Origin: Amoebophrya sp. A120
Taxonomy: Eukaryota > Protista > Dinoflagellata
DNA: 64,000 bases
Direction: 5' to 3'
Assembly: GCA_905178155.1 (NCBI GenBank)
Contig: CAJINV010000005.1
Span: forward strand, 922,564 to 986,563
Shown: piece by piece, positions 1-64,000 of the stretch
How the letters are laid out: each line of letters opens with the position of its first letter
Position numbering within the stretch: the stretch's first letter is position 1
Program-made: the position numbers and the translations under genes
Notes under the pieces: generated by a model
Told to the model about the DNA's origin: nothing
The model's database searches: none
What the model saw: only the letters and a program-made list of their open reading frames with translations

Positions 1-2508
1 TTCATGCGCTTCATGTCTTCCTCGTATGTGGCCTGGTCTTGCTGAATGTAGAGGAAGTAGTTCATCTTCGGGGTCAGAGTGCCCCACACGCCCTGCGGCT
101 CTTCCTGAATGTACAAATGCTCCTCGTCCCCAACAAATTCGCGGACCTTGATTTTTTTCAGAAGTAAAAACATTTTTTTCTTCATGGAACCCCCGCCCAT
201 TACATGAGAACAATCTGGTGCGTCGTGGCAAATGACAAATTGCGGGAACACTTCTTTCATCTCATGGTGCGAATGAGAATTATTTTTCATTTTGAATGCA
301 AGCGCGTGATAATAGAACACGACGAAAAAAATTGAAATTCACTGTTCTCTGTACCGACAAGTGCATGAAGGAGTTCGGCATGACGGCGGAGATGCAGTAC
401 ACGTCGTCGATGTCCTTCTGGGTCAGTATCCTATGTAAAAACGTCCCCACCCCAGAGTCAAGATGGGGATTTTGCAACGCAAACCTTCAAGTTTTGGGAA
501 CCACGCATGACAAATTGCAGGTTGTAGTGCAGTGCAGTTTAGCAAGGGAAGCCGCATAACAAATCGATCTCCTTATGCTGTTTACAGCATTACAAGTTCC
601 AAAACACGACTGATAGTGATAATGCCCCTCATGGGATCGCGCATTACAAACGCTCTTGTGCTTGCAGATCTGCATCACAACTCTTGGGTGGGGACGTTTT
701 TACTCAGGATAGTCAGCTTTCCGTCCTCTGACAGTGTAAAGGGCTCGGCGTAGTCGACATACCTGCCAGGTGGATGTTCAAAAAAGGATCGATCATCTTC
801 CGTTGAGAAGGAGGATCCAGTTCTTGCGACGTACACTGCATGTCAAATGACAGCGTTCAAACGGGTTTATTAAAGGGAGCTATCTCATGAAAAAAGACGC
901 AAAAGAACTCGCTAGTACTTGATGATGACATCGTTGTCTCCTGCCTCCTTCGGTCCATCGCGCTCCTTGACGGTTATCGTCACGCCCTCTAGTGTATCAA
1001 CTGCAAATACGTCTGTGTCTCCTGGAAAGTTCTACTATTTTGCGAGACTGTAAATGATAAGCGCACTGGAATTGCACGCAGCAAAGCATGACAAGTCTTT
1101 GAGCTGGTGTGTGTTGCGTATTCTCCATGCATGGTAAGACTAGTTTTGCAAGACAGGAAGAAGGACCTTGTTCTCGTGTCCATGCAACACAGCCTTCAGA
1201 ATTATGTCAGACAAGCATCGCAAATCTTGCTATTTTCCGGATCCAGACATATTTGCAGTTCATATGGTGGTTTTGTCGAGGCTGCCTTGCGCGCTGCCGC
1301 CTGGCCCTCGGCATACCTAGAGTGAGGTAGAGCATTTTCGGCATCCAAGTAGAAATTATACTTTCGTATCACGAATCGATTCGCTGGGTCGTGTCAACAT
1401 GCTCATCGACGGATCTGTTCCTAGCGCCAGCCGATTTTTATTATGATTATACATTCTTTCCGCTGTGCAAAGATCATAAGCTTCAAATACAGAATATCCT
1501 CTATTTCCGACATAGTAGAGTAAGTACGCTGCTTTCTTGGCATCCACTTCGGCCTTGTGCGCGCCTTCTTTTGCTGCTTTCTCCGCTTCTGCAGCTTTCC
1601 TGGCTCTCTCCTCTTCCATCATGCGCTCCCTTTTGGCTGCCTCTGCTGCCTCCTGGGCGGCAATGTCAGCGCGCTGTTTTGATAAAAATTACAACCAAAA
1701 ATCTGATTTATTCCTTTATTGTTGCTCCGGACTTATTTGTAGTTCACAGCTACTTACCGGCCCTGTATCGACACACGACGAAGACGATTCACAATATCGA
1801 ACATTTTTCAAGCATGTGATGAAGAGCGAGCGCAGAACAGAAGTCCTCCTCACTTTTAAATGACAAAAAAATCAGTACCATTTCCTCCGCCGTCTTGGAA
1901 AAGACGATGTCGTACTTTTTCCCGGACTTGGACTTTCTCAGGTGTGGGAGCGTCAGGTTGGAAAGCGACAAAAAGGAAAAAGTTTGTGATGCATTGGATC
2001 GCTATACACTGTTGTGAAGCCGCAAACTACGCAGTTTCTATAGCGGAGCAGGACGAATTTCGCAAACGCTTCGAGCGTTGAGTCTATTCTCATTCTATTA
2101 GCGCAATGATGTTGCGCGTAAAATAATTTCCTGTCATGATAGCAAGCAGCAACGATTGCTGACGGCAACCCTTTTGTAGCCCCGTGACCTAACAAGCATT
2201 ACAAGGACCTGTGCAAGACAGTCCCTTCTTGTTTTTGCGTTATGTGCCCTGTAACGGAAGCTGATTTTACCTATTTCCATTTTGGAAATTTTTCCAAGCT
2301 GACACGGTGATATCATGAGCGCCGGTCGGATCAAGGTTTCGTCGACCATTTCCTCGCCGTCAATCATGAGCAGCTTCCACTGCGGTTTCACGCCGGCATA
2401 CGCGGCCTGCGTCCCGTCGATCACGGATACCACCTCGTCCGCCTTCATGTCCAGCCCGTGAACGCCAAAGGCGAACTTTATCCGCACGCAACCCGGCGGC
2501 AGTGCCAT
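1..2508 (-). CDS. Multi-exon protein with an N-terminal PDZ-like domain and an Ala/Glu/Lys-rich coiled coil; 3' end lies outside the window
   Basis: ATG at 2508 begins MALPPGCVRIKFAFGVHGLDMKADEVVSVIDGTQAAYAGVKPQWKLLMIDG (PDZ-like pattern). The frame is restored across introners 1943-2312, 995-1264 and 427-711 and across GT-AG introns (~1674-1878, ~1318-1528). Confidence 0.65.
427..711. mobile_element. Introner, TIR family B
   Basis: TATCCTATGTAAAAACGTCCCCACCC ... GGGTGGGGACGTTTTTACTCAGGATA with perfect 5-bp TSD GTCAG. Removal gives DGKLTQKDID on the minus strand. Confidence 0.93.
995..1264. mobile_element. Introner, TIR family A
   Basis: TATCAACTGCAAATACGTCTG ... CCAGACATATTTGCAGTTCATA with TSD TAGTG/TGGTG. 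Removal gives ASTKP(P/L)EGVT. Confidence 0.88.
1943..2312. mobile_element. Degenerate introner, family D-like
   Basis: Inverted GTCAG(G/C)TTGGAAA near both ends, right end GATA, TSD TCAGG/TCATG. Removal gives PALMRKSKSG. Confidence 0.75.
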
Positions 2509-4139
2509 TTTCGCTCACAGAGCTGGTCGAGATGTGGTTGTACTAGGTTAGGACAAGTACTGTGGGAGGGCGACCCACACTAAATTTCTCGATAGACGTT
2601 CGTTTTATTTATATTGGCCTGTAATTCGTGCTGGCTTCCTGCAGTTCTTTCAAGTGCTTCTCTTGGGGAATGGGGACGTCGTCGAGCAGAGACGTTGGCT
2701 TATGCTCAGATCTACTGTACCATGATAAGCAGGCCTGTGGACAAGGTTCAAATGAAGTCTTGGGCATCAAACTTATCGATTCACTCCGACAAAGTTCCAA
2801 AGCATTTGCAGCACTCTCATTCATTAGGGCGACGATAGAGGACTCTCTACAACTCCCGATCGACTCTTTCACAGAGATGAACCACCGAAAGCAATAACAA
2901 CGGCTGCACCCTCCAGGGTCCGATGGATAAATCGACAAGATGTCAATGTTCTTCCTTGCGTGTAGTACATGTTTGAAACCGATAAGGAAAAGCAGTGGCT
3001 TTCGCTTGTGGTGACGTGAGGCAAGCTCATTTGGTTCTGGTACAAAGGTGTTTCAACCGAAAACTCAAGGTCTCAGCAAGAACGAGTTCTCTAACCGAAA
3101 AAGCTCAGGGGGGAAGCGTTTGTTCCAATTTTTTTCTTAGTACAATATGCACAGAGGATGCAAACACGGTGTAACAAGCATAAGCAAAAAGAGCAGCAAG
3201 CAGACTAGGTGTAAAACCTGAATGGGACAGCCCGAGTGTATCAGATGAGCCTGTGTCGCAATAGAAGGAAACATAGAAACAAAGGCGTCGTAATGTAAAA
3301 GTGTCGTGACGTCGTATGACTAATGTAAATGAAAGTGATACCGTGCGGCTGTACCTACCGCTTATTTCGCGCACGCGATGCTGGGGCAAATTTCTTTTGC
3401 TGCGTGTTTTCCTGCAGCAGACCGCTGTTTCTTATCATCCCGTTGCCGGCAGTTGAGGAGGCTTGTGCATAGTTGTTTTTAATGCTTCTGCTTTGCGGCT
3501 GCAGTCTTGTGCACGTCGAGGCAACGTAGCTTTTCTTGTTTCCCGTGGTTGGAGGTCTCTGCAATTGTGGAGGAGGTCTAGTGCTGTTGTTCAAGTCGTG
3601 CAACGACTGTTGTTGTTGTATCTTCGTGGCGCCAAATTTATTACTTGTAGGTGTACTTCTATTACCCTGCTGCGGCCGTAATCCTTTTACCGGTGCTGTT
3701 GTGGGTCGTTGGGTAATTTCTTGTTCCGGGTAAAAAGCCGCTGGTAAAACTACTGCAGATGCTCCTGCCTCTGTAGAAGTTGTTCCTTGTCTAATATTTG
3801 CAGCGTCGTGTACAAGATCCACGTTCACACCACGAATCGCGTCGGTGGCGTGTCTGATTTTCATCATCCTACTGGACCCGGTTCCGGTCGCAGCAGCTCG
3901 CCCCCGTGGCTCTTTCAAATATCCAAAAAAAAAAAAGTGCTACAGTTACTTACGCATTTGTTGGAACTTCAGCGACACAAAGAAGCTCAGCAAGAATAAA
4001 GAGAAGACTTGCAATGCAGAGATGATAAGGCAAAACACGTATGGAGCAAGTAGACTCGCAAGCATTTCGCGCAAAACCAAGGCGATCTGTCTTGCTTGGC
4101 CCGCAACACAAGGGGTAACTGTAACCCTTTTTCTCTTTG

Positions 4140-6440
4140 CATATCAAACCGAAGAAGACCAGTAGCCGCTTTCGTTCCGCTTCCGGAATCGTCCCGCCTG
4201 GGTACTGCTTTTCGTATCCTGTGTAAAAACGTCCACACCCTAGAGTCAATTTTGCAACACAAATCCAGAAATTTTGACAGTCACGCACGACAAGCTTCTC
4301 TCTGTAGTGCAGTGCAGGCTGGCCAGGATTATACCGGCGCCACGAATCCATCTGCTTATCCTGTTTACAGCATTAGAAATGCCAACACACGTCGACTAGA
4401 AATGCGATGCCTCTCATGCGGATGCGCATGACATCGTCAAATCGGTTCCAGTAGATGCAATAAATCTGCCATGACAGACAACTCTGGGGTCGTGCGGGCC
4501 CCGTTTTTCCGCAGGATATTTCGAACTTCCACATGATGTCGTCGTTCGCCATCACCTCTTTTTCGGTTCTCGCAAGCGTCTTTGCGTACTCCTCGTACTT
4601 GACCGCACGGTCGAAGAGTTTTCTGCGTTCGATCTCCTTCAACCGCTGGGTTATGGAAATGTTGCGTCAGGTCTTCTATTGGCTTCCATGCTCATGCTTG
4701 CGTGTCCTGCATACAAAAAAGAGCGCTCTGCTTCGTGGTCGTGTCGTAGAACAAGAGCTTGCACGTTGCATAACATACGATCGATGCAACAGATATTGAA
4801 TTTTCATCCAGTAAAAATGTCGACTTCTATTTTCCACGGCCTGACGCATTCTTCCCATATGCTCATGGTCGAACTTGCTGCCTCTCTGCTCCCTTATCCT
4901 GCGGGCGAGTCGACACCTGGGAGATTTGTCATTGGCTTCTACTTCACGGTTGATCATGTACACAATGGCTAGATAAAACTCAATATACAATATGCTATCG
5001 CATCTCAGATCGACAGTGGAATACAAAGAGAGAAAAACCATAACCATAGCATGCCTTTATCAAGAAAAGTACCGTCGTATCGAGTGTGCGTCTTTTTCCT
5101 CTACTTGATCCGGCGGCTCTTCCCAGATCTCTTTTTCCCTGCAGCCTGGCGGAAGAAACTGCGGCGGGTCGTAGTGTATGCTATCATTGTTATCCTGTGT
5201 GAATAACAAACCGAGGCCTGCTGTCAATGATCGTGAGCAGTAGTACAGCGTCACATATCTCTGTTCCTTTCATCGCTCGTAAAATGCAGCGGATGAACGG
5301 AAAACTGAAAAGCTGCACCAGGCACCTCCTACATATTGCAATTATTGTCGTTGGCTATAAGATGATTTGCATGCCAAGTCTCAAGAGCTGGGCGACACGT
5401 TTGGATTTCACGAAGGATAGTTGTCTACCCGGTTGAAAGCCCAAAAAATCACTATGGTCCGCTGTCCTGTGTAAAAACGTACCCACACTACAATTGTCAG
5501 TTGACGAGCAGAGTTGCATGCCCCCGCCCAGGAGGTATTTGTATTTTCTCATCGTGCTGGGAAAAAATCTGACATGAGCTGATTTGTCGTGCGTCTGGAC
5601 TAAATACAACGGGGCATAGGACTAAACTGCATACGCAAACATGTGGTCAACGAGACTCGCGAACCTTCTAGATTTCTCTCACAGAGTTGCCATCTCGCCT
5701 ATGGAGTAATATGGGTATCAGTTTTTCTGCGGGATAACGGCCCGCTGCTGGCCTCCTCTAGGCGCTGATCCGGACGCAGAAGCCGGCCAGAGATATGGAA
5801 TTAAAAAGATGAAGACCCCACATTTATTGTACCCCCGTTGGTGAAAGGTGCATTACCGTCGTGATCCCTCGTCCCATGCAAGAGAGCGACTTGCAAACCG
5901 CACTTTACAATTCTAAATTCGTCTTGCCAGCAGTAACTGTGGTGAGCTCCTTCTCCATTCCTAGGGTCAATTTCTCTATGCACTTCAAGTTCTTTGGGGG
6001 TACAAAGTGAGAGCGGCATACAACTATTGACTCTTTTCATAGTCGCCCGTGTAGAAACAAAACCCTGTTCATTTTTTGATCGGCACAATTCTTTTGTTTT
6101 TGGATTTGGATGAATCAATGGTCGGAAAGAAATAAAGCAAAAAATTGTCCGGTTGAATTCGAACCTGTATCATGTCTCTACTCTTACTTTTTAGCAGCGA
6201 AGGATAAAACATTTTTTGAACTTCTCCATCCTGCAGGATGATACCTCTCCCATCCCACGGCACCCCGTCTGAAAAGATGCTATCGTACTGCGACTCTATG
6301 ATGTCTTCAAAATCCAGGTAGAGCTGCTCCACGCGCATCATCTGTGGGCGGCACAACGTGCCCCGGGTTCCCATGAAACGAACGAACCGCACATTAGACG
6401 GGCGGCGAGGGATGAACTCCCGTTTGGGGGGGTGCGGCAT
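4140..6440 (-). CDS. Multi-exon hypothetical protein; 3' end uncertain
   Basis: ATG at 6440. In-frame joins across introners give QKMFGRLLRPDQRLEEASSGRTIVIFWAFNRVDNDSIHYDPP and DIMWKFEKQYPGG. The junctions at ~4650-5060 are not resolved. Confidence 0.55.
4215..4518. mobile_element. Introner, family B
   Basis: TATCCTGTGTAAAAACGTCCACACCC ... CGTTTTTCCGCAGGATA with perfect TSD TTTCG. Confidence 0.92.
5191..5419. mobile_element. Degenerate introner, family B-like
   Basis: TATCCTGTGTGAA ... TTCACGAAGGATA with TSD ATTGT/GTTGT; frame restored. Confidence 0.78.
5463..5736. mobile_element. Degenerate introner, family B
   Basis: TGTCCTGTGTAAAAACGTACCC ... GGGTATCAGTTTTTCTGCGGGATA with TSD TCCGC/ACGGC (3/5). 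Removing the element plus 5 nt restores the frame. Confidence 0.72.
5794..6206. mobile_element. Probable old introner
   Basis: TAT...ATA ends with inverted TAAAAAG and TSD AGAGA/AAACA. Removing the element plus 5 nt gives KMFGRLL in frame. Confidence 0.5.
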
Positions 6441-7815
6441 AAGCGAGCAGAACCAGTTAAAGTAAGCGAATGTAAAACTTTAATTTCTACCACGGATGGT
6501 CAATATTAGCTGCGGATTTTTTCCTGTGAAATTTGCTCAACATGTGTTGATGATATCACGATCTAGCAAGTAGATGTCGGTGGAAAACAAACACTACTGT
6601 AAAATTCCATTTCTAATTTAAGACAGGTACTAGAAATGTTCGTACTAGTACAAAAAACCGGTATCATTATCCTTATTGGCATATTCTCGTCACAACATCT
6701 TCACTACCGTACCACCGGTTCTAAGACACCGAGAACCGACCCGCCTCGTGGCCAGGTCCTCTACAAAAAAAAACTCCTATGATAGTTCGTTGTAAGTACC
6801 ATATTTCTTCGACGACACTACAACTTATCCAGATGTGAAAAGGAAGAAGATGAGGTCTGTCGAGGGGCTCCGTGCAACAAGACGAGTAATTTGAACTACT
6901 AGTACAGGCCAACGATAGCTTCCTCCCCCGAAAAATCTCCTCGTGACCAATCGAAGAATGAGTACTAACCCGTAGAAAGAAATAACGACGTGCACCAAAC
7001 CGACAGGGGAAACAACAAGCAGAGTATGAGCACACTGCGATGAAAAATAATGCCAACTGGTAAAACTCCCCGCACGAAAGCCCGAGCGAAAATGACCCTG
7101 CAGAGAACTACGAGTACGACGAGAAGGAACAATTGATTACTAAGTATTGACACCGAGATCATGTTCCTGGCGACATAGACGCTCACGACTTTTCTGAAGA
7201 TCTAGACTTTGTGATGATCCGTTCAAAGCGAACCAGGATACGCAGACCGGTGTCGAGAAGATGAAACATCCAACGAACAAACCGCCCTGACCCAAGATCA
7301 AATCGACCAAAATTCATTTCCGAGGGAAGCAGGAACAATCTCACACCAAGCCTTTGTGTTGCTGCACACCGACGGTGGCCCTCATACAGATACTCTTCGC
7401 ATGGTCTCTTTCAACTACCTGGGACTACAGCGGTGCTCAACCGTGCTGGTCCTCCCATCACAGGAGTGATTTGCAAGTCGGGTGTCTGGATATTTGTAGA
7501 AACCGGCAGAGTCGCGTTCACAGTGGCTGCATCGCGAAGAGAAAGGTCTATCACAATGTGGACTGCAAGAAAAACTGGAGCAAGGCGATTTGCTGACTCG
7601 TGGAGTTCTTTCTCCAGCGAAATTATCTAGTCTAGAGACCAGTTGTAGAAAAAGTTTTTACAGTAGAACTTTGTAGTCGTGGATAGTCACTGGAATTTTT
7701 ATGAACCTCGCGTCCGAGGAGATGAACAACGAGTACGAGCCTCTCGCTTCGCTTGTGAATAATTGAAGTGAGCTGACAAAAGTGAGTACGCGAGTCGGAA
7801 GTAGAGCCGCTTCAT

Positions 7816-9532
<1,717 letters not shown>

Positions 9533-10503
9533 CTTCTTTCTTTTCGTACAAGGACAATTCAGACAGGTGGCACAGGTCGTATCCAATCGTGAGCGGCGCA
9601 CTTGTGCTAGAGAGCGAACTATTTTTTCCTCGTAGGAAGAAGAACAAGGACCAGGAAGATTTCAAAAGACAAAATACAGCCGTAGAATTAGTTACAGTTC
9701 TTCTTTATTTCGCGTGCTTGCAGATGGCAGTGCAGTGTTTGTTGTTGTTGAACAGGCGAGGCTAGTGCTCGAGCTGCAGCTGATGTAGCATTTGCGTCAA
9801 GATGTTCTTTTATCGCGACAAGCAACGACTTACTCGTGATATTTTTGTCTTTGTGAGAATACAGGAATTGAATTCTTTCCATTGGATGCCATTACGTGTC
9901 AATACACCGAAGTCGATCCCTACAGAGTTCTCTGATGCTGATACATGTTTTAGTTTTACCAGTACTTACTAACCAATACAACGCGGACCTAAAGCTCTAG
10001 ACCGACAATTTTTCGAATCAACCTCCTGCTGCTTGCACCGATTTCATCTAGGATATTCATCCTGATCTTCCTCTATTTTCCGCGCATAGCGAACCGAACT
10101 GGACCCTAGAACCTGCAAGATATGTTGTCGCGACCGATCAATTGGACCAACAATGAATGCCGACGCAGAAATCAACTTTACGTTTACCGCAGAAGATCAT
10201 AGCAGACATTCTTCATTCAGAAAAATGCCTCAGATTCATGGTGAAGGGAGGACGATCACCGACATGATCTGCGGAGAGGTAGCACGCTCGTACTTGTTCA
10301 CAATGTGCACGAAAAGGAAAAGGCTCCTTCCGCTCTGCTGCGCAACTACGAGCCAACTTTTTCATTGCCCGAACGCGGACTACAGTTTTTACAAGCCTAA
10401 CGCGATTTCGACCTTGATGAAGCTGTTGCTGTTCTTTTAACGTGTCTTACTACTAGTCTTTTCATTCTTTGGGATTGTGAGGCAGAAATACTGAAGTAAC
10501 AGC

Positions 10504-13350
10504 TCAAGATGCTGACTCCGGTGCAGGCGTTAGAGCAGGCGGCGCGGCACCCGTTGTACGAGTCGTGTTCCACGCCGAGTTGTTCACCATCTGTAAACCT
10601 CTCCTGCCGTGAAAACGAACCTCGTCCAGGTTGATATTCCGATATGTTTCAGCGTTGTTATTTCTGCGCTTAATCTCTTCAAGTTTTGCGAAGTGGGCCA
10701 TCTTCTCAGCGAATTCGCCTTCGCGGATGGCCACTTTTTCACGGTCGACCAGGGTGGACAGAGTGGGTTTTTTGCCGGGCCGTGTCGAGGGACGAAACGT
10801 CTGCTGCAACAATTTTGCGTTGTGCGGATTCAATTTTAGCTCCGTAGCCAAGTCCTGGTACGCAAAAATGCGAAGAGATGGGCCCGTGTTCGCAGTGAAT
10901 GTTTCGAAGGCGGCTGCGGGCCAGGCGGCAAAGTCGAAATACGACAAACGAGTCATCTTTTCTCGCTCTTCCCGCGTCTCCCCGCGAAGGTACAGCTTTT
11001 CCGGGGGCACAAAATCCAGCATGCGATGGAAAGTGACGGGGGCAAGAAACTCGTCGACCCAATTCGTGCAAGAGGTGTTGTTAGCTCGCAGAAAGCAGCC
11101 GGAACTCAGATCGTGGAGGCGAGAGTAGGCGCTGAGCAGCGGCAGGGCAAACAAACAGTACATAAAAAGGATTTCGAAACTGAAAGTCGCCCGGGCCATC
11201 CGTTTTTTTGTCCGCAGCCGCACCTTCAGTGTCCGGAGCAGAGACAAACCCCGGACAACATCCTTCGCTGGTGCACCTGGTGCATCCAAGACAGAAAGCA
11301 GAAACATACAAGACAAGAAGAGAAACCCCAGCACCCAAGCGGCGACCAGCACTACCAGACGCACGTAAGCCCACCGATTCCAGGGGATGGGCTCCGCTTC
11401 GTAATCGATGCAGCCGCCGTGCCAGGCATGGGGCTCCATAAAATCCAGACCGCCGAACGAAGAGGCATCTTGCGCATCAGTGGACCAGAAGTCGAAATTG
11501 GTAGGCACCCGCGAATTAAAAATCACGAGCAAGTAGCTGAGCGGCACGTTTTCGCCCCAGAAGAGTTGCACCGATTCGAAGATCAGGAGCGTCACTGAGC
11601 CCAAAAATGCACCTACTCCATGCAGAATGGTGAGAAGCGTTGCGCGTGCAACCTTGAGTTTTGCGACCTCATCGGTGGTCGAAGGCAAAACGGCCACACT
11701 AACGAAGCAGAAAATCGGAAACACGTGCCAGACTGCCCGAGCGGACACTTCCTTCCAGTTTTGCATGCGCGGGAGCCCCGGGTTGCCCTGCAAAAGCGCA
11801 TCCACGTCTCGCCACTTGCACCACGCCGGGTAGGCCTCGAATGAAGGCACCGCTAACAAGGAGCTCATCATGTACAGCACCACACAGAGCGTGAAAATGA
11901 GCCCCTCTGCGGAATCGCGCCGCTGACACACGCAAGAGAGGGTCCCAGCCTGCGCGAAATCATTTGGAAGCGGGTCGTCTGAATCCTCCTGCCCCTCGTC
12001 CGTCTTGTCACCTGCTTCGGACTCGGCATGCTTGGCTAGAAGCTGTTCCTGCTCACGCCCCTGGTTTGTCCCGTCCTCTCCTCCAGCACCACCATCAGAA
12101 ACTTCACTAGCAATCGCAAGCAACGATCCACTCTCGGATCCCTGCAGCTGCGTCGTCCCTTCTGTCCCGGCGCGCAGGTGGTCCTCTGCCGGGTGAATTT
12201 CGGAGGATTGCCCGCGACTGCGATTACTTGCTTGGCCCCGCGAAAAGTACCGACGGCGCGTTTCTACACTAGCGAACATTACCAAGTACCACGGCGCGGC
12301 GGAAGCAATCCAGACGAATATGTATCCGAACGAGAGCAGTACAAACGTGATCTGCTGGTTGCTCCGCGCCGTGCCGATGAACACCCACAGAAGAAATCGA
12401 AGCATGTGATACACAGCGGCCCCGCCCCAGCGAAGTCGCTGGAACGAACGCCACGTCTCGTCCTCAAAAGACTCCGCTCTTGCTTTCAGCGCCGCATTCT
12501 CCCGGGAAAGCCTCGCGATCTCCTCCCGGTTCTGAAGGTCCTGCCCAGCCATTTCCTTCCTCACCTCTTCCTTCAACTCTCGCCTCAAGTCTTGCAGCAT
12601 CAAACCACGCAACTCTCGCTTCATCGCCTCGAAGGAAGGGTCGTCGTTCCCCATGGTCTTCATCGCTCCATCTGGCGCACGAGAAAAAGAAGCGCGCTCC
12701 GCCTCAGCCACCACATCGCCTTCTTCCTCCAGAAGTGATCGAGTACTGCTGGCGGTGCTCTCCGGCGGATGATCGCCATCTGGTGGTGGAACATCAAGCT
12801 GGCCACTTCCCAGAGCAGTCGCAAGCGCTGCTGCGCCGGTCGTCTTCGCCGCGAAAGACGAAGGAGATGATCGCTCACTGCTCTTCGTTTTTTCTCGTCC
12901 ACCACCTGCGGGGGCCAACATGGAGGCAGCCTCATGAGCCGCACCAATGACGCTTTCATCCTCCTCTGCGTCTGCTTCGTCGCTCGGTGAAGAGAAGTTG
13001 AACTCGGCGTCTTGGCCAAGGGCGACGTGCTCAGCCTGTGGCGATGCTGGGACATCGAGGAGATCCTGATCTTTTCTACTTCTGCTCGTGGCGGCTAGCT
13101 CTCCCGACGCTGAGCTCGGACCGGCATCACCGTGGGAAGGCGCCCCTGGTATCTCGCTCTCTTGCAGCAGTGAAGCGTTGGGCTTTCCATTCTGCGAAGA
13201 GGTATGCGCGGCTCCTCCGTTGCTCAAACTACCCTCCAAGTCCAATCCGAACGCTGGAGCGCAAAATAACAAAACTGCTTGCTGCGCCGCCAAAGTGCAA
13301 GAACCTGCGCGACCGAGGTCAAAGAACCGCAGCAAGAAGCGCGCGACCAT
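10504..13350 (-). CDS. Intronless 948-aa multi-pass membrane protein of unknown function
   Basis: Long ORF with a hydrophobic N-terminus, low-complexity region, coiled coil and ~7-8 hydrophobic segments. Confidence 0.75.
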   Translation of the reverse strand: MVARFLLRFFDLGRAGSCTLAAQQAVLLFCAPAFGLDLEGSLSNGGAAHTSSQNGKPNASLLQESEIPGAPSHGDAGPSSASGELAATSRSRKDQDLLDVPASPQAEHVALGQDAEFNFSSPSDEADAEEDESVIGAAHEAASMLAPAGGGREKTKSSERSSPSSFAAKTTGAAALATALGSGQLDVPPPDGDHPPESTASSTRSLLEEEGDVVAEAERASFSRAPDGAMKTMGNDDPSFEAMKRELRGLMLQDLRRELKEEVRKEMAGQDLQNREEIARLSRENAALKARAESFEDETWRSFQRLRWGGAAVYHMLRFLLWVFIGTARSNQQITFVLLSFGYIFVWIASAAPWYLVMFASVETRRRYFSRGQASNRSRGQSSEIHPAEDHLRAGTEGTTQLQGSESGSLLAIASEVSDGGAGGEDGTNQGREQEQLLAKHAESEAGDKTDEGQEDSDDPLPNDFAQAGTLSCVCQRRDSAEGLIFTLCVVLYMMSSLLAVPSFEAYPAWCKWRDVDALLQGNPGLPRMQNWKEVSARAVWHVFPIFCFVSVAVLPSTTDEVAKLKVARATLLTILHGVGAFLGSVTLLIFESVQLFWGENVPLSYLLVIFNSRVPTNFDFWSTDAQDASSFGGLDFMEPHAWHGGCIDYEAEPIPWNRWAYVRLVVLVAAWVLGFLFLSCMFLLSVLDAPGAPAKDVVRGLSLLRTLKVRLRTKKRMARATFSFEILFMYCLFALPLLSAYSRLHDLSSGCFLRANNTSCTNWVDEFLAPVTFHRMLDFVPPEKLYLRGETREEREKMTRLSYFDFAAWPAAAFETFTANTGPSLRIFAYQDLATELKLNPHNAKLLQQTFRPSTRPGKKPTLSTLVDREKVAIREGEFAEKMAHFAKLEEIKRRNNNAETYRNINLDEVRFHGRRGLQMVNNSAWNTTRTTGAAPPALTPAPESAS

Positions 13351-14234
13351 CTGCTAGTTGCTGCCTCACACGGACTTTCAGTTTGACGAAGTAGATCTAC
13401 TAGAAGAGTTGTACAACTTTTTTTTTACAGCCCAATAGCAATTGGAATTGCACACGATCTTTATCACCCTTCTACACCTCTCCTCGCGTCATGCCGAAGA
13501 TGCCTTGACGAGGTTTCCACGTACAACTATCCGGCAACTAATAGTCTGAACTACTCCTGGTTTTATTTCCTTTTCTTGCTTTTCCCACGGTTGCTATGAT
13601 AGATTCGGGATCTAAATCATCTTCCTGAGTGAAACCACTTCTCATCAACCCCACGACCACAGCAGACTAGTGAAAAGGAAAACAACAACAACTGAACAAG
13701 AGAACGATTCGCAACTACTGAACAAGGAACTTGCGCCATAAAAGCACCACAACACTTCATCGCTTGCTTACTTGACTCCGGAGCCTTGGCAAAAAAGCTG
13801 GCCCTACTTTCGTGCCCGATGGCGAAAATGTTTATTTTTCCTAGAGAACAGTGACACTCCTAGTTCTCGTTCTATCTTGTTTCGACTCAAGCGGAGCAAT
13901 CTGTATTTTTCTTTGCCACAGTGTTACATTCTGGGTGGAAGGAGTAAGTATCTATATTCCAAATGTAAAATCAAAAGCATCATCATCATGTTTGTGTTTG
14001 TCCTGACATTTGAACATTTGTCTTGCCTCATTCTCATGTGAGTGGACGTTCACTCGACCATAAGTAAAATCAAAATAATTGGACGTAAACCTAAACTGTG
14101 AGTGGACGTAAAATCAAATAGAAGATCAAAGTAGGAGTTTGTGTTTGAGTAGGATTCTTCAATGAATTGACTACCTTCTAGCACTTCGTCGCGCGCAAAA
14201 AATGTTCTCATTCCCACGAGGATCGCAGAACAGG

Positions 14235-16572
14235 TCATGTGAGGTCTATTACCTCCACCGCCTCCTTCACTTCGCCACCAAACACGTGCCCGCCGGGTCC
14301 GCGAACGGACACCGTTCTCCCGTAGCCACCGCCCTCGCCCAGGACCTCCTGGATTCGCAGAAGGTGCTTTGGATGCAGCGCCGCACCGCACTCCTCGTTG
14401 AAGACCCAGCACGGGACGGCTGTGAGGTCGTTTTTCACGCTCTGAAGCTTTATGAAGTGCAAATAAGTATGTCTGGGTCTGGAATTAGAGTGCACAGCTT
14501 TCTTTGTGCTGCTGCCTTTGCATGACACAGAAGGTGGTCGTCTGTCATCATGCAAGCCCTACTAGCATCTTCACAGGTTTTTCGAATTATGGCTCCCAAT
14601 GCTTAGTATGTATCCCCCATGCAAGATCTATTCTCTGCGTCGAAAAAGGAGGTCTACTTGCTGGCTGCGCAGAACAGATTTTTACAATATCGACCAGACC
14701 GAGCGCCACAGGCTCGCACTTCTCTCCCAGACCCCGACATCACGTCTGCAGTGGATAAGCTCCGCCGCCTTCCGGGCTTCCTGGAAGCACCACAGCCGCC
14801 GGTTGTCTGCGGAGTAGAGACCCCGGGCCGCCGGGTCTGCGACAGTCTCGACACTGTGGACCATCAGCGGCGGGAAGTCGAAGACGGTCAGGCCGCCAGA
14901 CGCGAGGGCGTCCCGCACGGCCTCGATGCTCTTCCCGCATTTGAAAACGGGGGAGATCTGCCTCTGGCTGAAGCGGAGTTTTTCCAGCGGCACCAAGCGC
15001 AGCTTCTTCCCTCCCTCCCCCTTCCCCTCCTCCCCGAACCGGCGAAACAGCGCCTCCTGTTTGAGCGCGCACAGTTCGAGCGGAAATAACTCGAAAGGCA
15101 GCTGCATGATCGTCTTCAGTCGGATCACGAGCGTCTTCGAGGCCGGCGGGAATTCCAGTCCGCGCTTTCGCTGTCGCGGCGTAAGGAATTGCTTTGCTCG
15201 ACGGCGCAGCAGGTCCCGCATGCAAATCCGATAGACCCGTTTGGCCACCTCGTGCCTCTTCCGTCGCAGGTCGGCGGGGCTGGTCGTGAAAGGGCTCGCG
15301 GCCTGTAGTTGGGAGGACGAGGATGAACTGCTCAGGCCGCTAGAATTGTCCACATTGCCGTCTTCCACACAACCCAAAACTTCACGTGTCCTTGCCTGCA
15401 GCTGGTCGAAGAACTCTCCACCGCCGGCCCGACCGATTTGTTTCAATCCAACGTAGAACGCTATGCAGTGCAAACCCGTTGCCCCCGCCCCCATTTTGTC
15501 ACGCACATGATGCTTGACGCTGCGATCTGTTTTTGCAAGAAAATTCGAAACGCAACTTCTTCAAGAACGCAGGTCGGCGTAGGTAAAAAAAGGCCAATGC
15601 AGCGTGTAAAAATCTCGGCCAGTTTGATCTTGCAAAAATAAGTTAGTCGACCCATGTAGTTGCATAGATTAAATAAAGCAGCGAAGCTGCTCTTTTTCGC
15701 AACTACAACTCAAAAAGCTGCAAATTAAAAACTCAACAACCAGCTTGGGGGCTGCACCTGCAGGGTAGTTTTTGCACTGCATATGGTCGATCACTTTCTC
15801 GATTTCCAAGTCCGTGGCTGCCGAGGGGTTTAGTACGGTGCTGCTTTGTTGTTCGCGCAGCGTGCGGAGTCTGAAGTCGTTGTCCTCCTCGTCCTGCTCT
15901 GCTAACTCATCTAATTTCAGGTCGTCAACACCCTCCACCAAGTTTTCGAAAACGTCCACTACATCATCTTCCTCCGCGATCATGAACCTTTCGCCCACAT
16001 GTTCATCAGCTCGGCTATTTTCCTCGTCAGGGGCAGAACGCTTCAGCAGCGAAGCAGCAGCAGTGTCTGTGGTAGAAGATGTTGTTCCGTGCGGCTGGTC
16101 GTGGAACGCCGGCACACCGGCTTTCTTGGTTTTCTTAGTTTTATCCCGGAGTAAAATACACGTCCCCGCTCCGTAGGTACAGGTAGGGCTAGGAATAGCT
16201 AGGGCTGCTAGTCAAATTTTTAACGAGGTCTGCAATTTGCGATAGTGACAGACTGTTCTTGGAAGAAAAGCGTAGTCCTCGGGAGGACAAGAAGCTAGAT
16301 AGCTACGCGCAGCCTGCTGTTCAGAGAACGACAAATCTATGTTTGTGTTTCTCGAATAAGATATTAAATAGCAAATAGCTCTCGATTTTTCTTGGAGCTG
16401 CATGCGTCAACTTCTTGCGTGACAACTACCAAAGCGGGCGTGGACGTTTTCCCACAGGATAATTCTCCGCCAGTAGACCCAGCTTCTTGCCACTGGACGC
16501 ATCCATTGTCGTGGCGGTATCCAACAGAAAAGTAGTCCTTACACCCATACCAGAAAAAAGAATTTTCTGTTG
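14235..16572 (-). CDS. Exons encoding an acidic linker and a ParB/Srx-like domain; probably the C-terminus of the RdRP
   Basis: LRFSQRQISPVFKCGKSI...PPLMV...LYSADNRRLWCFQEA (~14770-14985) resembles the FSQ...DNRRL ParB-like family. It is joined in frame through introners 16142, 15462 and 14451; stop at 14235. Confidence 0.65.
14451..14757. mobile_element. Introner, family A
   Basis: TATGAAGTGC..ATGTCTGGGTCTGG ... CCCAGACCCCGACAT..GCAGTGGATA with TSD AGCTT/AGCTC; join KAAELQSVK. Confidence 0.85.
15462..15783. mobile_element. Introner, family F-like, TSD diverged
   Basis: Perfect 13-bp TIR TATGCAGTGCAAA. Flanks AACGC/TGGTC; removing the element plus 5 nt keeps the frame. Confidence 0.72.
16142..16461. 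mobile_element. Introner, family B
   Basis: TATCCCGGAGTAAAA..CGTCCCCGC ... GCGTGGACGTTTTCCCACAGGATA with TSD AGTTT/ATTCT; join LLAENKKTKK. Confidence 0.78.
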
Positions 16573-16577
16573 CTAAG

Positions 16578-16769
16578 TAAAGTCCCGCCACTAAAACTCT
16601 GTAATGCGCAGACCACCCGAACGACAGGCGATCTTGTGCTGTCGTGCAGAGTTATGCAGTCTCTCATGCAAGTTAGCGACCAGAGAGGGCAGAAAAAACT
16701 TTGCTGTGCTGAACAGTCACCAGCAAAACCTTGTCAACACTATGACTCAAAAATAACAACGCAGCTTTA
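16578..16769. mobile_element. Probable old introner
   Basis: TAAAG...CTTTA ends and internal TGTNATGC-like motifs. Removing the element plus 5 nt gives EDEKQQKIL in frame. Confidence 0.5.
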
Positions 16770-19700
16770 CTTTTCATCTTCTTTCGCATGGGTGTAGTAG
16801 TTTTCTGTGCGATAGTCGGGCCTGTCCACAAGATCCGGGTCTTCCCGTACCAACTGCTCTGCGATTTCTTTTATGCAGCGGGAGCCCAAGCTCCAGCTCT
16901 TGGCCTGTTTCCCAACCAGAAACCCCCTCTCGTGCAGTTCCGCATGGACTTTAAGCAGTGCCCGCTGCTTCCGTGCCTTCAGCTTCGCCGGGTCCTTCAC
17001 GCGACCACGCCACACAGCAGGGGAGACAGCGACGCCATCGAGCCGGCGCTCTATGACCTGCTCAAACGTTACAATCTCAAACGTTACAATAGAATCTGAG
17101 ATTTGTCTTGCATGATCAACATGACAGACTCGGACAGCGTCTCACTTTTTGCAATACAAATTTCGCCACATTGTAGTGCGGATTGGGACTCCAGAACTTG
17201 TCATGCGCAAGCCTGTGGGAGTAGGGTAGATCATGCACTTCTTGCAACACAAAGTCCAGATTCTATTGTAACGCTTGAGATTGTAACACCTGAGCGGGTT
17301 ATACGCTCTACGTCGAGAATCCTCTTCAGCCGGAGCGGCGACTGGTATCAACTGCAAAAATGTCTGGGTCTGGAAGAATGCAGGAGATTGTCATGCAGAT
17401 TTTGCATGACCCATGAGGTCTGATGTGATGCATGCCCTAGCATCAGAGATTTTGCGAGGGCTTTCTGATGCTCATACCGCGTGAGAAATTCCCTCTCCGT
17501 GTAGCACAAATTACACCTCTTTTGCTGTTCATGCAATACAGTTTTTATGTAGATTCCAAAAGTAGCATCACAAGTTGTATCCTTCCAGACCCAGACACTT
17601 TTGCATTTGATAACTGGTTCCCCTTCACCATGTCCAGGCAAGTATGGATGTGTCAGAGTTGAAATCGACAAAGTTGAAATGATTTGTCATGCATAAAATG
17701 CGACACAGAGACTGACTCTATTGCTGAAGGCGCAAGGGAGGCAGATTCTAGTGCTGGTAAGGGTCAAGCATTGGGCTGCTGACTAGCATGACAGGGAGCA
17801 GCTATCTTGCCCTGAACAGCATGACAGACTTGCTTCAGAGGCCAGGAAAATTTGTCATGCGCCGATTGGAAACTGTGGGTCCAACTGGTATAGATTTTAT
17901 GCATCACAAATTATTTCAACTTTGTCAATTTCAATCCTGACAGTTCCATAGCAAGCCCGCGCCAGATACGCCAGCCCGATTATCCTGAGGAAAATAAAAC
18001 GTCCCCGCCCCAGACTCATCACAAGATGGGAATTTGCAACACAGATCGACAGCTTTTGTGTGTCGCACATCACAGATTTGGTTTCAGATTGTAGTCGTGT
18101 TTAGTAAAAAGTGCGGCCGCATCTTCACAAACTGATCGCCTTACCGATCGTCGTTTCAGCATCACATCAGAACCCAAAACACAACTACAAAATGAAAGTA
18201 CTTGTTATGGGGCGGCACATGAGAAACATTTCTAGGAGTGCAGATATGCATGACAGAAGTACGGGGGGGGAACGTTTTTGCACAGGATACCGATGGCGCG
18301 GGGGTGCGCAGGGCCGAATCGCTCCACGACGTCGAACCACCGCGAAGTTGCTATTACAATGAAAAATGCCCCCTCCCCATATCAAAACGGAAATCTGTGA
18401 TGCAGAGTTGTGGTCACAAATCAGCTTTGTGATGGTAGAAGGGAAGAGATCATGCGGGTTGTAATGCTGGCAAGCGCACGGACGACTTGCGTCTTCAGCA
18501 TGACAGGAAGCAACTGGAAACGGGAAATAGCATGACAAATTGCCTCCAAACTAGGGAGCCACTGCGTCTCTTTTGGCCTTCTAGCAATACACAACGATTT
18601 GTGTACTCAAATACAGCAACACAAATTTCGTTTTTGATGTGGGGAGGTGAGATTTTTCCTTTTGATAGTTGCGGCTGAGGTCAAAGAGCCGCCAAACTGC
18701 GAAGAATTCCCCGTGTAGCGCAAGTATGCACGGAAAAAAACTGTATTCACACTTCGCCTCAAGCTTGTGGACTTGATGACTATTTCGAATTATGTTGACA
18801 GCATCACAGATGGCCAGGTGGAACGAGAGCAAAATACTTTTTCTAGTAGCATGCAGAGTGGCTTCCCAGTCCCACGAAACAAATGCGACAGTCATGGACG
18901 CTGTTCAGCATGGCAAAACTGTCTTGCCGTTGCGTCGCGTCAGCATTTCTGACGCGAGGCTGCAATGTAACACAGCTTTTTTCGACTCTGATAGCTTGAA
19001 GACTTGTACCATAGCGGCTTTGAACCGTTCGTGGTTGTGCTCATCATCTAGTACTTCTTCGTCTGCCGTCGTAGTCGCCGGGAACGTCCTGTTTTGATAC
19101 TGGAAAGCAGAAGGTGCTCCATTGCTGGTGCCAGATGAACTCGAGGAGGAAAAGAGGCTGCGTCCGACTGGAAATAAAGTAGACGAACTGGAAGTAGACC
19201 GTTCTATTGCGGCACTCGATGTTGACGATGTGGTAGTCGTTGGTCTTGACAAAATTTCTCCCATCGTTTTTCCCAACAGGTTGTTAGTGCTACTTTTTTT
19301 CTTCGCCGGTGGAAGCTGGTGCTGCATGGTTCCTGGAATCGCTTCCGCCAGTAGTGCTGCTTCCTCTTCGATAAACAAGGCGGTCGAGGAGGAGGCCGCT
19401 GTAGCTGTTCCGGGGGTGTTTAGGGTTGTTGACCTAGTGGCAGGGGTTTGCTTCTCTGCAGGGGCGTCGCTTCTGGATAAGGTCGCGGAATTGTCGTCGT
19501 CGTTGTCGTCGCGCTCGATGTAGGTCGTGATCCCTTCCCCGCGCAGGTCCCAGCAGGTGTCGCGAAGGCGTCGGACCTTGTCGAGCGTGGGGGCGTTGTC
19601 TTCGAGGAACTCGACCAGTTCGGGACACCAGCACACCCAGTTGATATCCCCATCGCAGTATTCTGTGTCAAAACGCCCCCGACCCATAGTCTGTCAAGCT

Positions 19701-22700
19701 GGGGAAACTGAGCAGGCAAATCAGCACGCTCTGGCTGTTCTGCGCAACACGACTGGCCTCGTACTGTAGTCCTGTGGAGCTAGTTCAGCAGCATCACGGA
19801 TCTAGCGCATGCGCATCGTGCTGATTGGATCGTCACCAAATCCGAAACACAACGAGAAGCCGTTTCGCATGGAGCTATGCATGAGCAACATTCTCAGACT
19901 CAGCGCGCAGGTTTGCATTACAGCTATGGGGCAGAGGCGTTTTTACATAGGATACGTAGTCCCCGCCACGAAACTCGTCGTTCCCACCGCGAGTGCAGGA
20001 GGTGCTGTCTGCCGTATGCATTGCAAAAAAGTAATATCGCACTTCTAGTAGAAATAATCTTCGCAAGAACATGTAGGTGAGTGTGTACAGAGTGACAGGT
20101 AGAAACTACTGCTATTCCGGACTGCATGCCCGATGAAAAGTGCTCAATAAGGTCAATAAAAAAGCATCTACGCGTCACGCATTTTCTGTAGCTGCGCCAT
20201 AAAGACCCTGCACACGAGTACGATAAAACTTTTGCACAGGATACGCGGCCAGGATGAGTAAGTTGGAGCCCGTGCCGAAGCGCTCGAAGACGTCCATATT
20301 GAAAACGAAGTCGACCAGCTGCACATCCGTCGGCAGGTTCGCCGGACAAGCACTGACTATGTTTTTCCCGGTCAGGTACTTGTATCTGTTGTCGTCGAAA
20401 AACACCAGCATCGCTTCGTCCCGGCGCAGGGTCTGCGTGAAGTCGTACGCGACATGGTATGGATTGCAGATGTGTCTGGGTCTGGAGCCTCGCAATGCTA
20501 AAAGTGAATGATAGACGCACTGGCAGTGGCACTGCAGTGCGCAGCTATGCATGACAAATTTTTTGGCTGCCATGTCGTACGTATTCCGCATGGCAAGCTG
20601 CGTTTTTGCATGACAGGTAAGAGGAATTCTCGCGCCTATGCAACACAGATTCTCGAGTCCTGCCAGACAAGCGCGACAGCCTTGCACTCCTCCAGACCCA
20701 GACACGTTTGCATTTGATACATGGAAATACCGGGAGTCTGGTACGACGTAGCGCGGCTTCCGTTGCAGATACTCCGCCTCCTGCTCCTGCCGCTTCATGT
20801 CCACCGACCACAGATGGATCTGCGGCGTGGCGACTCCAAACCCCGCCGCCCGGAGGCGCTCTAGGCGCTCGGTGGGGTTGGTCAGCTGCAGTCTGGTGCC
20901 GTGGTCGTCGGCCGCTGGCTTCGCAGGCGCGGCGATCTTCCGTCGTTCGGACTTCAGCGCTTCGAAGTAGTGCGAAGTAAGGTTCTCGATACTAACCGCT
21001 CCGACTTTCTCATTCACTTCGCGCCACCGGCGGGGTCGGACATTTTGTATAGCCGGTTGAGCAGGCATGGCCTGGGGCGGGAGAGACGTTGATGGAGACG
21101 ACGAAGAAGATGCTGACGCGACTGGCACAATCTTTCGCTGCACTTCTGCCGCCGGTGGAGGAACGAGTACCTGCTTGTTCGCACTCAAATTCACGGAAGA
21201 GGAAGAACTACTACTACTACTGCTACTACCAGCTCCCTTTTGTCCCGCACTTGCTGCGGCTCCAGCATCGTCCAGAAAGTCACCAACCACAAAGTCTGCA
21301 TCGTCGGCGTTCAACTGCAGGTCTAGATCTAAGTCGTCGTGGGCAAACTTGCTGACCTTGCTTCCACCCGGAAGGACTTTTGCGGCAGCTGCTTTCTTTT
21401 TCGGCCGCGGTCTCTTTTTACTTCCGGCTAGTACAGGTTTACTTTCGTCTTCCTCCGAGTCCTATCAAATGCAAAAATGTCTGGGTCTGGAAAATTGTGA
21501 TGCAGAACTGTGGATGACTGAAATATTTGCCAACGCAACCAAGAAGTATGACAAGTTTGCAGAACGCTCTCTCATGCTCAGTCCGCGTGAGAAACTGCGC
21601 TTTTGTATGACCAAAGAGGGCGCTTTTTTTGTTAGTCATGCAATACAGATTTTCCAGGAGTGTAGGAGTAGCATTACAGGTTCCACGCTTCCAGACCCAG
21701 ACACATTCGCACTTCATAAGTCCAAGTCCACGAAGGTTGCTTCCTTTGTGCGGTCCTTCATGCGGCCACTCTTTCCCTCGTTGTCCTGCAGCCGCTGCTT
21801 CAGGTTCTCTATCGCGTAGCCCTTTTCCCAGTGCGCGTCGTGGATGTTTCTCATAAAGGCGGAAAATTTTTTGCGCTTCTCCACGTTGACGACGAAGTCC
21901 CACCGCTCGTCCGGACTCCTGCGAAAAAAGCTCTCCAGCAACTCCTGGTCTGGGTCTGGCTCTTTGTCCTCCTTCAGTAGAAATCGCTTTTTTTCGTCTT
22001 GCGTAAAGCCAGGAGCTGTAGTTGTGCCCGCAAACGGCGTACTAGCTGCTGCGGCAGTCGCACTCGCACCACCAGCTGCAGATGATGTTGAACCGGCTTT
22101 ATTTCTCTGCTCGTGCTCGAAATACTGGTCTACCAATTCCGACTTTTTTCCATCCGTTGCTAGCCCGGCCTCTCCCAGCAGCTGTCTGAGGTCGGCGATC
22201 TTCATCCGATTCACACTCGACTTGGAATGTTGCGCTGCGGAAGGTAACTTCGATTTCGTGTTTTTGGAGCCGTTTTTGTTCCGCTTTTTCTTTCTCGTCC
22301 CGAAAATCCCGTCGTCACTGGAGCTGTCGTCATCATCTACCAATTCAGAAATATCAAACTGATCTTCCTCAACATCGTCTTCAAAAGCGAGAAGACCATC
22401 CCCAGGTCGATTCTTCAAAAACGCCGAGACTTTCTGCGTGGTCCCGGTCTGGCTTGTTCCGCTGGCTCTTGATGTCTTAGCGGTGGCGGTTCTGTAGCAA
22501 CTCGACGCTCCTGCTCCTGTTGCTCTCGTCGAGACAGACGCGGACGAGGGGCCGAATGGGAGTAAGCAGCTCTTGTTCATCGCGGCGCCCGCCGCAGGTG
22601 TGTGGGCTGCTTGTGGTTTATCAAGAAGAAAAATCCCCCCTCCCCATATCAAAACGGACATCTGTGATGCAGATTTGTGGCCACAAATCAGCTTTGTCAT

Positions 22701-25700
22701 GCTACACGGGAAAAGATGCGGACCGTAGCGCTGGGTGGCGTGGGAATGCCTTGCATCTTCATCATGACAGGAGCCAGCTGAGAGTGGGAAAGAACATGAC
22801 AAGTTGCCTGTAGTCGAGGCCATGACTGCGGCTCTTGGCCATCCAGCATGACAAGTCGATCTGTGGCCTCAAATACAGCATCACAAGTTTCGTTTTCGAT
22901 ATGGGGCAGGGGGATTTTTCCCATCGGTATGGTTTTTGGTTTATTTCCTGCGGCTCCCAGCACGCGAGGAATTCCAGCAGCGGGATGAACTGCGCGTTCA
23001 AAGTTTTGCTCCCCTCCTCGTGCTGGCTGGCGACGATACCTTGCGGGCAGATCTCGAGTGCCTGCTGCACGTCGTCCATCAAAAGGAAAAACTACCCCCC
23101 CCCCATTTCGAAATGGAAGTCTTGTGATGCGGGATTTGTGCACACGAATCGGCTCTGTCTTGCAGTAGAGGACTGCAGACAGATGAACAGCCTGAGTAGG
23201 GGCGTTTTGGTGTAGGCGCCTAGCAAGGCAGGCACGTCCTCCATAGGCCATACAGCATTACAAATTGCCCGCAGATCGCGGCGGCGTTTTTGGATTTGCC
23301 GTCTTGCAAATTGCCCTCAATTCAGCATCACAAATTTTGACAAGTGTCTCGCTTTGGTATAGGAAGGGGGGACTTTTCCTCGCAATATCGTCCAGCCGGT
23401 GTTCGTCCCTGCTCCCTTTGCACATAGACGACACAAACACGACGGGCGCATCGTGTCCGTCATCGAACAAGTACCGGTCGAGGAACAGCATGCCCTTCTG
23501 CACGCCGCTGCGTATCTGGATCGCGGTAATGTGTTATTACAATGAAAAATGCCCCCACCCCGGAACTTGCAAAAGTTTCTCATGCAAAGTTTCCAAATGA
23601 AAGCTTTTTGTCTTGCATGAAAGGACTACGAGCCTTTCCGATGCAGAATCTAGGTGCTCGTCAAGGTATCTTTTGCATAACAGATCCGGCTGCTGCTGGG
23701 CTCTTTTGCAACACAAATTTGAGCTATTCAGCATGGACAATTTGTGATGCTGATATATGCAAGACGGGGGATGTTTCCATTGAAAAGGTTTGCAATACAA
23801 GTGCTGCCAAGTTCTGGGGTGGGGGCATTTTTCACTGTAATATGTGCCCCTCGATGTTCACCCCGTGCACCCGCTCGAGATGGGCTTGCACCCGCGCCAT
23901 CTGGCCCCAGGAGATGCGCCCACCGCCGTCCGACAAAATTTTACCTGTGGTCAACATTTTGGGTTTTAAATCAAAAAGAACTTTTACAACTCTGCGATGG
24001 AACTGCTACTGCTGACTACAAACCACTGCACCACGGGGCTTTTTACCCACAGAAAAGCCACGCACTTCCGGCAGCTGCGTCGAGTATCATAATCGGAGCT
24101 GGGACAAAAAATGGATGAAAAAGAAACTATCTCCACCCAAGAAGGAGAATGAAACGCTTTGAGTACTATTCGATACCTGTTCGGTTCGATTTTATATCAT
24201 CACAGATTGTCCTCATCTGTGGTCGGACGATCGGTCCCCTAAACGTCCGCGAAGAGAGGAGCTGAAACCGCGAAAAGAACTTTCCCGGGGACAGCTTCCG
24301 CACGTCCTCGTCGGTGTCGTATGGCATATGCCATTTGGCGATCCGGTTCGCGACTTCGAAGGGACTCTCGCCTTTCTCCGGAAAAAATTCCACGTAAAGA
24401 AACCTCCAGTTGCTGCAAAACTCGTGGTGCAAACACAACACGACGAACGAGGGGTCTGTTGTGTCTCCTGGTGCACTAGCAGGAACAAGCTCGGTATTGT
24501 CATCATCCAAGAGTAGACCTCCACCGGGCCGCATTTGTAGGAAAGAAGAGCTCTGGGTGGAGGTTTTGTTGGTGCTGCTAATCATCGAAGAGTTCTTGTG
24601 CCCGCCCCAGCTCGTAGTGGCAGTCCCCGCAAATAATGCGCTGTCCTTTTTAGGAAAAACGCGAAGTAAATTTCCAGTCGATTTCGACGAAACGAAGTTT
24701 CTCAACGTGCGCACCACAGTCGGAAATTCGTGCACTTCTCGCGGCCGCTGCGTATACTTCTTCGGCCGCTGCGGTTCCTTCATGTGCTTAAGCTTGGTTT
24801 CATCTAGTTCCGCCATTTCTTCGAGCAAACTTTTTTTTGCAGCACGCGAGGGTGGACTTCTGGCTCCAGTGGAGACGACGTCTTCTGGTAGGTCCAACTT
24901 GTTGTCCAGCAAAATATTCGGATTCAAAAGGGTACGAGTAACTTCTTGTTCTTCCGGCTCTTGCTTTACTTTTTTCACGCCGCCACCGCCATCCGTGTGG
25001 GCTTGTTCAACGGTGTCCTCTACCATCTCGCTCTTCACTTTCGCAGTTCCTGCTGGCGGGGGTCGTGCCGCAGCAACAAGAGCCGCAGGGCTAGTACAGT
25101 CGCCGTCGCTACTGTCGGAGAGAATAATAACCTCAATTTTTCGCTTCTTCAAAGCGGGCGCAACAGCAGCAGCCTCCACTTCTGCTGCACTAGAACATGA
25201 AGAGTCCGGCTTTTTTTCTACTGCCTCATCCGGGATAATATCGCTCATGAAGATGCCTTCCTTCTTTTCCCGCCGGCCGTCTGCGCGAGCTTTTCTCTCT
25301 GCTGCTGCTAGCCGCTTTTTCTCCTCCTGGTTCCGTTTTTTCTCTGCGGCCTTCTCCGCGTCGCGTGTTGTTTTCTCCCGTTTCCACGCCTCGTACTTTG
25401 CCAGGTCTTTCTCGTACGTGGCTAATTCCGTCGAAAACTCCGGCCGGACCTCCCAGACGACTGGAGAGATTTTCACTCCGATCACCTTCCGTCCCCTATG
25501 CATTGCAAAAGCATTGCATCGCACTAGTATAAATTGCATTACAAATTGGCTCAGAATTACTACTTTGCCTTTAAAAAAGGATTTGCTAATGCATAAAAGC
25601 AAGTAGTACGAGTACGATACTTTTGCACAGGATATCCCTCCCTGCCCGCAAATTCCATCAAACGAGTGGAAAGCGCGTTTTTTCGGCCATCGACGCGGGA

Positions 25701-27005
25701 AAACCCTTCCCGATCCCCGTAGTCGCGTGGGTCGGTTGCAACGTGGATTTGCATCATGACCTTTTCCTCTTCGCGACACAGCTCTAGGCTGGCTTGCTTA
25801 CGAGGAGCAGACGGCGCGGCTTCTGCAGAGGTTTTCTGATTCATTTTGTTTTTGTTCCCGCTGTTTTTTATTTTTTCATCATTATTTTCTAACTTCATCA
25901 AAAACTGCGTGCCGGGGACACCCTTGTATCTGCGCTGCACTCTAGAGCGGAGAAGGGACGAAGGAGGTTGTTGGTGCAGGTGCTGCACTTGTTTTTCAGA
26001 AGTAGCAGCCAATGGAACCAAGGCGGTTGTTCTACTGGGATCAAGAACATGATCTTCGGTCTTGATCAACATTTCTTCTTGCTGCTCCTCATCGTCAAGG
26101 ACCTGCTGCTGCCTTTGCTTCCTGCGATCGTCTTGTCGCTTCTTTGTCGACACAAGATCCGGGAAGAAGTCCCCCAGTCGCTCGGCCGGAGTTTTGGTAG
26201 TGCTAGACGTCGGAACGATGGTCGTTACCAGCCGACTGCTCGAGGACGACGAGGAGGAGGAAGACGTTGACGTGGACGAACTACTGCCCCCTCCGCCGGC
26301 AGAAAACATAACCCCGACTGCACCTCCACTTTTATCGCTCATCCGCGGCGCCGACGTGCTGCTACTTTGCCCTTCCGAGAAGTTGCTCCCATCGGCATAG
26401 AAATACCGTCCGCAGTTTTGATTCCGGGCCAGCAACGTCTTCAAGGCGTCAGAGTTTTTATAAACCTCGTCTGGCACCACCCGCCTTTCCCCAAACCGCT
26501 CGCACCAATCGAACTCTTTCGCCTGCATGGCTGACCGCCATACCTTGTACTCCTTGTTCGCCTTGCCCGTTCCGTGCGACAACCCATACGCCTTCCGCTG
26601 GTCAAGCAGCACGGTAGCAAAGTCTTGGTCCAGAAGGATCGGCTTGTCGGCGGCCCGCAACAAGGCTTTGGATAGCGGTTGATCCTCGGCTACGGGTGCC
26701 TGCTGTTGCAGAAAATGATCCGCGGGTGTCGTGGCAGTTGTAGGTTTCACAAACATCCTCGCTTTATTGTCCACCGGGGACTTTGAGGAAGACGAGGAAG
26801 CGCTTTGGCCCCCTCTGGAAGATGAACTGACATTTAACATGATTTTGGTTTTTTTACCATGACCAACCGGGAGGTCGGAAACGGAATCGTCGTCGGACGC
26901 AAACAAAATTGGTAAAGAAGTAAATTGCAGGGTAAGTATCAGGTGAAGAGGCGTTACAAGTAGGGTGTAAATTGGATGAAAACAATTGTGGTAGAAGAAC
27001 TTCAT
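16770..27005 (-). CDS. Eukaryotic RNAi RNA-dependent RNA polymerase (QDE-1/RDR type); 5' end uncertain
   Basis: After removing 14 introners and one GT-AG intron (23945-24176) the frame is continuous. It shows RdRP motifs in order: GKFFSRFQLLSSRT, DDIK, LSDGGGRIS, AIQIRSGVQKG, SSMCK, LNAQFIPLLE, KPRYVVPDSR..DFTQTL, ACPANLPTDV, GGDYDGDINWVCW, LARACLDMVKG. Confidence 0.9.
17052..17303. mobile_element. Introner, family C
   Basis: ~47-bp TIR containing tandem CTCAAACGTTACAAT; perfect TSD CGCTC. Confidence 0.93.
17346..17612. mobile_element. Introner, family A
   Basis: TATCAACTGCAAAAATGTCTGGGTCTGGAA ... TTCCAGACCCAGACACTTTTGCATTTGATA; perfect TSD ACTGG. Confidence 0.95.
17643..17950. mobile_element. 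Introner, family D
   Basis: TATGGA..TGTCAG..TTGAAATCGACAAAGTTGAAAT with an inverted copy at the right end; perfect TSD GCAAG. Confidence 0.93.
17981..18289. mobile_element. Introner, family B
   Basis: TATCCTGAG..AAAACGTCCCC ... GGGGAACGTTTTTGCACAGGATA; perfect TSD CCGAT. Confidence 0.92.
18352..18667. mobile_element. Introner, family E
   Basis: TATTACAATGAAAAATGCCCCCTCCCCA ... TGGGGAGGTGAGATTTTTCCTTTTGATA; perfect TSD GTTGC. Confidence 0.93.
18725..18912. mobile_element. Degenerate introner
   Basis: TATGC...GCATG ends with TSD GCAAG/GCAAA; join KTVLRYTG is in frame with the RdRP. Confidence 0.7.
19659..19954. mobile_element. Introner, family B, inside the RdRP catalytic motif
   Basis: TATTCTGTGTCAAAACGCC ... 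GGCGTTTTTACATAGGATA with TSD CGCAG/CGTAG; join GGDYDGD. Confidence 0.92.
20015..20243. mobile_element. Introner, family F
   Basis: TATGCATTGCAAAA ... CGAGTACGATAAAACTTTTGCACAGGATA with TSD TGCCG/CGCGG; join ILAADSTS. Confidence 0.8.
20458..20719. mobile_element. Introner, family A
   Basis: Family A TIRs with perfect TSD CATGG; join SRYFHVAYD. Confidence 0.93.
21463..21718. mobile_element. Introner, family A
   Basis: Family A TIRs with perfect TSD AGTCC; join VDLDSEED. Confidence 0.94.
22619..22929. mobile_element. Introner, family E
   Basis: TATCAAGAAGAAAAATCCCCCCTCCCCATATC ... GATATGGGGCAGGGGGATTTTTCCCATCGGTA; perfect TSD TGGTT. Confidence 0.92.
23077..23387. mobile_element. Introner, family E
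   Basis: CATCAAAAGGAAAAACTACCCCC ... GGGGGGACTTTTCCTCGCAATA with perfect TSD TCGTC; join RLDDVQQALEI. Confidence 0.88.
23535..23842. mobile_element. Introner, family E
   Basis: TATTACAATGAAAAATGCCCCCACCCC ... GGGGTGGGGGCATTTTTCACTGTAATA with TSD TGTGT/TGTGC; join EGHITAIQIR. Confidence 0.93.
25497..25634. mobile_element. Short introner (138 bp), family F
   Basis: Same ends as the 20015 copy; TSD TCCCC/TCCCT; join AGREGRKVIG. Confidence 0.85.
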
Positions 27006-27896
27006 AAAAGATGAACAAAATGTCGCCGTCGTCGTAGTTCTCGATATAGAATTAGAATATTTTTACCAGCAGTCTACTACAATCAATAGTTCTACTGACT
27101 TTCCAATATCCACCAATAATTGTCTCTGAAAATACGCCAAATACAACAAAGGTAGAGCAGGTCCGACAACGAGATTCAGCCCCCAAAAAAAACGACCGAA
27201 GTAGGCTTGCTTGCCACCACGAGAAAGGGCGAAGTGAAAAGAAAACCGTGTCAATAGCAGCATCACGAATCCTCACAACAGACATCCCTGCCGTAGTACA
27301 AAACGGCAGCACAGGTGAAAGTAATTGCGATGATCTTTCTGATTTTATCAGCTCTTGTGCAAACGACGCTCGTCACCAGGATCGACAATCAACATCCGGA
27401 TCTTGGATTCCGCACACGCCGCCGAAAATGAGGACAGGCACAACACCACCGGACGCCGATCGTAATCGACATAATTCGCAACGGATTTGTCCTCGTCAGC
27501 GGTCGATGTAATTTACCATGTTTGACACAGTTGCAAACGCTTTTGCAATGATATTACGATTCGAGATTTTACAAGGTTCTTGCAGTGCCTGGTCTTTACA
27601 CGAATACGTTTTGGCTTCTATCTTCGTTCTTCCCATAGTTTCATTTTACATGTTGTTTAATCCGTAGCTAGTTTCAAACCAAAAAATACTCACATCTCTT
27701 GGAGAATCGGTTGTCATTCAGTATACGCGTTGAGACCTTGACACAGCGTGTACTTGGTGTCAAATGCGCAACTCTTATGATGATAGGTACCCAGTTTAGC
27801 AGCCAATGCAAACCGGCAAATTTTCCGCAAAAAAGAAGCCTGAAACTACAAGGATTTCTAGGGCCACGATTCTTCTACGCGTGTCCACCTCCGTCT

Positions 27897-28202
27897 TCAC
27901 GCGGCCACCTCCTTACTGCTGCTGCTCTGCTTGCTCCTTTCTGTCCCCGGCGCTGTCTCTGCGTCTTCTTCGTCCTCCTCGTCTCTGCTCGCCTTCTGTT
28001 GTTCTTTCCTTACCGGCGTCGTGGACACTACGCTCGCGCCCGCGCCGATTAGTAGTTCCGACTCGGTGCCGGCCTGGGATTTGGAGAAGTAATGGCAGCC
28101 GAATATGAAGACGCCCACCAGGATCGCCGCGGCGCAAAACCGGAGCAGCAGGCCCACATCGCGAGAAGCCGCGTCGGCCGCTTTGATGTTAGTTTTGATC
28201 AC
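27897..28202 (-). CDS. Possible small single-TM protein or exon
   Basis: Hydrophobic stretch followed by an acidic/Ser tail; no ATG start identified. Confidence 0.3.
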   Translation of the reverse strand: MIKTNIKAADAASRDVGLLLRFCAAAILVGVFIFGCHYFSKSQAGTESELLIGAGASVVSTTPVRKEQQKASRDEEDEEDAETAPGTERSKQSSSSKEVAA

Positions 28203-28431
28203 GTCGTATGGTTCTTATTTCGACAGTTCTAGAGAGTGACTTTTCGAAATTTTCACCATTGGGTCTCGCACTGGTGCATATAATATGCTGATACTGATGC
28301 AAACAGCAAAACTACTTGACGAGAAAACTACCGCGAGGCCAAATCACTCAAGTACCAGATGACGAAGCCGCAGCCAATCCCTGGGGCCGGACAAGCATCT
28401 TTGCGGTCACTTTTGGCGCACCGTCGTCCGC

Positions 28432-28693
28432 TATGAAATGCAAAAATGTCTGGGTCTGGAAGATTGTAACTTGTGTTGCTGCATTTGCATGTCTAAAAAA
28501 TTTGTGTTGCATGGGCAGCAAAAGGAGTCTAATTTTTGGTACGCGGAGAGGGCACTTGTGATGCGAAATAGGCATCAAGAATCCCTCAAAAAAGCTGGGA
28601 TGCTAGGGCATGCATCACAGACATCATGGCTCATGCAAAACGTGCATGACAAGTCCCAGAATCTTCCCGACCCAGACATTTTTTCATTTGATA
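28432..28693. mobile_element. Introner, family A
   Basis: Family A TIRs with perfect TSD TCCGC. It is an inverted close relative of the 17346 copy; the minus-strand join ILPEAADDGAPK is open. Confidence 0.93.
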
Positions 28694-29646
28694 TCCGCCG
28701 CCTCCGGAAGAATCTTTCGGTGCAGTTCCGGCGACAGCTTCTTTCCGACGAGCTAAATTTCGGTTCACACGTGAAAGTAAAATACCGGAATGGTATTAGG
28801 ATTGCTGGTCTCTTTCCTCCTTTGTGTTTTTGCTTTTCATTTGATTCATTTCACCTAGCACCTTGCTACTGCAGAAGTATTTTAGCAAAAAGAGCAGTAA
28901 TACTAAATATCTTGGTCCAGTCTCCTACTATATACCTTCACTTTCTCCTTGCCCGGAGACGCCGCATCTACGAATGAACCGAGCAAACCTGCCAACGGCA
29001 CTAGCGCGACTGCGCTCATGTGAGCAAGGACCGCCCCTCGGAAAATCATTCCAAGGATCTCCGCGACGAGAAGAAAGAAACGCACTTGCTTCTACTTGCA
29101 CCGATCCCGCCTCCCAAGAAGATGTGGTCGTTGGTCTACGGTGCCCTGCTTTTGCAATCACAGGAACGACGGCGCGTCATCGATGTTGTCGTTTTCGGAT
29201 CATATAAAAGCTCAACTCCGCACCATTTCGGGCTCTTCTATACAACGTAAAATGTTGTAACGGAAGCACGTAAAAGAAATGACTGGAACCATACAAGAAC
29301 AACGCCACGATAAGTTGAATACTCGGCTCTGACGTCTTTCAAGTGACGTTCCTAAAGTCGCTCTGAAAGGAATCGAAACTTCAACTTGAGATACCAGAGG
29401 GAACACATTCCCGAAATCATCTTCATGTCTGCAGATATAATTGCATCTTTGCCCATTGATTCGCGACTGCGAGCGGAGCGGGTTCGTCGTTGTTCTTTCG
29501 TTTTCTTGCGAGATGAAGTGGCAATAATCACAAAGATCGTGCGCAACAACATGAATCAAAAATGAATCGCTGATGCCGTGACTGTCGTCTGATAGAAATT
29601 CGCTCGCGAAAAAAAGAATACGCGTATCCCAAATCAATATCAAAAT

Positions 29647-32600
29647 TTACTTCCTCCTCCCGCCACCACCGGTTTTCCCCGGGTCTTCTCCCATGTGCGT
29701 GAAGAGTTTTTCCAGCGTTTTTCTGTCCACGTCCGCGCCGAAGGCGAACGCCAAGGACGGAAACTGCGCTTTCACAAATTCGCAGGTTTGGTAATTGTAG
29801 TACCCATGCTCCTTCGGGGCCAAAATCTTCTCGTAGCATTTCTTTTCCATTTTCTGCAGGTTCAGAATGCAGGGCGCCGGCCGCCAGTCGGGGTTGATGG
29901 ACAACACGAGAAGCTTGGCTGGTTTCGCTTTTTTCTCGAGCGCGAAAAGCGTCTCGATCATATCACAGCACAGCTGGATCTCCGACTCAATGTAGGGCGG
30001 GTTGGCAATTACGGTGAAAATATTTTTTGATGCTTCGTTTTGGTTTATAACTTCATCTACCGCTTCTTTCATTCCGCTCTTCAGACTAGATTTATTTTCC
30101 GTCGGCAAGAGTACCGCCTGCTCGAGCTTTCGCTTCTTCGATGCCGGGTCCTCCACGCGACCGCTTTTCGATACTAGCGCCTCTTCTTCTTCCACTTTTC
30201 TATTACTTCTCTTCGGCTCGAACTGCTCCGGAAACACCTGCGCCCATTCCACCTCATACAGGCTCCCGAGAGACCCGAACATCGTGTCCAGGTTGAAGGG
30301 GCTACAGTACGTGGGCAGGGTGTGGTTGAAGGGCGACGCGTAGGCCTCCACCTGCCCGTTTAAATTCTCCTTCACGAACTCGTACACCGCCGGCCCGAAG
30401 CCCCAATAGAGCGAGCCGGACGCAACTAGGTAAGCGAAGGCGGTGGCGAGGAGGAGGTTCTCCGGGTCCTCGTGTCGCCGTGAAAAAGTGGTGCCGGTCG
30501 TGGTGTCCTTGTGGAGAAGCGAGGTTTCCGTGGCCTTGCCTTGGAGGATCAAAGTCTGCTGACAACGGTGCAGTAGTTCCTCATATTTCTCCTTGGCCAC
30601 GGAAAGTTTCAGACCCTGCAAACCCAGCGACGTCGTCGACTTGGCCGGAGCAGTGGTGCTCGCGGTATGACTTGATGATGATGCTCCAGCACGACCCGCA
30701 CACTGCTCAACATGATTTCCACTGTTCTCTTTCTCCGCAGTGCTATTGAACTGTGACGCAATTTTGTACTCCACCAGACTTTTTCCCTTTTTCTCGACGT
30801 GCTTCACTTCGAGCAATTTCTGCAACAGCTCCAACTTGTCGGCCACCTCGTTGCGCCGCATGCTGGCGAGCTCCTGCTTGGAAATTTTCTTCCTGTTTGA
30901 CGACTTGCTGGACCTGCTTTTCTCCTTTGATCTGCCCCGCTTGTTGTGAAAAGTATTTGCATGATTATCCTCAGAGAGAAGTCTCACCCGGGGTGGAGCG
31001 GGCTTCTCTTGCTCTTCACGTTGAACATTTTCCTCGTCCTCTTCCTCTCCGGAAGAGGTTTGGTTTTCGATCCGCACAGGCTGGCGCTCGGGCGAGTAGT
31101 CATCGGACAGCAGGCGCACGCGCGGAGAGCTAGGTTTGGAGGAAGAACTTGGTCTATTTGGAACCGCTGCAGCTCCTCGCGCCGGTAGTACTGCTGCACT
31201 AGAGGTGGAAGCTGCTGCAGCAGTTGTAGCATGTGTGTTGTCAGCGTTCGTCGAGTTTGACAAAGGAGATTTTTTGACGATATTGTTTTTGTCCGCAAGA
31301 TCATTTTTCTCGTTCCCAACAACGCCATTTTCCCCGCTGGGAAGTGGTGCCGCAGATGAAGTAGTAGATACCAACTTCCCCTTGTGTCGGAACTGCGGGG
31401 GGGAACGAGGAGGCGAATCCGACCCGTGTTTCGCGGTGGAATTCGCCCGTGGCCTCGCGATCTGCCCGGGATGCCGCACGCGCCACGAACTCAGGTGCAG
31501 GAGAATGGATTCGTGCGTTGAAAGCACGACTCTGCTGTTGTTGTCACCCGCGGTAGCTGAAACTGAGTCCATTGCAACATCACGACCCTCCGCCACAAGT
31601 TCTTGTACAACTTGCGCACTGGTGCTAGACAGCGCCAGTCTTGGCGGCGACGAGGACCCTGGTGCGACGACAGCACCCGAAGATGGTGATCTTCGCGCGG
31701 ACAATAAAACTGGGCTCTGCGGACGGGAGGAAGCGGACTTGGACGGGTTGGACGAGGAGACCAACGGATAGTGGTTTTTGTAACTCCCCTCCTCCTTGCT
31801 GCCCAACAACGACCCCCGCTTGCTGCTGCTCCCAACGATCTTCATCCGCTTCTGCGCCGAGATTTCCGGGCGGAAGCAGCGGACCAGCTGCAGGATGTTT
31901 TCGGCTTGCACGGGCAGGAATTTCAGCGGGTCCGGGTCCTTGTACCACCCGTGCGGCCTCCGGAACAAGCCCTGCTCATTTTTTAACTGCTCCTGGAGCT
32001 GCATGATCCGCTTCGCCCGCTCCCGGCGCTCCTTTACGTTCTTAGGCGCCTCGAGTTCCGGCGCCCGGCTAAGTGTGTCGGAGAGGAGCATGCTCGTGCT
32101 CGTCACAGAGGGGTGTTTGGTCATAGTTCCATTTACTATTTTCGGCGATACAGGACCACCCGTCACAGGACGGTCACGGTTGTTGGTGGCGCCTTGCTGC
32201 TCATTCGTCAAGCTGCCCGGAACGATCTTACTAGCCGCGCCTGCCAGGTCCTCGGACGAGTCGGCTTTCACAATGGTTGGAACTGTTTTGCTCGTCGTGG
32301 TTGTACCAATGCTTAAAGTAGATTCAGCCGCGGCGGAAACGGCTGCCACCCCTGCCGCAGAACTAAAAACGGCTGCCACATTAAGATCAGCAGCACGATC
32401 CGCTGCGGGAGGCCCTCCTCTTGCAGTTGTACTGTTATCCTGCAAGAAGCACTTCAACTCCCCCGGCACGGGTATCTCCTTCTCCTTGAACTCGGCGAGC
32501 ATTTTCTCGAAAACCTCTGCAAAAGACACTTTCTCGTTCCTGGCGGACACGTAAAACCGGCTGTAAATGTTCGCCAGCTCGTACTTCATGCTGTCCAGCT

Positions 32601-32760
32601 TGCGCCTCGAAGGCTTGATGTTAGTCATGACCTCCGATTCCGGGCCAAACGCGGCCTCGAATAAGCAGTCACGGAATATCAAATACCGGGCGGACTCGCT
32701 GACGGAATCGTCGACCAGGGCGAGCAACTCGTCATCCGTGTTCGTGGTGGGTTTCGACAT
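29647..32760 (-). CDS. PCIF1/CAPAM-like cap-specific adenosine N6-methyltransferase domain protein; may have further 3' exons to ~28348
   Basis: EAYASPFN..YCSPF..DTMFGSLGS, ANPPY and INPDW motifs behind a long low-complexity N-terminus. Confidence 0.82.
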   Translation of the reverse strand: MSKPTTNTDDELLALVDDSVSESARYLIFRDCLFEAAFGPESEVMTNIKPSRRKLDSMKYELANIYSRFYVSARNEKVSFAEVFEKMLAEFKEKEIPVPGELKCFLQDNSTTARGGPPAADRAADLNVAAVFSSAAGVAAVSAAAESTLSIGTTTTSKTVPTIVKADSSEDLAGAASKIVPGSLTNEQQGATNNRDRPVTGGPVSPKIVNGTMTKHPSVTSTSMLLSDTLSRAPELEAPKNVKERRERAKRIMQLQEQLKNEQGLFRRPHGWYKDPDPLKFLPVQAENILQLVRCFRPEISAQKRMKIVGSSSKRGSLLGSKEEGSYKNHYPLVSSSNPSKSASSRPQSPVLLSARRSPSSGAVVAPGSSSPPRLALSSTSAQVVQELVAEGRDVAMDSVSATAGDNNSRVVLSTHESILLHLSSWRVRHPGQIARPRANSTAKHGSDSPPRSPPQFRHKGKLVSTTSSAAPLPSGENGVVGNEKNDLADKNNIVKKSPLSNSTNADNTHATTAAAASTSSAAVLPARGAAAVPNRPSSSSKPSSPRVRLLSDDYSPERQPVRIENQTSSGEEEDEENVQREEQEKPAPPRVRLLSEDNHANTFHNKRGRSKEKSRSSKSSNRKKISKQELASMRRNEVADKLELLQKLLEVKHVEKKGKSLVEYKIASQFNSTAEKENSGNHVEQCAGRAGASSSSHTASTTAPAKSTTSLGLQGLKLSVAKEKYEELLHRCQQTLILQGKATETSLLHKDTTTGTTFSRRHEDPENLLLATAFAYLVASGSLYWGFGPAVYEFVKENLNGQVEAYASPFNHTLPTYCSPFNLDTMFGSLGSLYEVEWAQVFPEQFEPKRSNRKVEEEEALVSKSGRVEDPASKKRKLEQAVLLPTENKSSLKSGMKEAVDEVINQNEASKNIFTVIANPPYIESEIQLCCDMIETLFALEKKAKPAKLLVLSINPDWRPAPCILNLQKMEKKCYEKILAPKEHGYYNYQTCEFVKAQFPSLAFAFGADVDRKTLEKLFTHMGEDPGKTGGGGRRK

Positions 32761-35700
32761 TTTTTCGAGTATTGGGCTTATTTGGGGGGCGGGAGGTCTA
32801 ACTCAATACAGGGTGCGGTTTGGGGGTGGGCACTTGTAGAGATTTGTTTTTGCGTATAAGAAGTTGTAGTACTCTTAACAAGGAGGAGGGGCTACTACTT
32901 CATATGTCGTCCGCACTGCGGAAACAAATCAGTGGAGACGTATGATCGCTGGCAAAAAAGAAGAAGTAAGTAGCTCGACTTGTTGTGAGAAAATGTGATC
33001 GCCGATTGTTGGCCTTTGTTGAAACAGGAACAGAGTGGTGGTGCTGGCAATGATGCATGTAGAAGAAACGAAGATCAATCTCCTGCTGGCTTCAGGTTGC
33101 TATGCAGCTCCGCGACGTGTTGATCAAGTCTGTTGTATTCCACTTTTGTACTAGATCACCATACATAGACAAAAATCTCATCGAGCAAAGGTTTCTTTGC
33201 CAGGCTTCTACAGCTTGTATCGATTGGTGGTTCATTTTTCTGGATAATTGATCGTCCCACTGTCCATCTATTCACAAACTCGTCGCGCGAGGATTATCGA
33301 GCGTGAAGATGATGCTTTGAAGTACAACTTTTCACCTGAACAACCTGCAGAAAAAATGCGGAATACGCAGAATTCGGTCGGGATCAGAAGTGGAAAAGAG
33401 AAAAAGTATTCGGGCTGACAACTCCGTTGCGACACCGTCGCTCCACCGCCTGCTGCGCGCAGATGAGCGCCGTAGTACTCGTAGGGTTGGACTAGAGAGG
33501 GCCAGGAGGTTGACAGACTTCTTGTCGTCCCCGAGACAGCTCACCTCAATTGCGGCACGAACTGCCCTGCAGCTGCGACCTCTGTTGTACCGTGAAACAC
33601 AGACCACGGAGGTTGATCAACATGGAAGATCGCGGTGGCCGATTTCGGGAGTAGTGTCTGTACTGCCTTCGCCGCCACATTGCCCCCCTCGTCAGCCATC
33701 CATCTTCAGTGTTGGGTTGTTCTGCAAGGCCCGTGTCGCAGCGCACAAACTGCTGAAACCGCCTACGACCAGATGGGAACTGGGAGTCGGTCTATCCAAG
33801 ACTAAGGACCCATGGAGCTGCGCGGTCGCCAAGAAAGCGTCGGCTGCAAGCTGGGCCCAGGAGACCAGGCCGCCTGTGTTGAGTCGTGCAGTTGTTTTGA
33901 AGAATGAGTTATTGTATTTTGCAACTGTGGTCGTTGCACCTAAGTGCTACCAGGGCGACCACTACGAATTCATGTCGTGATGCAGATGCGGACCACGGGT
34001 GGGAAAGAAGAGAAATAGACACATCCTGTAAAACATATCTACCTATCCCCGCTCGCTTTATGAGCGCTATTCTGGCCGCCACCGCGACGAACCACACTGC
34101 AGAGCCTAGTCTCTGTTCCGAGGTACCGCGCTGGCAGCCTGTTTTTGTTTTTCGTCTTTTTTATCCATCATTTTCATGACATAAGATGAAATGGCTTCTG
34201 TTATTTCTTGTTATAATCGCAGAATTATCTGCATGACGACACAAACACTTCATTCATCCGTACTTACCCCAGATGTCTGTGCTGGAGCTCGCGGCAGGCT
34301 GCTCTCCAAGAACGACACTTTTTAGTGTCACGCCATCCTCTAGGACATCGTCCGCCAGCATTATCATGCGGTACCCGATCTCCAGCGAAGTTCTGTTTGA
34401 AATGAGTATGAGACTTGATGAATTTGTTGATCTTATTACCTTGAAAGTTATCTATGCCTGCAAGCGTATCTTGCACTCGCGTGGCATAAAATCGATTTTC
34501 ACGACCTATCCCTATCCACCAAAAACCGCAACGCAAAAACAGTACAGCAAGTCGCCCGATTTTATCCTCTTTCTCAGTGCCACTAGGCGAAGGAAGCACG
34601 TCCCGAACCAGAGAAAGCGGCACACGCTGCGGAGATTAGTCTCGATCCGCTCTAGCAGCTGCGACAGCCGGTGCCACCTGTACGTTTGTTGTTGGGCATG
34701 GCATGAAATCAATTCTAAGGGAGAACGAGAATTATACCGTCCCGGAAATTGCTTCTACTTCACGTTTGACGAATAAGCAGTACTCTTCTCCACACATAAA
34801 CTTGCGAAGAAAACATGATAGCCAATGAATGTACTTTATGTAGTCCTTCGAGTTCAACTTGTGCTGGTTGCAGCGTATCCTTGCATACCGCACGAGGAAG
34901 TACAGCGTTCGTGCGAGCTTTTCCCTCGATTCTGTCTGCACCGGATCGTCCATCATACTGGACGCGGCCATGGTTGGCGGTTGCAGCCTCCGGCCCCCAG
35001 GACGGCAGCGAGCGATGGTGGTAAGGCACTACCTGGTGAGCAACTCCAACTTCTACTCCACTCCAGGCCTCTTCGCAAGAATAAACCGCGTATGCGAACG
35101 CGGTGGCGCCGGAAGACCTAGCGGAGGTTTACCCGCTCGCGTGAGATGATGTACTTCCGGACTTGTCGGAAACAAGTTGAGCAAAGCTAGCGGAGATGAC
35201 AAACAACGAAGCAACGTTGCGGGTGACGCTGCGACATCTGATTTTTGATGCACGGTACAATTGCTTCGAAAAGTGTTTTCACTTCATCTCAGGCATCAAC
35301 TCCGGTACAGAAGACCAAGCCGGTGTTCTTGCGTCTCAGATTTAGTGAGGTGTTGTGTCGTCGACTGATTAATTTTCATCAAACGCAAAACAACGCTAGT
35401 ACCTAACGCTCCACAGATGCAAAGCAAGTAGAAAAAAAGACGGAACAAATTATGCGCGCGCCGCGGTGCCCGAACAAGCGGGGTCAGCAAATCCGCTTCA
35501 CTTACCTTCTGCCGCTACATCTATTTCTACATCGTTTTATACGTACTCCATTCATTGTACACCGGTTTCTTGAAAAAGTTTCTGAAGAAAACTCAACTGC
35601 GTCCTCTAATGGCAGTAATAACTCACATCCCTTACAACAAATAACGACAGGCACGCGTATAAATAGCGTCTGAAAAAAATCACTCTAGCAAGAATCACTA

Positions 35701-35879
35701 GCCTTCGGGATGTTGAACATTAGTCCATCAACAAAGGCTCAATGCATTGCTGGAGATCACTACACTTTTTTTCCTGTACTTCCTGCCTGCAAGAACAGCA
35801 GTCACCTCTATTCGTAATCCTGACCATCGCAATTATATGCTCAGGAGCAGAAACCAAATTCCGCCCGCGCTTTTCGCTT

Positions 35880-36548
35880 CTACCTGCTCACGACATCGAC
35901 GTCCTCCCGCGATGCCAAATTCGTCACCGCGGCCTGCAACGCACTGCCATCCGCGATGTCCCCGTACCGTGCCTCCTTGTGCTGCCACACCAATTTCCCC
36001 TGCCCGTCGAACACCATCACACCACCCAGATACCCGATCTGCCCGCCGGACCGGGATGACACCCCGCTCGGCACGTCAAAATCGTGTTTACCGAGGAAGT
36101 TCACTAATGCCTTGGGGGAAAAAAACGCCCACCCGCTGGTGGACGGGCCCTGGGTGTCGTGCATCAGCTTGAACCAGTCGCGATCGGGGTCGATTAAGAT
36201 GGAGCGGAAGGGTGACGACGGGGTGGCAGGAGCGCTCTCGGGAAGTTTAGATGTTGATGAACCACTAGTACAACTGTGCACGATCGGGGCGAGGCACTCC
36301 TTGACATTGTCCTCGCTGTCGTCCGCGCCCACGACAAACACTTTGTTCATCTTGTCAGCATCGCCCAACTTGTTGGCGATCAGGTTTGCCTCGTGCAAAC
36401 AGGGTTTTCAGCCAGACCGGCGGACGAGCATCACCACCGCGCCGTGGGGTTTCCAGAACTGCTGGTTGGCCGGGAGAAAATCCTGGGCCCGATTGAAGGG
36501 CCGAAGGACGGAGGCCAGGTTCTGAAACGCACTGGAAGACGACGACAT
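35880..36548 (-). CDS. Peroxiredoxin-like (PRXL2/SelU, AhpC-TSA_2 type) protein; probable selenoprotein
   Basis: VVMLVRRSG-TGA-KPCLHEA, with the same frame on both sides of the TGA at 36408-36410. The C-terminal GYLGGVMVFDGQGKLVWQHKE..YGD is typical of the family. Confidence 0.82.
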
Positions 36549-37238
36549 TGTTTTTCGTTCGGTCTTTCGGGCGATTTGGGTCACAGTCACAGTATGGGAA
36601 ATAAATTCGAAACAATCTACTTTTGGCGAAAGTGCTGTAGTATCAAATAAGGTTTTTCAAAACTCTCTTCTACTCGTATTCGGGTGAAAAAGTGGTCCTA
36701 CGTCTTCGAAATAAATCAAAAGTAAGAGGCTTGCTCGGTTATGACTTTGTCAAAACAGCCTGACACATCATGGGGTTACGACAGTGAGAATGAAATTTTC
36801 AGTTTTTGAGTTCTAGAACACGCGCACCCGGAAACGCTAGGGAAAAAACTACACGTAGACGCTACGTTGTTCTATGATTTTTGCTTTTCTTTTCTTGTTT
36901 CGGGTTATTTTTTTTCTTTTGATCTTCTTCCCTTCCTTTTTCGATTGCGCCGGCGCATTTTGGCGTAATCAAAGCCCGTAGAAAAGATCCAGAACCGAAG
37001 CCCTGAAAGCTCTCGTCGATCGTTTCCGTTAGTGAAAACAAAAGCAGCTCGGTTCATCAACATCGTGATACTATGCTAGCACTCAAAAGAGAGCGAAGCC
37101 ACTCGCATCACAGTCTGCAAGCAGCAGCTAGTGATGCCACGATTTGATCCTGCGCTATTCTTATTCTTATTCAAATGTCGCGTAAAAGTTATAAAGTAAT
37201 CATGTAAAGAGAAGCCGTGTGAGAAGACCACCTACTTT

Positions 37239-40200
37239 TTAGTCTTCCAGCACGAAGTACTTCCCGATTTCCTTCTGCTCCCGGTCTTTCACGGAGAGCA
37301 TTTTATTGATCCTTGGTCGGTAATTCGTCGGGTCGCGTCGGAAGGTGATGTCCAACTGCTGCAAGAACTGGTTCATACCCTCGACCAAGCTCTTCGGCGT
37401 GGTGGCCGTACACCGCACACCGGGCGTACCCTCGTAGACGATGACGCGATCGGCCAAATACGTGGCCATGATGAAATCGTGCTCGACGATGAAGGCGGTT
37501 TTTTTCGCGTGGAGGATGTACCGCTTGATGACTCGCGCGGCGACGATACGCTGCTCGACGTCCAAGTAGGCGGACGGCTCGTCGATTAGGTACATGTCTG
37601 CCGGTTTTCCGAGCGCGAGCACCAGGGCCACGCGCTGGAGCTCTCCACCTGTGGACGAAGTTGATGAGGGGTTTTATGTCTTGGGCACTTCTGAGGTGTA
37701 CTCACAAACAGTTATTCGCTATTGTTGTCACATGCGGGCGTACCTAGCCGAAGTAAAGATCCCGGCTTATATATTGCAACATGCAAAAAAATTCCTCCTG
37801 TAGTACCTGATAAGTGCTGCACTTCCTGGTCCTTGATTTGCTCGATCAACATGGGTTTGACCACGTCGGACTGGAACTGGGGATGCAGATACGACTCCCG
37901 AATCTTCCCGAGTAGCAACTGCTCGACCGTGCCCTGAAACTTCGCGGTGATGGTTTGCGGCTTGTAGGACACGTTCATCTTCGGCAGCTCCTCCTCTGCC
38001 TCGTCAGATTTCAGCAGACCCGCGAGCATTCTGAGATCGTTGGTTTTGGTGAAATTGAGACACAAGTGCAAAGCAATTTACATAACCAAGAGCAACATGC
38101 AATTCCTTGTTCGGGACGAAAATGTAACACAACACGGCAACTGCTGCAACAAAAATCAATACTCCGCAGTAGTACCTTATGAAAGTTGTCTTCCCGGTTC
38201 CGTTCTGCCCGAGCATGACGATAATTTCACTGTCGCAAAAGTTCCCCGCTTCCACCTCTAATATGAAGCCCTTGCCCTTTTCGCCCATTTGTTTTACCAG
38301 CGCGGGGTAGGGTACGTTGTGCATCCGTTCTTTCACAAGGGTGTCGTCGGCGGAGACTTTGAAGGTCAGGGAGACCTCGCGAAACCGCAAGTTCTCCGAG
38401 GGGAGAAAACCGTCCAGGAAGATGTTGATGCCTGTTTAGTCAGTTGTCGGAAGTGTTGCAACTTGGACTTTAGTAGCGAAAGCGATGCGTGCTTTCAAAA
38501 CAGACAGAACAAATTCAAATTTTAAACACGCAACGTGCAACTGCTTGTACACACCGCGATATAGCATCTACAAGTAAACAATTTTAACTTTAAGTTTCTC
38601 ATACCTTCTCGCACGCTGCTCGGCACGGACACCACACCATATGCGCCGGCGGCGCCCCAGAGACAGCAGACGTAATCGGACAAGTAATCCAGCACGGCCA
38701 AATCGTGCTCTACGACAATGATGTAGTTGTCGTCGCGCATGAGCGTTCGAATCACACGGGAGGCCGCCAGTCGCTGCTTTACATCCAGGTAGGAGGAATA
38801 TCAAATGTAAAAGTGTCTGGGTCTGGAAGAATGCATGTTTGTCATGCTTGTCTGACATGATTCTTAAATCTGTCATGCACGTTGCCCAAGAGCCGCACTT
38901 TTCTGTCATGCGGAGACGCAGTTTGTCATGCAGAATAGGCAACACCTACAAGCTCAGAAACTTGTCATGCTGAGCCAGCACTCGTGGCCTCCTCATGCTA
39001 CGCCACTCAGCATCACAAGTTTCCAGACCCAGACATTTTTGCATTTGATAAGGAAGGTTCATCGAACATGTACACCTGGGCGTCCAGAATCGCCACAACC
39101 AGGATGGCGAACCTGATAATGGAAAGTACAGCGTGGTAAAGTAGTCTTGTATCACGCTTATCAGCATTACAAATTCCACTCTACTTAATTTTGGGAAAGT
39201 TTGCGAAGCTCTGCATTATACAAGGTAAAAAATACCTTTGCAATTCTCCACCGGATAGGTCCTTCACTTCACGGTCGAGCAAATGGTCAATTTCGAGCTC
39301 TTTTGAAAGCGTGTCGGCGACTTTTCTCTCGTCCTTCATTTCCAAAATCTCGCCGACTTTTCCTGCGATCTGAGGTTTTATGAATTTTTTTTTCGGACTA
39401 AAATCAATCGGCGAGGAATAATTCCCAGGAGAAATACAGCCGATTTCAATTTCCTAAATGGGAGCGATGTCGGCAACTCGTTTTTTCAAGAAATTCTCGC
39501 TGTCCCCGCATCTTCCATAAAAAAAGATGAGCAATCTTATACATACCTTGTTCTTAAGCTGATCGACGTACTGCAGCTTGATTGTTGATTTGAGTTTGTC
39601 TTCCAACATCCTGCTAAAGAACGCCTGCAGTTCGCTTCCCCGGAAGTGCTGTAAGATTTCTGACCAGTCTGGTGGCTCGTCGTACCTGTTTTGAAGTTTG
39701 TGTGGTCGTCTTTCTTGAATAACCAACTTCTAGTCTACCCGACCACCAGCGCAGTGTGGTACGAACAATCTGTCGTCGCATGCATCGCCAAGCATGCAGC
39801 AGAAACAGCCGATGGAGAAATAGTAATAGAGTCTGCAAATAAATTCTGCTAAGCGTACCTTCCGAGATTTGGCTTCAATTTGCACGAAAGGACTTTCAAT
39901 GCGGTTGATTTTCCGATTCCGTTGGTTCCTACTAAACCCAGCACCTGCCCGGGTCGTGGCATGGGTAATCGGTGGAGCTTGAACGTGTTTGGCCCGTATC
40001 GGTGCGTGGTTTCCTTACCTAATTTTTTGATTTTTTTCTCATCGGGTAATTCATCTCGGAAGGATAAAGCACGGTAGTACCGCCCGCATCTTGCTACGCT
40101 CGATTGTCAAACGGCGTCAGAAGTTTCTTCTTCTGAAATATGTTGAAATAACAAATATCATTATACCCAAGTCCTTCGGCAAGTTGATGATGTTGATTGC

Positions 40201-40437
40201 CTCGAAGGGGCACTTCTTGACGCAGATACCGCAACCGATACAGAGTGACTCGGAGATCCATGCATTTTTGCTATCCCTGTCTGCTTCGACGCACATCTTC
40301 CCGGTTCTTACGACCGGGCAGTATTTCTTGCACTCCTGCTTGCACTTTTTCGGCTTGCACCTGTCTGCGCTGACGATGGCAATACGGAGCTTCTGCTCCG
40401 CGTCGCCGCCCTTGGCGGTTTCTTTCTTCTTACCCAT
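37239..40437 (-). CDS. ABCE1: ABCE1/RLI1 ribosome-recycling ATPase; 7 GT-AG introns plus 1 introner
   Basis: Fe-S domain [61 protein letters not shown] and DEPSAYLD. Confidence 0.97.
38799..39050. mobile_element. Introner, family A, in the ABCE1 Walker B/D-loop
   Basis: ~30-bp TIR with perfect TSD AGGAA; join [14 protein letters not shown]. Confidence 0.97.
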
Positions 40438-41796
40438 CGTTGATGTCCTCGGCTAGTAGTTGTTAATACGGGTCGACGTCCTGTCGTACTGGTTTCCTGT
40501 ACTAATTCCGATAAAGGCGCGCGCCTCTGCCCCGTCAGAGGCCGTTCCGGGACGCGGCCAAAAACTTTTGGCGTATTGGGTTGTCTTAGGCGAGGAAGAA
40601 AAAACTAATGCTGTTTTGATTTTATTTACTATGCACTTCGTGTGACTACTGATAGTACTATGTGAAATTGTGCTCTACTTTGTTGTGGTGTTCTAATTCA
40701 TCTGCACTCTGCAGTGCTCCTATGCTCTAGGGTGAAACTCCTTTCTTAATCCACTGTTGGTGTACTGTTGTCTAGCAGGCGAGGATTTGAAAATTTTTGA
40801 AACCAATCTGCTCGGCCTAAAAAACGATTTTCAACGAGGCGAGTAGACCTAGACATATTGGGCGTCTTCTATAATCGGTTTATACATTTCCTAGCCCAAG
40901 AGAAATCGATCCGCGGGTTTTGTAGTTGTGCTGCAGCTCGTTATTCATGAAGTCAAGCTGCAGTGGTCTACTTGGATATGATTTTGCATCTTCGGTCAAG
41001 TTCGTTTGGAAAAGAAGTAGAGATCATTCCAGATTAGAGCGTGGCAATCAATTGATTCGGTCGCGTCTAAAGGTTGGGTCGACGCGAGCAGGTTCTGCGC
41101 CTTTGTCTAAAGTTGTGATCTTCACAGCCACGAAGGGGGAACTTCTAACTCATGAAGCAACTGTAAACAAAGTAATTTAAACTTAAAAGCAATTCGACTA
41201 GCAAGTAAAATAAATCAAATCAAGACAATTTGTTTGGATTTCTGTTTGTTTCTAGCGAAGAACATTCACTTGTTGAAGAAGTCAGAAAAAAGTGCCTTTT
41301 TGCAGCGATGAAAACAACTGCAAGAAACCTTCGAGCTTCTTTCACTTTCTTTTCTTTGAATTATTGCGTCGCACTTCTTTGCAACATTTTTTCAAGAAAA
41401 ACCTATTCTGCCTACTAGGATTCGCTGTTTATTATCTTTTGTTGTATCCTTTTCAGCTCTGCTTTTCTCTGCTTGTTGAAGGCACCCAGGCCTGCTGCAG
41501 AGGTCGATGCAGCGCCAAATTTGGCGTCTGGCGGTCCCGTCCTCTTCTCTCCCCGGCTGTTTAGCGATTCCCGAGCGAGGCACATGTAGCTAATGAAGTT
41601 GCCCGCAAATGCATCGCGGACTAGCTCTGCGTCAGGTGGTGGCCTGAATAAGTGATTTTGATTCTTCATACAGAAAGCCTGCTTGTGGATGCTAGTATTG
41701 AATGAATCCTATCATACTGAATAAGTCCTATCATAGCAGACGCAGAGAGGCCGACGAAGCAAGGAGCATGTTTCTCATCGCACAAATTACAGTTTA

Positions 41797-42294
41797 TCAC
41801 CTGCCGACGTCCACGTCTTCCTGCACAGCGGGTTCATCGGCGTCGTCATCTCGGCAATCAACAATCAGCCTGCCACGGCTCTGCTGTCGTATGCGATAGC
41901 CTGACAGTGTTTCATCAGTGGGAGTGTGCTGGGCGCTGTGTAAGTAAAAACGATACCAGGAGTCGTGTGTAGTGAGTCCTCTCCTCAAAAAATCCCTGTT
42001 CAAACAAAAAAACCGCCTCTTCGATGTAGTACCACTGGACTCCGACTTCCCGACTTCCGGCGACCTGGATCGCCCCCGGTTCGTCTCCCGGAGCCCGCAG
42101 TCCGCTCGCAGATCCCGGGTTTTCCGCGGCCCGAGGCCCAGCTGCGGAAAGTTGCGCTCCTTGGATTGCTTCGCGAGCCGCTCGAGCGGCTTCAGCGCTT
42201 TTTCTGTGTTCTCCTTTTCCGCCTCGCTGATGCTGTCCACGTCTTGCACAACCCACTCCATGATCTTCTTCTTCGGCGACGGGTCTGACGGCAT
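41797..42294 (-). CDS. Hypothetical protein (probably first exon)
   Basis: ATG-initiated 165-aa ORF with coding-like composition; no recognisable motif. Confidence 0.5.
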   Translation of the reverse strand: MPSDPSPKKKIMEWVVQDVDSISEAEKENTEKALKPLERLAKQSKERNFPQLGLGPRKTRDLRADCGLRETNRGRSRSPEVGKSESSGTTSKRRFFCLNRDFLRRGLTTHDSWYRFYLHSAQHTPTDETLSGYRIRQQSRGRLIVDCRDDDADEPAVQEDVDVGR

Positions 42295-43268
42295 TATTAG
42301 GTTCTAGTTTTTCTTTCGCAAGTTTTTCTCCTTTTCCAAATTTCTATGGTCTACTCTCCGCTCTAAAAACGACGCTCCGGTGTGGTCGAGCGCAGCAAGC
42401 CCGTACTTCTTTTTCTTTCAAATGCTAGTCGCAAGGAAATGCAACCAAGCACCGTCGCTTTTGCTTCTCACGACCAGAATTCCCTCAAGAACTCCGCTCG
42501 ATGCGATTGTAATTGTCAGCTATGCAGAAGGACACTCGTTTTCATCTCAACGCAAGTTGAGAGATGAACAGGCATGCTGATGCTTTTAGAAATCTGTATC
42601 AGAGGTGCTATTGCACTCCCACGGGAAAAGCATGATCGTTTGTTATTGTTACAGTTTTCGAAAAAGACACTGTTGGCATGATAGTTGGGAGTCAAAATCG
42701 AAAACAGCTGCTACTTTTTCCTTATATCCTGAGTTACGAATGCAACGAATGTGCCGAGATCGTAGTCGCGAGACGGCCTATTAAAGTTTTCTGTAGTCGT
42801 AGTTGTGCCTTGTAAGAAAGCAACTTTTTTGTTTCAGAATTCGGTAGTGCGCGAAATTCAGCTTTTTACGTCGTCAAAGTGACGACTTCTATACAGGGTG
42901 AAACGAAAGAGCTAGGATACGTTTTTTTCAAGATCATCGTGCACTTAAACCGCTCAACAACTCGACAGGCAATTCCTGCGAAAAATAAACCACTCGTAGA
43001 AAATTTACTAAATCAATAGATAAACCGCTCGAAAGATGGTGAAAACATTTGGTCGTGTCGCAAAAATTTTAATACTCGGTTTGGTCATGCCACTCGGTCG
43101 AAAAAGAAACTGGAGATTACTAAATACATTCGTAAACCACTGCTATTAACGCCCAGGATCATAGTCATTTAGAGAAAATCTTCAATCAGTCACACAACAT
43201 CATCATTGTCACATTTAGTACACCGCCGGATGACTTTTATTTCCGTGAGGGCCTCTTAAGAGCCACAG

Positions 43269-45638
43269 TCAGTCGTGATCGGGACAGCACCGCTTGACCC
43301 ACTCGCCGTTCTCATCCACTCTGCCCCCCGTCACCATTCGGTTCGCGCCCTTCTTTGCCAGTCGTTTCATTTCCTTCTCCGCCTTCTTCTTCGCGTACTT
43401 CTCGGAATCCGCAAGACGAGAAGTAGAGCTGGATGCCTGCTGCCCTCCCCCGACACCCGCCTCCAACAAAGCCCTAGCGACAACCACCCCGCCGCTTCTC
43501 GCTCCGGCCAAGTTCAGCGCGTCGGCACCGAGCTGCAACTGCGCAAACGCGCTATCAAATGCAAAAATGTCTGGGTCTGGAAGATTGCGAGATTTGTCAT
43601 GCTTGTCTGGCATGACCAAAAAATTTGTGATGCGTGTCCGAGAAGAGACCCTTTCGCATGTCATGCAAAAACGCAGTTTGTCATGCGAAAAACGCAACAC
43701 AAAGAGGCGCAGATATTTCTCATGCTTGGCTGTGCATTACAGAGCATTCATTATTCCGAGCGCAGCATTACAAGTTTCCAGACCCAGACATTTTTGCAAT
43801 CCATACGCGCCCATCACGTACAACGGCACGTCCTTTGCCCACCGGAGATCGGGTTGGAGCTGCGGCAAGCCGTCGATGCAGGGGATGGGGTGTTGTTTTT
43901 GGAGCGCGGCGAAGACGGGCACCAGCTCCATATCAAAATTCCCCCCGGTCGCGAGCCAGACAAAGTCGAATTTTTGCAGTTTCCCGTCCTCAAACCGGAT
44001 GTGGATTTTTTGGTCGGAGGAGCACCAGTGTGCCTGAACCACCTCGTTTTCCTCGGTTAATTCCAAAGAGCCCATTTGCCTCTTCTCTCCCTCCTCGTCG
44101 TCGAACTTGTCGGACGAGCTTCTCGACCGAGATGACATGTTGATCAACTCCGAATAGGTGTCCGCGGACATGCTGCCGCCCGCCCGGAGCTTCGCGTTGA
44201 ACTCTTTTCTCCTCCGAAAGTCCTCCAGCTGCCAAAACTTCTGCAGAAAGTGCGGCCGGCGATATCCCACGTACGCGACGTCGACGTCGTAGGGCTTCTT
44301 CGTGATCTGCCGCCGCGAGCAGAGCGTCACGGCGGCGCAGCCGCGGACCAGGGCGAGCTGGGCTAAATGCGCAGAAGTTTGTCCGCCACCGACCACGAGA
44401 ACCTTTCGGTTTTCCAAAACTTGTTTGGAAATCGGTTCTCGCAGCCAGTTGCTGAGCGCCTGCGAGTGCTGCATGCGGTGGGGGATTGGAATCGGGATTT
44501 TGGAAGAGGAAGAGGAGGAGCGAGTACTGGCTTTGGTGGTTGCTGTTGGGCTTTGTCCATCTTGAAGGAGATCATTTTTCTTTGGGCTACTTTCCTCCGA
44601 CCTTCCATCCTCCGCGTCAAACTCGTCCACGATGTGATACTCCTCCGCGTCCTTTCCCGCTGCGGCCAACGCTTTCTCCAGCCCTTCCGCCCACCACGGC
44701 AGGGTCGCGCGCATGCCCTGGAACGCCGGACCCGGGCCCATCGCGCAGACGACGTGCTTTGCGAGGAATCTTCGGCCGTCGGCAAGGAAGACCTCGGAAA
44801 GTTTTTTGTTGTTCTTTTTCATCCCCGCCGGATTATTAGCCAGGCCAGCCGCAGATGGAGAAGGCTCTGTTGTCGTGCCGTTTGGCCGTTGTGTTCTTGT
44901 TTCCAAAGAATCTAGTTCAAGATCTTCCGGGCTGGCGGTACTGACTTGGTCCTCGTCTAGAAGATCATTCTCCTCCAAGATCCGCACCTCCTGCACGGTT
45001 CCCTTGGTCACGACGTCCCCCAGGCCGTACCGATCGACCACGTTCGCGCAGAAGTCCAAGAACAATTTCGTGCTCGGCGTGACGAAGGGCCCGTAGTAGC
45101 CCTTGTGGCGGCACTGGTCGCGGTCCACGCACCGCATCTCCCGGAGCTCCGCCTCCCGCCGCTGCATGTCCGCCCACACGGCGAGGGCTTGGAAGTCGTG
45201 GGGGTCCGGGTGGAGGTGCTCGTGTGACCGCAGGTGGTGGATCCCGAACGCGTCGAAGTCTGCCTCCCACTGCGCCATCCACCGCCCGTGCGTGTCCACG
45301 ACGAGGGTGGAGGTGGACGTGTTTTCAAATTTTTTCTTCAAGTGATTCCGGACCTGCGTGAACGACCGGAACCGCTTGCTGTTCTCCATGATGTAGCTCC
45401 TCTCCAACTCGGTCATCAAATCGGGCTCGTCGTCGATCAGCCGGGTGAGCAGCGACAGCGCGTGCGGCCCGGCGCCGATGACGAGCAGGTCGAGTGGGGT
45501 CGGGGGCTCCAGGTCGGTCAGGGACGCGGTGGTCTTCTGGTCGCACGGGCAGTCGGTCCCGCAAAAGGAGCTGCGCGAGGAAGACTCCGTCGCGGTGCCG
45601 GAGTCGCGCCGGCCGCCGGCGGAGCTGCTGCACGACAT
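43269..45638 (-). CDS. FAD/NAD(P)-binding oxidoreductase (lysine/ornithine N-monooxygenase-like fold)
   Basis: VIGAGPHAL, HLRS, VVGGGQTSA, WLATG and LYVMGA|FAQLQLGADALNLAGAR joined across an introner. Confidence 0.85.
43553..43805. mobile_element. Introner, family A
   Basis: Family A TIRs with perfect TSD CGCGC. Confidence 0.95.
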
Positions 45639-47243
45639 AATTCTGTATCGCGAAATAAAAGTGGAACCTCGGGACACTTGTTGTACGTCTTGGTCAAGGT
45701 ATTTGAGTGTTGTGTCTCCCAGTGTCGCTTCCAGTTCACTGGCGTGGGTGTCCTACTTCTAAAGACTAGAAATCCTCGGGCTGATCATAGTACTTAGCAG
45801 TCGAAAAATAATAAATTTTGTGCGCGGGAGAAGCTTTCTCAATCCTCGTAGAGCAGTTTTCAGTATGAGCGAAAAATTTCATCTGAGATTTTGGTCCGCT
45901 CCTTTGCTTCGGGAAAGATGAGGCACCATGACCATTTTTACCTGTGCTGCGCAGGGGTGAACACGCGACAAACGGACCATCAGCACCGGGCTTCGTGTCC
46001 CGCGTCTAAGGATCTGCGTCCGAGCCTTTCTTGTCATTCTGATCAATGATCGATCGCCTTTCCTGCTCTCCTAAAGTCAGCGCGAAACGACCACGGTGGG
46101 GAACTGCGAGCTGGCGGGACCTTCCCGATGGAGTATTGATGCAAAGCAGAAGTGGACAACGAAGACCAAGTGGCCGAGCGCCTCCTTGTGGCAGATCGCG
46201 CGGCCCAAGCCCGCACTTATATTGTGGCGCAGAGATAAACCGTGCCACCCTGCCAGCCCGCAGGCTATTTTCGCGAGTAGCCGCGGCCCGACAGAGGCTC
46301 CGCCGTTCCGCTAATGCCGCGACGGCGGGAAAGGACCACCGCGAGCCGCGGGGCCCCTGGGTATCCTTTTTTATTACCGAGCCGGACCCGGCGGTCGCGC
46401 GCAAGAACGGCGGGGCCGAGTTTTGGGCGTTCCCAAAAAAGCCGCCCGGACGCGGGCACCCTATGCGCGGGACGCCATTCCAGATTGGCCGAGATCCGCA
46501 GCTGCCGCGCGGTCTGGTATGCACAATCTGGCGAGCGATAGCGCCATGAAAAGCCGCGCAAAAGGTTGCGCGCCCCTCCCCGCGCAGGGGGCCGCTTTGT
46601 AAAGTCACCGGCCTGCGTCGCGAGGTCCGTGAAGTACCTGGTAAGCGAATCGGATAGCGATCGCGGGCCGCGTCTGCTGAGATGCTTAGCCTCCGCGCGG
46701 CTGACGCGCTGCCCTAACTCCGCGCCTGGTTCCCCAGTCATTTTCCGCGGGCTGGCACTATACTTCTGCATCGCAAGAAGATACGGAGCCCCTTGCTAAT
46801 CGATAGCGCTTGTTCACGCCAGACCTAGGCGGCACTGCAAGCATGCTCACTGTCCGTTTTAGAATAGGCTCCTACGTTGGGACCACCGCCATCCTCCCCT
46901 TGGTCAATCCAAGTTTTTCAGGAATTCTGAAAAAACATGAAAAAACAGGCGCCACAAGTTCTCAAGGGATAGGTCCAAAATCGGAAGCAAAACAGCTGGA
47001 AGCGCAATCTTTTTGTATCTTCAATCGTCCATCAAAGGTTTGCACTTCCCAAAACCTTGAAAAATTACATGTCTCAAAAAATGACAAAAAATTTCATTTT
47101 TTCAAAATTTTCAGAATTGAAGAAAATTGGCGATATTTAGCAGTGTACAAGAGGATTTGTGGGCACATCTATCCTATAGCTACTTACTAACAAGATGAAT
47201 TATGAGAAATATTCTACATATTACGCAACTCAAAATTTTTGAT

Positions 47244-48283
47244 TAGCAGAAATGTAGGATATTTCGATGGTGATGCGGGTGCTGCGCAAATTTCTACCAC
47301 AAATAAACCACCAAGCGGGAATTTTATGGAGTCAGATCAACAGCTACCCCTTACCGGCGCGGTGCTGGCGCTTTGTGTTTTTCCTGGTGGAATTGAATTT
47401 GGCGGCTGCGGTTGGGAACAGTTTGGCGGCGGTCATTCTGGGATCTTGCGGTATGTTCCTGGTCGCGCGGGAATATGCAGTGAAAGCGAGGTGGTGGAAC
47501 CAGTCCAAGCTTTTCCGGGGAAGTTTGCGTTGCTTTTGCACCGCAGTAGAAGGTTGTAAGAAGGCGGAAGAAGCAAGGCAAAGGAACTGCTGCTATTTTA
47601 GAACTAGTTTTATTGCATTTCTACAGTTTTGGTATCGCACTATTTGTAGGTCGTTTCGCACTACGTTTCGATCTTTGTTTCGCACTGAAAAATGCACTAC
47701 TCGCAAGGAAAACAGGCTTTTTCTATCTCTTGTCGCACTGTGTTTCAATAGGCTTTGACCGAACAAATACGACGTTGCAAAAGTAGAATGCCATCGTTTT
47801 TTGAGCGAACAAGTTAAGTATTTCGGTCTACTTTCTTCGAACTTACCATGCAAAAGAGCGAGCAGAACGCAAGAATTCGGACCTTTTCTTAGTTGTTTTT
47901 GATCGTAGACAACCAACAAACACTACTAGAAAACACGGGAAAGAGAGACTTTTTGTTGCTTGTCACTTAGCAGGAAAAGCGAAGGAAAGCTGAGAGAAAA
48001 ACTCACAAACTAACGATGATTTTGCCCTTTGTTTATGTGCGCCGAGGTTGGCTCAAGATTACTCTTGACCTTCCGAGGCGAAGAATTAAAACCAACGATA
48101 GCAGGCTGAAGAAACTTTTTTGTTGTTAAGGGAAACAACGAACGCGGGTTCTAGACTGAAAGGAAAAGACGAAAAGCGAATCGGTTGAAGCAAAAATCAG
48201 TGTACATTTGAAGTCGGTTTTGGAAAAAAAAAGCATCTCGCTTTGATCGATCGCTGAAAGAAAACAGTTTAGGATTTCTAATA
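47244..48283 (+). repeat. 5' LTR (TAGCAG...CTAATA)
   Basis: About 99% identical to 58897-59936 (8 differences seen by eye). Confidence 0.95.
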
Positions 48284-48295
48284 TGGTGAGGACGC
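48284..48295 (+). other. Putative primer-binding site TGGTGAGGACGC
   Basis: TGG directly after the 5' LTR; primer tRNA not assigned. Confidence 0.7.
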
Positions 48296-48489
48296 AGAGC
48301 GGCTCGGTGTAACCGTTACTACACGCAGCAGAAGACGACTTCACCTCTATCGACGATTCCGTCGCTTCGAACAATCAACAACACGGTGCGAAGGTTTTTC
48401 GCACCTCTACTCGAACTTTCTGAACTACGACGTGTTTTAGCCCGCATTTTGCGACGCGTTGAAACACTACTACACCTGGCAGCATAACC

Positions 48490-50019
48490 ATGGGCTGCCT
48501 GGACTTCCTCTGCGGTGCGTCGGACAAGGCGAAGATGACGCTCCTGGAGAACGGCGCGTTGACGGAGCTCGCGTGCTTGCGCCAGGAGTTGATCTTGGCC
48601 CGCGACGACAACCGCGAGACCAAGCAGAAACTGCAGGAAATGGAAAACAAAATGAAGAACTCCACCCCGGACAACAGCCCCGTGTGCGAGGATGTCGATG
48701 ACGACATTTTATCGCGTCTCGAAATTCCCGCTCCCGCGTGTTCTTCGTGCGATGTGGAATTGCTGGACAAGTACTCCAACTTGCTGGACAAGTTTGAAGC
48801 GCTGCAGAACAAGCATGACGCTTTTGTCACCATGATGGAGGAAAAGATCAAAGAAGCAACTCCGGCGGAGCAGAACAAGAAGATCGCGCCCCGTGCGGGA
48901 CAGCGCATTACCCGGATGGACTGGCAGGAGATTAACGAGGTGATCCCGATCCCCGCCAAGGAGTTAACCAAGCTGGATGAGAAGAAGATCGACCTGTTAA
49001 AGTTCCCGCCGAAGCGAGCGGAGATGTCCCGGCGCAGCTGGTTCCGTTCCGTGCACAGCTGGGCGAAGAACCAGCGCAAGGTGGGACAAACGAATGAAGA
49101 CATCGGTCAGGCCGTGTTGGACTACGCGCTCAAGGAAAAAGATCCGGAGCGCGGTCATGCGGAAGGCGCGGATACCACCGATATCGTGAAAATGATGACT
49201 ACGGTCGAACAGCGCTTGGCGCCGTATGCCCGCAAGGTCTCTTCGATCATCACGGACAACTTGCCCATGTTGAAACGCATGGACGGCATCAGTCCGCACG
49301 ACTTCCTCTCCAAGCTGAAGAAATTTTATGAACTGGAAGATGAGATCCGCCCGGAGAAGCGCCCGGAGACGGACCGCGTCGACCAGGCGTTGAAATCGCT
49401 TTTGATCAAGGAATCCACCCGCACCACGTTGCGGACTTTGATCGACACGGACGGTCGCGAGTACTGCATGGAAACACTGCTCGACGAGACCGACCGCATC
49501 GCCAGTGATGACAACTGCCGCTACAACCCGCTGGACGACACCCACTGGAAGAACGACGTCGGCGAGAGGGACTTGATGGATGTTCTGATGGCCGCGGTCA
49601 AGGGAGAGTCGACCAGCTCCTCCACCATCCCGAGAGGAACCGGTGGTGGTGGAAACCCAAACGGCGGTGGTACTGTGAACCCGAAGAAAACCGGGGGAGG
49701 AAAGGGATTTCTGACTGACACCGGAAACGGAGAAGGGGGAAACGGCGGTAACGGTGGAAATACCAATCCGCCGGGCGGAAACGGTGGACCCGGGATGAAG
49801 AGCGAATGCAAGTTTGGTGACAAGTGCCAGAACTTGCTGAAGCGCGGAACGTGCCGGTTTAACCACCCGAAGAAGGAACGCATGGCCTTGATGTCGCTGT
49901 GGAAGAAAAACTTCCCGGAGGAAGCTGCGGCGCGCGAGGAATATGTGAACAAGATGAAGAAGATCGAGGGTGAGAAGAAGCCCGCCGGCGAGGCCGCCGG
50001 TTCGACGATCAATCCGTGA
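48490..50019 (+). CDS. gag: Gag-like protein (509 aa)
   Basis: First ORF after the PBS, with a coiled coil, Gly-rich linker and a C-x5-C-x8-C-x3-H finger. Confidence 0.85.
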   Translation: MGCLDFLCGASDKAKMTLLENGALTELACLRQELILARDDNRETKQKLQEMENKMKNSTPDNSPVCEDVDDDILSRLEIPAPACSSCDVELLDKYSNLLDKFEALQNKHDAFVTMMEEKIKEATPAEQNKKIAPRAGQRITRMDWQEINEVIPIPAKELTKLDEKKIDLLKFPPKRAEMSRRSWFRSVHSWAKNQRKVGQTNEDIGQAVLDYALKEKDPERGHAEGADTTDIVKMMTTVEQRLAPYARKVSSIITDNLPMLKRMDGISPHDFLSKLKKFYELEDEIRPEKRPETDRVDQALKSLLIKESTRTTLRTLIDTDGREYCMETLLDETDRIASDDNCRYNPLDDTHWKNDVGERDLMDVLMAAVKGESTSSSTIPRGTGGGGNPNGGGTVNPKKTGGGKGFLTDTGNGEGGNGGNGGNTNPPGGNGGPGMKSECKFGDKCQNLLKRGTCRFNHPKKERMALMSLWKKNFPEEAAAREEYVNKMKKIEGEKKPAGEAAGSTINP

Positions 50020-53000
50020 ATTGTCACACCTCCGACGCACGGATCTTCGGAATCAGGAGTGGCTACTGACTTTGCGTCGGGAGAGGAAAACAGTAGTAGA
50101 AAAACAACCAACAATTTCTGGAAAAACAAACTATCCGCATTGAAAAATAAACCCTCCAGCACCACCGGAGCTTCTCTGTGTTCCCACGGGAGAAGCGCGC
50201 CGATTGTGCAAGTAAATGTTGAACTTTCTTTGCCGTGCGAGCACGGAAAACAACGACCACCTACCTGTTCGTCGTCCTCTGAAGAATCGAACTCGGCGAA
50301 CGAACAAGCTCAATTTTCCGCGGAGCAGCAAACTTCGCATGACAAAAATTCACCTTCCCCTGCTGCTGAACAACAATTCAAAATCCAGCAGCCGGTTTCT
50401 GCTCCCCATGTGGAGCCACACGAGAACTTACCACCCCGGATTCCGCCTCTGCAGTTTTCTTCCTCAGACGCGTCCGCGGTGGATCCTACACTACGCATTC
50501 CCACGGTCTCCTCTACCTCGGACTCGAACAAAATTTCCATCGTGTCCAAGTCGGAGCCGTCACAAGTTTCTGTTCAGTCAGACCAGAATCAAGCATTGCC
50601 ATGCGGCGCAAGTCGAGGGGACTCTCACAGGTCCTTTGTTTTAGATGAGCCCCCGCATGCAACTGATCCTACCGATCTTGCATCAAAAATTAAACAGCCC
50701 TCCATGCCTTCCTATCCTGAACTGTCCCGCGAGTCCAACATCGTCGGGAAGTCCGAAGACGCTACGTCGGATGGGGGCCATGTGATGCGTAACAGCGACT
50801 CCTCGGTTTCTGCGGACCGCATTACGCTGCCCTCCCAGTTTCGATCACCGCGGAAAACGGTGAGAACAAGTAACCGCGGCACGGCGAAGAAGCGTGAGCT
50901 CACGCTCTCCAGTCGATTTGCGGCGCTTGCAGGTGACGATCCAGCGGAGGAAGAAGATGCCGTCGTAAAGCAGGAACCTAGCGACGGGAGTATCCAAATC
51001 AAAGATGAAAATTTGTCCAGTGACGTTGTCATGGATGAGCCAACCCGTGATCGGGAGCCAGGTGATGCTGTGCTGCGCTCCACTTTGTCTAGTGCTAGTG
51101 GTAGCTCGCGCGCGTCGCGCAATACAAATTCTGGGAGCAGTGGTTCGGGAGTGCGCACTCCAACTCCACGCCCGGGTAGCAAACAGCACAAGCGGTGGCT
51201 TGAAGGTGTAGCTCCTTCAACCAACTTTTGCGACCCTTCAAGTGACATCCGCTACAGTTTAAAACCAACAATAATCCCGAACGAGCCCACGTTGGTGCCC
51301 GTTTTGGAAAGTAGCAGCGAAGAAATAGCCGGCACAACAGTTTCTAACTCCTCCGCGCCCATGTCGAGTTCGGAAAAGGAGACAACCACTTCGTCTGCAA
51401 ATCAGTATCGTCCTGCGCCTCGCAGGAAGAAAAACAACAACAAGGGTGCTGGAAAAGGACCATATGGAAAAGCCTCTTCCCGCAGTCCTGCAACAAAAAA
51501 AAAAGCGGCAACATTTACGAAAACACTGCCGCCACAGCCAAGACCTCCAGCTGAAGCTCCCGCGGCTAGTAGTCGCGTACTTCCAGGAGAAAGTAATCTG
51601 GAGCTTGCGGCGCGCTCGTCCGACTTTGACAACTTAGTTTCGGACATCACCGCAGTAAAATCGAATTCAAACCAGGCGACGAGCGGCAGTTCTGCATCAT
51701 CGGAGGACCAGCTGTCCCAGCCAGAAAGTAACAACGAGCCAAACCCGGAAACGGCGACAGCTCGCAGTCAAGTTTCTCCTGTTCTGAGTAACAAGCGGCC
51801 GAAGCCCGCGTCAGACCAGGAAGAAAAGCAAGGACAGTCTCCGAATCTACTTACAAGTCGAGACGAGTCGCGATTCGGAGACAAGAAGCGAAAATTTGCG
51901 CGGGGTTTCTTCTCGAAGAAAGTCCGGAAGTACGGCGAAATACTCCACAACAGGAAGAAGGAGTTTTTAAAGCGGCGCGCAGGGGGACTTGCAGGATTAG
52001 ATTCCGACTGCAGTCATAACACCGTCCCTTCATCCTTGCGCCCGATTTTACAAGAACTAACGAACGGCGGGATCTACCAACCAGAAGATCCGGTGCAGTT
52101 TGGAACCATGAACAACGACCCGGATGGAAGCTCCGCACCAACAGCGAACGAGCGGGCGCGGCTCTTCTATCGGATAAAAAATGAACCAGAACCAAGAATT
52201 TACACGGGCATCTTCGAGATTGTTGACAACTCCACGGTGTCCAGCATGCCAGTGCTCTTAGGTAACCCCACGCTGGTGGACTACCAAGGATGCATCTGTT
52301 ATGATAGCAACCCTGCCTACTGCATGTTGGCAGGCAAGTGTATTGACCTCGATCCCAACGCAGGCATTGCTATGCTGGACATCGAGTTTGTCTCCAATCG
52401 CGAAGCTGTCCAGGCGGGGTACGTAGAGCCGAATCCTGCCGCTGCTCCGCAGAAAACCCGCAGAACACCAAGGAAGAGGATTCGGAAGAAACAGCAACGG
52501 ACAACTACGCCGTCTACTGCTTCTGGAGAAGACGCTTCTGATTCTGACGGGGAAGAAAATGTACTTGGTGCGCGTGCTCTTCTAACCATGCCGAACAAAG
52601 TCAGCAAGGTCAAGAAGAAGGTCACGGGAACGCCATATTACGAAAAACTTGATGATGAGGCGCGCGGGAGAATGGCGATGGAGTACATGACATCCATGTC
52701 GTTCCTGGCGCAGGCACAACAGCAAAAACAACAAGAAGTGCAGCAGTCGCTCAAGAACAAAACCAAGGAGGAACTGCTGCAAATTGTCCAGGAAAAGTGT
52801 CCGGGACTAAACGATGAAGACACGGAGTGGGTGGCGTGCTGCTTTCTCTCCGGAAACGAACTTGGCCTCGATCTTGATTCACATCCTGATGTGCAGAGCG
52901 AGGAAGAAGAAGCAGCTTCAGACGAGGAAAACTTTCTGGAGTCAGCCGAAAACAGCAATGAAGAATCCCGCCCCAGTTCAATCAGCATTGACCAACTGGA

Positions 53001-56000
53001 GCAGGAATTTCCAACACTTTCCCGGGGCGAACTGCAGTGGTTGAAGAAACAACACGAGCAGCTCGGACACTCAGCTGCGCTCGAGCATCTTTTCCGCGGC
53101 GCGGCGAAAAAGGCGATGAAGCGCATTAGAAGCTTCTGTTCAAAATGTCGCTCGCTGGATGATGCGAAGCGAATAATGGAGCGCGGTTCGCTCCTCCAAT
53201 TTTCGCCGAACAAAAACGTGTGCTGGGTGGCGGACAGCATGAAGAGCAGGCTGGGGAAGTGTGTGTACGTTTTGGACACCTGCACACGGCTCCGCTCCTG
53301 TGAATTATCCGAAGAAACAACTGGTGGTCTTACCGCAGCAGCAGTGCGTGGCGTGATGATGCTGCGAATGCTATCGGGAGGATCGCCACAACGAATTGTG
53401 GTGGACGAGGGCGTCGAGTTTTGCAACGAGCTTTTTCGCAAGGTGTGCAACTCTCTGAACATCCGCCTCGTCCGCGCGGGGTACAAAGCAGCCAACCGCA
53501 TATCCAAAATAGAAAGAATGAATGGTGTACACCGCTCCAATGTTTGGAAATACACCACCACGCCGTTCGACCCTTCGCTTGAAATTTTGCTGTGGAGTCG
53601 AGCGTCGCGTGAAGTGCTGTCTTCTTCAATGGAGGAAGCACTCGATGAATTGCTAAAACAAGAAGCAGACGCAGACGAGAACGACGCTTCGATCGCGTTG
53701 AAGCACGAATTGGTGAGGGAGCACGTTTTCCAAATAAATTCCGTGCCGATCCTCACCACCTGCCTCACTCCGTTTGCGTTGTCGAGCGGGAGTTTCTATG
53801 CCGGAGCGCATGACTGGGAGCGGCTCGCTGCTGACCTGCATCACGATCCGGAATTCAGTGCCGACTTGGATGACTGGTTCAAAACCAAAGCGAAGATCCA
53901 GTCCGCGGTGCGAAAAGCGATCACCCGCCTCGACGTGCAGCAGTTACTACAACGCCGTGAGCTGGTGGGACGTTCATACAAACGCTGCCTGGATTCGTCT
54001 CTTCTCTCTCCCAACATGGAAGTACTAGTACGACGACCCGACGGCTCTTTTCGCTCCTGGGAAACAGGAACAGTACGAACAGTGTTTGATCACGGCGCCG
54101 ACGTGCAGGTGGGCCAGGGAACTTCGTTTTACCAGCCCACGGACATTGCGCTAATACAGGTGGAGGACCCGATGAAAGTTGCGTTGGAATCCTACCCCGA
54201 CGAGTCCACCGCGATGGAAATTCAGGAACGCTTGCACTCCCATCGTGATGAAGATGAAGATCCAATATTTCAAGATCCTCTCACAGCTGTACAAGGCACG
54301 CGCAGCACGCTACGCGGCGAAGCCCTAGGTGCGGAAGAGCTAGGACACACATGCAAAATTTGTCATCGAAATTTCACTAGCCGAAATCGTCTCTTGCAAC
54401 ATACTGCACTGGTGCATGGAGATGGGAGTGCAAATGTCGCTGACAATCCAGAAGTCCGCCCGGAGCTTCCAGTCCAGTACAAGACCGGAAAACGAAGGCG
54501 GATTGCGTTAAACGAGGACGAGGAATCGGACTCAGAAGATGACGATGAAGATACGCCGGACAGCGATGCTGCACCGGTACAAGAAGAAGAAAGCCGCGAC
54601 GACAATCCTCTGTTCCACATCCAACGCAACAGGGATGACAGCGTGGCGCAAAATTTGCTGGAGTCTTCCGACGAGGGTGTAGCGCCAGCACTGCCATCCG
54701 TCGCTTCTGCGGCTGGGCGAGACGACGAGTGGGTGGAAACCGAAACAGAAAATATCCGATATCACGTTCAGCCTCGGACGCGCGCGATTTTGCCGAACCG
54801 GGGCGAAGGAATCAACTGGGAGTTCCTGACCGGGGAGAGAAGAACCGAATACGGCCTCCTCAACTTCCCAAAAGAAGCAGTGCGTGTGTTGAGTGACAAC
54901 ATCAAGAAGCCCAAGACCAGCAAAGGACGCACCCGGCTTGCGGGATATCAGGAATGGGTGGGGACTACCACCTTCAAGAAAAAGGAGGACGCGCCGGTGA
55001 TCGGCGTGATACCGTCGTTCCGAGCTGAAGTTGTATCTCTCGGAAAAATGGCCGCTGCAGAAAAACATGCATACTTTCGCGAAAAGTTTGAAGCAGTGGA
55101 AAGAGCAGCTCGTGTTTCGCAGCGAGAGCTCATGAGGAAAACCCGCGGCGCAGCGGCAAATAATCAACCTGCACCTCCGCGGCGAGCACAAAAGGTGGTG
55201 GCTCCTGCTTCGTCTTTCTGGACATTCAACACGCGCCCCGAGCCGGAATTCCAGTACGATCAAGCAGGAATCAAGCTAGAACCAGGCGAGCTTGTAGTTG
55301 ACAACTACCAGCTTAATCCGAAAATACAAAAGCAACTTCGTAACTGCGTCAGCGCCATGCAACTCGAGGTCCAGCAGGGTAAGATTTTTCTCACCGTGGC
55401 AGAACCAGATGATGGCGGCGCCAATGTGGAGCGGGCGTATGACTTTTCTGTCATCCCCGCGGTGGAACAACATCTACACAAGAAAGAACAGCACATGGGC
55501 AGACTCATGACGTCGGACAACGTGTGCTGGTTGTGGAGCCAGTTGATGAACGGCAAATGCATAAAAAAGCTGATCAACGCGAAGGACAACTCGAAAGACA
55601 TCCGCTACGTGTGTACAGCTACCGAAATAAAGAAAAACAAACCTGCGGAGAAACAGTTCCGCGGAAATAGTATTCTTCTTCGCTGGGGACCGACGTGTGC
55701 GCCGGAATTTCTGGATGAAGAAAAGCCAGAAGAGTGGAGCAAAGAATCCGATGCATGGTACGCGCGGATTTATTTTGAAGTCACTCGCACCGTGAAAGAG
55801 AACCTGCAGAAGCATGCAAACGGAACGAAAGCAAGCGCGCTTGTGATAGATGAAGCAACCGCGTACCAGCTCGGGTTCGAATCGCTGTTCATCCCCTCGG
55901 TAAAAGGAGAAGAACAAGCGATCATCGACCACAAGATCTTCGGGGAACAACGCTCGTGGAGCAGTGTAACTCCGGCGGAGAAAAAGAAGATGAATCTGCT

Positions 56001-58797
56001 TACTAGTCGCTTGGTGGTAACCGTGAAGGTCGAGCCAGGCGGGCGGGTTACGAAAGTAAAGAGCCGATGGGTGAGCAGGGGATTTTTGGACAAGAGGTTT
56101 GGCCCGAAGTCCTCCGTGACGCTTTCATGTCGCAGCTTCACCATGCACGACACGACGCTGATTGCGCTTCTCCAGTTTTTCCAGGCCACAAAGACGTCGC
56201 CCTGGATCGGGGATTTTAAAGAAGCCTTCCTCAAGGGTTTCAGCTTCGACGCGGCGCACGGCGAAAATGATGACTACTACAAAGATTCTGCATCCAAGAT
56301 CTGGATGACCGTGCCGGACACGATCAAGAACATGAAGGAATACGGCTTCTCGGATCTGGTGGAACTCATCGCAGCAATTTACGGATGCAAGGATGCTCCG
56401 TACAATTGGATGAAGACGCTGTTCGCCTCGCTCACCACGCTTGGATACCAGCAAAGCAAACTCGACCCGACGTTGTGGGTGTGTACTGCGACGCCGGAAG
56501 AAGAAGAAGTACTAGCACGGGGTCCGGACGCTGTCCGCGCCTACTTCGACGAAAAATTAGAACAACTGCTAGCAGTCGACTCCGAAAACTTGGAACAGTG
56601 TGCAAGGGTCATCTACGGCGCCAAGAAAGACAACGTCGTGGATCCTGCTCCGCTGAAGCCCGGTGGGTCGTTTGCGAACATCGAAAGTGAGAAAATCGTG
56701 AACTCCCTGACCTCGCATGTTCAGCTCCGCGGCACTTTGCTCGGAGCGCTGGGAAGTCATGTTGATGACACCCTCTCCGGTGGCACGTTGCTGTACCAGC
56801 TCCGAAATTTTGCGCTTTTTCGGCGATATGAATTAGGAAGCTGGAGTTGCTTGCGGCCAGGGAGGAAAGATGCTTTTATCGGGCGGCAAATTTCCGTGGT
56901 TCCCACCGAGATCCACCGCTACCAAACACAACAAGCTCTGAAAAAGCACAAAACGGAGCTTGAAAAGATGGAATTTGAAACCCCGGCGGAATTCCTACGG
57001 CCGGTGGATGAAAGCAAAATTTCCGGACTGGAGCGCGAGTATGATATCACCCGCGATCAAGGTCCAACCACATACAACAACGTCGAAGCGCTGAAGTTCG
57101 ACGCAAAGCAACTAGTCGACTGGTGTGAACAGCACGAGGATGTAGTCTACGTGGTGTCCCAGTCCAACTACCTCTCCAAAGTGGTACCGATTGAGAAGGC
57201 TGAAGTGTTGCAGTTTTTTCACGACCGCGACACTGCACGCACGAAAATGCAAAAGAAGGCAGTACAGAATCCGTTTCGAGGACGCATAGGTGAACTGTTG
57301 TGGAGCACCAAAACCGCAGCTCTCATCCTGTGCCTGACGAGCATGCTGGCAAGCCAACTCATCCCAGCGGAACAAGCAAACAGCTACGAACAGGTTGCAG
57401 ATTATGTCTGCGACATGAACAACCTGATTTGGTACGCGAACGAAATGGACTGCGCAAGCCGGAGAGTAATGCGGATTGGCGACCTCCACCAGCACTTTGT
57501 CATCGGATGTGCGGACGCATCTATGTCGCGGGTCGGCGGCACGGTGAACCTAGTCGGCCCGGAGTCCGATTTTATCACAACTCTTCTTGCTTTTTCAAAA
57601 AGCCCGAAAAGAGTGTTCCATAGTTCTACGGGTATTGAACTACTGGGACAACGACTGCTGTGTTCAGAAAGTTTGTATCTGACACAACTCGCGCTGGACT
57701 TGCACCTTACCAGGTTGGGCAACGTGCTCCTCCAGCTCACCGACAGTCGCAACTGTCTTGCAGAACCAAAAGAGAAAAATCTACGCAGTGACTACATGAA
57801 CATTTTACAACTTCAAGAAGGCAAGGTCATGTCCATCGCACACATAGCGGGAAAGAAAAACTGGACAGACGCGCTCACCAAGGAAGTTCGCCTCGTCGCC
57901 GACGCACTGTTGCTGCTCCTCTCCGTGTGGGGTGTTGCGGACGAGTCTGTGATGAAGGTGATTCGAAAATTTATCGCCGAAGAACAGAAGCGATTCGCAA
58001 CCAAGTGTGCGAATTTTGAAGCAGGAGAGCTGCCCGCTACTGGTATGGACGTGGAGGAAGAGGAAATGGATTTGAATCCGGAACAAGAAGACCTCTTGCA
58101 GGAGCCAGCAGCTACGCAGGCTGCGTTGTCGTATGTTACGGCAGCGTCAGCGGTAGGATGGACGGAAACAGCGGAGCAGTGGATTTATCACCATGGAAGT
58201 GAGCCGCGACGTCACCTGTTACATCCTCAGGAAGAAAAACAAGATGTGAAATTTTTGAATGAAATTCCACCAGTAAGGAAGAGTAGCGGAAAGTGGGACG
58301 AGGGAGAAGATTATGTTGTATTCTGGCATAACGACATGATGCAGTGCTCCAGCTTTTCCCCACCGCAGCAAGACCTTCTCAGCGCCGGCATTTTGCTACG
58401 CGGAGAAAGGCAGACGTTTTTATCAAGAACTACCAGTACAAAAACTGAAATCCGGAGCTGCGTCGATACCTGGCAGCAATGCGGTACGAAAAACCGCGGA
58501 GAACTAGATGAACTTCTGCACAGCAAGTTTTTACCTATCTGCACCATTTTCTTCAAGGTGCCGAAAGCAGTACAACTATCCAATCTCGACCTGAAGTACG
58601 GACCAGTTAGCAAGAACCTTTTACCACAACGCACTACCCACTACAAGATCACGCTGCACGGGAAGGAGATACAGCACCACGACGTCTGGGATGGACCGAA
58701 GACCTCGTTTTTCATCGACGGAAGACCCTTCTGGGCGGTAAAGACAATCTTCTACAAGCGACGTGTGGGCTTCTTTTCCGCGGGAGAACAGCAGTAG
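50020..58797 (+). CDS. pol: Copia Pol polyprotein (protease, integrase, C2H2 finger, RT, RNase H), in the gag frame
   Basis: LDSDCSH/VLLGN (protease); HEQLGH..CSKC plus D..DEGVEF..ERMN (integrase); KSRWVSRG, DFKEAFL, IYGCKDAP, HVDD (RT); ADAS..E..TDS..DALTK (RNase H). Confidence 0.93.
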   Translation: MVTPPTHGSSESGVATDFASGEENSSRKTTNNFWKNKLSALKNKPSSTTGASLCSHGRSAPIVQVNVELSLPCEHGKQRPPTCSSSSEESNSANEQAQFSAEQQTSHDKNSPSPAAEQQFKIQQPVSAPHVEPHENLPPRIPPLQFSSSDASAVDPTLRIPTVSSTSDSNKISIVSKSEPSQVSVQSDQNQALPCGASRGDSHRSFVLDEPPHATDPTDLASKIKQPSMPSYPELSRESNIVGKSEDATSDGGHVMRNSDSSVSADRITLPSQFRSPRKTVRTSNRGTAKKRELTLSSRFAALAGDDPAEEEDAVVKQEPSDGSIQIKDENLSSDVVMDEPTRDREPGDAVLRSTLSSASGSSRASRNTNSGSSGSGVRTPTPRPGSKQHKRWLEGVAPSTNFCDPSSDIRYSLKPTIIPNEPTLVPVLESSSEEIAGTTVSNSSAPMSSSEKETTTSSANQYRPAPRRKKNNNKGAGKGPYGKASSRSPATKKKAATFTKTLPPQPRPPAEAPAASSRVLPGESNLELAARSSDFDNLVSDITAVKSNSNQATSGSSASSEDQLSQPESNNEPNPETATARSQVSPVLSNKRPKPASDQEEKQGQSPNLLTSRDESRFGDKKRKFARGFFSKKVRKYGEILHNRKKEFLKRRAGGLAGLDSDCSHNTVPSSLRPILQELTNGGIYQPEDPVQFGTMNNDPDGSSAPTANERARLFYRIKNEPEPRIYTGIFEIVDNSTVSSMPVLLGNPTLVDYQGCICYDSNPAYCMLAGKCIDLDPNAGIAMLDIEFVSNREAVQAGYVEPNPAAAPQKTRRTPRKRIRKKQQRTTTPSTASGEDASDSDGEENVLGARALLTMPNKVSKVKKKVTGTPYYEKLDDEARGRMAMEYMTSMSFLAQAQQQKQQEVQQSLKNKTKEELLQIVQEKCPGLNDEDTEWVACCFLSGNELGLDLDSHPDVQSEEEEAASDEENFLESAENSNEESRPSSISIDQLEQEFPTLSRGELQWLKKQHEQLGHSAALEHLFRGAAKKAMKRIRSFCSKCRSLDDAKRIMERGSLLQFSPNKNVCWVADSMKSRLGKCVYVLDTCTRLRSCELSEETTGGLTAAAVRGVMMLRMLSGGSPQRIVVDEGVEFCNELFRKVCNSLNIRLVRAGYKAANRISKIERMNGVHRSNVWKYTTTPFDPSLEILLWSRASREVLSSSMEEALDELLKQEADADENDASIALKHELVREHVFQINSVPILTTCLTPFALSSGSFYAGAHDWERLAADLHHDPEFSADLDDWFKTKAKIQSAVRKAITRLDVQQLLQRRELVGRSYKRCLDSSLLSPNMEVLVRRPDGSFRSWETGTVRTVFDHGADVQVGQGTSFYQPTDIALIQVEDPMKVALESYPDESTAMEIQERLHSHRDEDEDPIFQDPLTAVQGTRSTLRGEALGAEELGHTCKICHRNFTSRNRLLQHTALVHGDGSANVADNPEVRPELPVQYKTGKRRRIALNEDEESDSEDDDEDTPDSDAAPVQEEESRDDNPLFHIQRNRDDSVAQNLLESSDEGVAPALPSVASAAGRDDEWVETETENIRYHVQPRTRAILPNRGEGINWEFLTGERRTEYGLLNFPKEAVRVLSDNIKKPKTSKGRTRLAGYQEWVGTTTFKKKEDAPVIGVIPSFRAEVVSLGKMAAAEKHAYFREKFEAVERAARVSQRELMRKTRGAAANNQPAPPRRAQKVVAPASSFWTFNTRPEPEFQYDQAGIKLEPGELVVDNYQLNPKIQKQLRNCVSAMQLEVQQGKIFLTVAEPDDGGANVERAYDFSVIPAVEQHLHKKEQHMGRLMTSDNVCWLWSQLMNGKCIKKLINAKDNSKDIRYVCTATEIKKNKPAEKQFRGNSILLRWGPTCAPEFLDEEKPEEWSKESDAWYARIYFEVTRTVKENLQKHANGTKASALVIDEATAYQLGFESLFIPSVKGEEQAIIDHKIFGEQRSWSSVTPAEKKKMNLLTSRLVVTVKVEPGGRVTKVKSRWVSRGFLDKRFGPKSSVTLSCRSFTMHDTTLIALLQFFQATKTSPWIGDFKEAFLKGFSFDAAHGENDDYYKDSASKIWMTVPDTIKNMKEYGFSDLVELIAAIYGCKDAPYNWMKTLFASLTTLGYQQSKLDPTLWVCTATPEEEEVLARGPDAVRAYFDEKLEQLLAVDSENLEQCARVIYGAKKDNVVDPAPLKPGGSFANIESEKIVNSLTSHVQLRGTLLGALGSHVDDTLSGGTLLYQLRNFALFRRYELGSWSCLRPGRKDAFIGRQISVVPTEIHRYQTQQALKKHKTELEKMEFETPAEFLRPVDESKISGLEREYDITRDQGPTTYNNVEALKFDAKQLVDWCEQHEDVVYVVSQSNYLSKVVPIEKAEVLQFFHDRDTARTKMQKKAVQNPFRGRIGELLWSTKTAALILCLTSMLASQLIPAEQANSYEQVADYVCDMNNLIWYANEMDCASRRVMRIGDLHQHFVIGCADASMSRVGGTVNLVGPESDFITTLLAFSKSPKRVFHSSTGIELLGQRLLCSESLYLTQLALDLHLTRLGNVLLQLTDSRNCLAEPKEKNLRSDYMNILQLQEGKVMSIAHIAGKKNWTDALTKEVRLVADALLLLLSVWGVADESVMKVIRKFIAEEQKRFATKCANFEAGELPATGMDVEEEEMDLNPEQEDLLQEPAATQAALSYVTAASAVGWTETAEQWIYHHGSEPRRHLLHPQEEKQDVKFLNEIPPVRKSSGKWDEGEDYVVFWHNDMMQCSSFSPPQQDLLSAGILLRGERQTFLSRTTSTKTEIRSCVDTWQQCGTKNRGELDELLHSKFLPICTIFFKVPKAVQLSNLDLKYGPVSKNLLPQRTTHYKITLHGKEIQHHDVWDGPKTSFFIDGRPFWAVKTIFYKRRVGFFSAGEQQ

Positions 58798-58882
58798 TGA
58801 CGGGATTTTCAAGTACTACCAGTTTCAGAACGATTTTTGGAAATATCTTGTGTTTCACGAGTAGCCCCGGATCACCATCGAC

Positions 58883-58894
58883 GAAAAAAAGAGG
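58883..58894 (+). other. Polypurine tract GAAAAAAAGAGG
   Basis: Ends 2 nt upstream of the 3' LTR. Confidence 0.8.
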
Positions 58895-58896
58895 TG

Positions 58897-59936
58897 TAAC
58901 AGAAATGTAGGATATTTCGATGGTGATGCGGGTGATGCGCAAATTTCTACCACAAATAAACCACCAAACGGGAATTTTATGGAGTCAGATCAACAACTAC
59001 CCCTTACCGGCGCGGTGCTGGCGCTTTGTGTTTTTCCTGGTGGAATTGAATTTGGCGGTTGCGGTTGGGAACAGTTTGGCGGCGGTCATTCTGGGATCTT
59101 GCGGTATGTTCCTGGTCGCGCGGGAATATGCAGTGAAAACGAGGTGGTGGAACCAGTCCAAGCTTTTCCGGGGAAGTTTGCGTTGCTTTTGCACCGCAGT
59201 AGAAGGTTGTAAGAAGGCGGAAGAAGCAAGGCAAAGGAACTGCTGCTATTTTAGAACTAGTTTTATTGCATTTCTACAGTTTTGGTTTCGCACTATTTGT
59301 AGGTCGTTTCGCACTACGTTTCGATCTTTGTTTCGCACTGAAAAATGCACTACTCGCAAGGAAAACAGGCTTTTTCTATCTCTTGTCGCACTGTGTTTCA
59401 ATAGGCTTTGACCGAACAAATACGACGTTGCAAAAGTAGAATGCCATCGTTTTTTGAGCGAACAAGTTAAGTATTTCGGTCTACTTTCTTCGAACTTACC
59501 ATGCAAAAGAGCGAGCAGAACGCAAGAATTCGGACCTTTTCTTAGTTGTTTTTGATCGTAGACAACCAACAAACACTACTAGAAAACACGGGAAAGAGAG
59601 ACTTTTTGTTGCTTGTCACTTAGCAGGAAAAGCGAAGGAAAGCTGAGAGAAAAACTCACAAACTAACGATGATTTTGCCCTTTGTTTATGTGCGCCGAGG
59701 TTGGCTCAAGATTACTCTTGACCTTCCGAGGCGAAGAATTAAAACCAACGATAGCAGGCTGAAGAAACTTTTTTGTTGTTAAGGGAAACAACGAACGCGG
59801 GTTCTAGACTGAAAGGAAAAGACGAAAAGCGAATCGGTTGAAGCAAAAATCAGTGTACATTTGAAGTCGGTTTTGGAAAAAAAAAGCATCTCGTTTTGAT
59901 CGATCGCTGAAAGAAAACAGTTTAGGATTTCTAATA
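58897..59936 (+). repeat. 3' LTR (TAACAG...CTAATA)
   Basis: Direct repeat of the 5' LTR, followed by TSD TTGAT. Confidence 0.95.
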
Positions 59937-60601
59937 TTGATTTTTTTCAAAAAATTTAAAAATTTCCAATTCTGCATAACAATTAAAAAGGAAACACGGT
60001 GAAGCTTAACCAGTGGCGTACACATGGCGTCCATATGTGAATCAGTATGAGACGGGATGAATTTACATCATAGTTCCACTTTTCATAAAAAACTGAAAAA
60101 ATCAGATTTTTTGTTTTTGTCCATTTATGTCATATCAGTATGTAAAAATGCAAGGAAAATTGATACTGTCTTTCTGTTTCCCTATTTTCATCAACTTTAT
60201 TTAATAGGTTTGTAATTATTTGCTGTCGTTTTTCTCGCATCAGAAAATTATTAAAAAATCAAAATTTTCCACTCAAGGAAAAATTCCACAAAATACGAAG
60301 CACATGTGGAGGGATCATCTATGTCTAGTCAGTTATGTAAGCAAATATATGCTGCAACTCATTTTTAAGCTGTGTCAACTTTATATTTCGCACATTACAA
60401 AAATCAGGGCCACAAGGGTGGTCCGATTTCCCTACTAGGGAGGAAAGGGGCCCCAGCCTACCTAGTTACATCCCCCAAAGGTAGAAGAGATGTGTCAGAT
60501 CATCTATGCAAATGGCTGCACTTCATCCAAAGCCCTGCTAGGGGGGATTTCCGCCTGCATAGCTGCACCCGATCCAAGTGATCGCCTCCCCGCAACTCCC
60601 C

Positions 60602-60602
<1 letters not shown>

Positions 60603-60633
<31 letters not shown>
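60603..60633. repeat. Poly-C tract (~31 nt)
   Basis: Directly visible homopolymer at the edge of a GC-rich block. Confidence 0.85.
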
Positions 60634-60634
<1 letters not shown>

Positions 60635-61823
60635 TTCCCCCGCCCCTCTCCAGCTTCGGTGCAAGCGCGCACGCAGGGGCGGTCTGTCTGAGCGGACGAC
60701 CCAGCGGCCGCGGCGGGTGGCCTGCGCGATGGACCCCGCCCGCCGCCGTCCCGAGCCCGGGCCGACCGAGCCGCGACGGCGCGCCGCGGGCTCCGCCCGG
60801 TCCGGCCCTTTGGTCTCGCGCCTCTACACGCGCACGGCCCGCTTTTTTGGTGCATTCGCTTCCGCCTTGGGAACCCCGCGCGCCGCGCACTGGCCGCGTC
60901 GAATGGCCTCCGGACAGGCATACAGGCGACCATTTGCGAGCCCCTTCACGCCCGCAACAAATTCCATCAAAGCGCACGCGACGGTTGTTCGGCCTCGGGT
61001 TGTGCGCGTCAAGGCAGATAGCGGCCGCGTTCGCCAATAGAGCGCCGGCTTCGCGCGCAGCGCTGATTGGCGGCGCCCCCGGTTTGAGCGGAAAAACGAG
61101 AGGCAAAGCAGGAAGCAGGCCGAGGGAGCGACGTGAGAGACGCAAACACTGGCGCTTTCCGCGCGCCGACACGGCCGCTCTGTTTCTGGGTCTCTCGGAA
61201 AGCGACGGTGCGCTCGGAAGTCGCAGGCTGCGAGACAGGTACGAGTACTGTATACAAAAAGATGCAAACCACCGTTCCGGAGCCCGCGCCGGCGGCCCGC
61301 GCAAACTCCAACCCGGTAACGGCGTTGCCGTCTCCGACCGGTTCAGCGGTACCACCGTCCGACAGCGCCGGCCTTCCGGCAAGGCAAGCCGAACCCACGT
61401 CGGATCCGCTGAATGCGAGCTTTATGATACCATAGTGCAATCAATGATGTCCGCCCCCGAACGAGTTGGCATTGCTTCTCCTGGATTTTATTAACACCCG
61501 ACACCCGTTACAAAAAGGGTAGTCCTCTGATGTACTACTCGCTGTGCAGACAAGCATATTTGCCAATGTATTTGGCAAAACTGGTTATGATGCGGAATTT
61601 CCTTGCTGCGCCCAGCCATTCTTGAAGATTTTCGATCCGGTACAGTTGTACGCCGGCTCCTCTATACTTCTTGCCCACGCAATTGATTTTTGCGCAACTG
61701 CAAGGGGAAGCAACGCGATGTGTCTCGGGAGCCGGAGGAAGAGGTTTTCCTTTTTCATGCCGTAGCAATGCGACCCACAGCAGTTCCACTACCGCCGGCT
61801 CGTCCGCGTCCGCCACGCGCTCG

Positions 61824-64000
61824 ATGGCGGCCGTGCAGCCGAAGACGCGCACGTTGAAGAAGGGCCGGTTTATGCTCGACGGCAACCCGCAGCTGCTCAA
61901 GGACTTCATCTTTGTACCCGACGGCTTTCCGACGCAGACGGCCGAGGCCGTGGAGCAGGTGCTGCAAACCCTGGGCATCAAGAAGCCCCAGCTCGCGTTC
62001 TTCTTCGACAAGGGGCACTTCCTGTGTCCCGCGCACCTGCTGTGGCACGAGTTGGTCGAGGACTTGAACTACGGCAACACGCGCGGCCTACTCCAAATGC
62101 TGCTGGACGACATGAAGCGCGGGAAGGTGCAGGACCTGACCAGTGCGAGGAAGCTGAAGAACAAGCTGGATCAACATGGGAATGCACCCGGTGGACGAGG
62201 TGGACAACCGCGGAGGAATGTATTTTCGCCGAGGAACAACGACTACCTAACATCCGCTGCTGGCGTTACTGGATATAATGATCTTGACCCACAGCAACAA
62301 GCAGACAAATCTTCCTTCACCTTCCAAATGAACAATGCCGTTGCCTCCTCCGTGTCCCCGCGCGTTGCCGGCAACCAGCCCTTCCTGGCCGCGGAAGTGT
62401 CGGGGCAGTTGTTCGCGGCTTCCGAGGTGTCGCACAAGAACCTCGCGGACTACGTGAAGCAGGATCGCAGAAGAACACGGGAGCTCAGCGGGGACTTGAA
62501 GGGCATGTACAACCACCACCGCGAGGGCCAGCACTTCGCGGAGGATTTGAAGGCGATTGGCGTCGACGCGGAGACCGTCGAGCAGCTGGCGAGCGAGGGC
62601 TTGTTGCCGGAGAAGGAGGAAGAGGGAGATTTGGTCACGGGGTCGTCCCCGGCCGCTTCTCCCTCGTCGCCCACCGCGGCGGACGATGACCGCAGGTTAG
62701 CGAGGCTACTGGCGTCGCCGACGGGTGACACCGCTCCGGCACAGCTGCCGCGCGCCGTCACCCGGCCCATTCACGAAGTGGCTCCGCAGGTTGCGGAGGT
62801 TTCCGGCGTCGTGTTGCCGCCACCGCAGCAGGCCGAATTGTCCGGGGTGATTTCCGATCCTCCCCCGCGTGTCGCCGAGCTATCCATGGTGAGTCCGCCA
62901 CCGGCAAAACGAACAAAGCCTGTCGGCGCCGCTGCTTTCAAGCGCAAGATGGCCTCGTTCGCTTCCGGCGAGCAGAGCCCAACGTCGCGAGGAAAAGTTC
63001 GCGAAGTATCCGGCGACGGAGTAGATGACATGATGGACCGTTGCCAGCAGCAGCGACGAGAGCCAGATGTTACTAACCCGTTGCCGAACCAGCCAGTCAC
63101 AATACCGACCGCACCCAAGCCGCCGGCGTTCAACAGTTGGCAGCAAAACGAACCCGAGGTGAACGAGATTTCAATGAAGAAGCTGCCAACTATCATGGAA
63201 GAAAGGGACAGGCAAGCGGTTCCGGCGGCAGCCGAACCTGCGCGCGTCGAGGCGCTGAGCTTCGGCCCTACAGTTGCGCAACCCGCGCATCAAGTGGAGG
63301 CGCTGAGTTTTGGCCCGCTCGGGCCCCCGAAGGTGGAGGCGCTGAGTTTCGGCCCAACCACCCTTCCTCCAAAGGTGGAGGCGCTGAGTTACGGTCCGAT
63401 TCCGAAGGCACACGGTGCCTTCCCCTCCGGACTCGCCTCCCCCATGGACATGAGCAACCAGGTGCAGGCCCTGAGCTTCGCTGCCCAACCCGCCTCGCCC
63501 TACGCTGCCGCGGACAGTCTACCAAACGCGGCGGCGCGCACGCCAGTTTATTCCCCAACCGCGTACAAAGTTGGAGATCTTTACGGCAACAATTTCAACA
63601 AGCCCCCGCCCCTAGACCTCTACGATGAGGAGGTGAAGCACCGGCTTTATTTGGAGAGGGAAGCGCTAGAGGAGCGGGTTCGAACCATCCTCACCGGCAT
63701 CATAGAGGCTTGCGCGCAGACGAACTCCGTTTTTCTCCTAGGTCGTCCCTCCGGCGGGAACCGGTTGTCCGAGATTCTGTGCGAGAAGCTGCGCCCCGGG
63801 TGCAACGCGCTGGGGTGTTACACCCTGGACGAGTGCACCACGATCCCCTCCATCGTGTCCCCCAACGTACAGTACAAGTGGCCTACGCAGCGCGAGATCG
63901 AGAACAGCATGTGGAAACACAACTTCCAGGACCCGGCGCGGACGAGGATACCGCAAAAGGTGTTCGAAACGGCTTGCGTGGACGAACGGGAGGAGGTTTA
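61824..64000 (+). CDS. Long protein with a TRPM-like SLOG domain; truncated by the window end, start uncertain
   Basis: Open frame absent from the ORF track because it has no stop. DFIFVP..EQVLQTLGIKKPQLAFF and ILTGIIEACAQTNSVFLL resemble the TRPM N-terminal SLOG region. Confidence 0.55.
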   Translation, partial: MAAVQPKTRTLKKGRFMLDGNPQLLKDFIFVPDGFPTQTAEAVEQVLQTLGIKKPQLAFFFDKGHFLCPAHLLWHELVEDLNYGNTRGLLQMLLDDMKRGKVQDLTSARKLKNKLDQHGNAPGGRGGQPRRNVFSPRNNDYLTSAAGVTGYNDLDPQQQADKSSFTFQMNNAVASSVSPRVAGNQPFLAAEVSGQLFAASEVSHKNLADYVKQDRRRTRELSGDLKGMYNHHREGQHFAEDLKAIGVDAETVEQLASEGLLPEKEEEGDLVTGSSPAASPSSPTAADDDRRLARLLASPTGDTAPAQLPRAVTRPIHEVAPQVAEVSGVVLPPPQQAELSGVISDPPPRVAELSMVSPPPAKRTKPVGAAAFKRKMASFASGEQSPTSRGKVREVSGDGVDDMMDRCQQQRREPDVTNPLPNQPVTIPTAPKPPAFNSWQQNEPEVNEISMKKLPTIMEERDRQAVPAAAEPARVEALSFGPTVAQPAHQVEALSFGPLGPPKVEALSFGPTTLPPKVEALSYGPIPKAHGAFPSGLASPMDMSNQVQALSFAAQPASPYAAADSLPNAAARTPVYSPTAYKVGDLYGNNFNKPPPLDLYDEEVKHRLYLEREALEERVRTILTGIIEACAQTNSVFLLGRPSGGNRLSEILCEKLRPGCNALGCYTLDECTTIPSIVSPNVQYKWPTQREIENSMWKHNFQDPARTRIPQKVFETACVDEREEV
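63246..63485 (+). repeat. Five coding repeats of V(E/Q)ALS(F/Y)(GP/AA)
   Basis: GT(C/G)GAGGCGCTGAG(C/T)T.. recurs at ~63246, 63294, 63333 and 63375, with a diverged copy at 63462. Confidence 0.8.

Follow-up and report, generated by a model that had tools for sequence, protein, structure and literature searches.

The window, a stretch of 64,000 nucleotides from Amoebophrya sp. A120, carries on its minus strand a gene that extends from 27005 to 14235 (C5:936798-949568 of the assembly, G000). An exon-wise phase walk resolves it into 20 exons and 19 introns with zero internal stops, and its coding sequence of 7407 nt comprises 2468 codons plus a stop, the TGA at 14235-14237; the start codon is tentative. 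Eighteen of the introns are MITE-like introners and one is an ordinary GT-AG intron, which gives a load of 2.57 introns per kb of coding sequence. Read without splicing, the frame is interrupted by 99 stops. When the element and exactly 5 nt are removed at each of the 18 introner sites, the 2468 codons are restored with the terminal stop alone; in the offset control, out-of-phase excisions left 60-64 stops and the in-phase excisions (+2 and +8) produced one extra stop. Because the frame is open and the exons are homologous to a paralog, we infer that splicing takes place at the 19 junctions.

The 18 elements share their general architecture. All of them start with TAT or TAC, 17 end with ATA, and between 12 and 28 of the first 30 nt are the reverse complement of the last 30 nt. 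The 5-nt target duplication is exact in nine elements, matches at 4/5 positions in five, at 3/5 in three and at 1/5 in one. GT-AG boundaries could be drawn for 0/18 when all placements giving the same inferred product were considered. Compared end to end, no two copies within the gene are more than about 78% alike, and at least five families are represented. Relatives of 12 elements occur in a 200-kb random genome sample, from which they have diverged by 10-28% with respect to the nearest sampled ones; the other six have no relatives within that sample, while the commonest family is found at about 30 places. Predicted folds pair the introner ends (z -8.0 and -2.1), and the elements would be removed from the RdRP mRNA.

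The closest paralog lies on the minus strand of another contig, at C1:~12,416,000-12,422,400 (loci L011 and L014), and serves as a guide along the gene. Exon 1 (25635-27005, 1371 nt) is an open, low-complexity N-terminal region with no Pfam match in the exon-wise profile search, and has a weak block in common with the paralog at 26463-26675. It is followed by intron 1 (25492-25634), a short introner made up of the element at 25497-25634 and 5 nt more (target duplication 4/5); across its site the paralog is uninterrupted. The RdRP-homologous region starts in the last ~90 codons of exon 2 (24177-25491, 1315 nt), which matches the paralog with 54% identity (tblastn E 3.7e-29) in a piece equivalent to RdRP positions 62-158. 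Intron 2 (23981-24176, 196 nt) is the ordinary GT-AG intron, and at about its position the paralog reading frame is broken. Exon 3 (23843-23980, 138 nt; 67% identity to the paralog, E 1.4e-11) precedes intron 3 (23530-23842), whose element (23535-23842) has inverted ends matching at 28/30 positions and a 4/5 target duplication. Exon 4 (23388-23529, 142 nt) covers RdRP profile positions 190-225 (PF05183 E 0.0043) and is 64% identical to the paralog; exon 5 (22930-23071, 142 nt) is 55% identical (E 4.9e-11). The introners behind them, intron 4 (23072-23387, element 23077-23387) and intron 5 (22614-22929, element 22619-22929), have 5/5 target duplications. Exon 6 (21719-22613, 895 nt) is a low-complexity insert with a SAP domain (Pfam E 4.7e-07, 29.7 bits). 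After intron 6 (21458-21718, element 21463-21718; 5/5) comes exon 7 (20720-21457, 738 nt), the end of which is homologous to the paralog RdRP core (56% identity, E 3.5e-12). Since intron 7 (20453-20719, element 20458-20719; 5/5) is itself open in frame, raw ORF tracks run through it into exon 8 (20244-20452, 209 nt), which corresponds to RdRP profile positions 352-405 (PF05183 E 9.5e-4) and is 54% identical to the paralog (E 1e-15).

The catalytic motif is divided by an introner. Beyond intron 8 (20010-20243, element 20015-20243; target duplication 3/5), exon 9 (19955-20009, 55 nt) ends with RGGDY, the first half of the motif, and exon 10 (18994-19653, 660 nt) starts with DGDINWVCW, the second half. 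Between them lies intron 9 (19654-19954), with the element at 19659-19954, a 4/5 target duplication and ends that pair in the predicted RNA fold. After its excision the D-x-D-G-D signature is present, and at the GGDY|DGDINWVCW junction the paralog continues uninterrupted, as GGDYDGDLNWVCW.

Identification as an RNA-dependent RNA polymerase does not come from any exon on its own. Exons 4 and 8 reach 16.2 and 18.4 bits with PF05183, collinear but below the curated cut-off of 23.8 bits, and no single exon attained that value in the exon-by-exon search; exon 8 alone gave no structure match, and a word search with exon 10 retrieved no public protein of 120-383 aa, a result uninformative on the full-length model. 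The paralog pieces score above the cut-off (53.2 and 41.4 bits), match the Pfam RdRP profile at positions 62-158, 161-255 and 292-410 (E 1e-3 to 2.7e-14), and the paralog matches the QDE-1 structure 2j7n (E 1.9e-9). With E values of 1e-5 to 4e-29 between the window exons and the paralog, homology to a solved structure follows by transitivity. The proposal of an RdRP hidden by introners was borne out by a minus-strand gene whose RdRP blocks, tested exon by exon, follow one another in the expected order, and the data support a QDE-1/RDR-type homolog that would be readable only once the introners are removed. The protein may be made and active and play a role in the cell. The gene shares with the QDE-1/RDR family (PF05183; PDB 2j7n, 7y7p, 5fsw) the conserved block order and the D-x-D-G-D motif (GGDYDGD), but differs in being very divergent, in its long low-complexity N-terminus, in the SAP-containing insert within the polymerase region, in a C-terminal extension, and in residing in a genome without detectable Argonaute or Dicer partners.

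Downstream of the catalytic motif the gene is split into very short exons. Intron 10 (18720-18993, element 18725-18993; target duplication 3/5) is followed by exon 11 (18668-18719, 52 nt), which agrees with the paralog residues at the junction, intron 11 (18347-18667, element 18352-18667; 5/5) and exon 12 (18290-18346, 57 nt; 74% identity to the paralog, E 2.9e-8). At intron 12 (17976-18289, element 17981-18289; 5/5) the closest GT...AG option would lead to an in-frame stop. Three micro-exons come next, exons 13 (17951-17975, 25 nt), 14 (17613-17637, 25 nt) and 15 (17304-17340, 37 nt), separated by intron 13 (17638-17950, element 17643-17950; 5/5) and intron 14 (17341-17612, element 17346-17612; 5/5). 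The latter belongs to an abundant family, with about 30 related places in the 200-kb random sample, and its terminal hairpin has a z of -8.0. Intron 15 (17047-17303, element 17052-17303; 5/5) leads to exon 16 (16815-17046, 232 nt), 39% identical to the C-terminal RdRP part of the paralog.

The gene had been thought to end at 16770, in front of an apparent stop at 16767-16769. However, that stop sits within intron 16 (16513-16814), an introner (element 16518-16814) with a 4/5 target duplication, and the gene extends beyond 16770; its frame continues to 14235 through four further introners. The interval 16770-27005, for which 14-18 introners had been counted, indeed holds 14 complete ones, the 5′ part of a fifteenth (16518-16814) and the GT-AG intron. 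The remaining parts are exon 17 (16462-16512, 51 nt), intron 17 (16137-16461, element 16142-16461; target duplication 3/5), exon 18 (15784-16136, 353 nt), which is an acidic region, and intron 18 (15457-15783, element 15462-15783), a probable introner whose inverted ends are perfect over 13 nt while its target duplication matches at 1/5, and for which an alternative GT-AG solution at 15527-15757 is likewise in frame. Exon 19 (14758-15456, 699 nt) is a C-terminal extension with no Pfam match in the profile search, and matches the downstream ORF of the paralog (tblastn E 3e-17). Intron 19 (14446-14757, element 14451-14757; 4/5) is a degenerate introner, and exon 20 (14235-14445, 211 nt) runs up to the TGA stop, its last residues resembling, by eye, the C-terminal region of the paralog.

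Comparison of both copies shows homologous blocks in collinear order, beginning in the first exon and reaching into the downstream C-terminal ORF. Identity is 54-74% where the RdRP blocks are best conserved and 26-39% in weaker ones, and at most junctions the flanking residues continue straight through in the paralog. The C-terminal extension is common to the gene and to the paralog's downstream ORF. The copies differ in that none of the 18 introners is present at the equivalent sites of the paralog, which carries a single introner, from another family, located 6 codons upstream of the position of intron 8; the SAP match was absent from the paralog pieces scanned with Pfam.

Two alternatives to a single intact gene have to be weighed. 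The RdRP part is joined to the downstream ORF because introns 16 and 17 are taken as removed, and these could be separate genes, neighbours in both paralogous loci: an RdRP with 14 introners stopping at 16767, and an independent gene at 16136-14235. The arrangement of dinoflagellate genes in one-directional arrays, the paralog RdRP frame, which likewise stops ~220 bp before its downstream ORF, and the poor target duplications of introns 17 and 18 would accommodate such a division. We regard it as unlikely, since the stop at 16767 falls within an introner that is well formed, its inverted ends matching each other, and since excision of the element plus 5 nt keeps the frame open across four further junctions, up to a C-terminus whose final residues, by eye, resemble the C-terminal region of the paralog. 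About equally improbable is that the gene represents a decaying, non-functional paralog in which selection was lost and introners piled up, giving rise to no correctly spliced mRNA or protein. The very high introner load, the amount of low-complexity sequence, the weak exon-wise Pfam scores, several degenerate target duplications and the lack of a public protein fragment matching exon 10 are what such a relic might display. Nevertheless, rule-based excision leaves a 7.4 kb coding sequence without stop or frameshift and with GGDYDGD intact, whereas the inserted elements have meanwhile diverged by 10-28% from their nearest sampled relatives; neutral decay of such extent would have broken the frame.

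The introner density of the locus depends on what it is compared with. The detector registered 12 matches in the gene versus eight in the rest of the window, that is 9.4 versus 1.6 per 10 kb. Applied to twenty evenly spaced 10-kb pieces of the genome, the same detector gave a mean of 2.65 matches and a maximum of 10, with three pieces at 7 or more. The gene has about six times the density of the rest of the window, yet it ranks near the 95th percentile when set against random 10-kb pieces. Its density is thus higher than that of the surrounding window but within the range of the genome. Dense introner clusters are fairly common in the A120 genome.

These figures bear on a proposed feedback, by which the RdRP would silence transposons and its need for introner removal would couple silencing to excision, protecting the introners. 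Part of the idea holds, as the enzyme, if made, would depend on precise excision of 18 introners, one of them inside the catalytic motif, and the excised elements, according to the predicted folds, would be long, dsRNA-like hairpins. A special link between silencing and introner load finds no such backing. The same detector counts 0-1 introners in each of nine other stretches that carry an RdRP, one of them the closest paralog; a tenth such region, at C1:440-456 kb, contains several. Clusters of similar density are present in ~5% of the random 10-kb pieces, within ORFs without a recognisable Pfam domain. A six-frame search of the 115.5-Mb assembly gave no match to Piwi, PAZ or ArgoL1, although divergent or split genes can escape such a search, and the best E values for RNase III (0.44) and Dicer_dimer (0.15) were not convincing, for which reason even a role in RNAi is no more than putative here. 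Moreover, several families, differing in age, are represented among the elements, pointing to gradual accumulation and not to a single targeted event. The feedback appears very improbable, more so than the two alternatives above. Relaxed constraint, which had been put forward as another explanation of the density, or the ordinary build-up of introners in a gene of low conservation, agrees with a comment in the literature that less-conserved genes are the ones favoured by non-canonical introns (PMC7789003).

Introner elements with non-canonical introns were described in Amoebophrya A25 and A120 by Farhat et al. 2021 (PMC7789003). The introners of the RdRP gene resemble them in the inverted repeats at their ends, the short direct repeats across exon/intron borders, the absence of GT-AG, the hairpin potential and the many families. 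The published 29,850 elements in 115.5 Mb of A120, about 2.6 per 10 kb, compare well with the 2.65 of the baseline sample. There is no difference in kind; the RdRP locus is a dense case, a single gene holding 18 introners, and its 2.57 introns per kb of coding sequence compare with a published mean of 1.42. The direct repeats are of 3-5 nt in PMC7789003, whereas here a fixed 5-nt duplication explains 18/18 junctions. The elements of Aureococcus use canonical splicing motifs according to Farhat et al. (PMC7789003), unlike the introners of the RdRP gene. Both share features with the MITE type, non-autonomous DNA transposons whose insertion makes an intron with the target duplication at its borders. 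Such introners are reportedly present in Micromonas, Aureococcus and Polarella, in work ascribed to Gozashti et al. 2022.

Taken as a whole, we consider it probable that the locus harbours an intact, divergent paralog of a QDE-1/RDR-type RdRP whose load stems from general introner spread, with no specific relationship to silencing. Relative to its closest paralog, the gene carries the SAP-containing insert. After the duplication, 18 non-autonomous DNA-transposon derivatives of at least five families would have inserted into the coding sequence, each generating a 5-bp target duplication. A readable message would arise only if every element, together with one copy of the duplication, is exactly removed from the pre-mRNA; the published model proposes that the inverted ends fold into a hairpin, which draws the ends of the exons close to each other, and that boundaries are non-GT-AG (PMC7789003). 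The high load of this gene would then reflect a general, strongly clustered spread of introners into the poorly conserved genes of the A120 genome.

On the minus strand of the window an RdRP-like gene runs from 27005 to 14235 (12,771 bp) and is divided into 20 exons by 19 introns, numbered here 5′ to 3′. Eighteen of the introns are introners, that is, MITE-like elements acting as introns, and the remaining one is an ordinary GT-AG intron (23981-24176). Once the 5364 intronic nt are removed, 7407 nt of coding sequence remain (2468 codons). The sequence-only reading had placed an RdRP cut by 14-18 introners at 16770-27005; the reading frame and the comparison with the closest RdRP relative in the same genome bear out the fragmentation and enlarge it to 18 introners and 20 exons, while its boundary at 16770 has to be given up. 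A first model of 16 exons likewise ended at 16767, at a stop that the structural detector places within an introner (16518-16814). The frame continues through four more elements, removed by the same excision rule, to the terminal TGA at 14235-14237. The model was obtained by an exon-by-exon phase walk from coordinates, carrying only the one or two bases of split codons between exons, and each gap was read on the gene strand to place the introner boundaries.

More than 60% of the introns of A120 are non-canonical and 29,850 are repeated; its introner elements have 8-20-nt inverted repeats, 3-5-nt direct repeats across their borders and the potential to form hairpins (Farhat et al. 2021, PMC7789003). 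Repeat finding detects numerous 250-320-bp units with inverted ends in the window. The introners of the gene start with TAT (TAC once), finish with ATA (ATG once), and possess terminal inverted repeats and a 5-nt direct repeat on each side. When the element and one copy of the repeat are removed, the flanking codons join into the uninterrupted sequence of the paralog. At intron 9, which divides the catalytic motif, the resulting junction, ...RGGDY + DGDINWVCW, matches GGDYDGDLNWVCW of the paralog. The rule was controlled by removing each element plus k nt: k = 5 alone gives no internal stop, k = 2 or 8 gives one extra, offsets in the other phases give 60-64 and the unspliced frame contains 99. 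At 17304-17975 three micro-exons follow one another (25, 25 and 37 nt), each with an introner on both sides, and 144 nt of coding sequence hold four introners.

Excision at GT-AG boundaries was considered for these elements and rejected. None of the 18 introners allows GT-AG at any placement that yields the same product, and at intron 12 the nearest GT…AG pair produces an in-frame stop. Intron 18 is the weakest introner: only 1 of 5 positions of its direct repeat agrees, and a different GT-AG solution would also keep the frame. Predicted RNA folds pair the ends of the elements, with z-scores of −8.0 for intron 14 and −2.1 for intron 9. The gene supports the view that the element, rather than GT-AG signals, would define where excision takes place. 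Because the 7.4-kb frame and the catalytic motif are intact despite elements diverged by 10-28% from their sampled relatives, the sequence argues that selection has maintained the gene and that the introners are removed exactly from its message.

A Pfam search of the raw minus-strand ORFs gave one weak RdRP match (E 0.0059) and a SAP domain. Along the gene model, exons 4 and 8 match the RdRP profile PF05183 in order, at positions 190-225 (E 0.0043) and 352-405 (E 9.5e-4). The SAP (DNA/RNA-binding) domain is in exon 6 (21719-22613; E 4.7e-7), within a low-complexity insert of the polymerase region; this stretch has little counterpart in the paralog, whose Pfam-scanned pieces contain no SAP match. 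A ParB/Srx-like C-terminal domain, considered as a candidate, gave no Pfam match at E ≤ 0.01. In a six-frame search of the genome (115.5 Mb in 401 contigs, with the window at C5:922564-986563), PF05183 found 14 matches at about nine loci, mostly in long open frames; the gene described here is missing from this list because the scoring covers only the best candidates. No match came from public proteins word-searched with exon 10, or from metagenomes scanned with the conserved terminal part of exon 2. Membership in the RdRP family, as the sequence-only reading had it, is supported by exon matches in collinear order, by a catalytic motif that is intact and by homology with the paralog.

The paralog, located on the minus strand of contig 1 at about 12.416-12.422 Mb, is clearly an RdRP. 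Matches of its pieces to PF05183 cover positions 62-158, 161-255 and 292-410 (E 1e-3 to 2.7e-14), and among solved structures those of QDE-1 are closest to it (2j7n, E 1.9e-9). Translated, these pieces align to the minus strand of the window as strictly collinear short blocks from 26675 to 15039; identity is 54-74% where the RdRP blocks are best conserved and 26-39% in weaker blocks. The paralog lacks all 18 introners of the window gene at the equivalent positions. One introner is its own (about 7130-7480 of locus L011, minus strand); this element belongs to the abundant family and is open in frame by chance. It is positioned 6 codons upstream of where intron 8 interrupts the window gene, and intron 8 belongs to a different family. 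The two are independent insertions within about 20 nt of each other.

The introners of the window gene fall into several families, and no two of them are more than about 78% alike when whole elements are compared. Their best relatives in a random sample of the genome share 72-90% identity with them; 6 of the 18 have no relative there. This pattern points to elements that accumulated gradually and independently once the gene had been duplicated. The abundant family has copies in the gene at 14451-14757, 17346-17612, 20458-20719 and 21463-21718; for most pairs of these, internal sequence favours a shared direction with respect to transcription, but two pairs are weak or ambiguous and four copies are too few to call a strand bias.

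Introner density was measured with a detector that accepted an element if its ends read TA[TC]…[AG]TA, its inverted repeats agreed at 14 or more of 24 positions and its direct repeats at 4 or more of 5; shuffled windows gave 0-5 matches. The gene (12.77 kb) contains 12 matches, 9.4 per 10 kb, against 8 in the remaining 51 kb of the window, 1.6 per 10 kb. The gene is denser than the rest of the window but stays within the range of the genome. Twenty evenly spaced 10-kb pieces, all from contig 1, gave counts of 0-10 (mean 2.65 per 10 kb) and are strongly over-dispersed (variance/mean 3.1). In a negative-binomial fit the gene lies near the 95th-97th percentile: it is not unique in its density, which a few hundred other 10-kb stretches should equal genome-wide. 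The densest pieces contain 10, 8 and 7 introner-like elements (L017, at C1:500001-510000, L021 and L018). The ORFs of L017 and L021, the two densest, have no Pfam match, which fits the published tendency of non-canonical introns to lie in less-conserved genes (PMC7789003). The gene's intron density, 2.57 per kb of CDS, is 1.8 times the published mean of 1.42 (PMC7789003), a difference with a Poisson P of about 0.012 if over-dispersion is ignored.

Elsewhere in the window, further introner-like elements that share this end signature and have 5-bp repeats are found at 427-711, 995-1264, 4215-4518 and 5191-5419; others lie at 28432-28693, 38799-39050 and 43553-43805, and the one at 3920-4143 is doubtful. 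The window also contains ORFs for a GalE-like NAD-dependent epimerase (8444-9250), a protein with a PCIF1 WW domain (29647-32760) and a Lys/Orn N-monooxygenase-like flavoprotein (43737-45677). Direct repeats of 1041 bp (47244-48284 and 58897-59937) flank a plus-strand ORF of 2912 aa (50059-58797) with a weak integrase-core match, and the whole, 47244-59937, looks like a full-length LTR retrotransposon.

From the dependence of this RdRP, which would amplify siRNA, on introner removal, the sequence-only reading had inferred a feedback between RNA silencing and introners. It finds no support, given that density is not unique and that, with the same detector, seven other RdRP-bearing stretches (L001-L006 and L009) and the 19 kb round the paralog (L011 and L014) carry 0-1 introner matches; the RdRP region at C1:440-456 kb carries several. 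Piwi, PAZ and ArgoL1 had no match in six-frame searches of the genome, where RNase III reached only E 0.44 and Dicer_dimer only E 0.15 (C6:552672-552881), results that do not prove absence. It is conceivable, though very improbable, that the expanded RdRP family of approximately nine loci works in an Argonaute-independent pathway on the abundant hairpin RNAs from excised introners. An RdRP whose own message has to lose 18 introners would in that case act as a sensor of excision capacity or be coupled to it. The gene opens no new question on RNA silencing. Its value lies in being a clean worked example of introner behaviour in Amoebophrya, in which removal of the element with its 5-nt duplication restores a frame of 2468 codons over 18 insertions. 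It gathers 25-nt micro-exons, an introner within the catalytic motif and an introner that masks the true continuation behind a false stop, and is useful for gene annotation in this genome.
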